The notes: generated by a model not told the origin, from the sequence alone. A stretch of DNA of 64,000 bases from Candidatus Latescibacterota bacterium (GCA_965221775.1 CBDCSU010000006.1:1888001-1952000), one strand, 5' to 3'; positions 1 through 64,000 are shown, counted from the stretch's first letter. Program-made: numbers and translations.

Positions 1-458
<458 letters not shown>

Positions 459-576
459 TCTGCTGCAGGAATTGCACGCCGGCCCCGGAACGCCCGCCGG
501 CAAGTGCCGTCAGCGCTCCGGCCTTCCTTCCATAACTCCAGCAATAACCATCATATACGTGTGTTCCCGGTGTCTT

Positions 577-592
577 TGGCACCGAGTTTGCA
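577..592 (+). promoter_or_regulatory. Sigma-54 (-24/-12) promoter
   Basis: TGGCAC-cgagt-TTGCA matches the TGGCAC-N5-TTGCW consensus; an AT-rich stretch lies just upstream (~530-565). Confidence 0.7.
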
Positions 593-754
593 TGTGACAC
601 CACGGGCGGGAACCCGAACGCCCCGAGGCACCTCCCGACGCCGGACCGCTACCGGGGTCGGGATCATCGATGTGACACGTTCCGCGGTTTCCACCCGTTC
701 CCGGAGCGCAAGAATTGCAGCCCTTTGGCCCGGCACCCTCGAGTTGTCCTGCGG

Positions 755-1291
755 ATGTACGGCACTTTGACCAGTGATCGGGGGGTGGGTGCAGAATATG
801 CGCCCGCCGCTGCCGGTGAGTTGGCGGACATCGTCTCTCACCCCGCCCTGATGATTCCGGAGTTGGCCGCAGACAGCAAGATCGCGGCCATCAAGGAGCT
901 CGCCGACCGCCTCCGAGGGCAGGAGGTGGTCGAGGACAGCCTCGCCTTCATGCAGGCGGTACTCGAGCGCGAGAACCTGAGCAGCACGGTCCTGGCCGAC
1001 GGACGCATCGCTCTGCCCCATGCCCGGGGCCGCATGGTGCGCCGCCTGGGCCTGGCCATGGCCCGCACGAAGGCGCCGATCGAGTTCCCCTCGGGCGACG
1101 ATCGCCAGGAGGTCGGCATGATCTGCCTGATCGCCGTGCCCTTCGATGCCCCCGGCCTTTACCTGAGGCTGCTGGGGGCGCTGGCCCGGGTCTTCGGAGA
1201 CGCGGATTTCGTCTCGGCCATGGAGCACGCCGAGACGGCCGAGGAGATGCAGTTCCTGCTGGTGGACCGGGCGCGATGGATCGAGTCGTGA
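755..1291 (+). CDS. PTS EIIA domain protein (PtsN/fructose-mannitol IIA type); start uncertain
   Basis: VLERENLSST...IALPHAR with the conserved phospho-His; YLRLLGALAR helix. Confidence 0.85.
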   Translation: MYGTLTSDRGVGAEYAPAAAGELADIVSHPALMIPELAADSKIAAIKELADRLRGQEVVEDSLAFMQAVLERENLSSTVLADGRIALPHARGRMVRRLGLAMARTKAPIEFPSGDDRQEVGMICLIAVPFDAPGLYLRLLGALARVFGDADFVSAMEHAETAEEMQFLLVDRARWIES

Positions 1292-1340
1292 GCGCGCCCC
1301 CGAACCGGAAGAGATATCCCTAACCGATCAAGGAGTTGTG

Positions 1341-2213
1341 ATGGCTTACCCTCTGCATGAGGTCCTCAACAAGGAAGAGAGCACTCTCAGGCTCTACTTC
1401 GACGACATCGCCGATTCCACCCCCCTGTCGCGGGAAGAGGAGGTGGCGCTGTCGGCTCGCATTCACGCCGGCGACATGGGGGCTCGCGACGAGCTGGTGC
1501 AGGCCAACCTGCGCTTCGTCATCGACGTGGCCAAGAACTACCAGAACCGCGGCCTGTCGCTGGCCGACCTGATCAGCGCCGGCAACGTCGGCCTGATGAC
1601 GGCCGCCGAGCGGTTCGACGGCACCAAGGGCTTCAAGTTCATCTCCTATGCCGTGTGGTGGATCAAACAGTCGATCCTGCAGACGATCGCCGACCACGCC
1701 CGCACCGTGCGCCTGCCGCTGAACAAGCTGAGCCTGCTCAAGGACATCTCGCGGGCGTCCCACAAGCTCGGCCAGGGCCGCGACACCGAGCCCGAGATCG
1801 AGGAGATCGCCGCCGAGCTGCAGGTCTCTCCGCAGGAGGTGCAGGACACGATCCTGAGCGCCCGCTCGGTCCGCTCCCTCGACGAGAGCTTCGAGGAGGA
1901 CGACGAGCGCAGCCTGATGAACGTGCTGCGCGACGACGACCAGGCACCGCCCGACGGCGACGTGATGGAGGAGACGGCGCGGCGCCAGCTGGAGAACGTG
2001 CTGGAGGCCCTGGACGAGCGCGAGTTCAAGATCATCCGCCTCTACTTCGGTCTCGAGGGCGCCGAGGCGATGACCCTGGAGCAGATCGGCGGCCTGATGA
2101 ACCTGACCCGCGAGCGCGTCCGGCAGCTGAAGGAGCGCGCCCTGGGCAAGCTGCGGCACCCCCAGCGCTACCATGCGCTGATGGCGATCTGCGACGAGAC
2201 GGAGGTGTTCTGA
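1341..2213 (+). CDS. RNA polymerase sigma factor, RpoD/SigA family without region 1.1 (alternative sigma-70)
   Basis: LVQANLRFVIDVAKNY, DLISAGNVGL, KFISYAVWWIKQ, TLEQIG..LTRERVRQ; AAGGAG RBS. Confidence 0.93.
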   Translation: MAYPLHEVLNKEESTLRLYFDDIADSTPLSREEEVALSARIHAGDMGARDELVQANLRFVIDVAKNYQNRGLSLADLISAGNVGLMTAAERFDGTKGFKFISYAVWWIKQSILQTIADHARTVRLPLNKLSLLKDISRASHKLGQGRDTEPEIEEIAAELQVSPQEVQDTILSARSVRSLDESFEEDDERSLMNVLRDDDQAPPDGDVMEETARRQLENVLEALDEREFKIIRLYFGLEGAEAMTLEQIGGLMNLTRERVRQLKERALGKLRHPQRYHALMAICDETEVF

Positions 2214-2247
2214 GCGGCGCCTGAACGCTTGCAGCAAGGCCTTTCGC

Positions 2248-2285
2248 GAGAGCCGGTCCCCCCTCGGGGGGCCGGCTCTCTTTGT
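2248..2285 (+). terminator. Rho-independent terminator after the sigma factor gene
   Basis: GAGAGCCGGtCCCCC-ctcg-GGGGGCCGGCTCTC hairpin followed by TTTGT. Confidence 0.75.
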
Positions 2286-2309
2286 AGGATGGCGTGATTC
2301 TTGTAACCT

Positions 2310-2340
2310 GGAAATTTCGGTTGAGAACACCGAATTTTCA
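2310..2340. promoter_or_regulatory. AT-rich inverted repeat, candidate operator upstream of the AAA/DUF4143 gene
   Basis: GAAATTTCGGT-N7-ACCGAATTTTC, arms differ at one position. Confidence 0.5.
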
Positions 2341-2355
2341 CTGTAAATTCCCGGC

Positions 2356-3507
2356 GTGAACAGGCGAGAGAGAGAACGGGACAGAATCCTTGCACTGCTG
2401 CGGGACCATCCGGTGGCCGCCATCATCGGGGCCCGCCAGGTGGGCAAGAGCACCCTGGCAGGGCTCGTCGCTTCCGCCTGGGAGGGGCCGGTCGAGCGAT
2501 TCGATCTCGAGGACGAGGCCGATCTGGCGCGATTGGCCGATCCGTTGCGGGCCCTGCGGCCACTGCCGGGACTGGTCGTGCTCGACGAGATCCAGCGCGT
2601 GCCGCAGCTCTTCCCCGCCCTGCGCGTGCTCGCGGACCGGGCCGGCGCGCCGGCCCGGTTCCTGATTCTGGGCAGCGCTTCGCCGGAGCTGCTTCAGCAG
2701 TCTTCCGAAACCCTCGCGGGGCGCATCGCCTACCGCGAGCTGGGCGGGTTCGCCCTCGACGAGACCGGTGACACCCCGGCGAGGCTCTGGCGGCGAGGCG
2801 GCTTCCCGCGCTCCTACCTGGCGCGGGGCGAGGGCCAGAGCTTCGAGTGGCGACGGGAGTTCGTGCGCACCTTCCTGGAGCGCGACCTGCCCCAGCTCGG
2901 CGTCAACGTGAGTGCCCGCACCATGCGCCGGTTCTGGACCATGCTCGCCCACTACCACGGCCAGGTGTGGAACGCCTCCGAGTTCGCCCGCTCCTTCGGC
3001 GTCGCCGATACCACGGTCCGGTCCTACCTCGAGCACCTGGAGTCGGCCTTGGTGGTGCGGCAGCTGCAGCCCTGGCACGAGAACATCTCCAAGCGGCAGG
3101 TCAAGGCGCCGCGCGTCTACCTGCGGGACAGCGGCCTGCTGCACGCGCTGCTCAACCTGCCCTCGCAGCGGGACCTGGAGGGCCACCCGAAGGTAGGCGC
3201 GTCCTGGGAGGGCTTCGTCATCGATCAGGTGATCCGCCTTGCGGACGCCGCGCCCGAGGAGTGCTTCTTCTGGGCCACCCATGCCGGGGCGGAGCTGGAT
3301 CTGCTCGTTCACAAGGGCGGCCGGCGGCTCGGCTTCGAGGTCAAGCTCACCTCGGCCCCGCGCACGACCCGGAGCATGCACATCGCGCGCGAAGACCTGC
3401 GCCTCGACCGCCTCGACGTGATCCACGCCGGAACGCTGACCTTCGACATGGCCGAGGGAATCCGGGCGCTGGCGCTGCGGGATCTGGAAGGGTCGCTTCG
3501 AGGTTGA
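2356..3507 (+). CDS. AAA_14 ATPase with DUF4143 domain
   Basis: Walker A GARQVGKST, Walker B VVLDEIQ, GGFP, KRQVKAPRVYLRDSGL, C-terminal ELDLL..GFEVK. Confidence 0.88.
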   Translation: MNRRERERDRILALLRDHPVAAIIGARQVGKSTLAGLVASAWEGPVERFDLEDEADLARLADPLRALRPLPGLVVLDEIQRVPQLFPALRVLADRAGAPARFLILGSASPELLQQSSETLAGRIAYRELGGFALDETGDTPARLWRRGGFPRSYLARGEGQSFEWRREFVRTFLERDLPQLGVNVSARTMRRFWTMLAHYHGQVWNASEFARSFGVADTTVRSYLEHLESALVVRQLQPWHENISKRQVKAPRVYLRDSGLLHALLNLPSQRDLEGHPKVGASWEGFVIDQVIRLADAAPEECFFWATHAGAELDLLVHKGGRRLGFEVKLTSAPRTTRSMHIAREDLRLDRLDVIHAGTLTFDMAEGIRALALRDLEGSLRG

Positions 3508-3514
3508 AGACAGC

Positions 3515-5734
3515 ATGCTGCTGACCAGCGGCTTCCCCGACGGCCCGCACATCCATCACTTCCCCGGCGTCGCCCTTGACGAGCGCCGCCGTCGGCACGG
3601 GACCGGCCGCATCGACCGCTCGGCGCCCGTGTGGGCGGGCGAGCGCCTGGGGCTGAACCTGCGGTTCGAGCTCGGCGAGACGGCGGTTCCGGCGGGGGGA
3701 CGACTGCGCGTGGTCTGGCTGTGGCCCTTCGACTGGGCCACCCCGCAGACGGCCGATCCCGCGGCGCCGGACTACGTGCACGCGTCCTGCTCGAAGGCCG
3801 GTGTCGAGCTGCGGGTGACCTGCGATTTCCGGGGCGATCTCGTGCCGTGGAACCACCAGATCGACGTGGAGGTGGTTTCCGGCGAGCTGACCCGGGGCGA
3901 CCGGGTGGAGCTGCACTGCCGGGAGTGGCGGGCCCCGACCTTCGTGGCGCCGGAGGCGGAGCTGCTCTTCCTGATCAACCCCGAGGGAGGCCGCCGCTGG
4001 ATCCAGCTGCCGCCGGTGCAGGGATTCCCCGTGGTGGCCGGACCTCCGGCGCGGCTGGTCGCCCTGGCTCCCGCGGACGGGCTGGTCGACGAAGAGCTGG
4101 AGCTGACCCTGCGCGTCGAGGACGAATGGGGTAATCCCCTGCTCGTCGATGGTTCCGGCCCGGAGGTGGTGCCCGCCAACGGGGTGAGTGTCGTGTCCGT
4201 CCAGCCCGCCGGGGAGATGCCCGCCTACCGCGCCCGGGTGCAGGTCGACAGCCCCGGCGTCCACCGCATCGAGGCGGTCCTCCCCGGCTCCGGCCTGAAG
4301 GCGGTGACGAACCCGGTGCGGATCGCCCGCGAGCACCCCGCCCTTCGCGTCTTCTGGGGCGACCTGCACGCCGGCCAGGGCTGGATCGGCTGCGGGTACG
4401 GCTCGGTCCGTCACCACTTCGACTACGCCCGCCACGTGGCGGGACTGCAGGTCTGCTCGCACCAGGGGAACGACCACCACGTCAGTCTGGACCTGTGGGA
4501 GCGGACCCGCCGCGAGTCGTCCGCCGCCGACGAGGAGGGGCGGTTCGTCGCTTTTCTCGGCTGCGAGTGGAGCGCCGCCACGCCGGAGGGCGGCGACCGC
4601 AACGTCATCTACCGTCTGGACGAGCTGCGCCTGCGGCGGTCGGGCCGGTTCTTCACCGAGGACGAGCCCGACCCGGAGCCCGACCTGGAGACGGCGGCCG
4701 AGTTCCTCGAGGCCATGAAGGACGAGGACGTGCTCATCAACATGCACGCCGGCGGCCGGCCCACGAATCTGGATTTCCACGAGCCGGCCATCGAGACCCT
4801 GGCCGAGGTCCACTCCACCCACGGCACGTCGGACTGGTTCGTACTCGACGCCCTGCGCCGCGGCTATCGCGTGGGCGTCACCGCAGGAACCGACGGCGTC
4901 ACCGGCCGGCCCGGGTGCGATCATCCCGGCAGCGGGCTGATCCGCAACGTGCGCGGCGGGATCACCGCCTTCCTGGCCTCGGAGTTGACCCGGGAGGCGC
5001 TGTGGGAGGCGATGGCGGCGAGGCGGTGCTACGCCACCGACGGGCCCCGGATGAGGCTGGCGGTCACGGCCGACGGCCATCCCATGGGCAGCGAGTACGC
5101 CACCGACGGCTTTCCCCTGGTGGCCATCGACGTGGAGGGCACGACGGGGATCGAGCAGGTCGACTTGCTGTGCGGGACCAAGCCACTGTGGACGTGGCGG
5201 CCGGCCGCGGCCCCCGGCGACGGCGCCGTGCGCGTCCTCTGGGGCGGGACCGAGGCCCACGGAGGGGCGCCCCAGCAGCGCGCTCTCTGGAAGGGCCGGT
5301 TCACCGTCGACGGCGGTCGGATCGCCTGCATGGAGCCCGTCGCTCTGGTCACCCCCGTCGACCGCGTGCAACAAGTCGACGACCGCACGGTCCGCTTCGA
5401 CACGGTCACCGCCGGCAACCGCATGGGGATGCGCCTGGAGATCGAGGGCGGACCGGAGACGTGCTGCCGGTTCGACTCCGGGCCGGCCAGCTTCGGCTTC
5501 TCACTCTCCCAGGTGGGCGAGCAGCCGATGACGGTGGAAGCCGGCGGCGCCAGCCGCCACGTCATCGCCGGGCCGGCGCCGGACCCGGAACTGCCCTCGC
5601 GCGTCGAGCTCTCCTTCCGGGACACGCGCGCCGTCAGCGGCCCGTGCCCCTACTGGGTGCGGGTGACCCAGGTCGACCAGCACCGGGCCTGGAGCAGCCC
5701 CATCTACGTGGAGCGCCGGGCGGGGAGTAGCTGA
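3515..5734 (+). CDS. DUF3604-domain protein (PHP-like metallohydrolase)
   Basis: FWGDLH, GCEWS..GGDRNV, EVHSTHG, RRCYATDG, YWVRVTQ..AWSSPI motifs. Confidence 0.75.
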   Translation: MLLTSGFPDGPHIHHFPGVALDERRRRHGTGRIDRSAPVWAGERLGLNLRFELGETAVPAGGRLRVVWLWPFDWATPQTADPAAPDYVHASCSKAGVELRVTCDFRGDLVPWNHQIDVEVVSGELTRGDRVELHCREWRAPTFVAPEAELLFLINPEGGRRWIQLPPVQGFPVVAGPPARLVALAPADGLVDEELELTLRVEDEWGNPLLVDGSGPEVVPANGVSVVSVQPAGEMPAYRARVQVDSPGVHRIEAVLPGSGLKAVTNPVRIAREHPALRVFWGDLHAGQGWIGCGYGSVRHHFDYARHVAGLQVCSHQGNDHHVSLDLWERTRRESSAADEEGRFVAFLGCEWSAATPEGGDRNVIYRLDELRLRRSGRFFTEDEPDPEPDLETAAEFLEAMKDEDVLINMHAGGRPTNLDFHEPAIETLAEVHSTHGTSDWFVLDALRRGYRVGVTAGTDGVTGRPGCDHPGSGLIRNVRGGITAFLASELTREALWEAMAARRCYATDGPRMRLAVTADGHPMGSEYATDGFPLVAIDVEGTTGIEQVDLLCGTKPLWTWRPAAAPGDGAVRVLWGGTEAHGGAPQQRALWKGRFTVDGGRIACMEPVALVTPVDRVQQVDDRTVRFDTVTAGNRMGMRLEIEGGPETCCRFDSGPASFGFSLSQVGEQPMTVEAGGASRHVIAGPAPDPELPSRVELSFRDTRAVSGPCPYWVRVTQVDQHRAWSSPIYVERRAGSS

Positions 5735-5790
5735 GGAACCTGGGCACACTGGCGGGGTCCTACGGGAATACCCACAGGGAGGGACTCGCT

Positions 5791-7041
5791 ATGCAACGAC
5801 AAGCAACCGGATCGATCCGCCTCCCAGGTGTCACCAGGCTCCCGGCCATACTGGCCGCTTCATTTCTGCTGGCGAAGAGTGAAACGGCTGAAGCGACTCC
5901 GCAAAGCGGGGCAACAACGCCGTTCCTGCTGATCTCTCCCTCCGTGCGCGTCAACGGGATGGGCCAGGCGGGAGTCGCGCTGCCCGACGAGCCGGCGGGC
6001 TATTACAACCCCGGCGCGGCGGCCCTCTCCTCTCCGGAGTACACGGTCCAGAGCCGCCTATACCTCAGCAAGGTGCCGTGGCTTCCAGGGTTGGCGGATG
6101 ACCTGGGATACGGCTACCACGCCGTGCAGGCCACGGCCGGAGGCGAGCTGCCCGCCCTCTCCTGGAAGGGCCCGGCGAGCCTTGCAGCCGCGGTGTACGG
6201 ATACCGCACCAAGATGGACTTCGGGCCGCTGGACCGCATCGGTGACGTGGGAGGTGGGGCAGGTATTCCAGATGTCTCCGACGCCTGCAATAGTCTCGGC
6301 GTCAGCCTGGCCTTGCGATCCTTCCTGGAGGTGGGCGTCGGTGCGACCACCAAGTGGGTCTCGTTCGGTCTTGGTGAGACCAGAGAGTCAACCAGGGCTC
6401 ATGACTTCGGTCTCATGGCGGTGGCACCGGTGGACGGCATGCTGGAACGGTTCACCGGACGGGCACTCGCCCTGGGTCCGCATCTCCGGCCGCGGCTGGA
6501 CATCGGGTACGGCGTCGCCTGGCACAATCACGGTGCAGGATTCGTCCGTATCGGCGCGTGGCCGGCAGATCCTCTGCCGGCGAACAGACGGCACGGTTGG
6601 TCGGGCAGCCTGGCAATGGACTGGCGCTCGGATGCCCTCCGGCTCACGATCGGGAAAGTGACCTTTGCCCGGGAGACCTACCAGCCCCTGACAGAAGGCG
6701 TCCAGGTCAGGAGCCTTGAGGACCAGAAGAGGGGAATCGAGTTCTCGATTCTGGAGACGATCACCTTCAGGCGAGGCGAATACGACGACTTGGATGGTGA
6801 CATCCACTTCAGAACCAGGGGAGGGACCATCGGGTCAGACGGCTTCTTCAAGTACGTGGCGCATCACCTGGAGAGCGCACCCCCCGGTTCCTCGCTGGAC
6901 GCGTTTCTCTTCGTCGTCAGGCACTTGTCGATCAGCTGGTCCTGGTTCGAGAACGACCAGGCATGGCCGTGGGAGGGCCACTCCCATCTCGGGCTTTCCT
7001 TCCGATCACGGCAGCCCATCCAGATGCCACCGCCGCGCTGA
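5791..7041 (+). CDS. PorV/PorQ-like outer-membrane beta-barrel protein
   Basis: Signal peptide, then PFLLISPSVRVNGMGQAGVAL..YYNPG and WLPGLADDL, typical of the PorV N-terminus. Confidence 0.65.
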   Translation: MQRQATGSIRLPGVTRLPAILAASFLLAKSETAEATPQSGATTPFLLISPSVRVNGMGQAGVALPDEPAGYYNPGAAALSSPEYTVQSRLYLSKVPWLPGLADDLGYGYHAVQATAGGELPALSWKGPASLAAAVYGYRTKMDFGPLDRIGDVGGGAGIPDVSDACNSLGVSLALRSFLEVGVGATTKWVSFGLGETRESTRAHDFGLMAVAPVDGMLERFTGRALALGPHLRPRLDIGYGVAWHNHGAGFVRIGAWPADPLPANRRHGWSGSLAMDWRSDALRLTIGKVTFARETYQPLTEGVQVRSLEDQKRGIEFSILETITFRRGEYDDLDGDIHFRTRGGTIGSDGFFKYVAHHLESAPPGSSLDAFLFVVRHLSISWSWFENDQAWPWEGHSHLGLSFRSRQPIQMPPPR

Positions 7042-7047
7042 CCGCGG

Positions 7048-8187
7048 TCAGTCCAGGCTGACCAGCCGCAGGATCCGCCCCGGTCTCTCCACCGCCAGGT
7101 AGACGGCCCCGTCGGGGCCGGTCTGCACGTCGCGCACGCGGGACTCTCCCCGGTAGACGATCTCCTCGTGGATCACCTCCCGGCCCTCCAGCCGCAGGCG
7201 GTGCAGCCGGTTGAAGCGCAGGGAGGTCACCAGCAGGTCGTTCCGCCACTTGCCGAAGCCGTCGCCCGTGTAGAAGTCGATGCCGCAGACGGCGATGGAG
7301 GGCACCCACCAGGTCTCGGGCTGTTCCATGCCCTCGGCGTGGGTCGCGTCGGTGATGGGGGTGCCGTCGTAGTTGATGCCGTAGGTGATCGCCGGCCAGC
7401 CGTAGTTGAGGCCGCGGCGGATGTGGTTGAGCTCGTCACCGCCCTTGGGACCGTGCTCGGCGGACCACAGCTCCCCGGTGACGGGGTGCAGGGCCAGCCC
7501 CTGGGGATTGCGGTGCCCGTAGGACCAGATCGATTCGACGGCGCCCTGCAGTCCGGCGAAGGGGTTGTCCGCCGGCAGGGCGCCGTCGTCGAGGAGGCGG
7601 TGGATCTTGCCGCTCGGCCACTCCACGCTCTGGGCGAGGTCGCGCTGGCCGCGGTCGCCGATGGCGAAGTAGAGGAAGCCGGCGCGGTCGAAGAGGATGC
7701 GCGAGCCGTAGTGGTGGGCGCGCCGGGTGTAGAGCTGCTCCGGAACCCGGTAGACGATCTCCAGGTCGGCCAGTCCGCCCTCCCGAAGGCGGGCCCGGGC
7801 GATGACGGTGTGCCCCAAGGTTGAACCCTCCGGGCCCTGCAGGGGCTCCGAATAGCTCAGGTAGATCCATCCCTGCTCCGCGTACCGCGGGTGCAGGGCC
7901 ACGTCCATCAGGCCGCCCTGACCCCGGGCGAGGACGGCGGGCACTCCGTCGATCGGCTCCGAGACCGCTCCGTCCTTCCCGACGATGCGCAGCAGGCCCT
8001 CCTGCTCGGTCACCAGCAACCGGCCGTCAGGCAGGAAGGCGAGGCCCCAGGGCACCCCGAAACCCTCGGCGAAGGTCTCGACGCGAAAGCGGTGTTCCTC
8101 CGACTCGACGACGAGATCGGTGAGATCGGCCGTGGAGCAGCCCGCGGCGATGAGGGCGCAGAATGACAGCCGCGCCGGGAAGCTCAT
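7048..8187 (-). CDS. PQQ-dependent sugar dehydrogenase (glucose/sorbosone, GSDH family), lipoprotein
   Basis: PWGLAFLPDG, GQGGLMDVALHP, SYGHRNPQG, EHGPKGGDE, NYGWP; LIAAGC lipobox. Confidence 0.92.
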   Translation of the reverse strand: MSFPARLSFCALIAAGCSTADLTDLVVESEEHRFRVETFAEGFGVPWGLAFLPDGRLLVTEQEGLLRIVGKDGAVSEPIDGVPAVLARGQGGLMDVALHPRYAEQGWIYLSYSEPLQGPEGSTLGHTVIARARLREGGLADLEIVYRVPEQLYTRRAHHYGSRILFDRAGFLYFAIGDRGQRDLAQSVEWPSGKIHRLLDDGALPADNPFAGLQGAVESIWSYGHRNPQGLALHPVTGELWSAEHGPKGGDELNHIRRGLNYGWPAITYGINYDGTPITDATHAEGMEQPETWWVPSIAVCGIDFYTGDGFGKWRNDLLVTSLRFNRLHRLRLEGREVIHEEIVYRGESRVRDVQTGPDGAVYLAVERPGRILRLVSLD

Positions 8188-8200
8188 GACGGATCCTTGT

Positions 8201-8545
8201 CTATGGAGCGGGTTCACCCTCGGCCGCCCGCATCAGGGCGACCAGGGCGTTGATCTCGGAGGCGGTGAGGACCACGCCGAAGGCGGGCATGCCGTCGGCT
8301 TCGAGGCCGTCGGCGACGGCCCGGAAGATGGCGGCGGTGCTGTCGCCGCAGGCCCAGCGGCCGTCGATCAGGCTGCTGGCCATGCCGCCGTCCATGCCGG
8401 CGCCGTGGCAGTCGGCGCAGTAGAAGGCGTAGTGGCCTCGGGCGGCCCCCGGCGCCGGCACGTCATCGGCCGGGGAAGGCAGGCTTCGGTAGCCGAGATA
8501 GCCCGCTCCCGCCAGCAGCAGGCTCCACAGAAGCACTCGCCGCAT
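8201..8545 (-). CDS. Membrane-anchored monoheme cytochrome c
   Basis: CADCH heme motif, GMPAF axial Met, N-terminal hydrophobic segment. Confidence 0.8.
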   Translation of the reverse strand: MRRVLLWSLLLAGAGYLGYRSLPSPADDVPAPGAARGHYAFYCADCHGAGMDGGMASSLIDGRWACGDSTAAIFRAVADGLEADGMPAFGVVLTASEINALVALMRAAEGEPAP

Positions 8546-8627
8546 GGACAAGGCGCTCAGCGGGACCCGCGGCCCGGCCTCGGCCGTGCCGTGGGCCGAG
8601 GCTCTGGGCCCAGGCCCGGGGCGCGGC

Positions 8628-9962
8628 TCACGGGCCGTCAACCACGTCGAAGCGCAGGAGGACGTCGTGTATGCAACGAGTGCCGAACTCGAGGCAGCGC
8701 GCCGGGACGCGCTCGTCGGCGGCGTGGATGAGCCGGAAGACCTCGATCTCTTCGGGCAGGTCCAGGGGGAGGAACCCGTAGGTCTGGATTCCCAGGCGGC
8801 GGAACTCGCGCCCGTCGGTGGCGCCCACCATGAGCATGGGCATGGGCCGCGCTTCCGGGTCGCGGTCCTTCAGTACCGCCTCGAGAAGAGGCAGCAGCCG
8901 CAGGTCGGGATCTCCCATGGGCTCGCCCAGGGCCCGGGGCGGGTCGAACTCGACGTCGTCGCCCACCAGCGCCTCCAGGTCGGAGACCAGTTTCTCCGGG
9001 CTGGAGTCGGGGAGGATGCGGGCGTCGAAGCCCAGTTCCACCGTGCTCGGGACGACGTTGAACTTCTCACCGGCGTCGATCACCGTCACGTTCACGGTGT
9101 CGTGAAGGATGCAGTCGAAGGCGTCGCCCTCGGATCCCATGCCGTCGAGGGTGGCATCCGTCCGCGCGGGGTCGAGGAGGGCGAGGACGGTGGCCGCTTG
9201 CGGCTCCGGCAGGCCCGCGGCCACGGCCTCGATCATCGCCGCCGCCGCGGGGGTCACGTTCACCGGCAGCCGGCGCCGGTCCAGGGTCGTGAGCACCCGG
9301 CCGAGGCGGGCCATGATCCCGCCCCGGTGGACCATGGCCCCGTGACCGCCGGGACCGCGCAGGCGGCCGGTGAGCCGGACCACCGTCTTCTCCGAAACCT
9401 GGATCGGATAGAAGGATCTGCCGAGGACCCGCTCCCGGTAGCCGCCGAACTCCCCGAGGGCAAAGCGGACCCCCGCGAATTCCCCGGGGTGCTGCTCGAC
9501 CATGAAGCGGGCGCCGTGCTCGGCCCCGGCTTCCTCGTCGGAGAGCAGGCAGAGGATGACGTCCCCGGGCAGGGGAGCGCGCTCGTGGGCGGCGCGCAGG
9601 AAGGCGGCGATCATCATCGCGTCGCCGCCCTTCATGTCGAGGGAACCGCGGCCCCAGATCACGCCCTCGGCGCGTTCGCCTGCGAAGGGGTCGCGGCTCC
9701 AGGGCTGGCCGCCGGTGGTGACGACATCGACGTGTCCGTAGAGGAGCAGCGGCGGCTCGGAGCCGCCGCCGATCCGGGCCACCAGGTTCGGGCGCTCGGG
9801 GTCGAGGGCGAAGAGCCGGGACTCGATGCCGTAGGCGGCGAGCAGGCCGGCCACCCACTCGATGCAGGGACGCTCGCGCCCCGGGGGGTTGGTGGTGTCG
9901 AAGCGAAGGAGGTGCTGCAGCAGCGCTCCGGGATCGGCGTGGAGGCCGCGCAGATCCTCCAT
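8628..9962 (-). CDS. M20/M25/M40 family metallopeptidase
   Basis: DTTNPPG, YGHVDVV, GRGSLDMKG, DEEAG, GATDG, IHAADER. Confidence 0.9.
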   Translation of the reverse strand: MEDLRGLHADPGALLQHLLRFDTTNPPGRERPCIEWVAGLLAAYGIESRLFALDPERPNLVARIGGGSEPPLLLYGHVDVVTTGGQPWSRDPFAGERAEGVIWGRGSLDMKGGDAMMIAAFLRAAHERAPLPGDVILCLLSDEEAGAEHGARFMVEQHPGEFAGVRFALGEFGGYRERVLGRSFYPIQVSEKTVVRLTGRLRGPGGHGAMVHRGGIMARLGRVLTTLDRRRLPVNVTPAAAAMIEAVAAGLPEPQAATVLALLDPARTDATLDGMGSEGDAFDCILHDTVNVTVIDAGEKFNVVPSTVELGFDARILPDSSPEKLVSDLEALVGDDVEFDPPRALGEPMGDPDLRLLPLLEAVLKDRDPEARPMPMLMVGATDGREFRRLGIQTYGFLPLDLPEEIEVFRLIHAADERVPARCLEFGTRCIHDVLLRFDVVDGP

Positions 9963-9964
9963 GC

Positions 9965-10972
9965 TCAGGCGCAGAGTGGGTGCTCGGTCTGGGGCCGCCG
10001 GAAGGGGATGTCGATCTTGCCGCCCTGGTTGATCATCGACATGTTGGCGCGCGCCTCGAGCCAGGAGCGGTGCCAGGCCTCGGGATCGCGCAGCTCCGTC
10101 TCGGGGTTGGCGCGGCTGCGGGCGACGAAGCCGGGGAAGGCGGTGCGGCCGGTGGGCTCGTGGGTGGGGTTGTAGCGCAGGTCGAAGCTGAAGCGGACCT
10201 CGTCGCTGGTGTTGGAGAGCGAGCCGTGGACGGTCTGCTTGTGCATGAAGATGACCGCGCCCGGAGCCACGGGCAGAGCCCGCGAGTGCTCGGCGTCGAA
10301 GAGCTTCTCGGGGATCTGGGTGCTGCCGGCGGACTTGGGGCCGTTGCCCATGTAGTTGGGGCAGTGGGGCAGCAGGCCACTGCGGTGCGAGCCCGGCACG
10401 ACGTGGAGGGGCCCCTTCTCCATGGGAGTGTCCTCCAGCGAGAACCAGACGGTGAGCATGCGGGTCTCGTCGGCCTCCTCGGTGACCACGCCGTGGTCCT
10501 GGTGCCACTGGGTGGCCCCGAGGACGGGGTTGCCGTGGGCGTTGGTGGGCAGATGCTGCTCGGGCGGCTTGATGCGCACGTGCTGCACCGGGTTGGAGTA
10601 GATCTCGGAACCGATGAGAGACTCCACCGCGTCGAGGAGGTCCGCGTCGGTGAGGGCCCGGAAGACGGCGGGGCCGGCCCAGAAGGGAGTGTCGGGCTTG
10701 ACGTTCTGAAAGGGCAGGGAAAAGTCGAAGTACTGGCTGTGGACGGTACCGGTCTCGATGCAGATCCGGATGTAGCGGTCGCCGAAGTCGAGGTGCTCGT
10801 AGCGCGAGGGGATCTCGCCGCGTTCGTAGAGCTCGTCGGCGAGCCGGTCGAGGACCTCGGCGTACTCCTCGATCACCGGATCGAGGGTCTTCTCCGGGTC
10901 GATGACGTCATCGACGACGACGTAGCCCTGGTCTTCGAAGTGCTCGATCTGCTCGCGGGTGAGGGCGGGCAT
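9965..10972 (-). CDS. Phytanoyl-CoA dioxygenase (PhyH) family protein
   Basis: WHQD (HxD), VPGSH, H..HGS..N...RFSFDLRY. Confidence 0.9.
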   Translation of the reverse strand: MPALTREQIEHFEDQGYVVVDDVIDPEKTLDPVIEEYAEVLDRLADELYERGEIPSRYEHLDFGDRYIRICIETGTVHSQYFDFSLPFQNVKPDTPFWAGPAVFRALTDADLLDAVESLIGSEIYSNPVQHVRIKPPEQHLPTNAHGNPVLGATQWHQDHGVVTEEADETRMLTVWFSLEDTPMEKGPLHVVPGSHRSGLLPHCPNYMGNGPKSAGSTQIPEKLFDAEHSRALPVAPGAVIFMHKQTVHGSLSNTSDEVRFSFDLRYNPTHEPTGRTAFPGFVARSRANPETELRDPEAWHRSWLEARANMSMINQGGKIDIPFRRPQTEHPLCA

Positions 10973-11036
10973 GGAATCCTCCGGGTGGTGACGTTCAAGG
11001 GGCGGTCTTCGGCAGCTAATGTACGCCCCCCGTGCT

Positions 11037-11249
11037 TCAGAAGAACATTTTGTAGAGCAGGCGCAGGTTGCGCAGGACGTGGACGCCGGGGGGCACGTTG
11101 GCGAAGAAGAAGTACCCCCCGGCGTCGCTGGTCCGGGCCCGGTCGAGGCCCTCGATGACCACGGTGGTCCAGCCCACGGCCTGGCCGCTCTCGTTGTCGA
11201 CTACGTGACCGGCCAGACCCAGCAGGAGCAGGAGAGTGGGGCGAGAGCC
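11037..11249 (-). pseudogene. Internally deleted TonB-dependent receptor remnant
   Basis: Reads LLLLLGLAGHVVDNESGQAVGWTTVVIEGLDRARTSDAGGYFFFANVPPGVHVL (carboxypeptidase-regulatory-like N-domain), joined directly to RNLRLLYKMFF* (terminal beta-strand ending in F); no in-frame start. Confidence 0.6.
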
Positions 11250-11783
11250 CTAGCCGTCGTCGTCGTGGTCGTCGTCCTCGTGGTCCTCGTCGTCATGGTC
11301 GTGTTCCTCGCCCGGACCGCCCTCCTCGACGTGGATCTCGATCTCCTTGGAGACGAAGTCGGCGTGCCCGCTGTGAAGGATCTTGAGGACGAGGGTGGTC
11401 TCCCCCTCTTCGAGGCCGACGATGTGGAAGGCCCAGGCGCCGTCCTCATCGTGCTGCTCCACATCGGCGATCGTGTCGTCGCCGATCTCCCAGCCGAGGG
11501 AGAAGCCTTCGTCGGCGTGGGGTTCGAAGAGGTCGCCGTCCTCGGCGATGAAGCGCACCGAGAGCAGGGGCGTCTCCCGGTCGTGGCCCACCTCGATGAC
11601 GCCCTCGACCTCGCCGTTCTCCTGGCGCACGATCTCCTCGCCGCTGCTGCGGATGACCAGACCGAACGCTTCGGCGTGTTCTTCGTCGTGGGGCTCGGGG
11701 TCGACGGGGTTGGCGTCGTCGCCGCACCCCGTCAGGAGGGGGAAGAGGAGAGCGACACTTAGAGCGGTGATGTTCCTGAGCAT
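11250..11783 (-). CDS. Lipoprotein with His/Asp-rich C-terminal tail, probable metal-binding protein
   Basis: LTGC lipobox, HAEAFG, LHSGHADF, tail EEHDHDDEDHEDDDHDDDG; GGAG RBS. Confidence 0.75.
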   Translation of the reverse strand: MLRNITALSVALLFPLLTGCGDDANPVDPEPHDEEHAEAFGLVIRSSGEEIVRQENGEVEGVIEVGHDRETPLLSVRFIAEDGDLFEPHADEGFSLGWEIGDDTIADVEQHDEDGAWAFHIVGLEEGETTLVLKILHSGHADFVSKEIEIHVEEGGPGEEHDHDDEDHEDDDHDDDG

Positions 11784-11856
11784 TGCGGGTTCTCCATTGG
11801 GTTGAGGAAGGGGACCGGCCCTTTGCCGTCTGGTCCCGGAGGTACGACAAGAGAGC

Positions 11857-11911
11857 GCATCCGCACCCGGCGGCAAACCGCCGGACGGATCACTGAATCA
11901 GGTGCGGATGC
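11857..11911 (-). promoter_or_regulatory. Nested hairpin immediately after the RAPP ORF stop (candidate attenuator)
   Basis: 11-bp stem GCATCCGCACC (11857-11867) / GGTGCGGATGC (11901-11911) enclosing CCGGCGG-caaa-CCGCCGG. Confidence 0.55.
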
Positions 11912-12238
11912 TCAGGAACGGGGAGGTGCGCGGGGGCCCTGCGTCGCCAGGTGGATGGCGCAGGGCGCGGAGACTTCGGGATGGCGGAGCGGGGTCTCCC
12001 GGAGCGGCGGCGCCAGGAGCAGCAGACCGAAGACGGCGAGGACGGCGAGGGCGAGGGCCGCCGAAAGGGCCGATACCGGGCACTGCTCGATCTCGAGCCG
12101 CCCGTCGTGGTGCAGGTGGTGCAGCAGGGGAAGGGACAGGGACAAGGACAGCACCAGCGCGGCCAGGGCCAGGATGCCGGCGCCGGGACCGTTGCGCTTC
12201 TGTCCGAAGAGGGAGGGTGCCATCGTGGTAGGAGTCAC
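11912..12238 (-). CDS. DUF2946-like leader protein with C-terminal RAPP arrest motif
   Basis: Hydrophobic segment, HHLHH..CPV, Pro-rich linker, ends GPRAPPRS*; start uncertain. Confidence 0.65.
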   Translation of the reverse strand: MTPTTMAPSLFGQKRNGPGAGILALAALVLSLSLSLPLLHHLHHDGRLEIEQCPVSALSAALALAVLAVFGLLLLAPPLRETPLRHPEVSAPCAIHLATQGPRAPPRS

Positions 12239-12363
12239 ACCTGGTCCGTGTGAGCGTTCAGAACGCCCCTCCGGGAGGCTTCGCCTCGGACCGGAAGGCA
12301 GACCCGGAAAAATAGTGATTGCGGGTCCGGCCCGTCATCCCTCGGGCAGGTTCGACATGCGGA

Positions 12364-13515
12364 TCAGCCGGTGCACCGCCTCAGCCACCCGAGGTTGGGC
12401 CGGGGCATGATCCCGTAGTTGTAGTAGGAGAACTGCTCCACCCCTTGGCGCCGGGCCGCCTCCACCTGGGCCAGCAGCCCGTCGGCGTCGACGGCGCAGG
12501 GGTAGTAGGCCTGCAGGCCCACCACCAGACGCCGGAGATCGGGCACGGTCTCGCCCATGGCGGCCAGCCGCTGGGTGATCTTCTCCGGGGCGTCGACGTA
12601 GGCCAGGATCTCCACCAGGTCGGCGGTGGCGGCCATGCGCGCCGCGTCGATGCCGGCACCCCAGCGGTCGCCCATGAGCAGGAAGGAGACCTCGACGCCG
12701 GTGGCCCGCTGGACTTCTTCCACCAGCGAGACGACCAGGTCCTCGCGCAGGGCCTGGTAGGCCTGCAGCTCTGGATGGCCGGCGACGAGTTCCTCGGGGC
12801 TGCTCTCCAGGGGGCCGCCGCCGGCGAAGACCCCGTCGAGCTGGCCGCGCACCCAGCGCTGCAGACCCTCGCCGTCGATCCCCCGCTCGCGCGCCCGGTC
12901 CAGGCAGCCGGGGGAGAAGCTCAGGCTGAAGAGGTAGCGCCCGGCGGCGCCCAGGTTCACCCCGTCCTTGACGTGGTAGTGGGCGTGGCCGTACCCGCCG
13001 AAGGCGCAGGACTCGAGCTCCAGGCGGCGGACCTGGTAGTTGAGGACGAGGTCGCGGCACAGGGCGATCAGGTAGGCGCGCACATCCGGCTCGCCCGGGC
13101 ACAGGGACCAGCCGGGATTGTCTCCGTAGGCGGTCCGTTCGGCGCACCGGGGGTAGTTCACGGCCAGATCGGTGTTGTGCAGGCCCACGGTCCACGAGAT
13201 CAGGTCGAGCCCCTCGCGCTGGCAGGCCCCGGCCAGGCGGGCGAGGGGATTGGCTTGGCGCGCCAGGGGGGCCACCTGCGGGCGCAGCACGGTATCGTGG
13301 TAGAGGGCGGGATCGGGCTGGAAGTAGAGGGCGGCGGTGTTAGCGGTCAGCAGCTTGGCGCCGGGGCGCTGCGGGCGCAGCTGCTGGAAGGTGTGATACG
13401 CCGTGGCGACGCTGATGGCGTCGAGGCCCAGTTCCTGGCGGAGGTAGCGGACGGAGTCCTCGATGCCGTCGTCGACCAGGTCCCACAAGTAGGACCAGAG
13501 GGTGTGGCAGGCCAT
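12364..13515 (-). CDS. Hypothetical protein, probable glycoside-hydrolase-like TIM barrel
   Basis: MACHTLWSYLWDL..ATAYH..WTVGLHN..LCP..ELES..YYNYG; host-like codon usage; ATG overlaps the upstream stop. Confidence 0.6.
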   Translation of the reverse strand: MACHTLWSYLWDLVDDGIEDSVRYLRQELGLDAISVATAYHTFQQLRPQRPGAKLLTANTAALYFQPDPALYHDTVLRPQVAPLARQANPLARLAGACQREGLDLISWTVGLHNTDLAVNYPRCAERTAYGDNPGWSLCPGEPDVRAYLIALCRDLVLNYQVRRLELESCAFGGYGHAHYHVKDGVNLGAAGRYLFSLSFSPGCLDRARERGIDGEGLQRWVRGQLDGVFAGGGPLESSPEELVAGHPELQAYQALREDLVVSLVEEVQRATGVEVSFLLMGDRWGAGIDAARMAATADLVEILAYVDAPEKITQRLAAMGETVPDLRRLVVGLQAYYPCAVDADGLLAQVEAARRQGVEQFSYYNYGIMPRPNLGWLRRCTG

Positions 13516-14660
13516 CAGAAGGCCCGGCTGAAGCGGGCGAAGTAGCGCCAGCCGCTCCGCGGGCCGTCCAGGGGCCGCGCCAGGCCGATGCGGAACTCCT
13601 CGTCGAGACGAGCGGCGAAGCCCAGGCTTCTCCGGAAGCGCGCCTCTTGCTCCGGCTCGGGGCCTCCCCGCTCCAGGGCCCGGCGGGCGCCCTCGGGGGA
13701 ATACCAGGCGGCCCCCGTGTCCAGCAGGACCCCCACGCCCTCGACCCAGTACTCGATGTTGAGCAGGACCATCCGGTCGCCGGAGAACGCCTTGTGCGGG
13801 TAGCCGCGCAGGGTGGCGAAACCCCCGAGGTGGTAGAGGTACTGGCGGGGCAGTTCGCCGGAGCCGCGGCCCAGGCGCAGGCGCAGGTCCAGCTCGTTGT
13901 CGCCGTGGTGCAGGTAGCGCCGGGCGTCGAGCAGGTAGCGGCGAAAGGCGAAGTCGCCGCCGAGACGGCCCCCGCCGCGCTCGACCATGCCGTCGACCCG
14001 CCACTTCCGGCCCGACCACCACGGGAACTCCGGGCCCTTCGCCTGCACGTCGAGACGCAGGCTGTAGGCCCGGCCTTCGTCGGCGGCGGGGTTGTCGTTG
14101 AAGGTCTCGCGCGCCAGCCGCGTGCGCAGCGGGTGCCAGCGCCCCAGGTGCCAGTCCACGGGGCTCCAGTTCGACCGGGACTCGAGGGAGAAGAACTCGT
14201 CCCGCTTCCAGCGGCCCGTCACCTGCACCTGGCCGTCGAGGTGGTAGCGGGAGTAGAGGCTCCATCCCCGGCGCTGGTAGTAGTCGAAGTAGTCGCGGCG
14301 GAAGAGGGCGGCGTAGACCGAGTTCTCCTCGGGAGTCAGCAGCCAGGAGTCCTGGGACTCGATCCGGTCGTGCAGCTCGGCGCCGAGACTTTCTCGTCTT
14401 TGGGGCGAGTCCCGCAGGAAGAACTCCTCGAGGCCCACCTGGTACTGCCATTGGCGGGCGCCGAAGGCATAGCCCAGATGGCCGTAGCCGGCCGAGCCGC
14501 GGCCGGTGGCGGCGGGGTAGGCGAGGTCCTTGCGGGCGCCCAGGTAGATCCCCTCGACCCGGTTGAAGCGCAGCTCCCCCTCCTCCGCGGCGTGCACTTC
14601 GGGTGCGGCGGCCAGGCCGGCCACCAGCATGATTCGCCAGCAGGCGTTGATTCTGCTCAT
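13515..14660 (-). CDS. Outer-membrane beta-barrel protein (BamA/TamA surface-antigen-like)
   Basis: Signal peptide, RFNRVEG, LGGFATLRGY..FSGDRMVLLNIEY, C-terminal F. Confidence 0.7.
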   Translation of the reverse strand: MSRINACWRIMLVAGLAAAPEVHAAEEGELRFNRVEGIYLGARKDLAYPAATGRGSAGYGHLGYAFGARQWQYQVGLEEFFLRDSPQRRESLGAELHDRIESQDSWLLTPEENSVYAALFRRDYFDYYQRRGWSLYSRYHLDGQVQVTGRWKRDEFFSLESRSNWSPVDWHLGRWHPLRTRLARETFNDNPAADEGRAYSLRLDVQAKGPEFPWWSGRKWRVDGMVERGGGRLGGDFAFRRYLLDARRYLHHGDNELDLRLRLGRGSGELPRQYLYHLGGFATLRGYPHKAFSGDRMVLLNIEYWVEGVGVLLDTGAAWYSPEGARRALERGGPEPEQEARFRRSLGFAARLDEEFRIGLARPLDGPRSGWRYFARFSRAF

Positions 14661-14741
14661 CGGATACCTCCCGGGCGGGACCCTACCGAGCAGCCGAAAA
14701 CCTGTCAAGGACAGGGCGCGGGGCAGCCAGGCTCCCGGGGC

Positions 14742-16516
14742 TCACCTCGCCAGCACCAGCCGCCGCGTGCGGGTCTCGCCGCCGGCGCGCAGCCGGTAGA
14801 GGTAGACGCCGGAGGCCACCTCGCCGCCGGTGTCGTCGGTGCCGTCCCAGGCGACCCGGTGCCGGCCCGGAGGCAGGGCCTGACGGGGGAGCAGGTATCG
14901 CACCCGGCGGCCCTGCAGATCCAGGATGGACAGGCGGCAGGCGGTCGGGGCCGGCAGGCTGAAGGCGATGGTCGTCCAGGCGTTGAAGGGGTTGGGAGAG
15001 TTCTGGGCCAGGGCGAAGGCCTCGGGCGAGGCGGAGCCCAGTCCCACGGCCGTGACGGCCTCCACCGGGAAGACCTGCGAATCGACGCCGAGGTGGCTGC
15101 GCAGCTGGAAGTGGGCGGGGGGTCCCGCGGGGTCCGGCTGCATGACCTGCTCGAAGGCCGCCAGTGCCCCCAGTCACCGGACCGGCCGCGGAAGCGCACC
15201 GCCTGAGGGTTCCCCCGCACCTCGTGGAAGCGCAGGGACCGGCCTCCGTCGGCGCCTCTCTCGATCTCCAGGCGGGCGCGGGACAGGCCGCCTTGGATGC
15301 GGAAGAAGTGGACCTGGGAGACATCGCGTCCATCCGCCAGCCGGAAGTCGGTGAAGGTGCCGACGATGGCGCCGTCGGCGGTCAGCTCGCGGGCGCCGCC
15401 GATGGAGTAGGGGTTCCAGCTCTGGTCGGAGACGGCGTAGTCGTACCAGGTCTCGCCGTTGTCGTCGCTGGCCAGGCAGCCGAGGCGGCCGCCGGCGCTC
15501 GACACGTAGTAGAGGGGGGCCTCCGGCAGACCGGCGCGGCTGGCGAAGAACCCGTCCAGGCTGGCGAGGCGGATCTCCTCGCCCTCGAAGGTGGGGTACA
15601 GGTCGACGTCCCGCGCCGCCGTCGCCAGGTCGTAGCGCACGTAGTGCTGGCGCCACGACTCGGCCTGGGCGGCGTAGACGAAGTGGGCCTTGCCGTCCTT
15701 GACGATCAGATTGGACAGCCAGGAGTGGATCTCGAACTCGTCGTCGAGGGTGACGCGGTCCGTGGGGCCGGTATCGTCCACCCGGACCGGGATCTGCAGC
15801 GGCGTGCCGTCCATGCGGCGCCAGCTCCGGGCGCCGTCGTCGGAGGCCATGTAGTGGATGTCCCAGTACATGTAGACGCCGTGCTGGAGCGTCGTCCAGG
15901 CGGCGTGCAGCACGCCGGAAGGGTCGAGGAAGGAGAGGGGGTACTGGGCCCCCGCGTTGTCGCCGTCCACGGTCAGCTGATGCCGTTCGAGGACGGTGCC
16001 GTCGAGGCCGAGGACGAAGAGGGAGCGGCCCCAGGTGAAGTAGTAGAGCCGGCCCCGGGCCTCGTCGAGGTTCATGCAGTACTTGCCGGCGCTGCCGCCC
16101 GGGATGCGCGACACCGACGGTTGCGAGAAATCCTCGCCGGCCGGGAAGCGGTAGAGGCTGGCGCTGCCGTCGACGAAGTCGGAGCGCACCAGGTAGAGGT
16201 TGCCGGCGGCGTCGGTCTCGATCGCCGGCGGGTTGGTGGCGTCCACCGACTCGTACACGGTCTCGAAGGTGGCTCCGCCGTCGACGCTGCGGGAGAGGCG
16301 CCACTGCTGGGCGGTGAAGGCCTCGTTGCGCGACCGGAGGTGGGTGGTGAAGATGCCCCGGGGGTTGGAGGCCACCTTCTGGTTGTGGGACTGGAAGGTG
16401 GCGTACCCGGCGGCCTCGGCGTCGAGCACGGTGAGGCGCACCTCCGTCAGCCCGGCGGCATGGGCGGTCACGGCAGCGGCGAGGCCGCCGGCGAGGAGAA
16501 GGGGAATCCGCTGCAT
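14742..16516 (-). pseudogene. Secreted BNR/sialidase-like repeat protein with C-terminal FlgD sorting domain; frameshift near 15156
   Basis: Asp-boxes SVDGGATF, SDDGARSW, SDDNGETW in the first frame; FALAQNSPNPFN..WDGTDDTG..SGVYLYRL in a second frame; one added base at TGG CGG CC|TTC GAG joins them. Confidence 0.7.
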
Positions 16517-16538
16517 CGCTGATCTCCCATGGGAGGCG

Positions 16539-17903
16539 TCAGTCCTCCCCCGCCGGCGCCCAGCGGTAGGAGTAGAGACTGGCGTTGCGCAGGTTGAACC
16601 GCAGGTGCACGCGCCCCCCGGCCTGGGGCGGGACCACGTCTCCGCGCCAGCCCGGGGTCAGGTCGATCCCGTCCCGTCCGGAGAGCCGGCTGTCTACGGC
16701 GCCGTGTCCCTCGATCACCTCGCCGTCGGGGCGCAGGACCTCGACGCTGGCGTCCCCGGAGCCGGCGTTGAGGTTCACGGTGAGCCGCCGCGGCACGGTG
16801 GCGTCGAGGGCCGCCGTGAGCAGGAAGCCGGGGTCCATCCGGCCCTCGATGGAGACGAATCCGTCGCGCCGGATCGAGGCCAGGCCCATGGCCCGGCGGT
16901 GCTCGCCCTTCGAGCCGTGGTGGGTGCCGCCGCCCGAGTACCAGAAGCGCAGACGGTCGCCCGCGGCCTCCGGGGCGTTGTTGGTGGGGACCACCCAGTG
17001 GGAGTCCCAGCTGCCCTCGCCGCCCCTCGCCAGGACGGGGTCGCGGTGGCCCACGCGCTGCCAGTGACGGCCGTCGCGGCTCCAGCACAGCTGCGTGTCC
17101 AGGCGCTCCACGGCGCGGTGGTAGACCTCCAGGAAGCCGATCATCCCGGCGCCGTAGCGCAGGGGGAACATGCTGTAGAACTCGGTGCCGGGGCGGTCGT
17201 GCTCGTCGGCCCTCAGCAGGTGCCCCCGAAAGGACCACTCCCACAGATCCTCGCTCTCCCAGAGGGAGACCTCCCGCTGGCGCAGGACCCCGGCGGCGGT
17301 GGCCCTGCGGGTGGTCAGCATCCACATGTCGCGCACGGGATCGCGGGAGACGGAGTAGCGGTCGCCGGCGCGGATCACCGGCTCCTGCCCGACGGTCCAG
17401 TGGATGCCGTCCGGGGAGGCGGCCCGGTAGATGCCCCGCTGCCGCCGGCTCCCGCTCTGGTAGAGGGTGGCGACGAAGCGCTCGCCGGGCGCCGCGCCCG
17501 GCGGGTCGAGCCAGGGGAAGAGCAGACGCGCGTTCGAGTCCCGGGGCAGGGCGACGATGTTGGTGGGCGCTCCGTCGCCGTCGCGCATCACGTCGAGGGC
17601 CGGCTTCTCCCAGTGGATGCCGTCGGGGGAGGTGGCGTACCCGGTCCCGTAGCGGCACGGCGAGGGCTCGTTGGAGGTCGCCCCCAGGTACCAGCACTTG
17701 TAGAGCCCGTCCGCCGGGTCGAGGAGGACGCGCCGCGGCACCACCTGCCCCGTCTCCCAGGGCCGGTCGGGGGGCAGCACCGGCTCCAGGGACTCGCGGC
17801 GCATCGGGTTGATCAGCCGCGTCACCCCGGCGAGGGAGTCGATCTCCTCGTCGGACAGGAACAGGTGCAGGTGGGGGTCGGGCCAGCCCGCTGGAATGCT
17901 CAT
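16539..17903 (-). CDS. GH32/GH43-like five-bladed beta-propeller protein
   Basis: YKCWY..YATSPDGIHWEKP, SRDGRHW, RRDGFVS. Confidence 0.7.
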   Translation of the reverse strand: MSIPAGWPDPHLHLFLSDEEIDSLAGVTRLINPMRRESLEPVLPPDRPWETGQVVPRRVLLDPADGLYKCWYLGATSNEPSPCRYGTGYATSPDGIHWEKPALDVMRDGDGAPTNIVALPRDSNARLLFPWLDPPGAAPGERFVATLYQSGSRRQRGIYRAASPDGIHWTVGQEPVIRAGDRYSVSRDPVRDMWMLTTRRATAAGVLRQREVSLWESEDLWEWSFRGHLLRADEHDRPGTEFYSMFPLRYGAGMIGFLEVYHRAVERLDTQLCWSRDGRHWQRVGHRDPVLARGGEGSWDSHWVVPTNNAPEAAGDRLRFWYSGGGTHHGSKGEHRRAMGLASIRRDGFVSIEGRMDPGFLLTAALDATVPRRLTVNLNAGSGDASVEVLRPDGEVIEGHGAVDSRLSGRDGIDLTPGWRGDVVPPQAGGRVHLRFNLRNASLYSYRWAPAGED

Positions 17904-18044
17904 GGCGACGGTTCTCCTTGCCGCCAATCTATCGGCAGCAGAGGGGAGGGCAACCTGCCGGCCCTGCTCTCGCCGCCGGCGGGGCAATCGCCTTTGTTAC
18001 CCCGGCTCGCGGCAGGGACGCCGCCGGTCGAAGAGGAGGACCGA

Positions 18045-19547
18045 GTGACACGAGTGGTTCACGAGCCGGCACGGGAGGTGCCGGTCCTTCACGACACCGA
18101 GGTGCTGGTGGCGGGAGCCGGGATCGCCGGCCTATACGCGGCTCTCGAAGCCGCCGCCCACGGGGCGCGCACGACCCTGGTCGACGAGTACTCCACCGTG
18201 GGCGGCAACTACGGCCCCGGCCTGGGGTCGCGCCACGACCTCTGGCAGAGCCCGCGGCTTCACGAGCGCGGGCTGGGCGGGCAGGTGGGTGACTTCCTGG
18301 CCGAGCTGGACCGCCGCGGCGGCATCCGCACCTTCGACTTCATCAGCGGCGGCGACAACGTGCCGTGGCGGTGGAACGGCATGGCGCCGATCCCGGTGAT
18401 CGACCGCAACGAGTTCCAACGCCTCGCCCTGCAGCGCCTGCGGGAACTGGATGTGTCGCTGCTGCTGTCGACCACGGTGGCAGGGGCGATCGTCGAGGAC
18501 GGCGCTGTCCGCGGCGTCTTCGTGGAGACCCCCGACGGCCGCCGCGCGGTGCTGGCCCGGGTGGTGGTCGACACCACGGGGGAGGCCGACGTGGCCGCCG
18601 CCGCCGGCGCCGAGATCGATGAGCGCCACGCCAGCGACGAGTCCGGCATGGGCCTGTTCTTCCGCGTCGAGGGGGTGGACTGGGAGGAGTACGAGGCGTT
18701 CCGGGCCCGCGAGCGGGACAAGCCCCTGTCCGCTGGCGAGCAGCGCTGGGTCGACGAGGTGCTGGTCGAGGCGATGCAGATGGTCTGGAAGAACTACCCC
18801 CGGGAGCTGCTGCCCTTCATCATGGCGGACTGGGAGTCCGGCGCCTTCCGCTACGTGGCGCCGGTGCCGGGCGGGGCCTACGCCTACAAGATCCCCTTCG
18901 GGACCCACGACCAGGACGTGACCACCGTCGAGGTGCGCTGGCCGGCGGGCCGGCTGTCGGTCCTCAACGCCCTGGACCGCTCCACCATCGAGGCGGCGGC
19001 GCGCCAGCAGGCCTACGACACGATCGACTTCTACAGCCGCCACGTCCCCGGCTTCGGCGAGGCGCGGGTGAGCCAGACGGCCCCCTACATGGGCAACCGC
19101 TGGAGCCGCACCATCGTCCCCGACTACACCCTCACCGAGAAGGACATCGTCGACGAACGCAGGTTCGACGACGTGGTCCACGTGCTCACCACCCTCTACA
19201 AGTACGACGAGGAGGCCCGGCGCGGGGGCCGCACGCGGCGGCTCATCGATCTGAAGAACCGCGAGGAGGGCCACTTCTTCGACATGCCGCTGCGGCAGTT
19301 CATGCCCCGGGGGGTGGAGGGCCTGCTCGCCGCCGGCCGGTCGATCGGCCGGGAGCGCACCGCCAGCCTGCGCTGGCGCTGGATCGCCAAGGTCACCGGG
19401 GGCGTGGCCGGCATGGCGGCGGCGGAGGCCGCCGCCGCCGGGGTCTCGCCGCGGGAGGTGGACATCCGCTCCCTGCAGCGGGCCCTGGTGAAGGCCGGCT
19501 ACTACCTGGGCGAGCCGGATCGCCTGGGGGAGCTCGGGATCGCGTGA
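18045..19547 (+). CDS. FAD-dependent oxidoreductase (FAD_oxidored family)
   Basis: VAGAGIAG, VDTTGEADVA, LLAAGRSI; GAGGAGG RBS before GTG at 18045. Confidence 0.85.
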   Translation: MTRVVHEPAREVPVLHDTEVLVAGAGIAGLYAALEAAAHGARTTLVDEYSTVGGNYGPGLGSRHDLWQSPRLHERGLGGQVGDFLAELDRRGGIRTFDFISGGDNVPWRWNGMAPIPVIDRNEFQRLALQRLRELDVSLLLSTTVAGAIVEDGAVRGVFVETPDGRRAVLARVVVDTTGEADVAAAAGAEIDERHASDESGMGLFFRVEGVDWEEYEAFRARERDKPLSAGEQRWVDEVLVEAMQMVWKNYPRELLPFIMADWESGAFRYVAPVPGGAYAYKIPFGTHDQDVTTVEVRWPAGRLSVLNALDRSTIEAAARQQAYDTIDFYSRHVPGFGEARVSQTAPYMGNRWSRTIVPDYTLTEKDIVDERRFDDVVHVLTTLYKYDEEARRGGRTRRLIDLKNREEGHFFDMPLRQFMPRGVEGLLAAGRSIGRERTASLRWRWIAKVTGGVAGMAAAEAAAAGVSPREVDIRSLQRALVKAGYYLGEPDRLGELGIA

Positions 19548-19622
19548 GATAGCCCCGGGCCGGAACGGCTCCCCCGGGGCGGCCGCCTCGCCCGGCCCCG
19601 CCGGCCGTTCTATTATGACGAC

Positions 19623-20654
19623 ATGAACTCACCGGACGGCGGCCCCGTGAACGTCACCCTGCGCCGCCGGCTCATCTACTTCTTCCCGCTGCCCGTCCTC
19701 TTCGGGTCCCTGCTCCTCGGGCCCTCGGCGAGCGCCGAGGCGGGTAAGATCCTCGCCTGGCTCTGGGGTCTGGCCTTCGGCGAGGGGGCCGCCGCCGGCG
19801 AGGAGTCGCTGGTGGGCATGATCGTCCTGGACGTGCGGCTGCCGCGCATCCTCCTCACCTTCCTCGTGGGCGGGTCCCTGGCGGCGGCCGGCAACGCCCT
19901 GCAGGCGCTGTTCCGCAACCCCCTCGTGGCCCCCTACATCCTCGGCCTCTCCTCGGGGGCCGCCTTCGGCGCCGCCCTGGCCCTGACCCTGCCGCTGCTG
20001 CCGGTGCAGCCGACGGCCTTCGCCTTCGCCCTTCTCGCCGTCGGCCTCGCCTACTTCCTGGCCCGCACCCGCAAGACCGTGTCGGTGGTCTCCCTGATCC
20101 TGTCGGGGGTGATCGTCACCGGCATCTTCACCGCCCTGCTGACGATCGTGCAGTTCCTCACCGACCCCTACAAGCTGCAGACGATCGTCCACTGGACCAT
20201 GGGCAACCTGCACAACTCGAGCTGGGCCAAGCTGCGCTCGGCGGCCCCCGGTGTGACCGTCGGCGTGGTCTGGCTCTTCCTGTTCCGCTGGCGCATGAAC
20301 GTGCTGGCCCAGGGCGACGAGGAGGCCCGGGCCGTGGGTCTCAACCCCGAACGCGAGCGGGTGCTGATCCTGGTGCCGGCCACCCTGGCCGCGTCGGCGG
20401 CGATCGCCGTGGCCGGGGTCATCGGCATGATCGGCCTGGCGGTCCCGCACATGGTGCGCATGCTGCTGGGGCCGGACAACCGCCACACCCTGCCGGCCTC
20501 CTTCGCCTTCGGCGGGGCTTTCCTGCTGCTGGTCGACACCGTTTCGCGGACGCTGGCCGCCTTCGAGATCCCGGTGGGGGTCTTCACCACCCTTCTCGGC
20601 GGGCCGTTCTTCATCTTCCTCCTCAAGAAGGCGCGGATCGGATGGGAGAGCTAG
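19623..20654 (+). CDS. FecCD/BtuC-family ABC transporter permease
   Basis: RLPRI, FRNPL..ILGLSSGA, GVIGMIGLAVPHMVR, EIPVG. Confidence 0.92.
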   Translation: MNSPDGGPVNVTLRRRLIYFFPLPVLFGSLLLGPSASAEAGKILAWLWGLAFGEGAAAGEESLVGMIVLDVRLPRILLTFLVGGSLAAAGNALQALFRNPLVAPYILGLSSGAAFGAALALTLPLLPVQPTAFAFALLAVGLAYFLARTRKTVSVVSLILSGVIVTGIFTALLTIVQFLTDPYKLQTIVHWTMGNLHNSSWAKLRSAAPGVTVGVVWLFLFRWRMNVLAQGDEEARAVGLNPERERVLILVPATLAASAAIAVAGVIGMIGLAVPHMVRMLLGPDNRHTLPASFAFGGAFLLLVDTVSRTLAAFEIPVGVFTTLLGGPFFIFLLKKARIGWES

Positions 20655-21415
20655 CGCCGGCGATCCAGATCGAGGGGCTCTCCTTCGCCTACGAGGGACG
20701 GCCGATCCTCAACGGCGTCTCCGTGGAGGTCCCCGAGGGCGAGTTCACCGTTCTCCTCGGCAAGAACGGCAGCGGCAAGTCGACGCTCATGCGCATCGTC
20801 GGCGGCATGCTCGAGTTCGAGAGCGGCGAGGTGCGGATCATGGGGGAGGAGCTGCTCTCCTTCTCGAGCCGGGGGCGGGCCAAGGTCCTCGGCTACCTGC
20901 CCCAGCACCACCGGCCGGTCTTCCCCTTCGCCGTGGAGGACGTGGTGCTCACCGGGCGCGCCAGCTACGTGAGCTACGCGCCCAAGAAGGAGGACCTGGA
21001 GATCGCCGTCGACGCCCTGGCGCGAGTCGGCATCCTGCACCTCAGGGAGCGCCCCTACACCGAGCTGTCGGGGGGCGAGCAGCAGATGGTGCGCATCGCC
21101 CGCGTCCTGGCCCAGCAGCCGAGGGTCATCCTCCTCGACGAGCCGACCTCCCATCTCGACTTCCTCAACTCGGCCCACCTCCTGCGCCTGATCCGCGAGC
21201 TGGTGGACACGGGCCTCACGGTCCTCGCCGTCCTCCACGACCCGAACAGCGCCTTCCTCTACGGCGACCACTTCATCTTTCTGAAGGACGGCGTGGTGGA
21301 GCGACTGCCGGCGGCCGAGCGCCCCTGGGACCGGGAGTTCCTCGAGCGCATCTACGACACCGGCATGGACTCGATCCCCTACGGCGACCGCGCCCTGGTG
21401 GTGCCCAAGGGCTGA
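20642..21415 (+). CDS. Iron-chelate/cobalamin ABC transporter ATP-binding protein
   Basis: GKNGSGKST, LSGGEQQ, LLDEPTSHLD, LHD. Confidence 0.92.
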   Translation: MGELAPAIQIEGLSFAYEGRPILNGVSVEVPEGEFTVLLGKNGSGKSTLMRIVGGMLEFESGEVRIMGEELLSFSSRGRAKVLGYLPQHHRPVFPFAVEDVVLTGRASYVSYAPKKEDLEIAVDALARVGILHLRERPYTELSGGEQQMVRIARVLAQQPRVILLDEPTSHLDFLNSAHLLRLIRELVDTGLTVLAVLHDPNSAFLYGDHFIFLKDGVVERLPAAERPWDREFLERIYDTGMDSIPYGDRALVVPKG

Positions 21416-21417
21416 GC

Positions 21418-24165
21418 CTAGCGCAGCAGCAGCATCCGCCGTGTGCGCTCGCGGTCGCCGGCCTGCAGCCGCACGAGGTAGACCCCCGTAGCCGCCGGCT
21501 GTCCGTCCTCGTCCCGCCCGTCCCAGCGGACGCGGTGAGCGCCGGCCCGCCGGTTGTCCCGAACCAGCCGGCGCACCTCCTGGCCCACCAGGTTCACCAC
21601 CGCCAGACGCACCGGGCCCGCCTCCGCCAGCTCGAAGGGGATCACCGTGCCGCCGTTGAAGGGGTTCGGGTGGTTGGCGTGCAGGGCGAACCTGGTGGGC
21701 AGAGACGGGCCCGGAGGGGCCGCCGCCAGCCGCGCCGGGATGCGGCCGTCGTTGAAGAGGATGCGGGACACCGAGGCCCCGCCGCCCAGGCCCGCTCCTC
21801 CCAGCGGGCGGAGGCGGAAGAGCTCTCCGGGGCCTCGGGCCGACCTTGCGCCGGCCAGGACGACGCGCAGGCCATGGGGGTCTCCAACCCCGGGGGCCGC
21901 CTCCGAGGCGAGCAGGAACCCCGGAAGGTCAGGGGCCGGCTCGAGTCGGGCCTCCACCTCTTCCTGCCATTGCACCAGAACGTCTCCCGAGACGATCCCG
22001 GAGCGCTCGTCCAGCCACAGGGCCAGGTGGTCGCCGCGGTGACGCAGCTCCAGCTGGCGTTCCACCGCCAGGGGGCGCCCGGCCGCGGAACTCGACTCCG
22101 CAGGGGGATCCGGCGTGGGCGGGGGGTGGTTGACGGCCACCGGCTCCTGCACCGGAAAGCGGCTCAGCAGGCCGACCCGTTGCTGCAGGACGAGGGCGGC
22201 GTCGAAGGGAGTGATGGCGCCGAATGGAGCGAGGGAGTCGACGTTGGCGGCGAGGGAGTCGCGCTCCGTCAGCAGGGGACCGAGCACGTGGTTGAGGATG
22301 CGGGAGGCGTCATAGGCTTGCAGCCGGGCGTTGGCGTCGGCGTCGCCGAAGAGGCCGAGGACGTAGGTGGTGTCGGCGACGACGGTCTCCCCGCCCGCGG
22401 TGGTATGGAGGTCCTGGTAGGTCTGCCGGAGGGTGTCGCCCCCGGCGACCGGGAGGTGGGGGCCGCCGCTCTCGGCAGCGGTCACCAGGTGGCCGAAGAA
22501 CACGCTGTCGCTCAGATCGGTCTCCACGAGGGGTACGGACCGGGTCTCGGTGCCGATGGCGGTGGTGACGGAGGCGGTGTCCACGGCGCCGGGCCGCTGG
22601 TTGACGTCGGCGTCGATCAGCCTCATCCACAGGGTGTCCCCCGGCTCGGCGACGACGGTGGCGTCCAGCCGGCCGTCGTGGGCGGGCACGGTCAGCAGCG
22701 AGCAGCGGCGGGTGGTGGCGCCGGCCGCGTCGAGGGAGTCGTCGAAGCAGAGCTGCAGCAGGTGGCCGGGCAGGGTCTTGATGGAGTCGCCGCCGAAGAG
22801 GGTCTCCTCCGTCGCGTCGGGGTCCCTGTAGAGGATGGCCACGCGGCTGGCGAAGGTCCCCGAGGAGGGGGCGGTCTCGACCGCCTTCAGGGTATCGGCC
22901 TTCCCGATCTCCTTGGCGGCGGGACCCTGTCCGAGGGTGACGGCGAGGGTGTCCGGCGTCTCCGGATCGCGGTCCACGTCGGGGTCGGTGATGGCGATGT
23001 GCAGGGAGTCGTGCATGACGATCCGGGAGGGGGTGGTGACCAGCCGGGCATCGGAACCGACGAGAGTGACGGCGCCGTCCTCCGTGCCGGCGGGCAGTCC
23101 GCCGTCGTTGAGGGCGAGGTGCTCGATGGTCATGTCCGTGGTGGCGGGGCGGCGCAGGTCGGCGACCACGAAGAGCGCCCGTACGAGGGTGCCGTCCTCG
23201 TCGACGGCGTCCGTATCGGTGGCCATGGCGATCCGCAGGGTGTCGACATCGGCGCCGTTGCCCTCCAGGGAGTTGCTGGCCAGTTGCCAGTGGCGGGAGT
23301 CGACGAGATCCGCGGGCTCCACGTCCACCGGAGACAGCAGACCGCCGTCGTAGGAGAGGAACACCTCGGTGGCCAGTACGCCGCCTTCGCCGGCATCGGT
23401 GAAGCGCACGGGGACCGCGAGGGTGTCTCCCCCGAAGGCGGTGGTGTCGGGCAGGGAGACGGTGAAGCCGGCCTCGCCTCCGGTTCCGACTCCCGTGGAA
23501 GGTCCGCTGCCGGGGGTGGGCACCTCGAGGAGGGAGAAGTCGGCGGCGTTGTCGCCGGTGTCGGTGCCGGCGGCGTCCCTGGACAGGCTCTGGCCGGCCG
23601 GCGTCGTGGGCGCCGGCGTTCCCTCCCCCGCGTTGTGTTCGCCGGCATCGCCGTACTGCAGGGCGTCGACGATTCTGTCGTTCTCGTCGAGGAGCTGCAC
23701 CGCGTCCGGGCCGTTCTGCCAGTCCACCGAGCCCTCCACGTCGCGCACCGCCGCCAGTTCGGCGTTGGCGCTGGCGGTGGCGACCACGAGGATCCCGTCC
23801 GCCGGGATGGCGGCGCCGCTGAGATCGACGCTGCGGTAGGAGGCCCCCGAGCCGCCGTTGATGCCGACGAGGGACCAGCCTTCCAGGGAAGTGCCCGCGG
23901 GGCCGGCGAGCTCGGTGAAGACGCCTGCGGCGTCGGTGCCGGCGGCGTCGTAGAGAAGCTCCTGGATCCGCACCTGGCCTTGTGCGGGGGAAGCGGAGAG
24001 GGCCGCCACGGCGGCCACCGCGGCGCCGACGACGAGACCCGCGGCCCCCGGAGGGCGGCGTGTCGGGCGATGGGCCGGCCGCCGGCGGAGGGGGGGCCGC
24101 GGGCGGCGGGGTCGGCGGCGGCTCCACATGCTGAAGTCGATGAGGGGGAGATGGGCGCGCGTCAT
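21418..24165 (-). CDS. Large secreted protein: lamin-tail domain + cohesin-like + Ig-like repeats + dockerin-like + FlgD sorting domain
   Basis: VRIQELLYDAAG..ELAGPAG..PTPG (LTD); VSLPDTTA..VPV..LSYD (cohesin-like); FGDADAN..YDASRIL..ITPFDAALVLQ (dockerin-like); LHANHPNPFN..WDGRDEDG..GVYLVRL. Confidence 0.7.
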   Translation of the reverse strand: MTRAHLPLIDFSMWSRRRPRRPRPPLRRRPAHRPTRRPPGAAGLVVGAAVAAVAALSASPAQGQVRIQELLYDAAGTDAAGVFTELAGPAGTSLEGWSLVGINGGSGASYRSVDLSGAAIPADGILVVATASANAELAAVRDVEGSVDWQNGPDAVQLLDENDRIVDALQYGDAGEHNAGEGTPAPTTPAGQSLSRDAAGTDTGDNAADFSLLEVPTPGSGPSTGVGTGGEAGFTVSLPDTTAFGGDTLAVPVRFTDAGEGGVLATEVFLSYDGGLLSPVDVEPADLVDSRHWQLASNSLEGNGADVDTLRIAMATDTDAVDEDGTLVRALFVVADLRRPATTDMTIEHLALNDGGLPAGTEDGAVTLVGSDARLVTTPSRIVMHDSLHIAITDPDVDRDPETPDTLAVTLGQGPAAKEIGKADTLKAVETAPSSGTFASRVAILYRDPDATEETLFGGDSIKTLPGHLLQLCFDDSLDAAGATTRRCSLLTVPAHDGRLDATVVAEPGDTLWMRLIDADVNQRPGAVDTASVTTAIGTETRSVPLVETDLSDSVFFGHLVTAAESGGPHLPVAGGDTLRQTYQDLHTTAGGETVVADTTYVLGLFGDADANARLQAYDASRILNHVLGPLLTERDSLAANVDSLAPFGAITPFDAALVLQQRVGLLSRFPVQEPVAVNHPPPTPDPPAESSSAAGRPLAVERQLELRHRGDHLALWLDERSGIVSGDVLVQWQEEVEARLEPAPDLPGFLLASEAAPGVGDPHGLRVVLAGARSARGPGELFRLRPLGGAGLGGGASVSRILFNDGRIPARLAAAPPGPSLPTRFALHANHPNPFNGGTVIPFELAEAGPVRLAVVNLVGQEVRRLVRDNRRAGAHRVRWDGRDEDGQPAATGVYLVRLQAGDRERTRRMLLLR

Positions 24166-24209
24166 TGGCACGGTCCTCCTTGGCCGCGAAGGTGTGGAGT
24201 ATGTGCCGA

Positions 24210-24225
24210 AGCAGCGGGCGTGCCA
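24210..24225 (-). promoter_or_regulatory. Candidate sigma-54 promoter of the LTD-cohesin-dockerin gene
   Basis: Minus strand TGGCAC-gcccg-CTGCT, about 30 nt upstream of the AAGGAGG RBS. Confidence 0.5.
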
Positions 24226-24431
24226 GGCCGCCGCCGTGTCGCCTGGCTGGCGCCAACCTCCTGCGGCGGCAGCAGATCGGCAGCCGAGGGGGCTGGCCCG
24301 GGCCGTGCCCGCGGAGGCCGGGTTGGGTGCCCTGGGTGACGGCCTTGTGACCTCCGGGCGACACGGCGGCGCTGCAAGTGCGCCTCCCCGGGGGCCGGGC
24401 GAGAGGCCACCGGCCATCGTCTTGCCTCCCG

Positions 24432-24460
24432 TTGCCGGCGGCCGGACGGGCTTCTATCCT
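24432..24460 (+). promoter_or_regulatory. Candidate sigma-70 promoter of the PhyH gene
   Basis: TTGCCG-N17-TATCCT. Confidence 0.4.
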
Positions 24461-24502
24461 GTCAGGCCGCCCAGCCGCGGCATTCAGCCCCCGGAGATCT
24501 CC

Positions 24503-25300
24503 ATGCCAGAAATCGAACCCTACCTGGACCGTCTCGCCGAGGACGGGTTCTGCGTGCTCGAAGAGGTGATCCCCGCCGGCGCCGTCGGCGAGGTCTGCGC
24601 CAGCCTGCAGGCCTCGGTGGAGGAGCACAAGCTCGACGACCCGCGCAGCTACGTGGACAAGGTCTCGGGCACGATCAACGTCGATCAGTCCTTCGCCCCC
24701 TACCTGGTCGAGCCCCGTCTGATGGGGGTGTGCAAGGCGCTCCTGGGCGAGCACGTGCGCGTGTCGTACACCACCTGCATGGTCACCTGGCCGGGAAATC
24801 CGCGCGGCGGCTGGCACGCCGACTGGCCCTTCAATCAGAACAACGCCGGCCACGTGCCGTCCCCCTACCCCGACGCCGTGATGCACCTGACGACGATCTG
24901 GATGCTAACGCCCTTCACCGCCGAGACCGGCACCCGGGTGGTGCCCGGGTCGCACCGGCGCGACGACAACCCCACGGGGGGCGTCGATGTCGATGCGGAC
25001 CGGCCCCATCCGGAGGAGATCTCGGTGGAGGGTGCGGCGGGATCGGTGCTGGTCATGGACAGCCGCCTGTGGCACGCCATCAGCCCCAACGAAACCGGCG
25101 AGCCGCGGGTGGCCATGCCGATCCGCTTCGCCCCCTGGTGGCTGAACCTGGACTCCCTCCGGCCCGAGTCCGACGAGCGTGACCGGCTCACGGCCGGGGG
25201 CCTGTCGGAAAACCGGGTGCCCTTGGTGCCGGCCGGGGTCTTCGCGGGGCTGCCGGAGGAGGTGAAGCCCCTCTTCCGGCACTGGGTGGACGGCTCGTAG
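24503..25300 (+). CDS. Phytanoyl-CoA dioxygenase (PhyH) family protein
   Basis: WHADWP, VVPGSH, DSRLWH..N..R; GGAG RBS. Confidence 0.88.
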   Translation: MPEIEPYLDRLAEDGFCVLEEVIPAGAVGEVCASLQASVEEHKLDDPRSYVDKVSGTINVDQSFAPYLVEPRLMGVCKALLGEHVRVSYTTCMVTWPGNPRGGWHADWPFNQNNAGHVPSPYPDAVMHLTTIWMLTPFTAETGTRVVPGSHRRDDNPTGGVDVDADRPHPEEISVEGAAGSVLVMDSRLWHAISPNETGEPRVAMPIRFAPWWLNLDSLRPESDERDRLTAGGLSENRVPLVPAGVFAGLPEEVKPLFRHWVDGS

Positions 25301-25321
25301 AGGCCGGGCGGCCTCAGCCCT

Positions 25322-26461
25322 TCAGTCCCACCAGGTCTCGCCTTCGGCGAGGTGGGCCCGCAGCAGCTCCTCGTTCAGTTCCACCCCGATCCCCGGACGG
25401 TCCGGCAGGGTGATGTGACCCCCCTCGACGACGGGGCCGCCCCAGTCGGCGGCGATGTCGTCCCACCAGGGGCAGTCGAGGCCGTGGTGCTCGAGGGCGA
25501 GGAAGTTGGGGGCGTTGGCGCAGACGTGGGCGGAGGCGACCGTGCCCACGGGGGTGCAGATGTTGTGGGGGGCGAAGCCGAGGTGGTGCTGCTCGCACAG
25601 CTCGGCCACCTTGCGGGCCTCCTGGATGCCGCCGAAGCGGGGGATGTCGGGGGTGATGATGTCGGCGGCCCGGCGCTCGATCATCGGCCGCAGTCCGTGG
25701 CTCATCCAGTGGTTCTCGCCGCAGGCGATCGGCACCGACGTGTGGTCGGTGACGTACTTCAGGGCGTCCAGGTCCTCGGGCGGCGTCGGGTCCTCGAGCC
25801 AGAGGATGTCGATGTCCTCCAGCCGGCGGGCCACCCTCAGGGCGTCGGCGGTCTGGTAGCACCAGTGCAGGTCGAGGCACAGCTCGGCGTGGTCGGGCAG
25901 GGCCTCGAACGCGGCGTGGCTCACGGCGCTCATGTAGTCGACCTCGCGCCGCGAGAGGGCGCGGTTGTAGGCGTCGGTGCGGTACTCCGGCGGCGCGCTG
26001 TTGTCGATGTCGACCTTGACCACCGAGTAGCCCGCCTCCACCCGCTCGAGGACGGCGTCCCCGTAGGCCTCGGGCGACCGGTCGCCGGGGCGGCCGGTGT
26101 CGGCGTAGATCCGCACCCGGTCGCGGTACTTGCCCCCGAGCAGCTGCCACAGGGGCAGCCCCGTGATCTTGCCGAGCAGGTCCCACAGGGCCAGCTCCAC
26201 CCCCGACAGGGCGAGGACGATGCTGCCGCCGGTGGACCCGGCGCCGGAGAGGGACCGGTAGATCCCCTGCGCCAGCGGGACCACCTGGCGCGGGTCCTGC
26301 CCGGCGATGATCGGCTCGATGCGCCGCAGGACGTCTTCCACGCCGATGGGCAGCTGCGCCTCGCCGATGCCGCAGACCCCCTCGTCGGTCTCCACCTTGA
26401 CCAGGGTCCAGGTCCAGGGCACCCCCTGGATCCGCATCGACTTGATTCCCGTGATCTTCAT
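25322..26461 (-). CDS. Mandelate racemase/muconate-lactonizing (enolase superfamily) enzyme
   Basis: VETDEG..GE, ALWDLLGK, KVD, DLH, WLEDP, GEN, PHN, LPDRPGIG. Confidence 0.92.
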   Translation of the reverse strand: MKITGIKSMRIQGVPWTWTLVKVETDEGVCGIGEAQLPIGVEDVLRRIEPIIAGQDPRQVVPLAQGIYRSLSGAGSTGGSIVLALSGVELALWDLLGKITGLPLWQLLGGKYRDRVRIYADTGRPGDRSPEAYGDAVLERVEAGYSVVKVDIDNSAPPEYRTDAYNRALSRREVDYMSAVSHAAFEALPDHAELCLDLHWCYQTADALRVARRLEDIDILWLEDPTPPEDLDALKYVTDHTSVPIACGENHWMSHGLRPMIERRAADIITPDIPRFGGIQEARKVAELCEQHHLGFAPHNICTPVGTVASAHVCANAPNFLALEHHGLDCPWWDDIAADWGGPVVEGGHITLPDRPGIGVELNEELLRAHLAEGETWWD

Positions 26462-26471
26462 GGCATAGCTC

Positions 26472-28010
26472 TCAGAAGGGGGTCCAGTTCGGGTCGCTGT
26501 CCCAGCCCGGGTGATCGGTGATCCGCTCCTCGGCGCCGCCCTCTACCGGGACGATGTAGATGTCGTATCCCACGTCGGCATCCCGGTCCTCGAGTCCGAA
26601 AGCGATGCGGGTGCCGTCGGGGGACCAGGTTGGGCTCCAGACCCGGGCCTCGGCGAAGGTCACCTGCCGGGCGCCGCTGCCGTCGGCGGCCATCACCCAA
26701 ACGTGGCTGGTGCGATTGAAGTTCTGCACGAAGGCGATCGAGGCGCCGTCGGGGGACCAGGAAGGGTCCGACACCCAATGGTCGCCGGAGAGGCGCCGGT
26801 CGGCGCCGCTGGCCAGGTCGATGCGGTAGATCGCCGGGGGCCGGGGGGCATCCCGCCAGCTGGTGTAGACGATGGAGAGGCCGTCGGGGGACCAGGCCGG
26901 ATCCCAGGCATCCACGGGATCGAAGGTCAGTTGCCGCACACCCGAGCCGTCGGCATTCATGATGAAGACATCGCTGTTGTAGTGGCCACTTCCCGGGGGC
27001 CTCTCCCGTTCACCGTGGCGATCCGAGGTGAAGGCGATTCGGCGCCCGTCGGGGGACCAGCAGGGGGCCCCGTCCGACGCCTCGTGGCGAGTGAGGTTCT
27101 CGGGCCGGCTGCCGTCGGCTCGCATGACGTAGATCTCGTTGTTGCCATCTCTGTAGGAAGAAAAGGCCACCCTCGACCCGTCGGGGGACCGGGCCGGTTG
27201 CCGGCCGTCGATCAGCCGCACCGTCACGGTTTCCGGCAGCGAGCCGTCCGCAAGCGGCGCCAGGGCCAGCTCGGCGGACAGATTCACCACTTCTCCCGTC
27301 TCCAGGTCCAGGGAGAACAGCTCGGGGTGGGCCTCGAACCCCGTGCCCCGCGTCGAGGAGAACAGCAACTGCGTCTCCTTCAAGGGTGGGACACTATCGT
27401 CATCGCTCGCGCCGGGCTCTCCCGGGGCCTCGAAGTCCACGGTCACGCCCCGCTCGCGCAACCCGTCCAGGAGCCCCGTCGTCTCCGCGCCGCTCAGAGG
27501 ATTCCCGGTCAGGCCCAGGCTCTGCAGGCTGTCCAGCCCCGCGAGGGCGGACACGTCCCGCACCGCGTTGTCCGCCAGCAGCAGCACCTGCAGCCGCTTG
27601 AGGGAGGCCAGCGGCGACACGTCCTCGATGCGGTTGCTCTCCAGATCGAGGAAGCGCAGCCGCTGGAGGCCGGCCAGGGAGGAGATGTCGGTGATCTCGT
27701 TGTGGGACAGGTCCAGGGCCTCGAGCCGGGTGAGCTGCTCGATGCCGCCGAGGTCGGCGATGCCCCGGTCCTCGGCGCTCAGGGAGACCACCTCGACGCC
27801 GGCCCCGGACTCGTCCACGGCCGCCTGCAACGCCGAATCGGCAAAGGCCAGGGTGACGGGACCTCCGGTCCGATCGGAGTCAGGGCCGCTGGGCCGGTCC
27901 GGCTCCGAGCCGCAGCCGGCAAGGGCCAGGGCGATCAGTGCCCCGGCGGCCGCCTTGCCGCGGACCCGGTCCCCGGGGTGATCCCCCGGCCTCTGTGCAC
28001 GCAGGGTCAT
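26472..28010 (-). CDS. Lipoprotein with internalin-type LRRs and TolB-like PD40 repeats
   Basis: LAGC lipobox; LxxLxLxxNxIxDISxL repeats; multiple WSPDG repeats. Confidence 0.85.
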   Translation of the reverse strand: MTLRAQRPGDHPGDRVRGKAAAGALIALALAGCGSEPDRPSGPDSDRTGGPVTLAFADSALQAAVDESGAGVEVVSLSAEDRGIADLGGIEQLTRLEALDLSHNEITDISSLAGLQRLRFLDLESNRIEDVSPLASLKRLQVLLLADNAVRDVSALAGLDSLQSLGLTGNPLSGAETTGLLDGLRERGVTVDFEAPGEPGASDDDSVPPLKETQLLFSSTRGTGFEAHPELFSLDLETGEVVNLSAELALAPLADGSLPETVTVRLIDGRQPARSPDGSRVAFSSYRDGNNEIYVMRADGSRPENLTRHEASDGAPCWSPDGRRIAFTSDRHGERERPPGSGHYNSDVFIMNADGSGVRQLTFDPVDAWDPAWSPDGLSIVYTSWRDAPRPPAIYRIDLASGADRRLSGDHWVSDPSWSPDGASIAFVQNFNRTSHVWVMAADGSGARQVTFAEARVWSPTWSPDGTRIAFGLEDRDADVGYDIYIVPVEGGAEERITDHPGWDSDPNWTPF

Positions 28011-28037
28011 GGGCTCAGACAGCAATGGGCCCCAACG

Positions 28038-28075
28038 CGACAAGCCCCCGGCGGTCGATCGTCGGGGGCTTGTCG
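28038..28075. terminator. Hairpin downstream of tRNA-Met
   Basis: Perfect 13-bp inverted repeat CGACAAGCCCCCG / CGGGGGCTTGTCG; no clear U-tract. Confidence 0.55.
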
Positions 28076-28087
28076 GCACTGGGCATC

Positions 28088-28164
28088 TGGTAGCGGCGCA
28101 GGGACTCGAACCCCGGACACTCGGATTATGATTCCGATGCTCTAACCAGCTGAGCTACGCCGCC
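28088..28164 (-). tRNA. tRNA-Met(CAT), elongator type
   Basis: GGCGGCG-TAGCTCAGCTGGTTAGAGC-A-TCGGA-AT-CAT-AA-TCCGA...GTTCGAGT..CGCCGCT-A-CCA; lacks the initiator features (no GGG/CCC anticodon stem). Confidence 0.93.
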
Positions 28165-28222
28165 ATCCGTTGGTGGCAGGAACAGATCGAATAAGCGGAC
28201 GGGGCTGAATCGCGGCAAGGGC

Positions 28223-28684
28223 TCACGGGAAGTAGCGCTCGAAGAGCTTGTAGGGCGCCTCGTCCATGCCCATGGAGGCGTAGGTCGCCTGGGCGCGGCC
28301 GTTCCCGCGCTCGACATAGAGCCGCAGGCCGCGCACGTCGCCGTCGGCCTCCGCCTTCTCGCGGACGTGCTCGAAGAGCCGCCGGAAGACGCCCCGCCGC
28401 CGGGCCGCCGCCTCGACGTAGACGCTCTGGATCCACCACAGCCAGCCGTCGCGCCAGTCCGACCACTCGAAGGTGATCAGCAGGCAGCCGACGACGCGGC
28501 CCTCCTGCTCGGCGACGGTGTAGAACCCGGCGGCCGGGTTGGCGAAGAGCCTGCCGAGGCCGCGGCGCACCGTCGCCGGGTCCAGCTCGTGATCCTCGGT
28601 CTCCCGGGCCAGACGGCAGTTGAAGTCGACCAGGGACTCCAGGTCTTCGGGGCGGGCGGCCCGCACGCGCAGGGATCCGTCCAC
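28223..28684 (-). CDS. GNAT family N-acetyltransferase
   Basis: EWSDWRDG..WIQSVYV..RRRGVF..LRLYVE..N..AQ.TY. Confidence 0.88.
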   Translation of the reverse strand: MDGSLRVRAARPEDLESLVDFNCRLARETEDHELDPATVRRGLGRLFANPAAGFYTVAEQEGRVVGCLLITFEWSDWRDGWLWWIQSVYVEAAARRRGVFRRLFEHVREKAEADGDVRGLRLYVERGNGRAQATYASMGMDEAPYKLFERYFP

Positions 28685-28698
28685 GGCTGGGGGCGAGC

Positions 28699-29604
28699 TC
28701 AGGGGGCCTCCTGCAGGATGGCATCGATGCGGGCGAGCTCGCCGGCGTCGAAGGTGACCTCCGCGGCGCCGAGATGCTCCTGCACCTGCTCAAGGCTCTT
28801 GGCGCCCACGAGGACGCAGCTGACCGCCGGCTGCCGCAGGCACCAGGCGATGGCCATCTGCACCAGGGTGAGGCCCTTGCCGGCGGCGATCTCGCCCAGG
28901 CGCCCGGCCACGGCGCAGCAGCGGGCGAAGCTCTCCCCCTGAAAGCGGGAGGAGGTGGAGCGCTCGTCGTCGTCGGGGAAGACGTGGCCGGGGGCGTAAC
29001 GGCCGGTGAGCAGGCCCTTGGCCAGCGGACTGTGGGCGAGATTGCCGACGCCGTTGGCCTCGCACCACGGCAGGTCGTCCGCCTCGATCTGCCGGTGGAG
29101 CATGTTGTAGCAGGGCTGACTGGAGACGAAGGGGGCGGCGGAAGCCGCGGCTTCCATCTGCGCGGCGTTGAAGTTGGAGACGCCGAGGTAGCGGGTCTTG
29201 CCCTCCTCCTGGAGGCGGGCCATGGCGGCCATCGTCGCCTCGATGGGGTCGCGCTCGCCGCGCCAGGAGTGCACCTGGTAGAGGTCGACGTGGTCGACGC
29301 CGAGGGCGCGCAGGGAGTTCTCCATGGCGGCGCGAACCGCGGCCGGGGAGTAGTCGCCGCTGACCTTGGTGGCCAGGAAGCAGCGCTCGCGGTAGCCGTC
29401 GCGCAGGGCCCTGCCGACGATCGACTCGCTCGGGCCGTAGGCCTGGGCCGTGTCCACCAGGGTGACGCCGGCGTCGATGGCGCCGCGCACGGTGCGGACC
29501 GCCTCGGCCTCTTCCATTCGCCCCATGCCGCCCCCGATCGGCCAGGCGCCGAGGCCGATCACCGGGACCCGGGGACCGTCTCTACCGAGACTCCGATACC
29601 GCAT
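28699..29604 (-). CDS. Aldo/keto reductase
   Basis: IGLGAW, DTAQAY, ATKV, DLYQVH, GVSNF, SPLAKGLL. Confidence 0.92.
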   Translation of the reverse strand: MRYRSLGRDGPRVPVIGLGAWPIGGGMGRMEEAEAVRTVRGAIDAGVTLVDTAQAYGPSESIVGRALRDGYRERCFLATKVSGDYSPAAVRAAMENSLRALGVDHVDLYQVHSWRGERDPIEATMAAMARLQEEGKTRYLGVSNFNAAQMEAAASAAPFVSSQPCYNMLHRQIEADDLPWCEANGVGNLAHSPLAKGLLTGRYAPGHVFPDDDERSTSSRFQGESFARCCAVAGRLGEIAAGKGLTLVQMAIAWCLRQPAVSCVLVGAKSLEQVQEHLGAAEVTFDAGELARIDAILQEAP

Positions 29605-30820
29605 GCCGCGCCTCCTCTCCGTTCTGCCGCCGCTCGCGCCACGCCAGCCCCGCAAGGGTTGCCGCCACCAAGGCGGTCGCCACCACGGCGGCCAGGTTCA
29701 ACTGGTACCAGCCGATGCGCGCCTCCAGGGCCCCGGACGAGAACGAGGACAGGATCATGGTGGCAAAGATCAGGAAATCGTTGGCCGACTGCACCCGCGT
29801 TTTCTCGCCCTCGCCGGAGTAGGTGCCGGTGAGCAGGCTCGTGCACGAGACGAAGAGGAAGTTCCAGCCCACGCCGAGCAGGGTCAGGCCGGCCATGTAC
29901 CAGGCCACCTCGGTGCCGCCGAGGTTGACGAGGGCGGAGGCCCCGATCAACAGGATGCCGGCGAACATGACGGGGCGCTCGCCGACGCGCTGCACGATGC
30001 TGCCGGTGAAGAAGGAGGGCACGTACATGCCGAGGACGTGCCACTGGATCACCCGCGCCGTGTCGTGGAAGGCGTGGTGGTGGCGCTCCATCGACAGGGG
30101 TGTGGCGTTCATCAGCAGGGACATGAGCCCCCAGCTGGCCACGGCGCCGAGGAGGGCCATGCGGAAGGTGGGATGGGCGGCGATGCGGGTCAGGGGCCGG
30201 CCGCCGGTCGACTCGGAGCGCGGCGTCGGCGGCGGCAGGCGGGTGCAGGACATGACGAGCAGGATCAGCGCCTGCAGGATGACGATGCAGCCGAAGGAGC
30301 CGGCGAACTCGCGGCCCTCCCAGAGGAACCGGGTCTCGGCGGCCATCGTGGAACCTGCCACCGCGGCGATCACCCCGCCGGCCATGACCAGCGAGATGGC
30401 GCGGCTGCGGAACGCCGGCGGCGAGACCTCCGCCGCGGCGAACCGGTAGTAGGTGGCGAAGCCGTTGACCGTGCCGATGAGCAGGGCGCCGGCGCAGAGC
30501 AGGAGGAACTCCCCGCGCCAGGCCGCCGCCGCGGCCACCAGGGCCCCGGCCACGCCGAGGGCGCCACCGGTGAGGAAGCCGATGCGGCGTCCGTGGCGGC
30601 GCATCCAGTGGGCGGCCGGGATCGTGGTCAGGGTTGTGGCCACCGGCACCAAGGCCAGGGGCAGCGTCGTCAGCGAGGGGTCGGGCGTCAGGCGGCTGCC
30701 CGCCAGCCCCATGGTGGTCAGCAGGATGACGGCGGAGGTGCGGGTCAGGGCCTCGCAGACGAAGAGGAGCCCCACCTGCAGGTAGGGGCTGGACGGCGCT
30801 TCGGCCGGGGGGCCGGTCAC
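29582..30820 (-). CDS. MFS transporter
   Basis: About 12 hydrophobic segments, GRRIGF, YYRFAAAE, IQWHVLGMYVPSFFTG; GTG overlaps the aroG stop. Confidence 0.85.
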   Translation of the reverse strand: MTGPPAEAPSSPYLQVGLLFVCEALTRTSAVILLTTMGLAGSRLTPDPSLTTLPLALVPVATTLTTIPAAHWMRRHGRRIGFLTGGALGVAGALVAAAAAWRGEFLLLCAGALLIGTVNGFATYYRFAAAEVSPPAFRSRAISLVMAGGVIAAVAGSTMAAETRFLWEGREFAGSFGCIVILQALILLVMSCTRLPPPTPRSESTGGRPLTRIAAHPTFRMALLGAVASWGLMSLLMNATPLSMERHHHAFHDTARVIQWHVLGMYVPSFFTGSIVQRVGERPVMFAGILLIGASALVNLGGTEVAWYMAGLTLLGVGWNFLFVSCTSLLTGTYSGEGEKTRVQSANDFLIFATMILSSFSSGALEARIGWYQLNLAAVVATALVAATLAGLAWRERRQNGEEARHAVSESR

Positions 30821-31884
30821 CCGGACCGGCCGGCGCGGCGCTGGCGTACCGCCCCGGCCAGCAACTCCAGGATCTGCGCCGTCTGCTCCCAGGAGATGCA
30901 GGCATCGGTGATGCTCTGACCGAAGACCGGGGCCTGCCCCGGCACCAGGTCCTGGCGGCCCTCCACCAGGTGGCTCTCCATCATGACGCCGAAGAGGTGG
31001 TCCGATCCGCCGGAGATCTGGGCCGCCACTTCCTCGGCGACGGCTGCCTGCCGCAGGTGGTCCTTGTCGCTGTTGCCGTGGCTGCAGTCGATCATCACCC
31101 GGTGGGGCAGATCTTCCTCGTCGAGGCGCGCGGCCAGGGCGTCGACGGTGGCGCGGTCGTAGTTGGGGCCGGAGCCGGCGCCGCGCAGGATCACGTGGCA
31201 GGCGTCGTTGCCGGAGGTGGCCACGATCGCCGAGATCCCCTGCTTGGTGACGGAGAGGAAGTGGTGGGCCCCCCGGGCGGCCTTGATGGCGTCGATGGCC
31301 AGCTGGGTGCTGCCGCCGGTGCCGTTCTTGAAGCCCACCGGCATGGACAGGCCCGAGGCCAGCTCGCGGTGGACCTGGCTCTCGGTGGTGCGGGCGCCGA
31401 TGGCCCCCCAGGAGACGAGGTCGGCGATGAACTGGGGCGTGATGGTGTCGAGGAACTCGGTGCCGGCCCCCAGGCCGCGGTCGGCCAGGTCGAGGAGCAG
31501 CTTGCGGGCGGTGCGCAGGCCCTCGTTGATGCGGAAGGTGTCGTCGAGACCGGGATCGTTGATCAGGCCCTTCCAGCCCACGGTGGTGCGCGGTTTCTCG
31601 AAGTAGACGCGCATGAGGACGAGCAGGTCGCCGGCGAGGGGGCCGGCGGCCTCGATGAGGCGGTCGGCGTACTCGTGGGCGGATTCGGGCTCGTGGATCG
31701 AGCACGGACCGGCGACCACCACCAGGCGGTCGTCCCGGCCCTCGAGAGCGGCGCGGACCTCCTCGCGGCAGCGGCTCACCGTGGCCGAGGCCGGCTCCGA
31801 GACCGGCAGCTCCTCCATGAGGATCGCCGGCGGGATCAGGGGCTTGATCCCGGCGATCCGCAGATCGTCCGTCGGGTGCAGCAT
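30817..31884 (-). CDS. aroG: 3-deoxy-7-phosphoheptulonate synthase, class I-alpha
   Basis: GPCSIH, RVYFEKPRTTVGWKG, GARTTESQVHRE, DCSHGN, SITDAC. Confidence 0.95.
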   Translation of the reverse strand: MLHPTDDLRIAGIKPLIPPAILMEELPVSEPASATVSRCREEVRAALEGRDDRLVVVAGPCSIHEPESAHEYADRLIEAAGPLAGDLLVLMRVYFEKPRTTVGWKGLINDPGLDDTFRINEGLRTARKLLLDLADRGLGAGTEFLDTITPQFIADLVSWGAIGARTTESQVHRELASGLSMPVGFKNGTGGSTQLAIDAIKAARGAHHFLSVTKQGISAIVATSGNDACHVILRGAGSGPNYDRATVDALAARLDEEDLPHRVMIDCSHGNSDKDHLRQAAVAEEVAAQISGGSDHLFGVMMESHLVEGRQDLVPGQAPVFGQSITDACISWEQTAQILELLAGAVRQRRAGRSG

Positions 31885-31981
31885 CAACTCTCCTCCGGGG
31901 TGGCGGGTGGTGGCGCGGAGCTGACGGGCGGGCCTTATTCAGCCGCTCGATTCTCGCGATCAAATATAGGAGCGACCATCC

Positions 31982-32974
31982 ATGGGCAGGCCCCGGGCCG
32001 TCATCACCGTCAACCTCGACATCGCCGGCCGCCGCCCCTCGGCGGAGGTCTTCGACGCCGCCGGCATCGACTGGGAGCACCGCTACGGCGCGCCCGACTG
32101 GCTCGACGACGACACGCGCGCGTCTCTGGCCGGCGTCGACGCCATCCTCGCCGGGGCGGAGCGCCTGGACGAGTCGACCATGGCCCACGCCGACCGGCTC
32201 AAGGTCGTCTCCCGCAACGGCGTCGGCTACGACCGGGTCGACGTCGACTACTGCACCCGGCGGGGGATCGTCGTCACCTACACGCCCGGGGTCATGGCCG
32301 ACGCCGTGGCCGATCTGACCATGGGCCTGCTGCTGGCCGCCGTGCGCGGCATCTCGACCGGCGACCGCCACGTGAAGGGGGGCGGCTACGAGGCCGCCAT
32401 GGGCGAGGACCTGGCGGCCATGACCCTCGGCCTGTTGGGCTGCGGGCGCATCGGCGTCGAGGTGGTTCGCCGGGCCCTCGGGTTCCGCATGCGGGTCCTG
32501 GTCCACGACCCCTGGGTCGCTCCCGAAGAGCTGCGCAAGATCGGCGCCGAGCCGGTCGATCTCGACGGCCTGCTGGCCGGCTCCGACGCCGTCAGCCTGC
32601 ACCTGCCCATGTCGCAGGAGAACGCCCGCATCGTCGACGCCGGCTTCCTGGGCCGCATGAAGCCGGGGAGCTGGCTGATCAACACCGCCCGTGGCGGTCT
32701 CGTCGACGAGCCCGCCCTGATCGCCGCCCTGGAGGCCGGTCACCTGGCCGGCGCCGGACTCGACTGCCAGGCCACGGAACCGCCAGCCGGGGATTCCGCC
32801 CGCCTGGTCGCCCTCGAGCAGGTGGTGGCGACGCCCCACGGCGGCTCCAACACGGTGGCGGCGCGGACCCGCATGGCCGAGCTGGGCGCCCAGGGGATCG
32901 TCGACGTGCTCCAGGGCCGCCGGCCGGAGCACGTGGTCAACCCGGAGGTGCTGGAGAAGGTGGGGATTCGCTGA
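31982..32974 (+). CDS. D-2-hydroxyacid dehydrogenase (phosphoglycerate dehydrogenase-like)
   Basis: GVGYD, GCGRIG, INTARGG, TPH. Confidence 0.9.
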   Translation: MGRPRAVITVNLDIAGRRPSAEVFDAAGIDWEHRYGAPDWLDDDTRASLAGVDAILAGAERLDESTMAHADRLKVVSRNGVGYDRVDVDYCTRRGIVVTYTPGVMADAVADLTMGLLLAAVRGISTGDRHVKGGGYEAAMGEDLAAMTLGLLGCGRIGVEVVRRALGFRMRVLVHDPWVAPEELRKIGAEPVDLDGLLAGSDAVSLHLPMSQENARIVDAGFLGRMKPGSWLINTARGGLVDEPALIAALEAGHLAGAGLDCQATEPPAGDSARLVALEQVVATPHGGSNTVAARTRMAELGAQGIVDVLQGRRPEHVVNPEVLEKVGIR

Positions 32975-33041
32975 GGGTGGGGCTGGCCTGAAGAGAGGCG
33001 GGACCCCTGCCGGCGCGGTGGGTCCCGGGTGGAGCCGGGCC

Positions 33042-34184
33042 CTAGACTCCGTCCGGGCGCAGCCAGCCGAGGGGGAGCGGGCACCAGCCCCGCAGGGCGC
33101 CCAGGGCCGGGGGCACCGCCGTCACCAGGTCCGCCGCCAGCGGGCCGAAGAGGGCGCGCATCGCCGTCGCCGGGTCCCAGTTGTCTCCGTCTGAAGCATC
33201 CTCCCGCCGGCACTCGGGACGGCCGTCCCGCACACGCATCCTCAAGGTACCGTAGCCCTCGATGCCGACGTCGGCCTCGCCCTCGGGCAGACGATCGCAG
33301 ACCCCCATCAGGGCCTCCACCGTGGGCGCCCAGTCGAAGACCTGCCAGTTGCCCGAGGAGGCGACGCTCACCGATTCCCCCACGGCGGCCAGCCGCCGCA
33401 CCAGGACCTGCCGCTCCGGCGGCAGGGAGAAGCGCACGGAGCCGGCATCGCGAGCCTGCACCCAGGCGGGAGCCATGGCCAGGGCCGTCTCCTCGTCGCG
33501 GCCGACCAGCTCGGCGACCTGGCCGCCGTCGGGGGTGGCCACCAGGTAGCCGGCCATCTCGCCGGAGGCGTCGAGGGCCGCGTGCGGGCGGTTGTACCAG
33601 GCGCGCAGGTAGCGGTGGAACCAGGGCTTGCGGCGCCGGCAGTGGACGCGCTGAGCCTGGTGCATCCGCCAGGCCTGCTCCAGGCGGCCGGAATGGCCGG
33701 GCTCGAGAGCCTCGAAGCGCAGGTCCACAGGCTCAGGACAGGCGTGGCGCAGGTTGGCCGGCCCCAGGTCGACGGAGACCGTCCGGCCGCACTTCTCGTA
33801 CCCGAAGTAGCCGTAGCGCTGGCGCTGGCCGCCGAGCCAGGAGAGGTGGAAGCCCTCGGCCTTCATGCGCTCCACGCAGTGGCGCATGAGAACCCCCATG
33901 TAGCCCCTGCCGCGGTCGCCGGGGTGGGTGGAGACGCCGCCGATGCCGCCGACCTTCAGCAGGCGGCCGCCGACCTGCCAGTCGATGGGGAAGAGCCCGA
34001 CGATGGCGCGGATCCGCCCGTCCACGCGCAGGGCGTGGTTGCAGGACATGAGCTCGTCGCAGGGCTGGTAGATCGACGGCAGGAGGGTGGCGAAGTCGTG
34101 GGGGCGGTGCTCGCCGAAGACACCGTCGAGGAAGGCGATCGCCTCGTCGAAGTCGGCGCCGGAGAGCTGGACGACGTCGGCCAA
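33042..34184 (-). CDS. GNAT (Eis-like) acetyltransferase
   Basis: GIGGVSTHPGDRGRGYM..SWLGGQRQRYGYFGYE. Confidence 0.8.
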   Translation of the reverse strand: MADVVQLSGADFDEAIAFLDGVFGEHRPHDFATLLPSIYQPCDELMSCNHALRVDGRIRAIVGLFPIDWQVGGRLLKVGGIGGVSTHPGDRGRGYMGVLMRHCVERMKAEGFHLSWLGGQRQRYGYFGYEKCGRTVSVDLGPANLRHACPEPVDLRFEALEPGHSGRLEQAWRMHQAQRVHCRRRKPWFHRYLRAWYNRPHAALDASGEMAGYLVATPDGGQVAELVGRDEETALAMAPAWVQARDAGSVRFSLPPERQVLVRRLAAVGESVSVASSGNWQVFDWAPTVEALMGVCDRLPEGEADVGIEGYGTLRMRVRDGRPECRREDASDGDNWDPATAMRALFGPLAADLVTAVPPALGALRGWCPLPLGWLRPDGV

Positions 34185-34185
34185 G

Positions 34186-34971
34186 CTACCGGCCGGGGTG
34201 GGGCATGAAGAACTCGAAGCGCGCCGGGTCGCCGTAGCCCTCGATCTCGGTGGGGCGGATGCCGGCGCTGTCGCGCGCGGCGCGCACGATCGTCTTGTTG
34301 AAGTCGCTCACGCCCTCGGCCTCGAAGTAATCCTGCACAGGCATCCAGCGGCTCTCGGCGATCTCCTCCTCCTGGATGGTGATGCGCTCGTCGAGGGGGC
34401 GCAGGCGGCAGACGAAGTAGATGTCGGACTTGCCGTAGCGGTAGCCGTGCCAGTGGCGGAAGCAGACGAGGGCGTCGAACTCGGTGCTCACCCCCGTCTC
34501 CTCGAAGACCTCGCGGACGATGCCCTCCACGAGGTGCTCCCCTTCGTGCAGGGCGCCGCCGGGCAGCTTGTAGCTCCCGCGGCGGCGGGGGGTGCGGTGA
34601 TACCGCTCGCTGACCACGAGCAGCTCGTCGCGGTCGTTGATGGCCACGCCGCCGACGCCTATGTAGTGCGAGGCGTGGGCGGGGATGAAGGCGTCCTCTT
34701 CGAGGCGCGCCGTCATCATCAGGCTGTCGTCGTTGGAATGGTGGAAGGCGAAGCCGGCCGACGCGGCCACGGGGATCAGATCGGCCCGGTCGATGGAGAT
34801 CTCGAGCCAGACGACGCGGTATCCCTTGTCGCGCCAGTGGGCCATGGAGGCCTCGAGCCGGGCGGCGAAACGGGCCGGATCGCGGTCGAGGGCGCCGGGC
34901 TCGGGAATGACGCCGCCGAAGGGGTTCTCGCCGGCGGGGATGACGTTCGGTTCGTCGGTCACGGGGGCCAT
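34186..34971 (-). CDS. NUDIX hydrolase, NUDT6-like
   Basis: GFAFHH pre-Nudix segment, Nudix box PGG..EGE..REVFEETG, RHWHG..GKSDIYFVCRL. Confidence 0.85.
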   Translation of the reverse strand: MAPVTDEPNVIPAGENPFGGVIPEPGALDRDPARFAARLEASMAHWRDKGYRVVWLEISIDRADLIPVAASAGFAFHHSNDDSLMMTARLEEDAFIPAHASHYIGVGGVAINDRDELLVVSERYHRTPRRRGSYKLPGGALHEGEHLVEGIVREVFEETGVSTEFDALVCFRHWHGYRYGKSDIYFVCRLRPLDERITIQEEEIAESRWMPVQDYFEAEGVSDFNKTIVRAARDSAGIRPTEIEGYGDPARFEFFMPHPGR

Positions 34972-35096
34972 TGGGGCGGTATGTAGCCGAGCGGTTCGAG
35001 GCATGTCAAGGTCGTCTTGGACGTGGCAGGTTTCGGCGATCTTGGGTACTTTTGGCGCATCGATCCCACCCAAACCGACGAGAGGAGCTCTCGCCC

Positions 35097-35294
35097 ATGC
35101 CGTTTTCGTTCAAGAACTCGAAGGGAACGTCCTACATCCTCCACCAGAAGACCACGACCCTGAAGAACGGGAACACGCAGAACATCTTCTTCTTCGCCAA
35201 GGAGGCCCGCGAAGGCGCCCTCGACGAGGTGCCCGAGGGCTACCAGGTCGCCGAGAGCCGCAACGGCCTTCCGGTGCTCAAGCGCTCCAGCTGA
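35097..35294 (+). CDS. Small hypothetical protein (65 aa)
   Basis: MPFSFKNSKGTSYILHQK..FFFAK..PEGY.V.E..NGLPVLK; GAGGAG RBS and its own terminator. Confidence 0.75.
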   Translation: MPFSFKNSKGTSYILHQKTTTLKNGNTQNIFFFAKEAREGALDEVPEGYQVAESRNGLPVLKRSS

Positions 35295-35325
35295 GTCTCT
35301 TCAGGAAGCAAGACCAGAGGTATCC

Positions 35326-35361
35326 AGGCGCCGGTGGGTTTCCGCCGGCGCCTTTCTCTTT
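35326..35361 (+). terminator. Rho-independent terminator
   Basis: AGGCGCCGGTGG-gttt-CCGCCGGCGCCT followed by TTCTCTTT. Confidence 0.7.
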
Positions 35362-35410
35362 GCCGGGCCCAGCCGGCGGGCCTAGCCTTCGGCCCGCCCC
35401 CACCGGAGTG

Positions 35411-37255
35411 ATGCAGATGGAACGCACCCTGTCCCGCCGCCTCGGCAAGCGCACCGCGAGCCGGGAACTGCTCGCCTTCCTCGACGAGCGGCTGCCGCGC
35501 CTGCAGAGGCCGTCCTCACCGGCGGCCTGGAAGCGCCGCGCCACCAAGGCCCGCGCCGCCGTCCTCGAGCTGTTCCTGCGCGGCCATCCCGCCGGCGTCC
35601 TCGAGGAGCAGCCCCGCGTCGAGTGGCGCGGCGTGATCGACGCCGGCCCCGGTTACCGCATCCGCAAGCTCCGCTACGAGGGTTACCCCGGCCTGTGGGT
35701 GCCGGCCCTGCTCTACGAGCCCACCAGCCTCAGCGGCAAGGTGCCCGCCGTGCTCAACCCCAACGGGCACCACGCCGGCGGCAAGGCGATGGACTACAAG
35801 CAGGCGCGCTGCATCAACCTGGCGAAGCGCGGCATGCTGGCCCTGAACACCGAGTTCATCGGCATGGGGGAGTTGCGCTCCGACAGCGACCACATGCGCA
35901 TCAGCCTCCTCGACTTCTGCGGCGTCGCCGGCGTCGGCGTGTTCTACCTGCTCATGAAGCGCGGCCTCGACGTGCTGCTTGCCCACCGCCACGCCGACCC
36001 GGAGCGGGTGGCCATGACCGGCCTCTCCGGCGGCGGCTGGCAGACGGCGGTCCTCTCCGCCCTCGACGAGCGCGTCACCGTGCCGGTGCCCGTGGCCGGC
36101 CACTCACCCGTGTGGCAACGCTGCCGCTGCGCCGCCGACATGGGCGACTTGGAGCAGTGCCCCACCGACCTGTGCACGGCCGCCGACTACGACGTCCTCA
36201 CCGGCATGTTCGCGCCGCGGCCGACGCTGCTCATCTACAACCACGAGGACGACTGCTGCTTCCAGACCCGGCGCACCAGGCTCTCCGTGTACCGGCCGGC
36301 CCGCGCCGTCTTCGAGACCCTGGGCGCCGGCGGCGACATCGAGCTGCACGACAACCTCGACCCCGGCACCCACAACTACGAGAGCGACAACCGCGGCCAG
36401 CTCTACCGCTTCCTCAACAAGCACTGGGGCCTGGACACGCCGGACGACGATCTGCCCTACGAGGAGGAGCTGCTGCCGGAGAGCGAGCTGAACGTCGGGC
36501 TGCCCGCCGACAACGCCACCCTCTACTCGCTGGCGCAGGTCCACCTGCAGAGGATCCGCCGCCGCCGCGAGAAGGCCCGCCCGGCCTCCGCGGCGGTGAC
36601 CCGCCGAAGGCTGGCGCGGGTGCTGCACCTGGGCCGGTACGAGGCGGAGGGCGCCCTGGGCAGGCGCGGCCCCCGGGGCGGATTGGCCACGAGCGACGGG
36701 GCGCTTCGCGTCGGCCCCTGGTCGGTGCCGGTGACCGCCGTGGAGCCGGGGGGAAGGGCGAAGGGCACGGAGATCATCCTCAGCGACGGGGGGCGCGGCG
36801 GGTCGGCGGCCCTGGCGCGGGAGGCTCTGGAGGAGCGGCGCCGGGTGCTGGCCGTCGACCTCTTCGGCGCCGGCGAGAACGCCTGCGCCTTTCAGTACCA
36901 CATGCTCCTGGCCAGCGCCGGCGAGCGGTCCCTCGGCATCATGGCCGGGCAGCTGCTGGCCGTGGCCGAATGGGCGTCGCGGCACTACCCCGGCGAGCTG
37001 CACCTACGCGCCGCGGGCCGGACGGCGCCGGTCCTCTGCCTGCTGGCGGCGGCCCTGCAGCCGCGGCGGTTTTCCGGGATCGTCACCAGCGCACAGATCG
37101 ACTCCCTGGAGCGGCTCGTCGAGTGGCCCTCGTCCTACGCGGCGGACGCGCCCCTGCTCTGCTTCGGACTGCTGGAGGAGATCGACCTGCCCGACCTGGT
37201 GCGCCTGTCGGCGCCGGTGCCGCTGGCGGACTCGAGCCGGGGGCCGCTGCGGTGA
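35411..37255 (+). CDS. Alpha/beta hydrolase (acetylxylan esterase-like)
   Basis: PAVLNPNGH, TGLSGGG nucleophile motif, DDCCF, GTHNY. Confidence 0.8.
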   Translation: MQMERTLSRRLGKRTASRELLAFLDERLPRLQRPSSPAAWKRRATKARAAVLELFLRGHPAGVLEEQPRVEWRGVIDAGPGYRIRKLRYEGYPGLWVPALLYEPTSLSGKVPAVLNPNGHHAGGKAMDYKQARCINLAKRGMLALNTEFIGMGELRSDSDHMRISLLDFCGVAGVGVFYLLMKRGLDVLLAHRHADPERVAMTGLSGGGWQTAVLSALDERVTVPVPVAGHSPVWQRCRCAADMGDLEQCPTDLCTAADYDVLTGMFAPRPTLLIYNHEDDCCFQTRRTRLSVYRPARAVFETLGAGGDIELHDNLDPGTHNYESDNRGQLYRFLNKHWGLDTPDDDLPYEEELLPESELNVGLPADNATLYSLAQVHLQRIRRRREKARPASAAVTRRRLARVLHLGRYEAEGALGRRGPRGGLATSDGALRVGPWSVPVTAVEPGGRAKGTEIILSDGGRGGSAALAREALEERRRVLAVDLFGAGENACAFQYHMLLASAGERSLGIMAGQLLAVAEWASRHYPGELHLRAAGRTAPVLCLLAAALQPRRFSGIVTSAQIDSLERLVEWPSSYAADAPLLCFGLLEEIDLPDLVRLSAPVPLADSSRGPLR

Positions 37256-37289
37256 GGGGAGGGTGAACCAGACGGCGCTGGCAGCGCCC

Positions 37290-37583
37290 CTAACTGCTCG
37301 GAACCTGCACCCCGGCTTGCTCTGGAAGAGCTTCGACAAGGAGCAAGGCGACGGCGCTGCCGGCATCGGGATGCGCGACAACCGCATCGGCGGAACTGGG
37401 CTCGGGGATCTCGTTGTCCGAGCAGGCCAGGCCTTCGAGATGGAGTGCCAGAGCTTCGGCCGCCATTTCTCTGGCCTCCTCAAGGGTGCGGCCGGCGGTG
37501 ACACACCCGGGCAAGTCAGGGAAGCTCACCCCGTAGTCGCTCTGTTGCTCCTTGTGAACCAAGCCGATGTAGGTTCGCTTCAC
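37290..37583 (-). CDS. hicB: HicB family antitoxin (short; no obvious C-terminal DNA-binding domain)
   Basis: YGVSFPDLPGCVTAGRTLEEA..AEAL..IPEPS. Confidence 0.88.
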   Translation of the reverse strand: MKRTYIGLVHKEQQSDYGVSFPDLPGCVTAGRTLEEAREMAAEALALHLEGLACSDNEIPEPSSADAVVAHPDAGSAVALLLVEALPEQAGVQVPSS

Positions 37584-37592
37584 GGTGGCCTC

Positions 37593-37781
37593 CTATCGTA
37601 GTCTGAGTCCAGATTGCCGTTCGATACTCCGCAGCGTACCGGCAGGGAGGTCGCGACGCGGATGCGGAACCGTCACCAGGCCCTCCTTCTGCGGGTGCTT
37701 CAAGTGGTAATGCGATCCACGAATACGGTCTGTCTGCCAACCGTCCTCGTGCAGTCGCCTCAAGACAGTCCGGCTGTCCAT
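37593..37781 (-). CDS. hicA: HicA family mRNA interferase toxin
   Basis: L..DGW..RGSH..KHP..VTVPHP..DL..GTL.SI.RQSG. Confidence 0.9.
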   Translation of the reverse strand: MDSRTVLRRLHEDGWQTDRIRGSHYHLKHPQKEGLVTVPHPRRDLPAGTLRSIERQSGLRLR

Positions 37782-37817
37782 CTCCGAATCAGTTGATGCT
37801 CCCTGTAGGATCTCATA

Positions 37818-37854
37818 TTGACGAGATTATACCGATATTGCACGATCATGGCAC
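37818..37854. promoter_or_regulatory. Overlapping divergent sigma-70 promoter candidates between hicA and the antitoxin-like gene
   Basis: Plus strand TTGACG-N17-CACGAT (37818-37846); minus strand TATAAT at 37826-37831. Confidence 0.45.
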
Positions 37855-37869
37855 TTCACGGAGTACTCC

Positions 37870-38139
37870 TTGGCGGATGCTGAAGAACTGACCCTGCGTG
37901 GCCTGGATCCCCAGCTTGTCGCCAAGTTGAGGGAGGCGGCTGGACGGGAGGACAAGAGCGTGAGCCAGATAGCCCTGGATGCCCTGCGAAGGCATTTCGG
38001 ACTGGACAGGTCCCGCTGGTTCACGGAAGTCCATCGAGACATGGATCATCTCTTCGGACGCTGGGACAAGGAGGAGTTCGTCCGGATTCAGCGGAAAATC
38101 GATTCCGGCCGGCGCGTCGATCCGGAACAGTGGCAGTGA
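37870..38139 (+). CDS. RHH/FitA-like antitoxin; cognate toxin apparently deleted
   Basis: LTLRGLD..L..A..E..SVSQ..L (ribbon-helix-helix); stop overlaps GTG of a 7-codon stub MNRFLMG*. Confidence 0.6.
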   Translation: MADAEELTLRGLDPQLVAKLREAAGREDKSVSQIALDALRRHFGLDRSRWFTEVHRDMDHLFGRWDKEEFVRIQRKIDSGRRVDPEQWQ

Positions 38140-38170
38140 ACCGGTTTCTGATGGGGTGAAGTCGCCCGTT

Positions 38171-38269
38171 CCAGTGGCCCTGGGCGTGGCCTGGATGGCG
38201 GGCTTCTACGGGCTCGCCGCTCTCGGCGTGGAGCCGGTGGCCACGTCTTTTTCCTTTTCGCCTGGGCCG
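38171..38269 (+). repeat. Degenerate ~100-bp copy of the 5' end of the membrane-protein gene at 39370 (other copy 39367-39472)
   Basis: Both copies encode [22 protein letters not shown]; this copy has synonymous changes and an indel. Confidence 0.85.
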
Positions 38270-38272
38270 CTC

Positions 38273-38743
38273 CTATGCTTCCAGGAAGTCAACCAGCAGT
38301 TCCTCGAAGTTCGTTCTGTTGAAGTCCCACCTGCGAGGCTTCTCGTACCTGGCCTCTCTCTTCGCGAACTCCCAGTGGTCCGTTCCCTTGAGAACCAGCA
38401 TCGCGAGAGAAGTGCTGCCGGAGACGAGGTCGACGCGGCCTCTGGCACCGAGAACGAAGCGACCAATTGGCCTCAAGGTGAGCACCTGGCTCCTCAAGAA
38501 GACAAGCTTGAGGGTCGGTGCCTGGTATTCCCCAAGTTGCTCCTCGTAGATCGGAATCGTCTCTCTTTCGACCTGCAGCAGGGCTTGATCCTCGAGCGGA
38601 CGCAGCCACTCGAGTATCGTCGAAGTGAGCCCATTGCAGCTCGAAATCCACTCTTGGCGAACGGCATCGTGGTCGATTTCCGATGCCTCCTGCTGCCGTT
38701 GCCTCTTCTTCAGAACTTCCTCCAGCGTGGGCACTTCAACCAC
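38273..38743 (-). CDS. Hypothetical protein (156 aa), lower GC
   Basis: Open ORF with AGAGGA RBS; motifs EE.LG.Y.AP and PIGR.V.GA.GRVD. Confidence 0.7.
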   Translation of the reverse strand: MVEVPTLEEVLKKRQRQQEASEIDHDAVRQEWISSCNGLTSTILEWLRPLEDQALLQVERETIPIYEEQLGEYQAPTLKLVFLRSQVLTLRPIGRFVLGARGRVDLVSGSTSLAMLVLKGTDHWEFAKREARYEKPRRWDFNRTNFEELLVDFLEA

Positions 38744-38864
38744 TCCTCTGCGCCGGGTTCACAGGACGCCGCCGGAGTTCATCGGCAAGGCTCTCCTGAC
38801 GTAAGACGCCGCATGCAGTCAAGCACCGGGAGCGTCCCGTGGTCACTCATCGTCTCCCGAAGCT

Positions 38865-39176
38865 TCATACAACCTCTTCCACCGTCGGCGCAGTCGCAGC
38901 CTGGTTCCGGCGGGCCTGCGCGAGTTCGTAGCTCGCCTGCATCCGCATCCAGTGCTCGGCGGTGCCCCAACCGATCTCTTCCAGCGCCAGCGCCATGTTC
39001 GCAGAGACCCCCGCCTTTCCGTTCAGCACGCGCGACAGGGTCCCGCGGTCGCAACCGAGGTGGACGGCCGTATCCGTGACGTTCCATCCGGTCTCTTCCA
39101 TGCTCTCACGGATCAGTTCGCCCAGATGCGGCGGGTTCAGCATGGGGCGTGCACGTCCGTCCCCGTCATTGTTCAT
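38865..39176 (-). CDS. higA: HigA family addiction-module antidote (XRE HTH)
   Basis: NPPHLGELI..LSRVLNGKAGVS.NMAL.L..AE.WMRMQASYEL. Confidence 0.88.
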   Translation of the reverse strand: MNNDGDGRARPMLNPPHLGELIRESMEETGWNVTDTAVHLGCDRGTLSRVLNGKAGVSANMALALEEIGWGTAEHWMRMQASYELAQARRNQAATAPTVEEVV

Positions 39177-39196
39177 CAGTCGGCACTCCTTCCCGG

Positions 39197-39310
39197 TCAG
39201 TGATAGTCGATCAGGTCCACGTCCACGGCCTCGCCGTCCTCGAACCGGAACACCACGCGCCAGTTGCCGGACACACGCACGCTCCACTCGCCCGCCCGGT
39301 CGCCCTTCAG
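39197..39310 (-). pseudogene. higB: 5'-truncated HigB (RelE-like plasmid-killer) toxin
   Basis: LKGDRAGEWSVRVSGNWRVVFRFEDGEAVDVDLIDYH* is the canonical HigB C-terminal half; N-terminal half and start are missing. Confidence 0.85.
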
Positions 39311-39369
39311 GTGTAGCGTGCCGCGCCACGCGCCGCAAGAAGGTGCTGCGCTGAGCGCATGAGGCGCCA

Positions 39370-40665
39370 GTGGCGGTGACCCTCGGCGTGGCCTGGATGG
39401 CCGGCTTCTACGGCCTCGCCGCCCTCGGCGTAGAGCCCGTAGCCACCTTCTTCTTCCTCTTCGCCTGGGCCGGCCTCCTCTTCACCTTCGACCAGCTCAT
39501 CGCCCGGGTCGAGGGCCGCTCTCTTGTCGCACGCCTCGGGGCTGGCTCCTTGGCACTGCTCATGGCGTGGTCCGCCGTGCTCTGGTTCGCCTTCGAGCTG
39601 GCCAACCTGCGGCTGCAGAACTGGCACTACGTGATGGTCACCGACGTGGACGCCGCGCGCCTGGCGGGGACGGTCCTGGCCTTCGGCACGGTGCTGCCGG
39701 GCGTGTTCTGGATCGATCACTGGCTCGGCGCACGAGGCGTCGCCGCGGCCCTGGGCCTCCGTCCCCTGCGCTTCGGTCCGCGGTCCCTGCTCGCGCTGCA
39801 GGCGGCAGGCGCCGTCAGCCTGGTGCTGTGCCTGCTCGATCCGACGCGCTTCTACCCGCTGATCTGGGGTGTCGCACCCCTGGTCCTCGCGCCGGTGGTC
39901 TACCGCCGCGGCGCTGACGGCTGGCTGCGCCAGTGGGAGGGCGGCGAGTACGGCCCCACCCTGCGCATGCTGCTGGCCGGCGCAATCGCCGGTGGATTCT
40001 GGGAGTTCTTCAACTACTGGGCCCGGGCCAAGTGGATCTACACCGTCCCCTTCTTCGACGAGCTCAAGCTCTTCGAGATGCCCTTGTTGGGATTCCTCGG
40101 CTTCCCGCCCTTCGCCCTGGGCTGCGCCACCGTGTATCGGCTGCTGGTCTGGCACCGGCTGGCGCCCCCCATCGGCTGCTTCGCTCAGCAGGGGCCCGCC
40201 GCAGGGAAGCTGGCGCGCCCGGCTGTGATCGCCGTGGCCGTGGTCGTCTCGGTGACCGGTTATCTCGCCGTCGACCGCGTGGTCGTCACCTCGCGCACGC
40301 CGAGGGTAGCCGATGCCGCGGCCATCGGTCCGGAGCAGCGGCAGGCCCTGAAGGCGGCCGGGGTGTCACACCTGACGCAGCTGACGGGCTGGAGAAGCGG
40401 ACGCCGCTGGGCCGAGGTCGAGGCGATGTTGGGTGATTCGAGCGCAGCGGATCTGCGTCGGGTGGTGGCGGTGTACTTGCATCAGGGGATCGGGACGGAG
40501 TACGGCAACCGCCTCGTGGCGGCGGGCGTCACCTCCCTGGAGAGCCTGCGTGGCTGGAGGGCCGGGGAGTTGTGGGAGAGGCTGCGAGTGGAGGACTCGC
40601 AGGGCAGGGTGCCGACGCGGGCGCAGGTGAAGGTGTGGGTGCGGCGGCTGCCAGAGGGTGGATGA
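39370..40665 (+). CDS. Multi-pass membrane protein with C-terminal DUF4332-like HhH domain
   Basis: [40 protein letters not shown]; GIGTEY..L.AAGV.S. Confidence 0.7.
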
Positions 40666-40724
40666 TTCCGGGATCCTCAGGCAAATTATCCGCCGCAGGT
40701 ACCCCAGCAGGGAGGAGTGAAGCT

Positions 40725-41015
40725 ATGCCGATGAAGAACCCGCCCCATCCAGGGCTCTCGGTGCGGCACGATTGCCTGGAGCCTTTGGGGCTGAATGTCA
40801 CGGAAGCGGCCAGGCACCTGAGCGTCAGCCGCGAGGAGCTTTCCGACATCGTGAACTGCAACGCGGGCATCTCGCCTGAGATGGCAATCCGGCTCCACAA
40901 GGCCTTCGGGGGCGGCGCCGAGACGTGGCTGCGCCTCCAGGCTGCCTACGACTTGGCGCGAGCGATGAAGCATGCCGATGAGATCAAGGTCGAACGGCTG
41001 TCACCAGGAGCCTGA
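40725..41015 (+). CDS. higA: Orphan HigA family antitoxin
   Basis: [38 protein letters not shown]; GGAGG RBS; no adjacent toxin. Confidence 0.88.
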
Positions 41016-41157
41016 TACCGTGGGGCGTACAAGTGGAAGACCAAGCTGCGGTACAGCGGAAGGTCGCAGCATCCAAAATCGCCACACGCCCTTGCCCGAA
41101 GCGGCTCTCGGCATACCATGGGTCGCCCCATGTACACATGGCCTTGTGGAGTCTAAG

Positions 41158-41574
41158 CTAGGTTGGGCGCGAGAGGAATCGCTCCAGCCTTCGGGCTACT
41201 ATATCGGGCCTCCTCTCCACGTCGCACTCCCAAAGCCTCAGGACCCTCCATCCCTGACGCCGTAGTCGGCGGATGTTCCGCTGGTCCCGGCGCTTGTTGT
41301 TCGAGAGCTTCTGCTCCCAGTACTCTCGACGTGTGGATGGAATGCGACCCTCTCCGCAATGAGGACACAGGTGCCAGAAACAACCGTGCACGAAAATGAT
41401 GGCGTTGTACTTCCTGAGAACGACATCTGGCCGTCCTGGAAGCGCCATCACGTTCAGACGGTAGCGATAGCCCATCTTCGTGAGGAGGCGCCGGACAATG
41501 CGCTCAGGCTTAGTGTCCTTGCCCCGGATGCGGGACATGACTTCGCTTCGCTTCTTGCTGCTCCAGATGTCCAT
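41158..41574 (-). CDS. vsr: Very short patch repair endonuclease
   Basis: RSEVMSRIRGKDTKPE, LPGRPD, FVHGCFWH, W..K..N..RD, GWRVLRLWEC. Confidence 0.95.
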   Translation of the reverse strand: MDIWSSKKRSEVMSRIRGKDTKPERIVRRLLTKMGYRYRLNVMALPGRPDVVLRKYNAIIFVHGCFWHLCPHCGEGRIPSTRREYWEQKLSNNKRRDQRNIRRLRRQGWRVLRLWECDVERRPDIVARRLERFLSRPT

Positions 41575-41575
41575 G

Positions 41576-42697
41576 CTATGGATGTGTGGACTGCTTGAGT
41601 ACTGGTTGTAGGAACTCCATGACGCTCTTGGCGACTTGGAAGGCCAGTGGTACCGGAACGCCATTAGAGACCATTGCGAACTTAGCCCCAAGGGGATAAT
41701 GGGGCTGGAGGGCATATTCATCCGGGATGCCCTGGATGCGCATAGCCTCCCTGACGCTTAGTCGACGTTCCTTCCAAGGGTGCAAGTGCACTTCGTTGTG
41801 ACCATAGCAGGCCGTAGGGCTGAAGCGGTAGCGGTGAAGGCGCTTGAAGGACTTGCGTTTGGTGTCACCCTCACTTACGGTCTTGAATCGTTCGGAGTAG
41901 GTATTGAAGACATCGTCTCTATTCTGAGTTGGCATTAGACGGAAGGCACTGGCGACGGTAAGTTCATAGGGAATGTCGTTGGGACGCAAGGGCCTCTCGC
42001 CGAACGGTGATACCTGGGGCCAGTTGAATCCTGTCTTGGCACCCTTGAAGTCTGGGAGTTCCGGCCAAGGGAACCAGTCCCTATCCGTCCTATCGATCAT
42101 GCGGCTAGCGCACTGTTTCGCTATGTGCTCATGAACGCCAACCAGAATTAGCCGTTCCCGGTCTTGGGGAACGCCCATTTCGAGGGCATTAATCATGCGC
42201 AGATCTAGGCAATAGCCAGCGGCCTGGAGCTGCTGTTCGAGCTTCTTCAAGTAAGCACGATGCACTCCTATGCGATACAGTCCCGCCACGTTCTCGAACA
42301 CGAAGAAGCGAGGCATGAGTGAAGTGATGCGGTAAACGTAAGTCCTTGTCAGCTTGCCCTTGGTGCCCTTGCTGCCCTGGTGGCGTCCACCGTTACTGAA
42401 GTCAGGACAGGGTGGTCCGCCGATCACGCCGAATAGAGAGGGCTTGCCTTGCGGGAAGGCTTGTCTCTCTATAGACGGGGCGTAGAGCGATCTGATGTCC
42501 CGAGTATTCGAAATAGCCGCTGGGTATGGCTTCTTGCCATTGGCTTTGCGCCATAGGGTCATGCCGTAGGCGTACATGCTCGCGACCGAAGGATCACTTT
42601 CGTTTGTCCAGACGGTCTCGAAACCTGCCTTCTCGAAGCCGATGTCGAGGAATCCGCCGCCGGTGAAGAAGGACAGGAGTGGGATGGCGTTACTCAT
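41576..42697 (-). CDS. DNA (cytosine-5)-methyltransferase (DruM-like position)
   Basis: Motif I FTGGG, motif IV GGPPCPDFS, VI ENV, VIII PQDRER, IX-X RLSVRE..RIQG..NGVP. Confidence 0.93.
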   Translation of the reverse strand: MSNAIPLLSFFTGGGFLDIGFEKAGFETVWTNESDPSVASMYAYGMTLWRKANGKKPYPAAISNTRDIRSLYAPSIERQAFPQGKPSLFGVIGGPPCPDFSNGGRHQGSKGTKGKLTRTYVYRITSLMPRFFVFENVAGLYRIGVHRAYLKKLEQQLQAAGYCLDLRMINALEMGVPQDRERLILVGVHEHIAKQCASRMIDRTDRDWFPWPELPDFKGAKTGFNWPQVSPFGERPLRPNDIPYELTVASAFRLMPTQNRDDVFNTYSERFKTVSEGDTKRKSFKRLHRYRFSPTACYGHNEVHLHPWKERRLSVREAMRIQGIPDEYALQPHYPLGAKFAMVSNGVPVPLAFQVAKSVMEFLQPVLKQSTHP

Positions 42698-42718
42698 GAG
42701 GTCTCGATAGCGGGATTG

Positions 42719-43801
42719 TCATTCCTCCAAAGCGAATCCTGTGGTCAGGTCAGTTTGTCTATACGAAGTCTCCACTACGTCACGCCGGAGGTCGCAGAGC
42801 ATTGCCGCCGATACGTCCTGCATCAGGAACGGAAAGCGCGTCGGGGAAAGCCCTCTGACCGTGACTTGGCGGGCGCCAATGTTGAGTGCGAGGAGTAGTG
42901 TGCCGTTGCCGAGCAGGGTGACGCTATTCACCGTCCCAACGGCATCGGCTGGCCAGCCGGGACTCTGTTCGCGTTTGCTCCAATATCCCTTGCACACTGG
43001 CCTGTACCCACAGAAGCGGCAAGCGTCGGGGCTAGGGGTGGCGAGGCGTTGGGGCGGTGCGCCTGATGCTATGAGGTTGTTAATCGCCGTGAGTTTGGTG
43101 CGGGCCTGCTCCATGATATTGCGTGCCCGGGCGGTGTCGAGCGGCACCTGGTGATTGCCGCCGGCAAGGTTGGTCAGCGTCAGCCGAATCGGCCACTCGC
43201 CGCAGGTTTCATGGTAGATGGCGGCGTAGAGGAGAAGTTGAGCCTCATATGCTGGCTTGACGATCCCCGCCTCACGCTCTGTTATGGCCCCGGTCTTGTA
43301 ATCAAGGAGTTCCACCCCCAGCTTGCCGGGAACGATGCGGTCGACGAAACCGCCCAAGAGTCCATCGTCGCTCTCCAGCCAGACCTCCACCCCTGCGGAC
43401 CGGCCAGCAGACACTCTCGTAGCGCCGCGAGGAGTGGACTTCCTTTGGGTGATCCTCCGGGCTGATGCAAGGGTGAGACGCTTCCTGACCTCATATCCTT
43501 GCGCGCTCTCGCTGAGGGGGATGAAGCGCCCCTCTCCAGCTTGGCGCATCTGGTCTTCCACCTCGGCTACGGAACTCTCCCAGGCTTTGCTCAGGCGTTG
43601 GCTCTGGAGCGATCCACGGCCCGCAAGTTCGAGGACTCGGTGAGAAACAAGGCCGAGTCGGGCGGCCGGAGAGACAGGGAGGATCGGGGGGGTGGTGGTG
43701 GCATGCCAGACTTCCCGGAGCACGCACTGACTGAGTTGATGATACCTGCTAGGAGAAATCCGTCGTAGTGGGTGTAAGTTGGGAGGATCCGGTAGCAGCA
43801 T
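42719..43801 (-). CDS. PD-(D/E)XK nuclease (RecB/AddB/Cas4-like) with four Cys and an extra C-terminal domain
   Basis: ISPS..C, G..H, E..L..GFVDR, DYKTG, QL.LY, CRFCGYRPVC. Confidence 0.85.
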   Translation of the reverse strand: MLLPDPPNLHPLRRISPSRYHQLSQCVLREVWHATTTPPILPVSPAARLGLVSHRVLELAGRGSLQSQRLSKAWESSVAEVEDQMRQAGEGRFIPLSESAQGYEVRKRLTLASARRITQRKSTPRGATRVSAGRSAGVEVWLESDDGLLGGFVDRIVPGKLGVELLDYKTGAITEREAGIVKPAYEAQLLLYAAIYHETCGEWPIRLTLTNLAGGNHQVPLDTARARNIMEQARTKLTAINNLIASGAPPQRLATPSPDACRFCGYRPVCKGYWSKREQSPGWPADAVGTVNSVTLLGNGTLLLALNIGARQVTVRGLSPTRFPFLMQDVSAAMLCDLRRDVVETSYRQTDLTTGFALEE

Positions 43802-43813
43802 GGGGTCAGAGAC

Positions 43814-46800
43814 TCACTCAACAGCCTTGGCGAGTAGGGATCGACAATACGCCGGTCTCCTGAGAAGGTTGAACGTGTCGATGTACCGGAAGACGTCGCC
43901 TCCTGCAGCCACAATGGCGTCGGCGAGTAGACCAGCGGGTCTCCGGGTGTCCCAGAGAGGGTGCACAACCAAAATGCGCCTCTGCCCGACCGTGAATCCA
44001 GGAACGTCAGCCCAGGTCTCCGGTTTGTAGTCGTTGAAGTGTGCGACAAGGCTGTCCCTGAGAATACCGGCACTGTCTGGCCATCCATGGAGTTCCGGGG
44101 CCTCGAAATCCCCGTCAAGGCCGACGCGGTAGTTTGGACACTGAAGGGTCTTGAGGTACGAGAGAGCTAGGCGCCAGTCGAGGAGACCGTGGTAGGTCAT
44201 GTTGCGATAGACCTTGAGGCAGTCGTAGCAGGCAGAATCGCAGGCGGCCCGATGTGCTGGCAAGAGGATCTTCTCTGCGTAGGAACCCCGGGCCGGACTG
44301 TGGATTGCGTGGAGGACTTCTGCAAGGCTCTCGTAGGCCTCCCGAACAAAGCCGGCGCCGTTGGGCAGGCGGTCACTGAGGATGATGTCGGCGACGGTCG
44401 TAGACTCATCTAGATTGTGTGAGGTGACACTGCCTACCTCGATCTCCTCAGGGTCGATGTCAAACCTGTCGGCCAACACGCGCTGGAGGAGGAAAGCAGC
44501 GGAGTATATTGCGGCCCTCAGTCCACTGTGGGCGGCAGCAGGGTCAAGGGTGATTCCTTTGGAAACGGCGGCCGGAGCGATGCGCAACACCTCGGTTGTC
44601 TTGGCGGCCGCGAGGGCGATCTTGTCCCGGCCGTCGCTGCCATACCGGGCGTCGATCCATTGATGTCCAAGCGGTGGAATGCCTCTACTCCTGCCACTGT
44701 CGGATGGCGGCGGGGGTGTCGTGACCACAGCGCCCCGGAAGAACTGTCCTGCATTGTCGTTTATTCTCCAGACTGTGCCCTGGGCGGAGAGGGCCCTGTT
44801 ACAGTTAGTGTCGGCGAGTTTGGTCCGGCCTGGTTCCTCAGTGGCCTCTACCATCGTGGCAGGGATGCTGAACATGAGGCTGTCGTCCTCTTTCGCATCA
44901 CTTCCCATGGTGAGGTTAGTCCGAAAGGCTTGCGGGACGACGATCTCGAATTGCCGATAGGACCCGTCTTCGTCGGCTGGGTGGCCACAGTGCGGGCAGT
45001 GCTCTCGCGGCTCCTGGTGAACCGTGGTCTTCATGTGTCCGCAGGCTCTGCACCATTGCACCCAGCGTCTGAAAGGAAGCGGCTCCTCGGAAAAGGGCAC
45101 CCACTTGGGGCCCTGCTGGTAAAGAGGTGGCGTGAATCCTATGGCGGTGTGAACTGCCTTATCCTTTGTCTTCTGAGCCCCGGGGGCGAACTCGGTGATG
45201 GCGAGCTCAAGGTCTCGATCGATGGTGCGCTCCCCGTCCTTGGTCAGGCGGTGGTAGAGAAGCCGGGTCCTGGAAGGCATGCCGAACATTGGGAGTATTG
45301 CGGCCTCCGCGAGGCGCTCAGCCAAACCCTCACCGACGAGCTCCGGATTGCTGTGAGTATCCTGTATCTGTTTGGGCAGAGTGTGCTCAAGCCACTGCAA
45401 GTCCTCCTCACTTGAATCGTGGAGGAGAGCTCGGATGACCGCGTCCTGTGCTTCCTTCTCACTCACAAGCCAAGTCTCTACGGAGTTGCGGTTCTCGGGC
45501 CAGCCGACCTTGGCGTCAGGATCGATGGCAAGCCCAAATTCTCCGTGAGTGTCGGGTGGCCGGGGGCTGTGCCACCATCTCACTCCGGCCGCCTTGAATG
45601 CACGGCGGAGGCACTCCTTGGCAAGAAGGCGTCTGGCTATCTGGGGTTGGGTCATCGTGAGGAAGGGAACCGGAGGGGGATCACCAATGATGCGTTCGGG
45701 TACTGAAAAGTAGTGCTCGTCGTGGCTGCGACCCCTACAGAGGGTGAGCACAAGTGCAAAGGCTTGGCCGCGTCGTCCCGCGCGACCTACCCTCTGCTGG
45801 TAATTGAACCTCATGGGCGGCATATTAGCGAGCAGGACGGACTGTAGGTGTCCAATATCGACCCCGACTTCCATCGTTGTTGTCACGCTAAGTGCATCAA
45901 TCTCGTCGACCTGTGGAAGGCGTGGCTTCCCGGGTAGGTCTACGATGATTCCGCGAAAGTGCTGCTGCCTCTCTATTTGGTTGTCGGTTTGCGCTGTCAG
46001 TTCCTCACAGTGAAGTCTGATTGGCGGCCGATGTTCTGCTGCGGCCTTGGCTAGGTGGTTCTCAGCCCATAGCTCACGACAGGTCCTCTGCGCAGTTTGG
46101 GGGAGCTTGGCATGGCATGCGGTGCAAATCCCACACGAGTGGTGGAGGTGGTATCGGGCACAGCGGGGACACTCCCAGACGGGGTCGTCTCCTTCCGTCA
46201 CCCGTACACTAAGCTCACGGGCTACGAGCACCCCATTGTGATGGCCACCCTGGCGCAAGGCGGCGAAGATAGCGTCTCCAAGGGTTGCTTCGTGCAATCC
46301 CCTATCCTTGGCGACCTGCCGGACGTAGCGCTTTATGCGCGCCTGACAGTCGACGTAGTCTGGGTAGGAGTCTTGGGGATATTCTGAGCCTTCATGCCGA
46401 AATCTGTCCCCGAGAATCCGGACGAAGGCATCGCAGGCCTCAACAAACTCCTGGGGTCTCAGTCCAGACGCTGCGCTGAGTTCCGAGAGTGCTACGGGAT
46501 CGGTGCGCAGCTTCATCCATCCGAGTCCTGACGCTTCAAGCCCGAAGTAGAGGCGACCAAAGAAGAGGTCGCAGAGCGTGACAGTAAGGGCGTGCAGGAT
46601 CCTCTCTCTAGCGTGATGCGCTCCTTGGGGCAAGCCCTGCCGCCAGGTGCGGACTTCAAAGTCAAAGAGGGTTGTCCAGTGGTGGTACTTTTCCCCCCAA
46701 AGGAAGTCCTGAAGGAGAAGGTCATTGCCTGCGGGGTTTACTCCATGTTCGACAAGTCTCCGGATAAGGATACCGCAATCCTGTAGATCGTCTGGTGGCG

Positions 46801-49501
46801 GCAAGACCACAGAAATGGGCACGATGCGGTCACGTCCGCTGGTTTTGGCGCGTGCAATCTGTGTGGTTGCCCTGTCAATCTCGTGGAGTATCGGCGGGGG
46901 CATACCTTCTCTGGGGAGTCCGGCCGTCCGGATGAGATTGCGGTACCGCTCAAGGTCGCCCGGGTGTCTGTCGATGTACTCCTTTGCGGCGGGTGGGAGG
47001 GGGAGGTCTTGCTCGAGGTGGTCGATTAGGGCAGGGACTCCGATGATGGCAGAGTGCAATTCATCGCATACGATCTCGCGGACGAGTTCGTGGTAGTGAT
47101 TGCGTTCCACGCCGTTGGAGATCTGCGCAGCATCCTCGCGGCTGTCGGAGAAGACGACCAACTTTCGCCTTGCTTCATCGCTTGCTTCTAGCTGATAGAA
47201 TAGTTCCTTGGTAAAGATCTGGCTGACTTTTGAGAAGCCCGTTCTAAAACCACGGACTGGAGACTTCCTGTTATCGCGCCGGCTATAGTCGGTGCTGCAC
47301 GCAGGGCATACGCAAGGGAGTGCCCTGTACTCTTCGTCAGTTCCGTCGGCATCTATCTGGAAGAGGTAGCCTTGTGCCCACTGCTGCGGGTGTCTCTGTG
47401 CATCCTCGTGTGTGGGCCTGACAGCGCCTGTGTAGGCGTTCATGCTGGCCTCCAGCCACCGGGCCGAGGGGGCTTTGCTCTGTTGGGCGTCTCCAAAGCG
47501 GGCCTGGCGCCAGCGTGGAGGCTTGTCATAGTCCTGAGTCCCTTGGGGCCAGAAAACGCCGAACTCCCGGTACGACCTTCGTTCAACAAACCTCGCGGGT
47601 TGTCTCTCCGGAATCCCTTCGATGTCCGGACTGGTGGCGAGAAACTCTAGTGCCCCTGGTGTGTGCAGCTTCTCCCCCCCGAAGAATACGGTCCCGCAGT
47701 GTTCACAGTACAGCAGTTGAAGAATGCGATATCCCTCCTTGGAGAGGATTCTGGTATGGGAATGGAGTTCCCCGACGGGCCTGCCGTCTCGAACTGAGGC
47801 CGAGGGCCTTATTGACGCCCAGAGGCCCTCAATGTTGCGGAAGAAATAGTGGATCCTAAAGGAGGGTATAGTCCGCTTCCGGTGATACCGCTCCATGAGA
47901 GAGCTGGCGATTAGCACGCCCCGGAGTGCGCGGCGAGCTGATAACAGGGGGTGGCCGGGAAAGAGGCGGGTAGCCAAGTCAGGGAGTGAGAGAGCCGTGA
48001 GTGCCCCATCTTTCATGGAGGCATGGAGGAGGTTCAAACTGGGATTGAGAGAGTCGACCGCACTGAAGAAGCCCTCAACTGAGGCCTCAGAGGACAACAT
48101 TCTTGCAGCCTCACTAATGGTAGCGTCAGTCACCTCGGGTGCGTTGGCGAGATGCTCGAAAGGAGCCAGTGGGAGAGTTGCCACCGGCATGGGGGAAGGC
48201 TTCAACTCGCCCTCGATAATGTCCACGGCCTTAGATCCAAAGAAGCCCTCCAAGAACTTCTGGCTCTCGGGATGGTGAGCCTGGAGGGATGCGCTGGAGG
48301 CTAGAATGCGTAGCTGGGGATGGTCGGGATAGAGGCCAAGCCGGAGAAGGAGAAGGCGAAGGAGGTAAGCCACTTCTGCCCCGGCTGTTCCCCTGTACAA
48401 GTGGAGTTCGTCCACAATGAGGTGGAATGTGCGCATACTCCTGGCCTGCTCTCGCTTGCCTTCAGGCAGGTCTTCAGCAGCGAGCCATGCTCGTGTCTTC
48501 TCGAAGATGGGCTCATCCGCCTCGCGCATCATCATGATGCTCAGCATAGAGAAGTTGGTGATGAGGATGTCTGGGGGGTGGTCTTGCATGTCCCATCTAC
48601 TTCTCATTTCGGCACCATGGAGACTTGGGAAGAAGTGGAGGACTTCCGACTCCTTGGGCTTCCTACAGACGTGCTGCCGAGCCGCTTCTGCGGCCACTTC
48701 CGCCTCTTGAAGCCGCTGGCAAAGCGCACGGAGCTTGTCGGTGTTGGGACTCCCTGTCTCGCGGTGTTCGTGGCCAGGTACCGGCGTGGAACTGTTATAC
48801 CTGCCCAAGTAGATGCGGTTCCCTGGGGATTGCACTCGAAACCAAGCGCGGGCTTGGTCTGAGTCGAGAGCTTTCCTCAGACGGGTAAGTTGGTCCTCGA
48901 CCAGCGCATTCATGGGATAGAGGATGAGAGCCCGGACAGCAGGGGTGCGCCTCTCATGCCCTCTCTGTGGAACACGGAAGGATCTGCGGAGCCTATTGCC
49001 GGTCTTACAGCGGTCCTGCCAGTCCAGACTCTTCCACCAATCACTGGTGTGGTCGTGCGGTTTGCTGGCCGAGGGCCATGTCGGAAGTTCCTTGACAAAG
49101 TGGGCAAAGAGAGGTAGCAGAAAGGCCTCGGTCTTTCCTGAGCCAGTGCCTGCGGTGACCACGCAGTGTCTTCCGGAGAGGGAGCGGGATAGCATGGTCG
49201 TCTGGTGGCGATGAAGCTCGTAATCACCCATAAGGCCACACTCTACGAGCGACTTGAAGAGGTGCCGCTGGTGATTGTCGAGGCCAGGGAGATCCTGGGC
49301 CTCAAGAGTTTGGATGGTCTTGCCATCAGTTTGGTACGAGGGAAGGGGCTCAAGCCAAGGTTCGTGGGTCAGCACACCAGGTGACCGAAGGAGTTGGTCG
49401 CGTTCCGCCTCGAGGCTTGGGAAGCGTGTTCCGAATGCGGTCTTTATGTACAAAATGAAGTTATCGCGGATCTTCTCGAAGGCAGCGATGGGGTCAATCA
49501 T
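43814..49501 (-). CDS. Large SF2 DEAD/DEAH helicase with C-terminal DUF1998 (DruE-like)
   Basis: TAGTGSGKTE, LYPMNALVEDQ, VDELH, VFSDSREDAA, TTTMEVGVDIG, QRVGRAGRR, several CxxC, D..PNGAG, CDSACYDCL..Y.N..H..LDW. Confidence 0.9.
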   Translation of the reverse strand: MIDPIAAFEKIRDNFILYIKTAFGTRFPSLEAERDQLLRSPGVLTHEPWLEPLPSYQTDGKTIQTLEAQDLPGLDNHQRHLFKSLVECGLMGDYELHRHQTTMLSRSLSGRHCVVTAGTGSGKTEAFLLPLFAHFVKELPTWPSASKPHDHTSDWWKSLDWQDRCKTGNRLRRSFRVPQRGHERRTPAVRALILYPMNALVEDQLTRLRKALDSDQARAWFRVQSPGNRIYLGRYNSSTPVPGHEHRETGSPNTDKLRALCQRLQEAEVAAEAARQHVCRKPKESEVLHFFPSLHGAEMRSRWDMQDHPPDILITNFSMLSIMMMREADEPIFEKTRAWLAAEDLPEGKREQARSMRTFHLIVDELHLYRGTAGAEVAYLLRLLLLRLGLYPDHPQLRILASSASLQAHHPESQKFLEGFFGSKAVDIIEGELKPSPMPVATLPLAPFEHLANAPEVTDATISEAARMLSSEASVEGFFSAVDSLNPSLNLLHASMKDGALTALSLPDLATRLFPGHPLLSARRALRGVLIASSLMERYHRKRTIPSFRIHYFFRNIEGLWASIRPSASVRDGRPVGELHSHTRILSKEGYRILQLLYCEHCGTVFFGGEKLHTPGALEFLATSPDIEGIPERQPARFVERRSYREFGVFWPQGTQDYDKPPRWRQARFGDAQQSKAPSARWLEASMNAYTGAVRPTHEDAQRHPQQWAQGYLFQIDADGTDEEYRALPCVCPACSTDYSRRDNRKSPVRGFRTGFSKVSQIFTKELFYQLEASDEARRKLVVFSDSREDAAQISNGVERNHYHELVREIVCDELHSAIIGVPALIDHLEQDLPLPPAAKEYIDRHPGDLERYRNLIRTAGLPREGMPPPILHEIDRATTQIARAKTSGRDRIVPISVVLPPPDDLQDCGILIRRLVEHGVNPAGNDLLLQDFLWGEKYHHWTTLFDFEVRTWRQGLPQGAHHARERILHALTVTLCDLFFGRLYFGLEASGLGWMKLRTDPVALSELSAASGLRPQEFVEACDAFVRILGDRFRHEGSEYPQDSYPDYVDCQARIKRYVRQVAKDRGLHEATLGDAIFAALRQGGHHNGVLVARELSVRVTEGDDPVWECPRCARYHLHHSCGICTACHAKLPQTAQRTCRELWAENHLAKAAAEHRPPIRLHCEELTAQTDNQIERQQHFRGIIVDLPGKPRLPQVDEIDALSVTTTMEVGVDIGHLQSVLLANMPPMRFNYQQRVGRAGRRGQAFALVLTLCRGRSHDEHYFSVPERIIGDPPPVPFLTMTQPQIARRLLAKECLRRAFKAAGVRWWHSPRPPDTHGEFGLAIDPDAKVGWPENRNSVETWLVSEKEAQDAVIRALLHDSSEEDLQWLEHTLPKQIQDTHSNPELVGEGLAERLAEAAILPMFGMPSRTRLLYHRLTKDGERTIDRDLELAITEFAPGAQKTKDKAVHTAIGFTPPLYQQGPKWVPFSEEPLPFRRWVQWCRACGHMKTTVHQEPREHCPHCGHPADEDGSYRQFEIVVPQAFRTNLTMGSDAKEDDSLMFSIPATMVEATEEPGRTKLADTNCNRALSAQGTVWRINDNAGQFFRGAVVTTPPPPSDSGRSRGIPPLGHQWIDARYGSDGRDKIALAAAKTTEVLRIAPAAVSKGITLDPAAAHSGLRAAIYSAAFLLQRVLADRFDIDPEEIEVGSVTSHNLDESTTVADIILSDRLPNGAGFVREAYESLAEVLHAIHSPARGSYAEKILLPAHRAACDSACYDCLKVYRNMTYHGLLDWRLALSYLKTLQCPNYRVGLDGDFEAPELHGWPDSAGILRDSLVAHFNDYKPETWADVPGFTVGQRRILVVHPLWDTRRPAGLLADAIVAAGGDVFRYIDTFNLLRRPAYCRSLLAKAVE

Positions 49502-50102
49502 GCGCTCTCCTCACTGTTCACGACCTCGTGCAGATGGACAGGTGCCACTCTTTGGTGGAGCTTGGCAGCGATCATCTCTGAAATCACGGAAGGAACATCC
49601 CGGTAGAGGGTGATCGGGTGCCCTGCGGGTATCGATGCGACCGAGGCTTGTGTTCTTGCAAGAGCGGGAGGCATGCCAGTTGAGAGGGCTGCTGCCCGGG
49701 CAAGAAGGACTGGGAGTGGGGTGGTAGCAGGCACGGCAAGGGTTCGCAATTGGGCGTCGTACAGGAGCACTGTCCGCTCTTGCTCTGCAAGGAGGAGATA
49801 TCGTCCCCAGTCGCGATTGACCTCCGTTGCGGCGGTGTCTTTCCAGAGCCAATGCCGACGTTGCTTGGTGATAGGATTGCGGTACTCTGTGAGCCGGAGG
49901 GAAGGATCAGTGTGTGCCGTTGCTCCGATGAACTTGAGTAGGCCCCCATGGAAGACCCGGAGCGGCCAATTGGGCTCCTGCCGCGGCTCGAAGGAAAGGG
50001 TGCTGGTCACTTGAGGGAGGGTTAGGGAGAGGTGGGCGAGCTTCCAGCCAGCGGGGTGGTCGAGCTCGCATTGAAGCGCGGCTGTCTGCCCGATGGTCGC
50101 TA

Positions 50103-51258
50103 GTGCTCTGTTAAAGAGTGGGCATTGAGTTTTGGACCTTCACCAGCTCCGCATCCGCCTTGTTCCGACATCGCCAGGCGAGGTACTCCTGCATGCGTTG
50201 GCCCACGTCCCGATGGTCCTCCGGGTCGCTGTTCTTGATGACGAAGTAGTGGGCGGCCGTCAGATGGCATTCGAGCCGATTCATCCAGGAGGCGTTGGTG
50301 GCGGTGAAGACGAGGTCGACCTGATGGCGCTGACACCACTGCCGGATCGGTTCGGTCGTGTGCGTCGACAGATTGTCGAGGACGAGGTAGATCCGTCGGG
50401 CCTTGGCGTAACGGCGCCGGATAGCCTTGAGGAAGGTGAGCACCTCCGAGGCGTGCTTCTTGCGCTTGTGATGCATCCACAACTCGTCCTCGTGGACGTT
50501 GTAGGCGCCGAAGAAGTAGCTGACCCCGGCGTGCCGATGGTAGGTGGCCCGATGGCGCACCGGGCGCTTCTGCGGCGCCCACGAGGAGCCGGCATGGGGC
50601 TTGATCTGCACCGGCCCCATCTCGTCGAAGCAGACTACGACCGAGTCCTTCGGCGCCCGCCGGTAGAGTCGGTCGATTCGTTTTTTTTAGCGGCGAAGTC
50701 CGGATCCTTCGACTCCTTCCAGGTACGAGTCCGCTGGTAGGTGACCTTATGCCGGTCCAGGACCTTGGCGATGGTCACGTGCGAGACCTTGGGGATCATC
50801 TGCCGCCCCACCAGATGGTCCGTCAGCTTGCGCAGCGACCACTGGTTGAAGGGTTGGCCGAAGGCCCGAGGGGGCATGGTGGCGATCTCCACCACCACGG
50901 ACTCGTCTTCCGGGGTCAACGCCGGGGGGCGCCCCGGATGGGCTCGCGTGCGAAGCGACGCCAACCCTTCCTCGTTGTATTGGCGCAGCAGTTGGCGCAC
51001 GTACTCCTCGTGCAGGTGCAGCGTCGTCGACAGCTCCTGCACGCGCATCCCCTGAGCGCTGAGGGAGATCAACTGTCCTCGCCGCATCTGCACCGCATTG
51101 CGAGGCCGCTTCAGCCACCGGCTCAGTTCCTTGGATTCCGCGGCGTTCGGGGCTCGAGCATGGAGACACATGGCGGACCCTCCCAGGCAAAATGGCCATA
51201 GGTCCCTATGATACAACGACTTACGGAAAAGTACAAGTCTGAATCCTTAACGGAGCAC
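50103..51258 (-). mobile_element. IS630-family insertion sequence, 1156 bp, TA target duplication (50101-50102 and 51259-51260)
   Basis: Terminal inverted repeats GTGCTC(T/C)GTTAA(A/G)GA; CTAG context at both ends; two-ORF DDE transposase. Confidence 0.93.
50111..51170 (-). CDS. IS630 transposase (HTH orfA + DDE orfB joined by a -1 slip at an A8 run, 50681-50688)
   Basis: orfA: GRPP, WSLRKL, TWKESKDPDF; shifted frame KKRIDRLY..CFDE..VLDN..NRLE. Confidence 0.88.
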
Positions 51259-51664
51259 TAGCGTGCCCTTGTCCACTGCCTCAACGGCAATGCGAGGAGG
51301 CAAGTCGATGCCTGCAATACTCTGAGGATCCTGGTTGAGGCGAGCTAGGGGGCCGACTTGGAGCACTGCCCTTTGAAGGCTCTTTGACGTTTCCGGCACT
51401 CGTGCACCCGTTAACAGGGCCCGCGGTGTGCCTACTCCAGGAAGTAGGACCAGAGTGGGAGGACACATGTGCACCAAGGCACGAGGATAGTCGAATTCGC
51501 AGAAGCCAAGGGCTTCGAAGCACCGCATTACTTGTTGACGCAAATCAATGGTACCCCAGCGGTGGGTGTGTAAGTGAAGTGAGGCTGAACTGCAGACCAT
51601 TCTCAGGATGTTGTTGAACCGCTCGAGGCGGACAGAGGGTGCAGTGCTTATTGCGGAGAGCAGC

Positions 51665-53719
51665 TCAGCGGACACTCTTGGCCACCTCTACATATTCATA
51701 CCATCTGGTACGGAGTTCTCTGAGCTGCGGGGGTGACGTGCGCTTGCGAGCGTGCCAGAGAGCGGTTCTCCACTGCCTGACCAAGGCCTTGTCCTTGTCC
51801 TGCTTAGGCCTTGTCTGCCTGTAGGGGCGCCGCGCCTGCTCGGGGGAGCCGCAGAATACGGCTTTGAGTTGTTTGCGGCCGTCCTTGACAATCGCCCATA
51901 CGGGCATCCACGCGGGCAAGTGATCGTCTGGCCAAACGGCGATCTCGCCGGGGACTGGCCCGATTAGCGTGACGTGTGCAGAAAGATGTAATGGAAGATC
52001 CTGGGGGTACTCGGGGGGACCAGCACCTTGTGGAAAGTGGACGACAGCGCCGTTGGCGTACGGGAGGCAATCCGGGGTTGGCGTACCGGCGGAGTCACGG
52101 CGAAAGGGAGTATAATCGTGTCGTAGGGGGAGATGTGGGCTTTCCAGCCTGATGACTCTGCGAAGAGTCTGATGTTCTGTGCGAGCTTCTATACGTAGGG
52201 GCATCCCTTCCGGCAGGTCATCCTGTATCCGCCAGGTGTGGCTGAGCTCCTCGTCGTGTGCGAGTTCTTGTTTGTCTATGGTGACCGTTTCGTCCCCTAA
52301 CGCGTTCTCAAGGACTATGTGGGGAGGAGCGGTCTTGAGGTACACGTTTCCGCGTCCTGTCTTGATACCGCCCCTTAGGAGTAGCCTGACAGTGGTAGAT
52401 ACTGTGAGAACGTCTACCTCTGGGCATGAGTGGCGAGCGTTCTCGCCCTGATAGAGTGACCAACCGGGAGGTAGACCGTGGGAGGTACTATGTCGCCTGA
52501 AATTGTCGGAGTAGTCCTGTCCCCACTGAGAGACCCTGTCTATGTCCGCGCCTCTGGTCGCGATCAGGAACGGGGTGTTCCGCTGGAGGCGCTGCGTCTC
52601 AACATAGTCTGGAAGGCCGTCGTACTCACCAGGCATGAAGAGTTTGGTTGTAGCTGGGCGTAGCGTAGCAATCCACCCGTTTTCCTCGTCTTGCAGTTGT
52701 TCGCCATTTAGCCAATCGAGGACCGCGCCGTCAAGTTCGTGTGAAGTGACGGATTCGTAGAGCTTCTTAGACCACCCGCCAAGGAGATCTTCGCATGTCC
52801 ACTGGGATTCATCTGGGCTGCGGACGAAGCCGCACCCGTCTGCGGGGAAGGAGGCAGGTGTCCGGATCCGCACCCGGCAGGTAACGCGCTGAGCTAGAGG
52901 ATCATGCTGCAAGCAAAGACGGAGTGCGGCGGTCTTCCTTCGACGCTGAGACCCTGCATCGTCTTCTACGATAGTTCCATCCCAAGCCTCAAGCTCTTCA
53001 AGGACCACCTCAGAGAGAGCATCACGGAGGACATTGCTCTCGGGGTCCCTGGCATCAAGGAGTCGCAGGGTACGTCGATGGAGAAGAGCTCCTCCGTCCT
53101 CTCGCAGGAGACGGAGTATGACTTCCTGGGAAGGGAGATCTAGAGGATCCAGTTTGCGCTCGCTGAGCAAGAGTGGGAGGCGCTTGCGCTCATCTTCTGA
53201 GATGAGGGTTTGGGAGAGGGGCAGGCCGATTCGCCACCACTGTCCGCGGAAGCGGGCGACGAAGCGTCCCAAAGTCTCGTGGTTCTCCTCTCTACTCCAG
53301 TGTTCAAGATCGTCCCAGAGATCGATCATTCGATCGAAAGAGGACGGGGCGCGGGTGTCTCCAGGATGTCCAAGGAGATCGTTTAGCCGGGGGTAGTATG
53401 CGTGAGGGGCATAGTCGCCCTCTATGCCTCCCGCAAGCACGTAAAGGCCGAGATAAGCGATGTATGGAGGGTAGGAAAGGTCTCGATCTCTCCACCCTTC
53501 GAAGGCCTCTAACGCCCTTTGACAGATGCCTGACCGTGTCGTCCAGGGAGGGCCGGCCTTCACTGCGTCGACGAATTCGGCCAACCCGGCGCCGAAGGGT
53601 CCACCTAGTTCCTCGATTAAGGGCTCGTTCACATAGAGCAGGACTTCCTTGGCAGCCTTCTCTTCGGTGAAGAAATGGCTAGCGAGTAGGTCGTTCCATT
53701 GGAGGTAACTGAGCGGCAC
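51665..53719 (-). CDS. 684-aa protein of unknown function, first gene of the defence operon (DruH- or DruF-like)
   Basis: GGAGG RBS; SYLQWND..HFF, PPYIAYL, AYY.RL, LW.DL..W, P.SQ; lower GC; heads an overlapping operon with the DUF1998 helicase. Confidence 0.7.
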   Translation of the reverse strand: MPLSYLQWNDLLASHFFTEEKAAKEVLLYVNEPLIEELGGPFGAGLAEFVDAVKAGPPWTTRSGICQRALEAFEGWRDRDLSYPPYIAYLGLYVLAGGIEGDYAPHAYYPRLNDLLGHPGDTRAPSSFDRMIDLWDDLEHWSREENHETLGRFVARFRGQWWRIGLPLSQTLISEDERKRLPLLLSERKLDPLDLPSQEVILRLLREDGGALLHRRTLRLLDARDPESNVLRDALSEVVLEELEAWDGTIVEDDAGSQRRRKTAALRLCLQHDPLAQRVTCRVRIRTPASFPADGCGFVRSPDESQWTCEDLLGGWSKKLYESVTSHELDGAVLDWLNGEQLQDEENGWIATLRPATTKLFMPGEYDGLPDYVETQRLQRNTPFLIATRGADIDRVSQWGQDYSDNFRRHSTSHGLPPGWSLYQGENARHSCPEVDVLTVSTTVRLLLRGGIKTGRGNVYLKTAPPHIVLENALGDETVTIDKQELAHDEELSHTWRIQDDLPEGMPLRIEARTEHQTLRRVIRLESPHLPLRHDYTPFRRDSAGTPTPDCLPYANGAVVHFPQGAGPPEYPQDLPLHLSAHVTLIGPVPGEIAVWPDDHLPAWMPVWAIVKDGRKQLKAVFCGSPEQARRPYRQTRPKQDKDKALVRQWRTALWHARKRTSPPQLRELRTRWYEYVEVAKSVR

Positions 53720-53861
53720 CCTATCCTCCGGGCCGTACGAGCATTAGTCTCAAACGATTGCCTAGGTAGGGATCTGAAAAGCGATCGGTCAAGGCAGGGG
53801 CATGGGAGATGGGCTTGGCGCGATCAGGAGGATAGCTGGGAGAGCCGCGCAGCCTTGTCCC

Positions 53862-54950
53862 TCACCCGTAGATCCCCCTCAACCGCTGCGCCGCCTCCGC
53901 CTGGTACTGCAGCTTCCGGTAGACTTCGTCCAGATCCACCCGTGCCGCGGACCCCGGGGCGAAGCCGCAGTCGGGGTTGAGGACGATGCGCTCGGCGCCG
54001 ATCACCTCGACGGCCTGCTCGACGCGGTCGACGATCTGGGCGGCGTCGTCGATCTCGCCGGGGTGGACGCTGACGCAGCCGAGGCCGATCTCCAGGTGGT
54101 CGGGCAACTGCTCCAGGACCTCCACGGCGCCGGCGCCGGGGTTGGTGAACTCCAGGGTCAGGTGGTCGGTGTCGAGCTGCTCCAAGGCGGGGACGATGGC
54201 GGCGTAGTCGCCGCTGTGGTAGGCCTCGCCGCGGACGCGGGCGCCGGCGCGGCGGCAGAGGTGCACGGCGCGCACGGCCTCGCCGGCGATGCCCACGAGG
54301 ACCTCGTTGTCCATGTCCACGGAGAAGGCGGCCTCCTCGTCGGCGCCCCAGTCGTCGTCGTCGTAGTGGGCCCGGACCTCGGGATCGACGAGGAGGCACA
54401 GGTGCGGATCGTCCACCTGCACGATGTCGGCGCCGGCCTCCACCACAAGTTCGGCCTCGCGCTGCAGGATCGGGGCCACGGCCTCGGCGAAGGAGCGGGG
54501 GGTGCCGTAGGCATCGGTGGACAGGTCCGCGTCCCACATGCGTTCGGCCAGGAGGGCCGGCGACGGCAGGGCGACCTTGATCAGGCGGTCGGTCAGCGAG
54601 CGGAGGTGTTTGACCTCGGCGGCTATCACCCCCTGGTCGCGGACGGCCACGTCCCCGGCGACCACGGTCCAGGGTCGTCCGTCCTCGGTCTGGCTCACCT
54701 CGAAGCCGTCCGCCAGCTCGGCGATGATGCCGATGTAGGAGGCCCGCCGCCACTCGCCGTCGGAGATCACGTCGAGGCCGGCCGCCTCCTGCACCGAGAC
54801 GGCGTAGGCCACGCCGGCGTCGAGGCGGCGCTGCCAGCCCTTGTCCCGGCGGCCGTCGACGACGATCTCGCGCACGTATCCCGGCCTGGGCAGGGAACCG
54901 ACCACAGACGTGGGAAAGAGGGTGCCGCAGCGCTCCACGAGGGACGGCAT
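53862..54950 (-). CDS. Cobalamin-independent methionine synthase II family protein (single barrel)
   Basis: TSVVGSLPRP, SDGEWRR, QVDDP, HLC..LEF..NPDCGF Zn ligands. Confidence 0.88.
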   Translation of the reverse strand: MPSLVERCGTLFPTSVVGSLPRPGYVREIVVDGRRDKGWQRRLDAGVAYAVSVQEAAGLDVISDGEWRRASYIGIIAELADGFEVSQTEDGRPWTVVAGDVAVRDQGVIAAEVKHLRSLTDRLIKVALPSPALLAERMWDADLSTDAYGTPRSFAEAVAPILQREAELVVEAGADIVQVDDPHLCLLVDPEVRAHYDDDDWGADEEAAFSVDMDNEVLVGIAGEAVRAVHLCRRAGARVRGEAYHSGDYAAIVPALEQLDTDHLTLEFTNPGAGAVEVLEQLPDHLEIGLGCVSVHPGEIDDAAQIVDRVEQAVEVIGAERIVLNPDCGFAPGSAARVDLDEVYRKLQYQAEAAQRLRGIYG

Positions 54951-55711
54951 CAGCCGTACCTCCGCGGCCAGCTCTGGTTGGCCAGGGCGTAGTCCTCCTC
55001 GGTATCGACTTCGGCGTACTCGCCTCCGGTGGTCACCATGTGGAACCTCTCTCCCTGTTCGAGCATGTGCTGGTAGAGATGAATCAGATAGGCCTGGCGG
55101 AAGGTGGATCCGTCCTTCCAGACCTGCCCGTCAAAACGCGCCTGCACCCGGTGGTAGTGGCGTCGCAGGGCGGCGGCGCCGGCGGCGGAGAACCGGGCCA
55201 CGCCGATGTACTCGCCGCAGGCCTCGGATGAGGGCAGCCCGCGGCTGATCTTCAGCACCCGGTCGCCCTCGGCGATGACCTTCTCGGCGTCGTCCTCGGG
55301 GTGCTGGCTGCGGTCGGCGTAGCGCTCGCGCCAGCGGGTGTCGACGCAGAGCACGGCGTCGCCGGGATGGTCGATGGCGCGGCGCACCACCGCGGCCCGG
55401 TAGAGGATGTCGGCGTAGGTGACGAGGAAGCCGCCGTCCATGTGGTCCTCGGCGCACATGAGGGAGGCGAGGATGTTGGTGCTTTTCCAGTCGGGATTGT
55501 GGCGGAAGGTCAGGTGCGGGTAGTCGCCGCGGACCTGGTCGATGCGGTAGCCGCCGATGAAGACGCAGTCGCTGACGCCGGCCTCGCCCAGGGCCTGCAG
55601 CAGCCAGTCGAGGATCCGGCGGCCGCCGATGGGGGCATACGGCTTCGGCTGCTCGTCGGTGAGGGCCTTGAGGCGGCGGCCCCGTCCCGCTCCCAGGATC
55701 AGTGCTCGCAT
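54950..55711 (-). CDS. Phosphocholine/phosphonate cytidylyltransferase family NTP transferase
   Basis: ILGAGRGRRL..PK, YADILY, EYIGV, EVDT.EDY. Confidence 0.85.
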   Translation of the reverse strand: MRALILGAGRGRRLKALTDEQPKPYAPIGGRRILDWLLQALGEAGVSDCVFIGGYRIDQVRGDYPHLTFRHNPDWKSTNILASLMCAEDHMDGGFLVTYADILYRAAVVRRAIDHPGDAVLCVDTRWRERYADRSQHPEDDAEKVIAEGDRVLKISRGLPSSEACGEYIGVARFSAAGAAALRRHYHRVQARFDGQVWKDGSTFRQAYLIHLYQHMLEQGERFHMVTTGGEYAEVDTEEDYALANQSWPRRYG

Positions 55712-55789
55712 GGGGGAACGATACTCCCTGCCCTGCACAGATCCTAACGCGGCCCCGGGGTCATCCGGGTGGGGTACTCCAACACGGGG

Positions 55790-56647
55790 TCATGGGGCGC
55801 GTTCCGCCGCCGCGGTCCGCTCGGCCGCCTTCAGACTGGCTTGCACCCGGTCGATGGGCAGGTCCTGGCGCCGTCGGTGGAGAAACATGCTGACATGGCT
55901 GTATCCGGCCCCTTGGAGCAGGCCGAGGGCGTCGATGTGACCGTCGCCGACCCGGTGGGGGTCGTGGGCGTCCGCGCCGATGACCACCGGAATGCGGCGC
56001 CCCGCCATCTCCGCCAACATGGCCGGTCCCGGGTGCATCTCGGCATAAGCCTTGTTGCGGCCCGAGGTGTTCAGCTCCATGGCCACACCGGTGGCGGCGA
56101 TGCGGTCGAGACAGGGGAGGATATGGTCCATGGCCTGCTCCGGGCGCCAGTGCGACGGGGCGAAATTCTTGACCAGGTCGGGATGGGCGATGGTGTCGAA
56201 CAGGCCGGTCTCGGCGGCCCGGGCCAGATGCTCGAAATAGGTGCCGATATAGGCGTCCACATCCCCCTCGTAGAAGCGGTGGAGGTATTGAGGAAGGTGG
56301 GGATGGACCGAACCGAGCACGTGGTGGAATGCGGCCATGCCGTGCAGCTTCTCCAGCCAGGGCTCCATGCCGGGCACGTAATCGCTCTCCATACCAAGGC
56401 GGACATCGACCTGGCCGGCCCAGGCTTTGCGGGCGCGCTCGACCATGGCCACGTAGTCGTCCAGTTCGTCCACGCCCATCCGCGTCTCCGGCGACCAGCC
56501 GTCGTCCGTGGGGTTGTGGTCGGTGACCACGATCCCCTTCAGACCCCGATGCAGGGCCACTTCGGCATACTCTTCCGGTTCGCCGCGTGCGTGTTTGCAG
56601 AGCGGGGTGTGCATGTGCATTTCGTACAGCATCGGCTCAAGTGCCAT
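55790..56647 (-). CDS. Histidinol-phosphatase, HisJ family (PHP domain)
   Basis: HMHTPLCKHA.G, TDHNP, GMESD, GSVH, AHPDL, ELNTSG, GADAH. Confidence 0.85.
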   Translation of the reverse strand: MALEPMLYEMHMHTPLCKHARGEPEEYAEVALHRGLKGIVVTDHNPTDDGWSPETRMGVDELDDYVAMVERARKAWAGQVDVRLGMESDYVPGMEPWLEKLHGMAAFHHVLGSVHPHLPQYLHRFYEGDVDAYIGTYFEHLARAAETGLFDTIAHPDLVKNFAPSHWRPEQAMDHILPCLDRIAATGVAMELNTSGRNKAYAEMHPGPAMLAEMAGRRIPVVIGADAHDPHRVGDGHIDALGLLQGAGYSHVSMFLHRRRQDLPIDRVQASLKAAERTAAAERAP

Positions 56648-59600
56648 GATCGCGATCGTGTCCCTGGGTATCGAGCAGGCCCCCGTGATCGATGCTGTCG
56701 CGAACGGCTGCCAGCGCCGCCGCCAGATCCGCCGGCGGCGGGAGGTGCACATCACCGGTTCGCAGGAACATCAGCCCCGGGACCGGGGATCCGCCGACGG
56801 CCCGCTCCAGGGCGGAGGCGTAGAGGGCGAGCTGAGGCAGATAGGCCTGGGAGGCGTCGGCCAGCGACCGGCCGCGCAGATCGTCGGTCTTGAAGTCGAG
56901 GACATGCCAGGTGCCGCCGGTCTCATAGGCCACGTCGATGGTGCCGTGCACCGGCACGCCATCCCAGTCCCAGGAAAAGGGCAGCTCGAAGTAGGCGCGA
57001 GTGCCCCCGTCGCGCAGGGTGACCGCCAGCGGGCTGCGGTCGAAGATGTCCAGCATACCGTCGACGTCTGCGACAACCCGGCGCACGGCCTGCTCGCCCA
57101 GACCACTATCCACCCTGTGGATCAGCTCGTCCAGGCGGGGCCGCTGTCCGGTCCTGAACCACTCCTCGATGGCATCGTGGGCAAGGCTGCCGCGGACAAG
57201 GCCGAGCCCGTCGCCGTGGTGGAAGTCGCCGCGGGAAGGCTCCTCCAGTCTCAGTGATGTCACGGGTGTGCTGGAGCGCAGGGGGATCACCGGCGGACGG
57301 GCCACCAGCGGGGCCACGAAGTCCTCTTCCTCGTCCTCCGGGGGGATCAGCACCGACTGAGGTGCCGCCCTGCCAGCGATGGCATCGAGGTCCACGGCAA
57401 TGGGTGGGCGGATCTCCACTCCTCCCGCTTCCGCGCCGAGGGCACTGTGGGCGGCTGCGAGCCATCCATCAGACCGTGGAGGATCATCGCCGCTGATGTA
57501 CAGCGCGTCGGCCGCCCTGGTGGCTGCGACGTAGAACAGACGTTTGTGCTCGGCCGCCTCTTCCGCCTCGTCTCGACTCAGCAGATAGGAGTAGAACCCC
57601 GGGCGTCTGCGGCTCGTCTCGTCCGACCCGATCTCCTTCTCGAGGGTCAGCGAGATCCCTTCCTCGGTGCGCCACCGGACCGCCTCGTAGGTCACACGCG
57701 ATGGCAGGTGCGCCTCCGGCACGAAGACGATGGGGAACTGCAGGCCCTTGGCTCCGTGGACGGTCAGCAGCCGCACGGCCTCCGACTGGTCGAGGACGGC
57801 CTGGCCTTCCCGGGCCTGCAGCTCGTCCCGCCGGCGCCGGACGTAGGCCACGAACTCGTCGAGGGAGGTGCCGGCCAGCTGGCGGGCGAGGTCCACGAAC
57901 TTGCGGATGTTGGCCAGGGCCTGATCGCCTCCCTGCAAAGGCGCCCACGCGGCCTCGAATCCCGTGAGGGCCAGGGCTCTCTCGAGAAGTGCGTCGGTCG
58001 GCAGGAATGCGACACCGTCTCGCAGTTCCTGGAGCACCTCGGCGGAACGCCTGCAGAACCGGCGGGCCTCCGCGGGCAGGGACTCGGGCGGGTCCCCGAG
58101 CGCCCTCAGGAGATTCCGGCCATGGGACCGAAGGGCCAGGAGGGACTGGTCGTCGATGGTGAACAGCGGCGACCGGAGGGCGCCCGCCAGGGCGATGGTG
58201 TCATCCGGCTCGGCCAGCCAGCCGAGGAGGTTGGTGAGATCGAGGACCTCCTGCCTGGTGAAGAACCCGGCGCCGGCGACCGTGCGGCAGGGGACTCCGC
58301 GACTCTCCAGCGCCTGCTCGAAGAGGTGGACGTTCGTCAGGCGGCGGAGCAGGACGGCCACGTCGGAGGCCCGTGCGGGGCGCAGCTCGCCCTCGTCCCT
58401 GTCCCACACGTCGACGGGACGGCCCAGAAGGGAGGCCACTTCCGCGGCCACGGCATCCGCCTCGACCTTTCTGCGCTCCTCGTCGACGGTCTTCCCGCCC
58501 TCGGGTGTTTGATTGGAGACCGGCAGCAGCACCAGGTACGGCGACTCGGGCGCCTCCGTGCCTCGTCCGGTCATCGCCTGCATGGGCGCCTCGAACTCCT
58601 CCCGCGCGTCCGCGAAGACGTGCTCGAAGAGGGCGTTGAGCGACCCCACGAGCGGGTCGTGGGCGCGGAAGGACTGGCTCAGGGAGTGGATGGCGCCCGA
58701 GGCGGAGATCCGTGTGTGGAGGCGTGTGAAGTTGCGGACATCGCTTCCGCGGAAGCGGTAGATCGCCTGCTTCACGTCGCCGACGAAGAACCGCTCGGGT
58801 CCCTTCAGGAGGTCGAGGAACTTGATCTGGGTCGGGTTGGTGTCCTGAAGCTCGTCCACCATCAGGTGCCGCAGGCGCGACCCGTAGGCAGCGGCGATCT
58901 CCGGATGCTCGCTGAGCAGCTCCGTGGCCCTGATCTCGAGGTCGAGATAGTCGAGGGCGACCAGCTCCTGCTTGCGGCTCGAGTACCGGGTGCAGGCGTC
59001 CCTGAAGAGGCTGCGCAGGGATGCGAGGGCCTCGAGGGCGGTCTGGTCATAGTCGTTCCACCGAGGGAGGGCCTTGAACCCCTTGGCCATGTCCCGGATC
59101 GAGCCCATGGCCTCCTTGACCTCCTTGATGTCCGCCGTCCAGTTCCGCGCACTACCGCCTCTCAGGTTGACTCTGGCCCCTGCCTTCTCGACGCGGGCCA
59201 GCAGGTCAGACGCGTCCCCTGCATCGGGGTCGCCCAATGCCGCCAGACAGTCGCGCAGGCGCGAGGACAGGGCATCGTCTCCGGAGCCTTCAAGGGCGGC
59301 TCTCAGCCACGCCGCCAGCTCCGCCAGCTCCGGCCGCGCCTCTTCCACCGCCGCCCTCAGCTCTTCGTCCAGCAGCTTCCGGACATGCTTGGCCCAGTCC
59401 TCCACGGTCTCTCCCGGAAGCGCCCGGTAGGCGGCCTCGACCTCGTCGCGCCGCGCAACCATCAGGGGAAGCTGGAGGGTGGCCGCGTACAGACCCAGCT
59501 CCCGCAGCGCCAGGGCCCTCTGATCGTCGGCGTCGGCGGCTGCTTCCAGCGCATCGATGCAGGCCCGGGTCAGCTCGAACTCGGCCTCGTCGTCGGCGAG

Positions 59601-59939
59601 GACCCTCGTGGCCGGATCGATGGCCGCTTCCACGGGGTGATCCCGCAGAATCCGGAGGCAGAGGGAGTGGATGGTGCCGATGATGGCCTCATCGATCTCC
59701 GCCCGGTGATGGCGCAGCTCCTCCCTCGTCAGCACCTCCCTGCGCACGCGCTCGCGCATCTCGGTGGCGGCGGCGTCGGTGAAGGTGACCGCCGCCATCT
59801 CGGAGATGCGGTGATCCGCGAGCAGGGAGACGTAACGATCGACGAGGACACGGGTCTTGCCGCTGCCGGCGCCGGCGGTGACCAGGACGTCACGACCGCG
59901 CTCGGCCAGGATCCCTGCCTGCTCCGATGTCATTCCCAT
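56637..59939 (-). CDS. addA: ATP-dependent helicase/nuclease subunit A (UvrD + RecB nuclease)
   Basis: AGAGSGKT, TFTDAAA.EM, VDELQDT, VGDVKQAIYRFR, TVHGAKGLQF, YVAATRA, GTID..DFKT..QL.LY. Confidence 0.9.
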   Translation of the reverse strand: MGMTSEQAGILAERGRDVLVTAGAGSGKTRVLVDRYVSLLADHRISEMAAVTFTDAAATEMRERVRREVLTREELRHHRAEIDEAIIGTIHSLCLRILRDHPVEAAIDPATRVLADDEAEFELTRACIDALEAAADADDQRALALRELGLYAATLQLPLMVARRDEVEAAYRALPGETVEDWAKHVRKLLDEELRAAVEEARPELAELAAWLRAALEGSGDDALSSRLRDCLAALGDPDAGDASDLLARVEKAGARVNLRGGSARNWTADIKEVKEAMGSIRDMAKGFKALPRWNDYDQTALEALASLRSLFRDACTRYSSRKQELVALDYLDLEIRATELLSEHPEIAAAYGSRLRHLMVDELQDTNPTQIKFLDLLKGPERFFVGDVKQAIYRFRGSDVRNFTRLHTRISASGAIHSLSQSFRAHDPLVGSLNALFEHVFADAREEFEAPMQAMTGRGTEAPESPYLVLLPVSNQTPEGGKTVDEERRKVEADAVAAEVASLLGRPVDVWDRDEGELRPARASDVAVLLRRLTNVHLFEQALESRGVPCRTVAGAGFFTRQEVLDLTNLLGWLAEPDDTIALAGALRSPLFTIDDQSLLALRSHGRNLLRALGDPPESLPAEARRFCRRSAEVLQELRDGVAFLPTDALLERALALTGFEAAWAPLQGGDQALANIRKFVDLARQLAGTSLDEFVAYVRRRRDELQAREGQAVLDQSEAVRLLTVHGAKGLQFPIVFVPEAHLPSRVTYEAVRWRTEEGISLTLEKEIGSDETSRRRPGFYSYLLSRDEAEEAAEHKRLFYVAATRAADALYISGDDPPRSDGWLAAAHSALGAEAGGVEIRPPIAVDLDAIAGRAAPQSVLIPPEDEEEDFVAPLVARPPVIPLRSSTPVTSLRLEEPSRGDFHHGDGLGLVRGSLAHDAIEEWFRTGQRPRLDELIHRVDSGLGEQAVRRVVADVDGMLDIFDRSPLAVTLRDGGTRAYFELPFSWDWDGVPVHGTIDVAYETGGTWHVLDFKTDDLRGRSLADASQAYLPQLALYASALERAVGGSPVPGLMFLRTGDVHLPPPADLAAALAAVRDSIDHGGLLDTQGHDRDHGT

Positions 59940-62847
59940 TTCGATCGACTGAACCCGTTGACCCGGCAGACGTTGCGGAAGGAGCACCAAGTCGGACAGG
60001 GCACCTTGGGGTTGACTCGGAAATCGCCCGAGTCGACGGCCTCGCGGACTTCGCGGGCGACCTCCACCACCTCGTCCAACAGCAGGGCATCCTCGGGCCG
60101 CGAGGAGTCGAGATCCCACTCCGTGGCCTGGGGATCGAGCCAGGCGTAGCGGGCGATGATCCTCCCGGCCTTGGTCTCATGGCGTCCGGCATATCCGTAC
60201 AGCTGGAGCTGCACGCGACGTCTCTCCTCCAGGTGGGCCCTGGAGATCCCTCTCCCGGACTTGTAGTCGACGATGATCACCGCGTCCTCGCTCTGGTCGA
60301 CGCGATCGATCCTGGCCGTCACGAGCAGGGGCGGGTCCAGCGGGAGCGAGGCCTCGATCTCCTGCTCGGCGCCGAGGGTGCGTGTCACGCCGGACTGCTC
60401 GCTCCACTCGGCCTCCCGCCGCAGGAGCAGCTTCATCTTCTGAAAGGCGCCCTCCGCATCCAGCCGCCAGAGGGCGGACCGGCCGAAGCCCATCCTCGCC
60501 GGTGCGCTGTTCCACAGGCCGGGGCCGTTGGCATCGAGACGCGCCAGGACCTCGGGAAGGGTGTCGGGCACCAGCGCGCGCCCCTGCTCGACAAGGGGAG
60601 AGATGGCGTCCTGCAGGATCTCGTGAACGACGGTTCCCCGGATGGCGGCGTCAGCGGTCTCCAGCTCCTCCTCGATCTCGCGCAGACGGAGGGCGTACTG
60701 ACCGAAGAACTGGAAGGCGCAGGTCTCGTAGGACTCGATCCGGCTGGCGCTCCAGGTCCTGTCGGCGTCCGTCAGCCAGGGCACCAGTCCAGCGGTCAGG
60801 CGGCCCTCGTACTTGCCGGCATTCGCGAAGGAACGTCGCCGCCCTTCGACTGCGACCGCGGAGCGCACCATGGACCAGGCGGGTTCTCCACGGGGCCGGA
60901 GCCGGCCATCGCTCGACCATTGCCAGGTGCAGGCGATGGCCAGCTCGCGCGCGGAACTGGCTCCTTCGGGCCTTGGCATTTCCGCCTCGATGCGCGAGCC
61001 GGGCTGGAGACTGTCGTAGTAGTACGAAGCCGACACCGGTCGCCCGCGTTCGTTGAGCCGGGTCCTCCACAGGGACAGCACGCGGTCGGCGCGAGTCGAA
61101 GCGGACGCCCACAGTTCATCCTCCGAGAGCCGGGCCAGCGGCGGGACTTCGAGCCCGCATCGCCTCAGCACCTCGATGGCGTCCCTGTCGAGAAGCGAGT
61201 GGTGGCTTCTCGGGGCGGGGAACTCTCCCTCCACCAGGCCCCCCAGGGCGACGAAGTCGAAGCGCAGGCCGTGGAGGGTGTGCATCGGCGCGAGGAGGAC
61301 GCCGCCGGGCTCGCGCAGCAACACCGTGGGAGCGTCGAACGTTGCTTCGAGCCGGGCCAGGAACGACTCGAAGGACTCCGGCCCGCCCCCCAGTACCTCG
61401 TGCGTATGGATCAGCTCGCGAAGCTGGCCTCGCAGTGCGTCCAGCTCCACGTCGACGCCGGGCTCCGTCCTGGAGCGGGGATCCACCAGGGCCCTGGCGC
61501 CGAAGAGCGCTTCGTCGAGATGGCGCGCGTGCTCGGCCATCGTCCCGGGCGGCCGCTCCAGCAGCGCCTGCAGGTCCTCCAGGGCGGCCGACATACCCGA
61601 TGCAGCCCCCCGCAGCCACTCGCGGATCTGGTCGCTTTTCTTCGGATCGTCCGCGTCAGTGCGCAGACCGTCCACGGCGCGCCCGAGAGCGTCGAGTCCC
61701 GCCCAGAGGTTGTTCTCGCGCGCCGCCGGGCAAAGGCGGACACGCCTGAGCGGGAGAGCTGCCAGCGGCGCAGATCGACGAACCCGCTCGACAGCACGGC
61801 GACGACGTCGCGCAGGTGCCAGCCGTCGCGGGCCAGGTGCATCAGGCGGCGCAGCCAGGCCCCGAGGGGGCGGGCGCTCAGCGGCTCTCCGGCGGCCGGG
61901 TCGAGAGGCAGGTCATACTCGGAGAACACCTGCCGGGCCATGCCCAGATGCGGAGGGACCTGCCGGAAGGCGATGGCGAAGTCGGAGGGGCGAAGCGCCG
62001 GCTCATCGGTCAGGCGCTGCTTGATCTGGCGGGCGATCGCACGCAACTGGGCTTCCCTGTCGGCGGCGGCGCCTGCCACCGGGTCCGCGGGGGGTGCATC
62101 GCGGTCGAGCTCCGTGACCTCCGCATTCGGGAATCGATCGCGCAGCCGCCGGTAGTCGTGCCCGGCCCGGTCTCCCGCCCCCGGGTCCAGGGTGACGACG
62201 ACATCGGCCTTCCCGGCGAGGGCCTCCAGCAGGACCATCTCCGTCCCGCGGAAGAGATGGAAGCCATCGAGCAGGATCGCGCCGGGCAGGGCTGCGCCTG
62301 CCCTGACGACATCGGCGGCGGCCGCGCCGATCTGCAGCGGATGCGTCCAGTTCTCCTGTGTGAGCCTGGAGGTGTACCGCTCGTAGATGGCAGCCAGTGC
62401 CTCCAGGCTCCGCGACTCCGATCTCCTGGCGGCCTGCGACAGGGCTTCGGGATCCACGCCTTCGGCCAGCAGATCCCCGACGGCGCCGGCAAGGAGGCTC
62501 CGCAGGCCCCGGGTCCCCGCCACAGGCTTGAAGTAGGCGGCCGGACCCCTCTCGACCTCGGCGCGCAGGGTCCGCTGCAGCAGCTCCTCCGCCAGCCCGT
62601 GGGAGGGCACCCTCGTATCGGAGGCCAGGGTCCGGCTGAACTGGCCGATCGTCTCGACCCGCAGGCCGAGAGCCACCCCGCACCGGCCGACCAGGCGGCG
62701 GCGGAACTGGTCTCCGTGGCGCACCGTCGGGACCAGCACGATCGCTTCGGAGAACGGGTCGGCCTCGTAACGGGCGGCCAGCCTCGAGATGACCTCGTCC
62801 GTCTTGCCGCTGCCGGGACCGCCGACGAGGAGGGTTGGTTCAGCCAT
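59930..62847 (-). pseudogene. addB: Helicase/nuclease subunit B with frameshift near 61723 (real or assembly error)
   Basis: N-part GGPGSGKT, LLDGF; C-part WSASRIESYETCAF, RIDR, DYKSG, QL.LY, CPTWCSFRNVC; frames join at FARR|RENNLWAGL with one added base. Confidence 0.8.
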
Positions 62848-62988
62848 GCAATCCGGCGGCTGTGTTCAGCCGTGCTGCAAAGGGTTGAGGGGGTCAAGGA
62901 GTATACGGAACGAGGCCCTTTGGGGGGGTGCGGCCCCGGGTGGAGTGAATCCCCCCGGCCCCCTATTATTGACCAGCGCAGGTCGCGC

Positions 62989-63027
62989 AGCCCTTCTCAT
63001 CCACCCGGTGAGCGGGGCTTTTTCTCT
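62989..63027 (+). terminator. Terminator-like hairpin 15 nt upstream of the Gfo/Idh/MocA gene
   Basis: AGCCC-TTCTCA-loop-TGAGCG-GGGCT followed by TTTTCTCT. Confidence 0.45.
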
Positions 63028-63042
63028 ATTCCCGGACCGAGC

Positions 63043-64000
63043 ATGAGCGAGTCCCGCATCCACCTGGCCATCGTCGGCTGCGGCGGCATGGGCCACCGGC
63101 ACCTCTACGGGCTCGCCGAGCTCGCCCGCGCCGGTCTGTCGCCCTTCGAGCTGGTGGGCGCCTGCGACCCGGAGGAGGAGAACGCCGCCTCCCTGGCCGA
63201 CCAGGCCGGGAAGCTGCTCGGCCGGCGCCCGGAGGTGGCGGGATCGCTGGAATCGCTGGCCGCCGCCGCGGAGGTGCACGCCATCGACCTGACGACGACC
63301 CCGCGGGCCCACCACTCCGTGGCCGTGGAGGCCCTCGGCCGCGGCTGGCACGTCATGTGCGAGAAGCCCCTGGGGCTGACGGCGCGCGCCTGCCGGCTCA
63401 TGGTCGAGGCCGCGGAGGCGTCGGGGCGGGTCCTGTCCACGGCCGAGAACTACCGCCGCGACCCGATGAACCGCCTCGGCAAGGCGCTCCTCGACGCCGG
63501 CGTCATCGGCGAGCCCCGGCTGATGTTGCAGCACTCCCTCGGCGGCGGCGACGGCATGCTGATCTCTGTCTGGCGTCACCGCAAGGACTCGAGCGGGGTG
63601 CTGCTGGACGTGGGTGTCCACTTTGCCGACATCCTCGAGTACTACCTCGGTCCGGCGGCCACGGTCTATGCCCAGACGCGGCTCCACGAGCCCGTGCGCA
63701 AGAACCCGGCCGCCGGCCGGGAGGCCGTCGACGGCGGACCCGCCGGCGTGTACGGCCGCTGGCAGAGAAAGATGCCCGCCGAGTTCGAGGCCACCGCCGA
63801 TGACGCCGCCTATGCCACGATCCTCTTCCAGTCGGGGGCCGTGGCCTCCTACATCGAGGACCACGCCGGCCGCGGCGAGGATCTGCGGAAGCGGGCGATC
63901 TACGGCTCCCTCGGCTCCCTGGACCTGCCGGGCGACCGCAGCGGCCGCCCCCTCACCCTGCACCTGCCCGGGCAGGATCCGGTGACCGGCGCCCCGCTGC
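63043..64000 (+). CDS. Gfo/Idh/MocA family oxidoreductase, runs off the window end
   Basis: MSESRIHLAIVGCGGMG, HVMCEKPL, AENYRRDP, DVGVH. Confidence 0.9.
   Translation, partial: MSESRIHLAIVGCGGMGHRHLYGLAELARAGLSPFELVGACDPEEENAASLADQAGKLLGRRPEVAGSLESLAAAAEVHAIDLTTTPRAHHSVAVEALGRGWHVMCEKPLGLTARACRLMVEAAEASGRVLSTAENYRRDPMNRLGKALLDAGVIGEPRLMLQHSLGGGDGMLISVWRHRKDSSGVLLDVGVHFADILEYYLGPAATVYAQTRLHEPVRKNPAAGREAVDGGPAGVYGRWQRKMPAEFEATADDAAYATILFQSGAVASYIEDHAGRGEDLRKRAIYGSLGSLDLPGDRSGRPLTLHLPGQDPVTGAPL

Follow-up and report, generated by a model that had tools for sequence, protein, structure and literature searches.

Druantia type IV, the combination of DruE, DruF and DruL, was named in 2021 in the PADLOC study of Payne et al., where it has a patchy distribution over 11 phyla and, as the main text describes it, goes without DruM and DruG (PMC8565338). 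Type II is named in the same paper and in PMC12458937, which also reports an 'inactivated Vsr' C-terminal domain in the DruE proteins of types I and II. Before the Druantia names existed, Hudaiberdiev et al. (2017) reported Cas4-like nucleases beside YprA-like (COG1205, DUF1998) helicases, with a predicted defence function, and noted that Vsr is commonly paired with a Dcm-type methylase, in many defence contexts, its role being repair of the T:G mismatches that arise from 5mC deamination (PMC5704561). The DruE of type III has been described as a 3'-to-5' DNA helicase that acts on DNA with single-stranded DNA or a 3' overhang. The type II gene order reportedly given by Doron et al. in 2018 is DruM-DruF-DruG-DruE. 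Our literature search found no experiments on type IV Druantia and no paper mentioning both Druantia and Cas4.

The window analyzed here is a 64,000-nucleotide stretch from a Candidatus Latescibacterota bacterium (GCA_965221775.1 CBDCSU010000006.1:1888001-1952000). The first-pass annotation had described in it a co-oriented six-gene operon, richer in A/T than its flanks, with genes that overlap or lie 1-21 nt apart. ORF calling and translation agreed: all six genes are on the minus strand at the expected coordinates, the junctions in gene order being an 11-nt overlap, a 4-nt overlap and gaps of 12, 21 and 1 nt, and the GC content is 0.56-0.62 over 41000-53500 versus 0.67-0.74 in the flanks. 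DruK, the nuclease of the operon, was found in none of the nine other genomes of the same genus, and across the phylum just 2 of 168 genomes have a full-length-type match. This low-GC island and the scarcity of DruK in genus and phylum argue that the operon is horizontally acquired.

All seven operon ORF pieces matched Druantia or Vsr models of PADLOC-DB v2.0, and the Druantia assignment made at the outset was upheld by DruF, DruL and DruE alike. Judged by its gene content, the locus is a Druantia type IV operon, an already catalogued kind, with optional nuclease, methylase and Vsr genes. The druF gene (51665..53719, minus strand) encodes a 684-residue core protein of types II and IV that matches DruF4 (PDLC00054, E 3.5e-200) over residues 3-683 and DruF2 at 632 bits, the two scores being 5% apart; searches of Pfam and NCBIfam matched no family. 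The AF2 model of DruF (pLDDT 86.4) has an Ig-like sandwich at residues 441-528 (VIA-align; Z 8.3, rmsd 2.7, 86 residues aligned) and nothing else recognized, and the DruL N-terminus gave a winged-helix-like match only (VIA-align; Z 7.1, rmsd 2.2, 61 aligned). McrB/McrC-like (CoCoNuT) partners, with an AAA+ GTPase or PD-(D/E)xK McrC fold, were considered for the two proteins, and Foldseek found no match of any kind to either model at E <= 0.001. Because the fold matches are uninformative for both proteins, any roles given to DruF and DruL are guesses.

The druE gene (43814..49501, minus strand) encodes a 1895-residue YprA-family DEAH helicase with an MZB/DUF1998 domain, which matched DruE2 (PDLC00015, 1833.6 bits) and DruE4 (PDLC00051, 1804.9 bits) over the full length with scores <2% apart. 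Pfam detects DEAD, Helicase_C and MZB (the MrfA Zn-binding domain, 30.9 bits), and Walker A (G118-T124), DEAH (D364-H367), motif VI (Q1235-R1243) and five Cys pairs are conserved in at least 95% of 72 aligned rows. In the PDB, 9wae_A, labeled 'Helicase', matches at E 2.1e-232 and the type III-like 9tu7_Y only at E 2.1e-28. The helicase is therefore DruE, as first called, rather than DISARM DrmA/B or MrfA: the DISARM protein DrmA scored 33.6 bits over only ~70 residues and YprA (6znp) gave E 5e-6 over a segment of similar length. In the last 115 residues no D or E is conserved at the 95% level in the 72 rows, which fits an inactivated-Vsr C-terminus and leaves DruK as the sole recognizable active nuclease besides Vsr.

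The DruF, DruL and DruE genes have the order and orientation of type IV with full-length model matches, and this co-oriented F-L-E core is common to 73 of 80 related loci (the best 80 of 304 DruE relatives, the sample used for all synteny counts). The locus differs from type IV in its added DruK and Vsr, in the split of druL by an insertion sequence (IS) and in its methylase. No DruG model was matched by the seven operon ORF pieces (E <= 0.01) or by seven flanking ORFs (E <= 0.001), but a DruM2 match of 414.5 bits lies within the operon. Since a C5 methyltransferase is adjacent to the core (<=1.2 kb) in 42 of these best 80 loci, the without-DruM criterion of type IV looks too strict rather than disqualifying for the locus. 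Resemblance to type II lies in the DruM2, DruF2 and DruE2 scores, the last being the best DruE score, and in the 5mC self-marking presumed in both. In contrast to type II, DruL stands in DruG's place, the methylase comes at the 3' end instead of in first place, and DruK and Vsr are added. Two other systems were considered and rejected. Type III, which combines DruH with a DruE3-type helicase bearing a C-terminal PLD nuclease, gave no DruH match and only fragmentary DruE3 matches (<=299.7 bits), and for DISARM, in which a DrmA/DrmB helicase-DUF1998 pair goes with DrmC and a methylase, there was neither DrmB nor DrmC beside the short DrmA match.

The druK gene (42719..43801, minus strand) encodes a 360-residue Cas4/AddB-like PD-(D/E)XK protein with a private C-terminal domain (~283-360) that matches DruK (PDLC00060, E 1e-26) and Pfam PDDEXK_1 (72.5 bits, cut-off 22). 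The four-Cys nuclease of the initial description was recovered in 26 homologues: C26, H54, E139, D154, D167, K169, Q188 and Y192 are invariant and C261, C264 and C270 are present in at least 90%. Motifs D154, D167-x-K169 and Q188-x3-Y192 plus the C...CxxCx5C cluster form the Cas4/RecB-like Fe-S nuclease pattern, and DruK presumably binds an Fe-S cluster. Weak matches to Cas4 and to the AddA nuclease region were seen, and no sequence relatives were found in the PDB. CRISPR Cas4 proper was rejected (TIGR00372 25 bits versus a cut-off of 65; no cas matches in the operon or the tested flanks). Like the neighborhoods reported in 2017, the locus has a pfam12705 four-Cys nuclease beside a large DUF1998 helicase that carries additional metal-binding inserts, an arrangement found in bacteria and mesophilic archaea, although the passages describing those neighborhoods give no DruF or DruL context (PMC5704561).

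Complex prediction with the C-terminal third of DruE (residues 1290-1895) and DruK gave a score of 0.77 in three runs, whereas the best of three controls scored 0.00; contacts agree between runs to at least 90% and partner pLDDT is at least 83. Note that the score expresses model confidence and is not a measurement. Among solved complexes 58 of 80 pass the mark applied to this score, and among mismatched pairs 2 of 110, counts that are rough here because we supplied our own alignments. The prediction supports docking of DruK on the DruE C-terminus; its interface includes the DruE Zn ribbon (C1487/C1502/C1505) and two near-invariant DruK residues, G300 and R316. Co-variation with DruE identity (Spearman) is 0.85 for DruF, 0.73 for DruK, 0.59 for Vsr and a weak 0.33 for the methylase. 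The helicase-nuclease coupling that had been proposed is thus backed by both the DruK/DruE co-variation and the predicted complex. DruE proteins from DruK-bearing and DruK-free loci differ by no specific insertion and by one group-specific residue only. A working analogy is AddAB/RecBCD, in which a 3'-to-5' motor is coupled to an Fe-S PD-(D/E)XK nuclease subunit, the coupling being a prediction in our case. However, the motors are not homologous (SF2 YprA family here, SF1 UvrD family there) and no Chi-type regulation is known here.

The next gene (41576..42697, minus strand, 373 aa) encodes a druM-like C5 cytosine DNA methyltransferase that matches DruM2 (PDLC00030) over its full length with E 1.1e-124, Pfam DNA_methylase PF00145 (151.5 bits, cut-off 22) and NCBIfam dcm TIGR00675 (133.9 bits, cut-off 100.65). 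Its translation contains GGPPCPDFS and FENV, which we take to be the catalytic PC and ENV motifs. The last ORF spans 41721..41158 on the minus strand; vsr most likely starts in reality with the Met at 41574, since the Pfam and NCBIfam Vsr matches begin there and the Vsr of the related locus L053 (78% identical) starts 8 nt past its methylase. The resulting gene (41158..41574) begins 1 nt past the methylase stop and encodes a T:G mismatch endonuclease of 138 residues, of which 1-118 match NCBIfam TIGR00632 (136 bits, cut-off 97.85); Pfam Vsr gave 101.2 bits and PADLOC Vsr E 7.8e-32. Adjacency of methylase and vsr and a Vsr above the NCBIfam cut-off recall the Dcm-Vsr pair of E. coli and other Vsr-linked C5 methyltransferases, although in our case the two genes are part of a defence operon. 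Sixteen related loci have an HhH-GPD glycosylase in place of Vsr, either as a separate protein or as a fusion with the methylase.

The first-pass annotation asked how often nuclease, methylase and Vsr follow the helicase in other genomes, and among the best 80 of 304 relatives their synteny with it recurs. DruK lies directly 3' of DruE in 33 of 76 evaluable loci, and Vsr is present in 19 of 80, within 700 nt of the methylase in 16 of those. The exact F-L-E-K-M-V order occurs in 6 of the 80 (L001, L004, L037, L053, L055 and L069), from Omnitrophota, Thermodesulfobacteriota, Planctomycetota (two) and Nitrospirota, with L069 placed in no named phylum by the tree. The distribution is patchy and takes in many phyla, in agreement with the PADLOC study, archaea among them (L008, L010 and L060). 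In a DruE tree of 72 rows, the window DruE groups with that of L053 (support 100) within a 14-row clade (support 100*) that contains all six F-L-E-K-M-V loci. DruM is present in 13, DruK in 11 and Vsr in 12 of these 14 rows, and this sub-lineage thus nearly always has the DruK-DruM-Vsr module.

Beyond these observations of gene identity, intact catalytic motifs, synteny, DruK-DruE co-variation and an IS630 split of druL, we infer a mechanism, and consider it probable that the locus is a horizontally acquired type IV operon with a druF-druL-druE core and an optional druK/C5 methyltransferase/vsr module that would work as follows. DruM would label host DNA as self with 5mC, in the manner of type II Druantia and restriction-modification systems. 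DruF and DruL, together with DruE, would engage unmodified invading DNA, which DruE would unwind with ATP. DruK, held through its private C-terminal domain on the DruE Zn ribbon and inactive nuclease-like C-terminus, would degrade a displaced strand, like the AddAB nuclease. Repair by Vsr of the T:G mismatches left by 5mC deamination is established, and Vsr would act here only in that capacity, at DruM sites. The defence role itself we infer from family membership.

The reverse order of action is the strongest competitor, although we regard it as rather doubtful: DruK would act upstream of DruE as a Cas4-family end-processing nuclease, resecting ends to give 3' overhangs for DruE loading, so that the nuclease feeds the helicase. 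Cas4-family enzymes are 5'-to-3' single-stranded DNA exonucleases. Type III DruE, as described, engages exposed single-stranded DNA and is activated specifically by double-stranded DNA carrying a 3' overhang, and the predicted DruE-DruK contact would fit DruK acting either before or after DruE. However, DruK is absent in 43 of the 76 evaluable relatives (best 80 of 304) and thus DruE loading cannot generally need it.

Separation of the last two genes from the system is a less likely proposition, in which the methylase and Vsr are an independent solitary or restriction-orphaned module beside Druantia with no part in the self/non-self decision. The type IV definition, as worded in PMC8565338, excludes DruM, and many defence contexts feature Dcm-Vsr pairs (PMC5704561). 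The methylase tracks DruE weakly, as seen above, and varies in position (upstream, downstream or on the opposite strand), with no C5 methyltransferase within 10 kb in 30 of 80 loci (best 80 of 304). Against this, the two genes share one strand with the operon at gaps of 21 and 1 nt, and DruM2 is the best model for the methylase (414.5 versus 361 bits for generic type II methylases). Moreover, the 42 loci with an adjacent methylase compare with only 8 of the same best 80 in which it lies further out in the 10-kb flanks, and the clade of the window DruE has kept it in all rows but one.

The first-pass annotation called the locus an undescribed subtype and the best candidate for a new system in the window, and we consider it improbable that it deserves a type of its own. 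The literature search found no main-text account of DruK or of the K-M-V tail, the phrase 'Druantia type IV' is rare in the literature found, the layout mixes DruM (type II) and DruL (type IV) features, and the six-gene layout is clade-specific in the DruE tree. However, every gene, DruK included, matches an existing PADLOC-DB v2.0 model, an outcome named beforehand as decisive, and thus the undescribed subtype gives way to a known kind. Moreover, the core is inseparable from the type IV and type II models (see the DruE and DruF scores above), F+L+E was named as type IV in 2021 and the Cas4-like/YprA-DUF1998 link was in print in 2017 (PMC5704561). 'DruK' has no occurrence in the main text of PMC8565338, the supplements of which may list it. 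An MrfA/YprA-type DNA-repair operon rather than a defence system, to which the MZB domain of DruE and the repair-type Vsr and RecB-like nuclease could point, is very improbable given the YprA match over ~70 residues versus 1834 bits for DruE models, the low-GC island, the absence from the nine congeneric genomes and the spread over many phyla.

In this genome the type IV operon is interrupted. The druL gene is read as two ORF pieces, 51675..51247 (142 aa) and 50010..49498 (170 aa) on the minus strand, the first of which enters an IS for three codons to its stop at 51247. The 1156-bp IS (50103..51258, minus strand, the orientation of the operon) plus one TA separates codons 139 and 140. Their removal restores the 339-codon ORF that had been proposed, as 139 + 200 codons. 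The 5' part (51259..51675, codons 1-139) matches DruL4 (PDLC00056) positions 1-135 of 330 (E 5.6e-26) and is 52% identical to residues 1-139 of the intact L053 DruL; the 3' part (49498..50100, codons 140-339 plus stop) matches positions 168-326 (E 2.2e-46) and aligns with L053 residues ~140-333. The IS ends carry the best inverted-repeat pair of the region (50098-50117 and 51244-51263, 20 nt, 90% complementary), with terminal inverted repeats of ~15 nt and a TA duplication (51260-51259 and 50102-50101). Its ORFs carry HTH_32 (59.6 bits) and DDE_3 (55.3 bits), and of four copies in the genome three are 100% identical over 1-1156. The HTH and DDE_3 domains, short repeats, TA duplication and copy number, together with what we take to be the family's traits, assign it to IS630. 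In assembly run X1 the contigs end at 50099/50100 and at 51261, on either side of the IS.

As druL is present but broken, the defence function has probably been lost in this genome, a consequence that the first-pass annotation left out of account, although the co-orientation of the IS means that druE, druK, druM and vsr might still receive read-through transcription. For the family, 24 of the best 80 of 304 relatives have neither DruK nor methylase, indicating that the F-L-E core can do, or once did, without both and must have other means of telling self from foreign DNA and another effector.

ORF listing and translation of the minus strand between 53719 and 41158 gave six co-oriented genes, as the first-pass annotation had described; they are identified here, in order, as druF, druL, druE, druK, a C5 methylase gene and vsr. 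From the coordinates, the first two junctions overlap by 11 and 4 nt and the next three leave gaps of 12, 21, and 1 nt. The A/T richness reported there was also borne out: GC content is 0.56-0.62 across 41000-53500 versus 0.67-0.74 on either side. Gene identities were assigned with the protein models of PADLOC-DB v2.0, plus those of Pfam and NCBIfam. The best PADLOC model for the 684-residue product of the first gene was DruF4 (E 3.5e-200, full length), with DruF2 close at 632 bits. The second gene consists of two ORF pieces of 142 and 170 aa that match positions 1-135 and 168-326 of the 330-position DruL4 profile (E 5.6e-26 and 2.2e-46). The 1895-residue helicase matched DruE2 (1833.6 bits) and DruE4 (1804.9 bits), both over full length. 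Its weaker matches were to DruE1 (547.7 bits), DruE3 (at most 299.7 bits), and DISARM DrmA (33.6 bits), and the protein thus groups with DruE rather than with DrmA. The 360-residue product of druK matched the PADLOC DruK model, annotated as 'PD-(D/E)XK nuclease superfamily' (E 1e-26), and fell below the NCBIfam Cas4 equivalog cut-off (25 versus 65 bits). The 373-residue methylase scored 414.5 bits with DruM2 versus 361 bits with the best generic type II methylase model, and the last gene matched PADLOC Vsr (E 7.8e-32). Pfam and NCBIfam concurred on the helicase domains, PDDEXK_1, the C5 methylase, and Vsr, and neither held a family matching DruF or DruL. Neither the operon genes nor the seven flanking ORFs matched a PADLOC model for DruG or DruH. 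The listed Vsr ORF overlaps the methylase gene by 146 nt and Vsr models start at its residue 50. As translation from the Met codon at 41574 aligns to the NCBIfam Vsr model from position 1, the vsr start was placed at 41574.

The assignment to Druantia therefore stands, whereas the proposal that the operon is an undescribed subtype was refuted by the criterion set with it, because every gene matches an existing PADLOC-DB model. Druantia type IV is given in the PADLOC paper as DruE plus DruF plus DruL (PMC8565338); the name DruK is absent from the main text of that article. The locus is an insertion sequence (IS)-damaged member of a type IV sub-lineage with a DruK-DruM-Vsr tail that is already modelled in PADLOC-DB, and within the searches made we found no main-text description of this tail in any paper.

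The damage lies in druL. The top inverted-repeat pair of the region (50098-50117 and 51244-51263, 20 nt, 90% complementary) marks the ends of a 1156-bp IS element at 50103-51258 that is co-oriented with the operon and bounded by terminal inverted repeats of about 15 nt, with TA duplicated at both ends. Its two ORFs, with HTH_32 and DDE_3 domains, lie in different frames that meet at eight consecutive A, possibly a site of programmed frameshifting. Together with the multiple copies, these are traits of an IS630-family element. The genome holds four copies (the one in the window, C5:1481056-1482211, C5:1313228-1314383, and C6:152319-153474), of which three match at 100% over exactly positions 1-1156 and one is 97% identical, and the element has thus been active recently. 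Metagenome runs from sponge and marine sources, and one metatranscriptome, contained relatives 90-99% alike. The insertion point is between codons 139 and 140 of druL. In the intact DruL of L053, the best-matching relative locus, the two pieces correspond to residues 1-139 and about 140-333. The uninterrupted gene would encode 339 aa, the length that had been proposed for the restored ORF. All other operon genes are full length relative to their L053 counterparts. In the assembly of sequencing run X1, contigs end at 50099/50100 and 51261. Run X5 gave near-identical druE, druL, and druF pieces at a depth of 2-5, and run X6 and RNA run X19 gave only IS relatives. No contig bridging an IS-free druL junction was present among the assembled contigs of these four runs. 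Because druL is split, the system in this genome is expected to be inactive, although the orientation of the IS means that the downstream genes may still be transcribed. A promoter and terminator scan gave one promoter-like and ten terminator-like sites, no more than in shuffled sequences.

In the flanks, no tRNA was found in 30000-64000, and the only further defence-model matches among the seven flanking ORFs were generic UvrD-type ones to an AddA-like gene. About 2 kb beyond vsr, at 37000-39100, GC content is low again (0.60-0.65), and this second patch holds a 366-aa ORF on the plus strand (37979-39079) that neither Pfam nor PADLOC matched. Between the patch and the operon lies a high-GC stretch containing a weak DUF4332 ORF.

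A DruE scan of one genome per species gave 323 pattern matches and 304 relatives, of which the best 80 were analysed. These span 38-71% identity and many phyla, and include three archaeal loci. Every ORF of 50 aa or more in these loci was compared with the window proteins (E <= 1e-5) in three rounds of phmmer/hmmsearch, and counts were made by fixed distance rules. Among these best 80 of 304 the co-oriented DruF-DruL-DruE core was found in 73, the other seven being mostly contig ends or broken ORFs. DruK lies immediately 3' of DruE in 33 of 76 evaluable loci, in 26 of them as an ORF of at least 300 aa. A C5 methyltransferase is present anywhere in the locus in 50 of the 80 and within 1.2 kb of the core in 42 (15 downstream and 15 upstream on the same strand, the remainder on the opposite strand). 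The rule that type IV lacks DruM thus fails among the closest 80 relatives. Vsr was found in 19 of the 80 loci, in 16 cases within 700 nt of the methylase. Six of the best 80 (L001, L004, L037, L053, L055, and L069) reproduce the window's six-gene order exactly, and the nuclease, methylase, and Vsr genes are thus syntenic with the helicase in other genomes. Both DruK and methylase are missing from 24 of the 80, mainly in cyanobacteria. A HicB-like antitoxin gene is present in two Microcoleus loci, where it occupies the opposite strand between the methylase gene and druF (L020:6456-6680, Pfam 31.7 bits; L029:6463-6687, near-identical by eye).

DruF and DruL form a single ORF in two loci (L019:6934-9960 and L024:6879-9992), and the C-terminal piece of the window DruL also matches the C-terminus of the long PADLOC DruF2 models of 1011-1030 positions (E 6.7e-06). 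DruL is thus homologous to the C-terminal part of long type II DruF proteins.

A FastTree phylogeny with local, SH-like support values was computed from 72 DruE rows, leaving out L066 and eight loci with DruE ORFs below 1700 aa. The window DruE pairs with that of L053, from a Nitrospirota MAG (support 100, 71% identity), inside a clade of 14 rows (support 100) in which, anywhere in the locus, methylase is present in 13, Vsr in 12, and DruK in 11. By comparison, a 26-row cyanobacterial clade has DruK in none and methylase in seven. L053 is the best partner of every window gene, the remaining identities being 65% for DruF, 61% for DruK, 77% for DruM, and 78% for Vsr. Identities co-vary with those of DruE at a Spearman rho of 0.85 for DruF (67 loci), 0.73 for DruK (23 loci), 0.59 for Vsr (19 loci), and 0.33 for the methylase (45 loci). 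These values indicate that DruK is inherited together with the helicase and that the methylase is exchanged more often. When 168 genomes of the phylum were searched with the DruK model, full-length-type matches were confined to the window's genome and to G037, which belongs to the same class; four further matches are AddB-like proteins of about 1000 aa. None was detected in any of the nine other genomes of the genus. The G037 locus (L087, G037:C2:3344000-3363900) carries the tail in decayed form, with DruE matching only from residue 408 and carrying a frame break, a 1.2-kb gap between methylase and Vsr, and 49%, 65%, and 73% identity to the window for DruK, DruM, and Vsr. No DruF or DruL was found within 7.5 kb upstream. 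With druL split in the window, both copies in the phylum are thus damaged. A single-protein DruK query of metagenome contigs gave 73 pattern matches and 0 relatives.

The enzyme motifs are intact. C26, H54, E139, D154, D167, K169, Q188, and Y192 of DruK are invariant in 26 sequences and C261, C264, and C270 are present in at least 90% of them. As read from the alignment, these positions combine a PD-(D/E)XK site, a QxxxY motif, and a four-Cys cluster in the Cas4/AddB-type manner, and DruK would be expected to bind an Fe-S cluster. A conserved additional domain (about 283-360) follows the nuclease part. DruE keeps its Walker A, DEAH, and motif VI sequences and five Cys pairs in at least 95% of the 72 rows, and its last 115 residues have no conserved acidic residue. 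The DruM translation contains the PC and ENV motifs. For type I and II DruE an inactivated Vsr-like nuclease domain has been predicted at the C-terminus (Bell et al. 2025, PMC12458937), and the DruE C-terminus, with no conserved acidic residue, agrees with such a dead nuclease domain. In bacteria and mesophilic archaea, Cas4-like pfam12705 nucleases adjoin YprA-like COG1205/DUF1998 helicases that bear additional metal-binding inserts, and a defence role has been predicted for the pairing (Hudaiberdiev et al. 2017, PMC5704561).

As druK adjoins the 3' end of druE, where relatives bear fused nuclease domains, the DruE C-terminus was chosen for docking. The complex of DruE residues 1290-1895 (72-row alignment A4) with DruK (26-row alignment A3) scored 0.77 in each of three runs versus 0.00 for the best of three controls, and the verdict was support. 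Of 80 solved complexes, 58 reach the mark applied, as do 2 of 110 mismatched pairs; these counts hold only roughly here because our own alignments were used. The runs share at least 90% of contacts with a partner pLDDT of at least 83. On DruE (full-length numbering) the interface comprises 1487-1514, which belongs to the C1484/C1487/C1502/C1505 Zn ribbon, plus 1553-1555, 1694-1700, and 1853-1869. On DruK it comprises 101-112, 172, 212-213, and 295-351, mostly in the private C-terminal domain, including G300 and R316, which are near-invariant. The PDB contains no sequence relative of DruK (nothing at E <= 1, as for DruF; DruL gave chance-level rows), so recall of a solved complex is unlikely. 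DruK is thus predicted, as a matter of model confidence rather than measurement, to bind the C-terminal Zn ribbon of DruE. No docking insert in DruE specific to DruK was found: DruK-bearing and DruK-free loci show no insertion difference and only one group-specific residue.

PDB chain 9wae_A, a solved 1970-residue 'Helicase', matches the window DruE at E 2.1e-232, far closer than the type III-like chain 9tu7_Y, and may be the first type I/II/IV DruE structure. Entries 9waf, 9wds, 9wdu, 9wdv, 9wdw, and 9wdy are grouped with it. No paper citing 9WAE, 9WAF, or 9WDS was found in the literature searched. The structure could serve to check the predicted DruK docking site.

AF2 models were built for DruF (64-row alignment; pLDDT 86.4, pTM 0.70) and the L053 DruL (61-row alignment; pLDDT 93.3, pTM 0.91). 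Foldseek of the unsplit models against the PDB gave no match at E <= 0.001. By VIA-align, DruL residues 1-72 resemble winged-helix domains (Z 7.1, rmsd 2.2, 61 aligned) and DruF residues 441-528 Ig-like sandwiches (Z 8.3, rmsd 2.7, 86 aligned), both in the middling range. No enzyme fold was recognised in the whole-chain models by either program. McrB/McrC-like folds were considered from the CoCoNuT link (PMC12458937), and the matches were only these generic winged-helix and Ig-like ones (Z 7-8).

Vsr genes often lie beside dcm and the pair recurs in defence contexts (PMC5704561). In ten type IV loci that have no Vsr, an EndoIII/Mig-like HhH-GPD glycosylase was seen between the C5 methylase and druF. 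Four of the stand-alone genes were confirmed by Pfam, at L021:6187-6963, L034:6205-6936, L039:6178-6855, and L074:6206-6946, two also matching the EndoIII Fe-S motif, and in six loci (L024, L033, L035, L041, L050, and L051) the glycosylase is in one ORF with the methylase, as detected by phmmer only. The glycosylase looks like a second, unrelated solution to repair of 5mC deamination. Loci with a methylase nearly always have a T:G repair enzyme as well, belonging to either of two unrelated folds.

The data show the parts list, the intact active-site motifs, the inheritance of DruK with DruE, and the druL break. Our searches of the literature found no experiments on Druantia type IV and no mechanism for types I, II, or IV. 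In the most probable reading, DruM would mark host DNA with 5mC, unmarked DNA would be engaged by the DruF/DruL/DruE core and then unwound by DruE, and DruK, bound at the DruE C-terminus, would cut a displaced strand. Vsr would repair the T:G mismatches arising from 5mC deamination. More tentatively, this type IV sub-lineage may be a restriction-modification-like machine in which the private C-terminal domain of DruK would clamp the Zn ribbon and dead nuclease domain of DruE to give a two-subunit helicase-nuclease, with host DNA protected by DruM 5mC. The mutagenic cost of 5mC would then be consistent enough for a T:G repair enzyme to have been recruited at least twice independently, as Vsr in some loci and as the glycosylase, free or methylase-fused, in others. 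The main rival, which we consider unlikely, has the same parts acting in reverse order, with DruK resecting ends to leave a 3' overhang on which DruE loads. Two 2026 preprints describe type III DruE as a dimer that unwinds DNA in the 3'-to-5' direction and is activated by ssDNA or 3' overhangs, and the predicted DruE-DruK contact would serve either order. A second rival, that the methylase-Vsr pair is a passenger, seems improbable; the low co-variation of the methylase with DruE speaks for it, and the presence of the methylase in 13 of the 14 clade rows speaks against it.

As a system the locus adds little, since its core, nuclease, and methylase are already modelled in PADLOC-DB. Here it exemplifies the decay of a defence system through IS insertion. 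The co-variation of DruK with DruE and their predicted contact provide a concrete, testable effector model for a DruE with a dead nuclease domain. This model, the failure of the DruM rule, and the pairing of methylases with T:G repair enzymes are by-products that may be useful to Druantia research.
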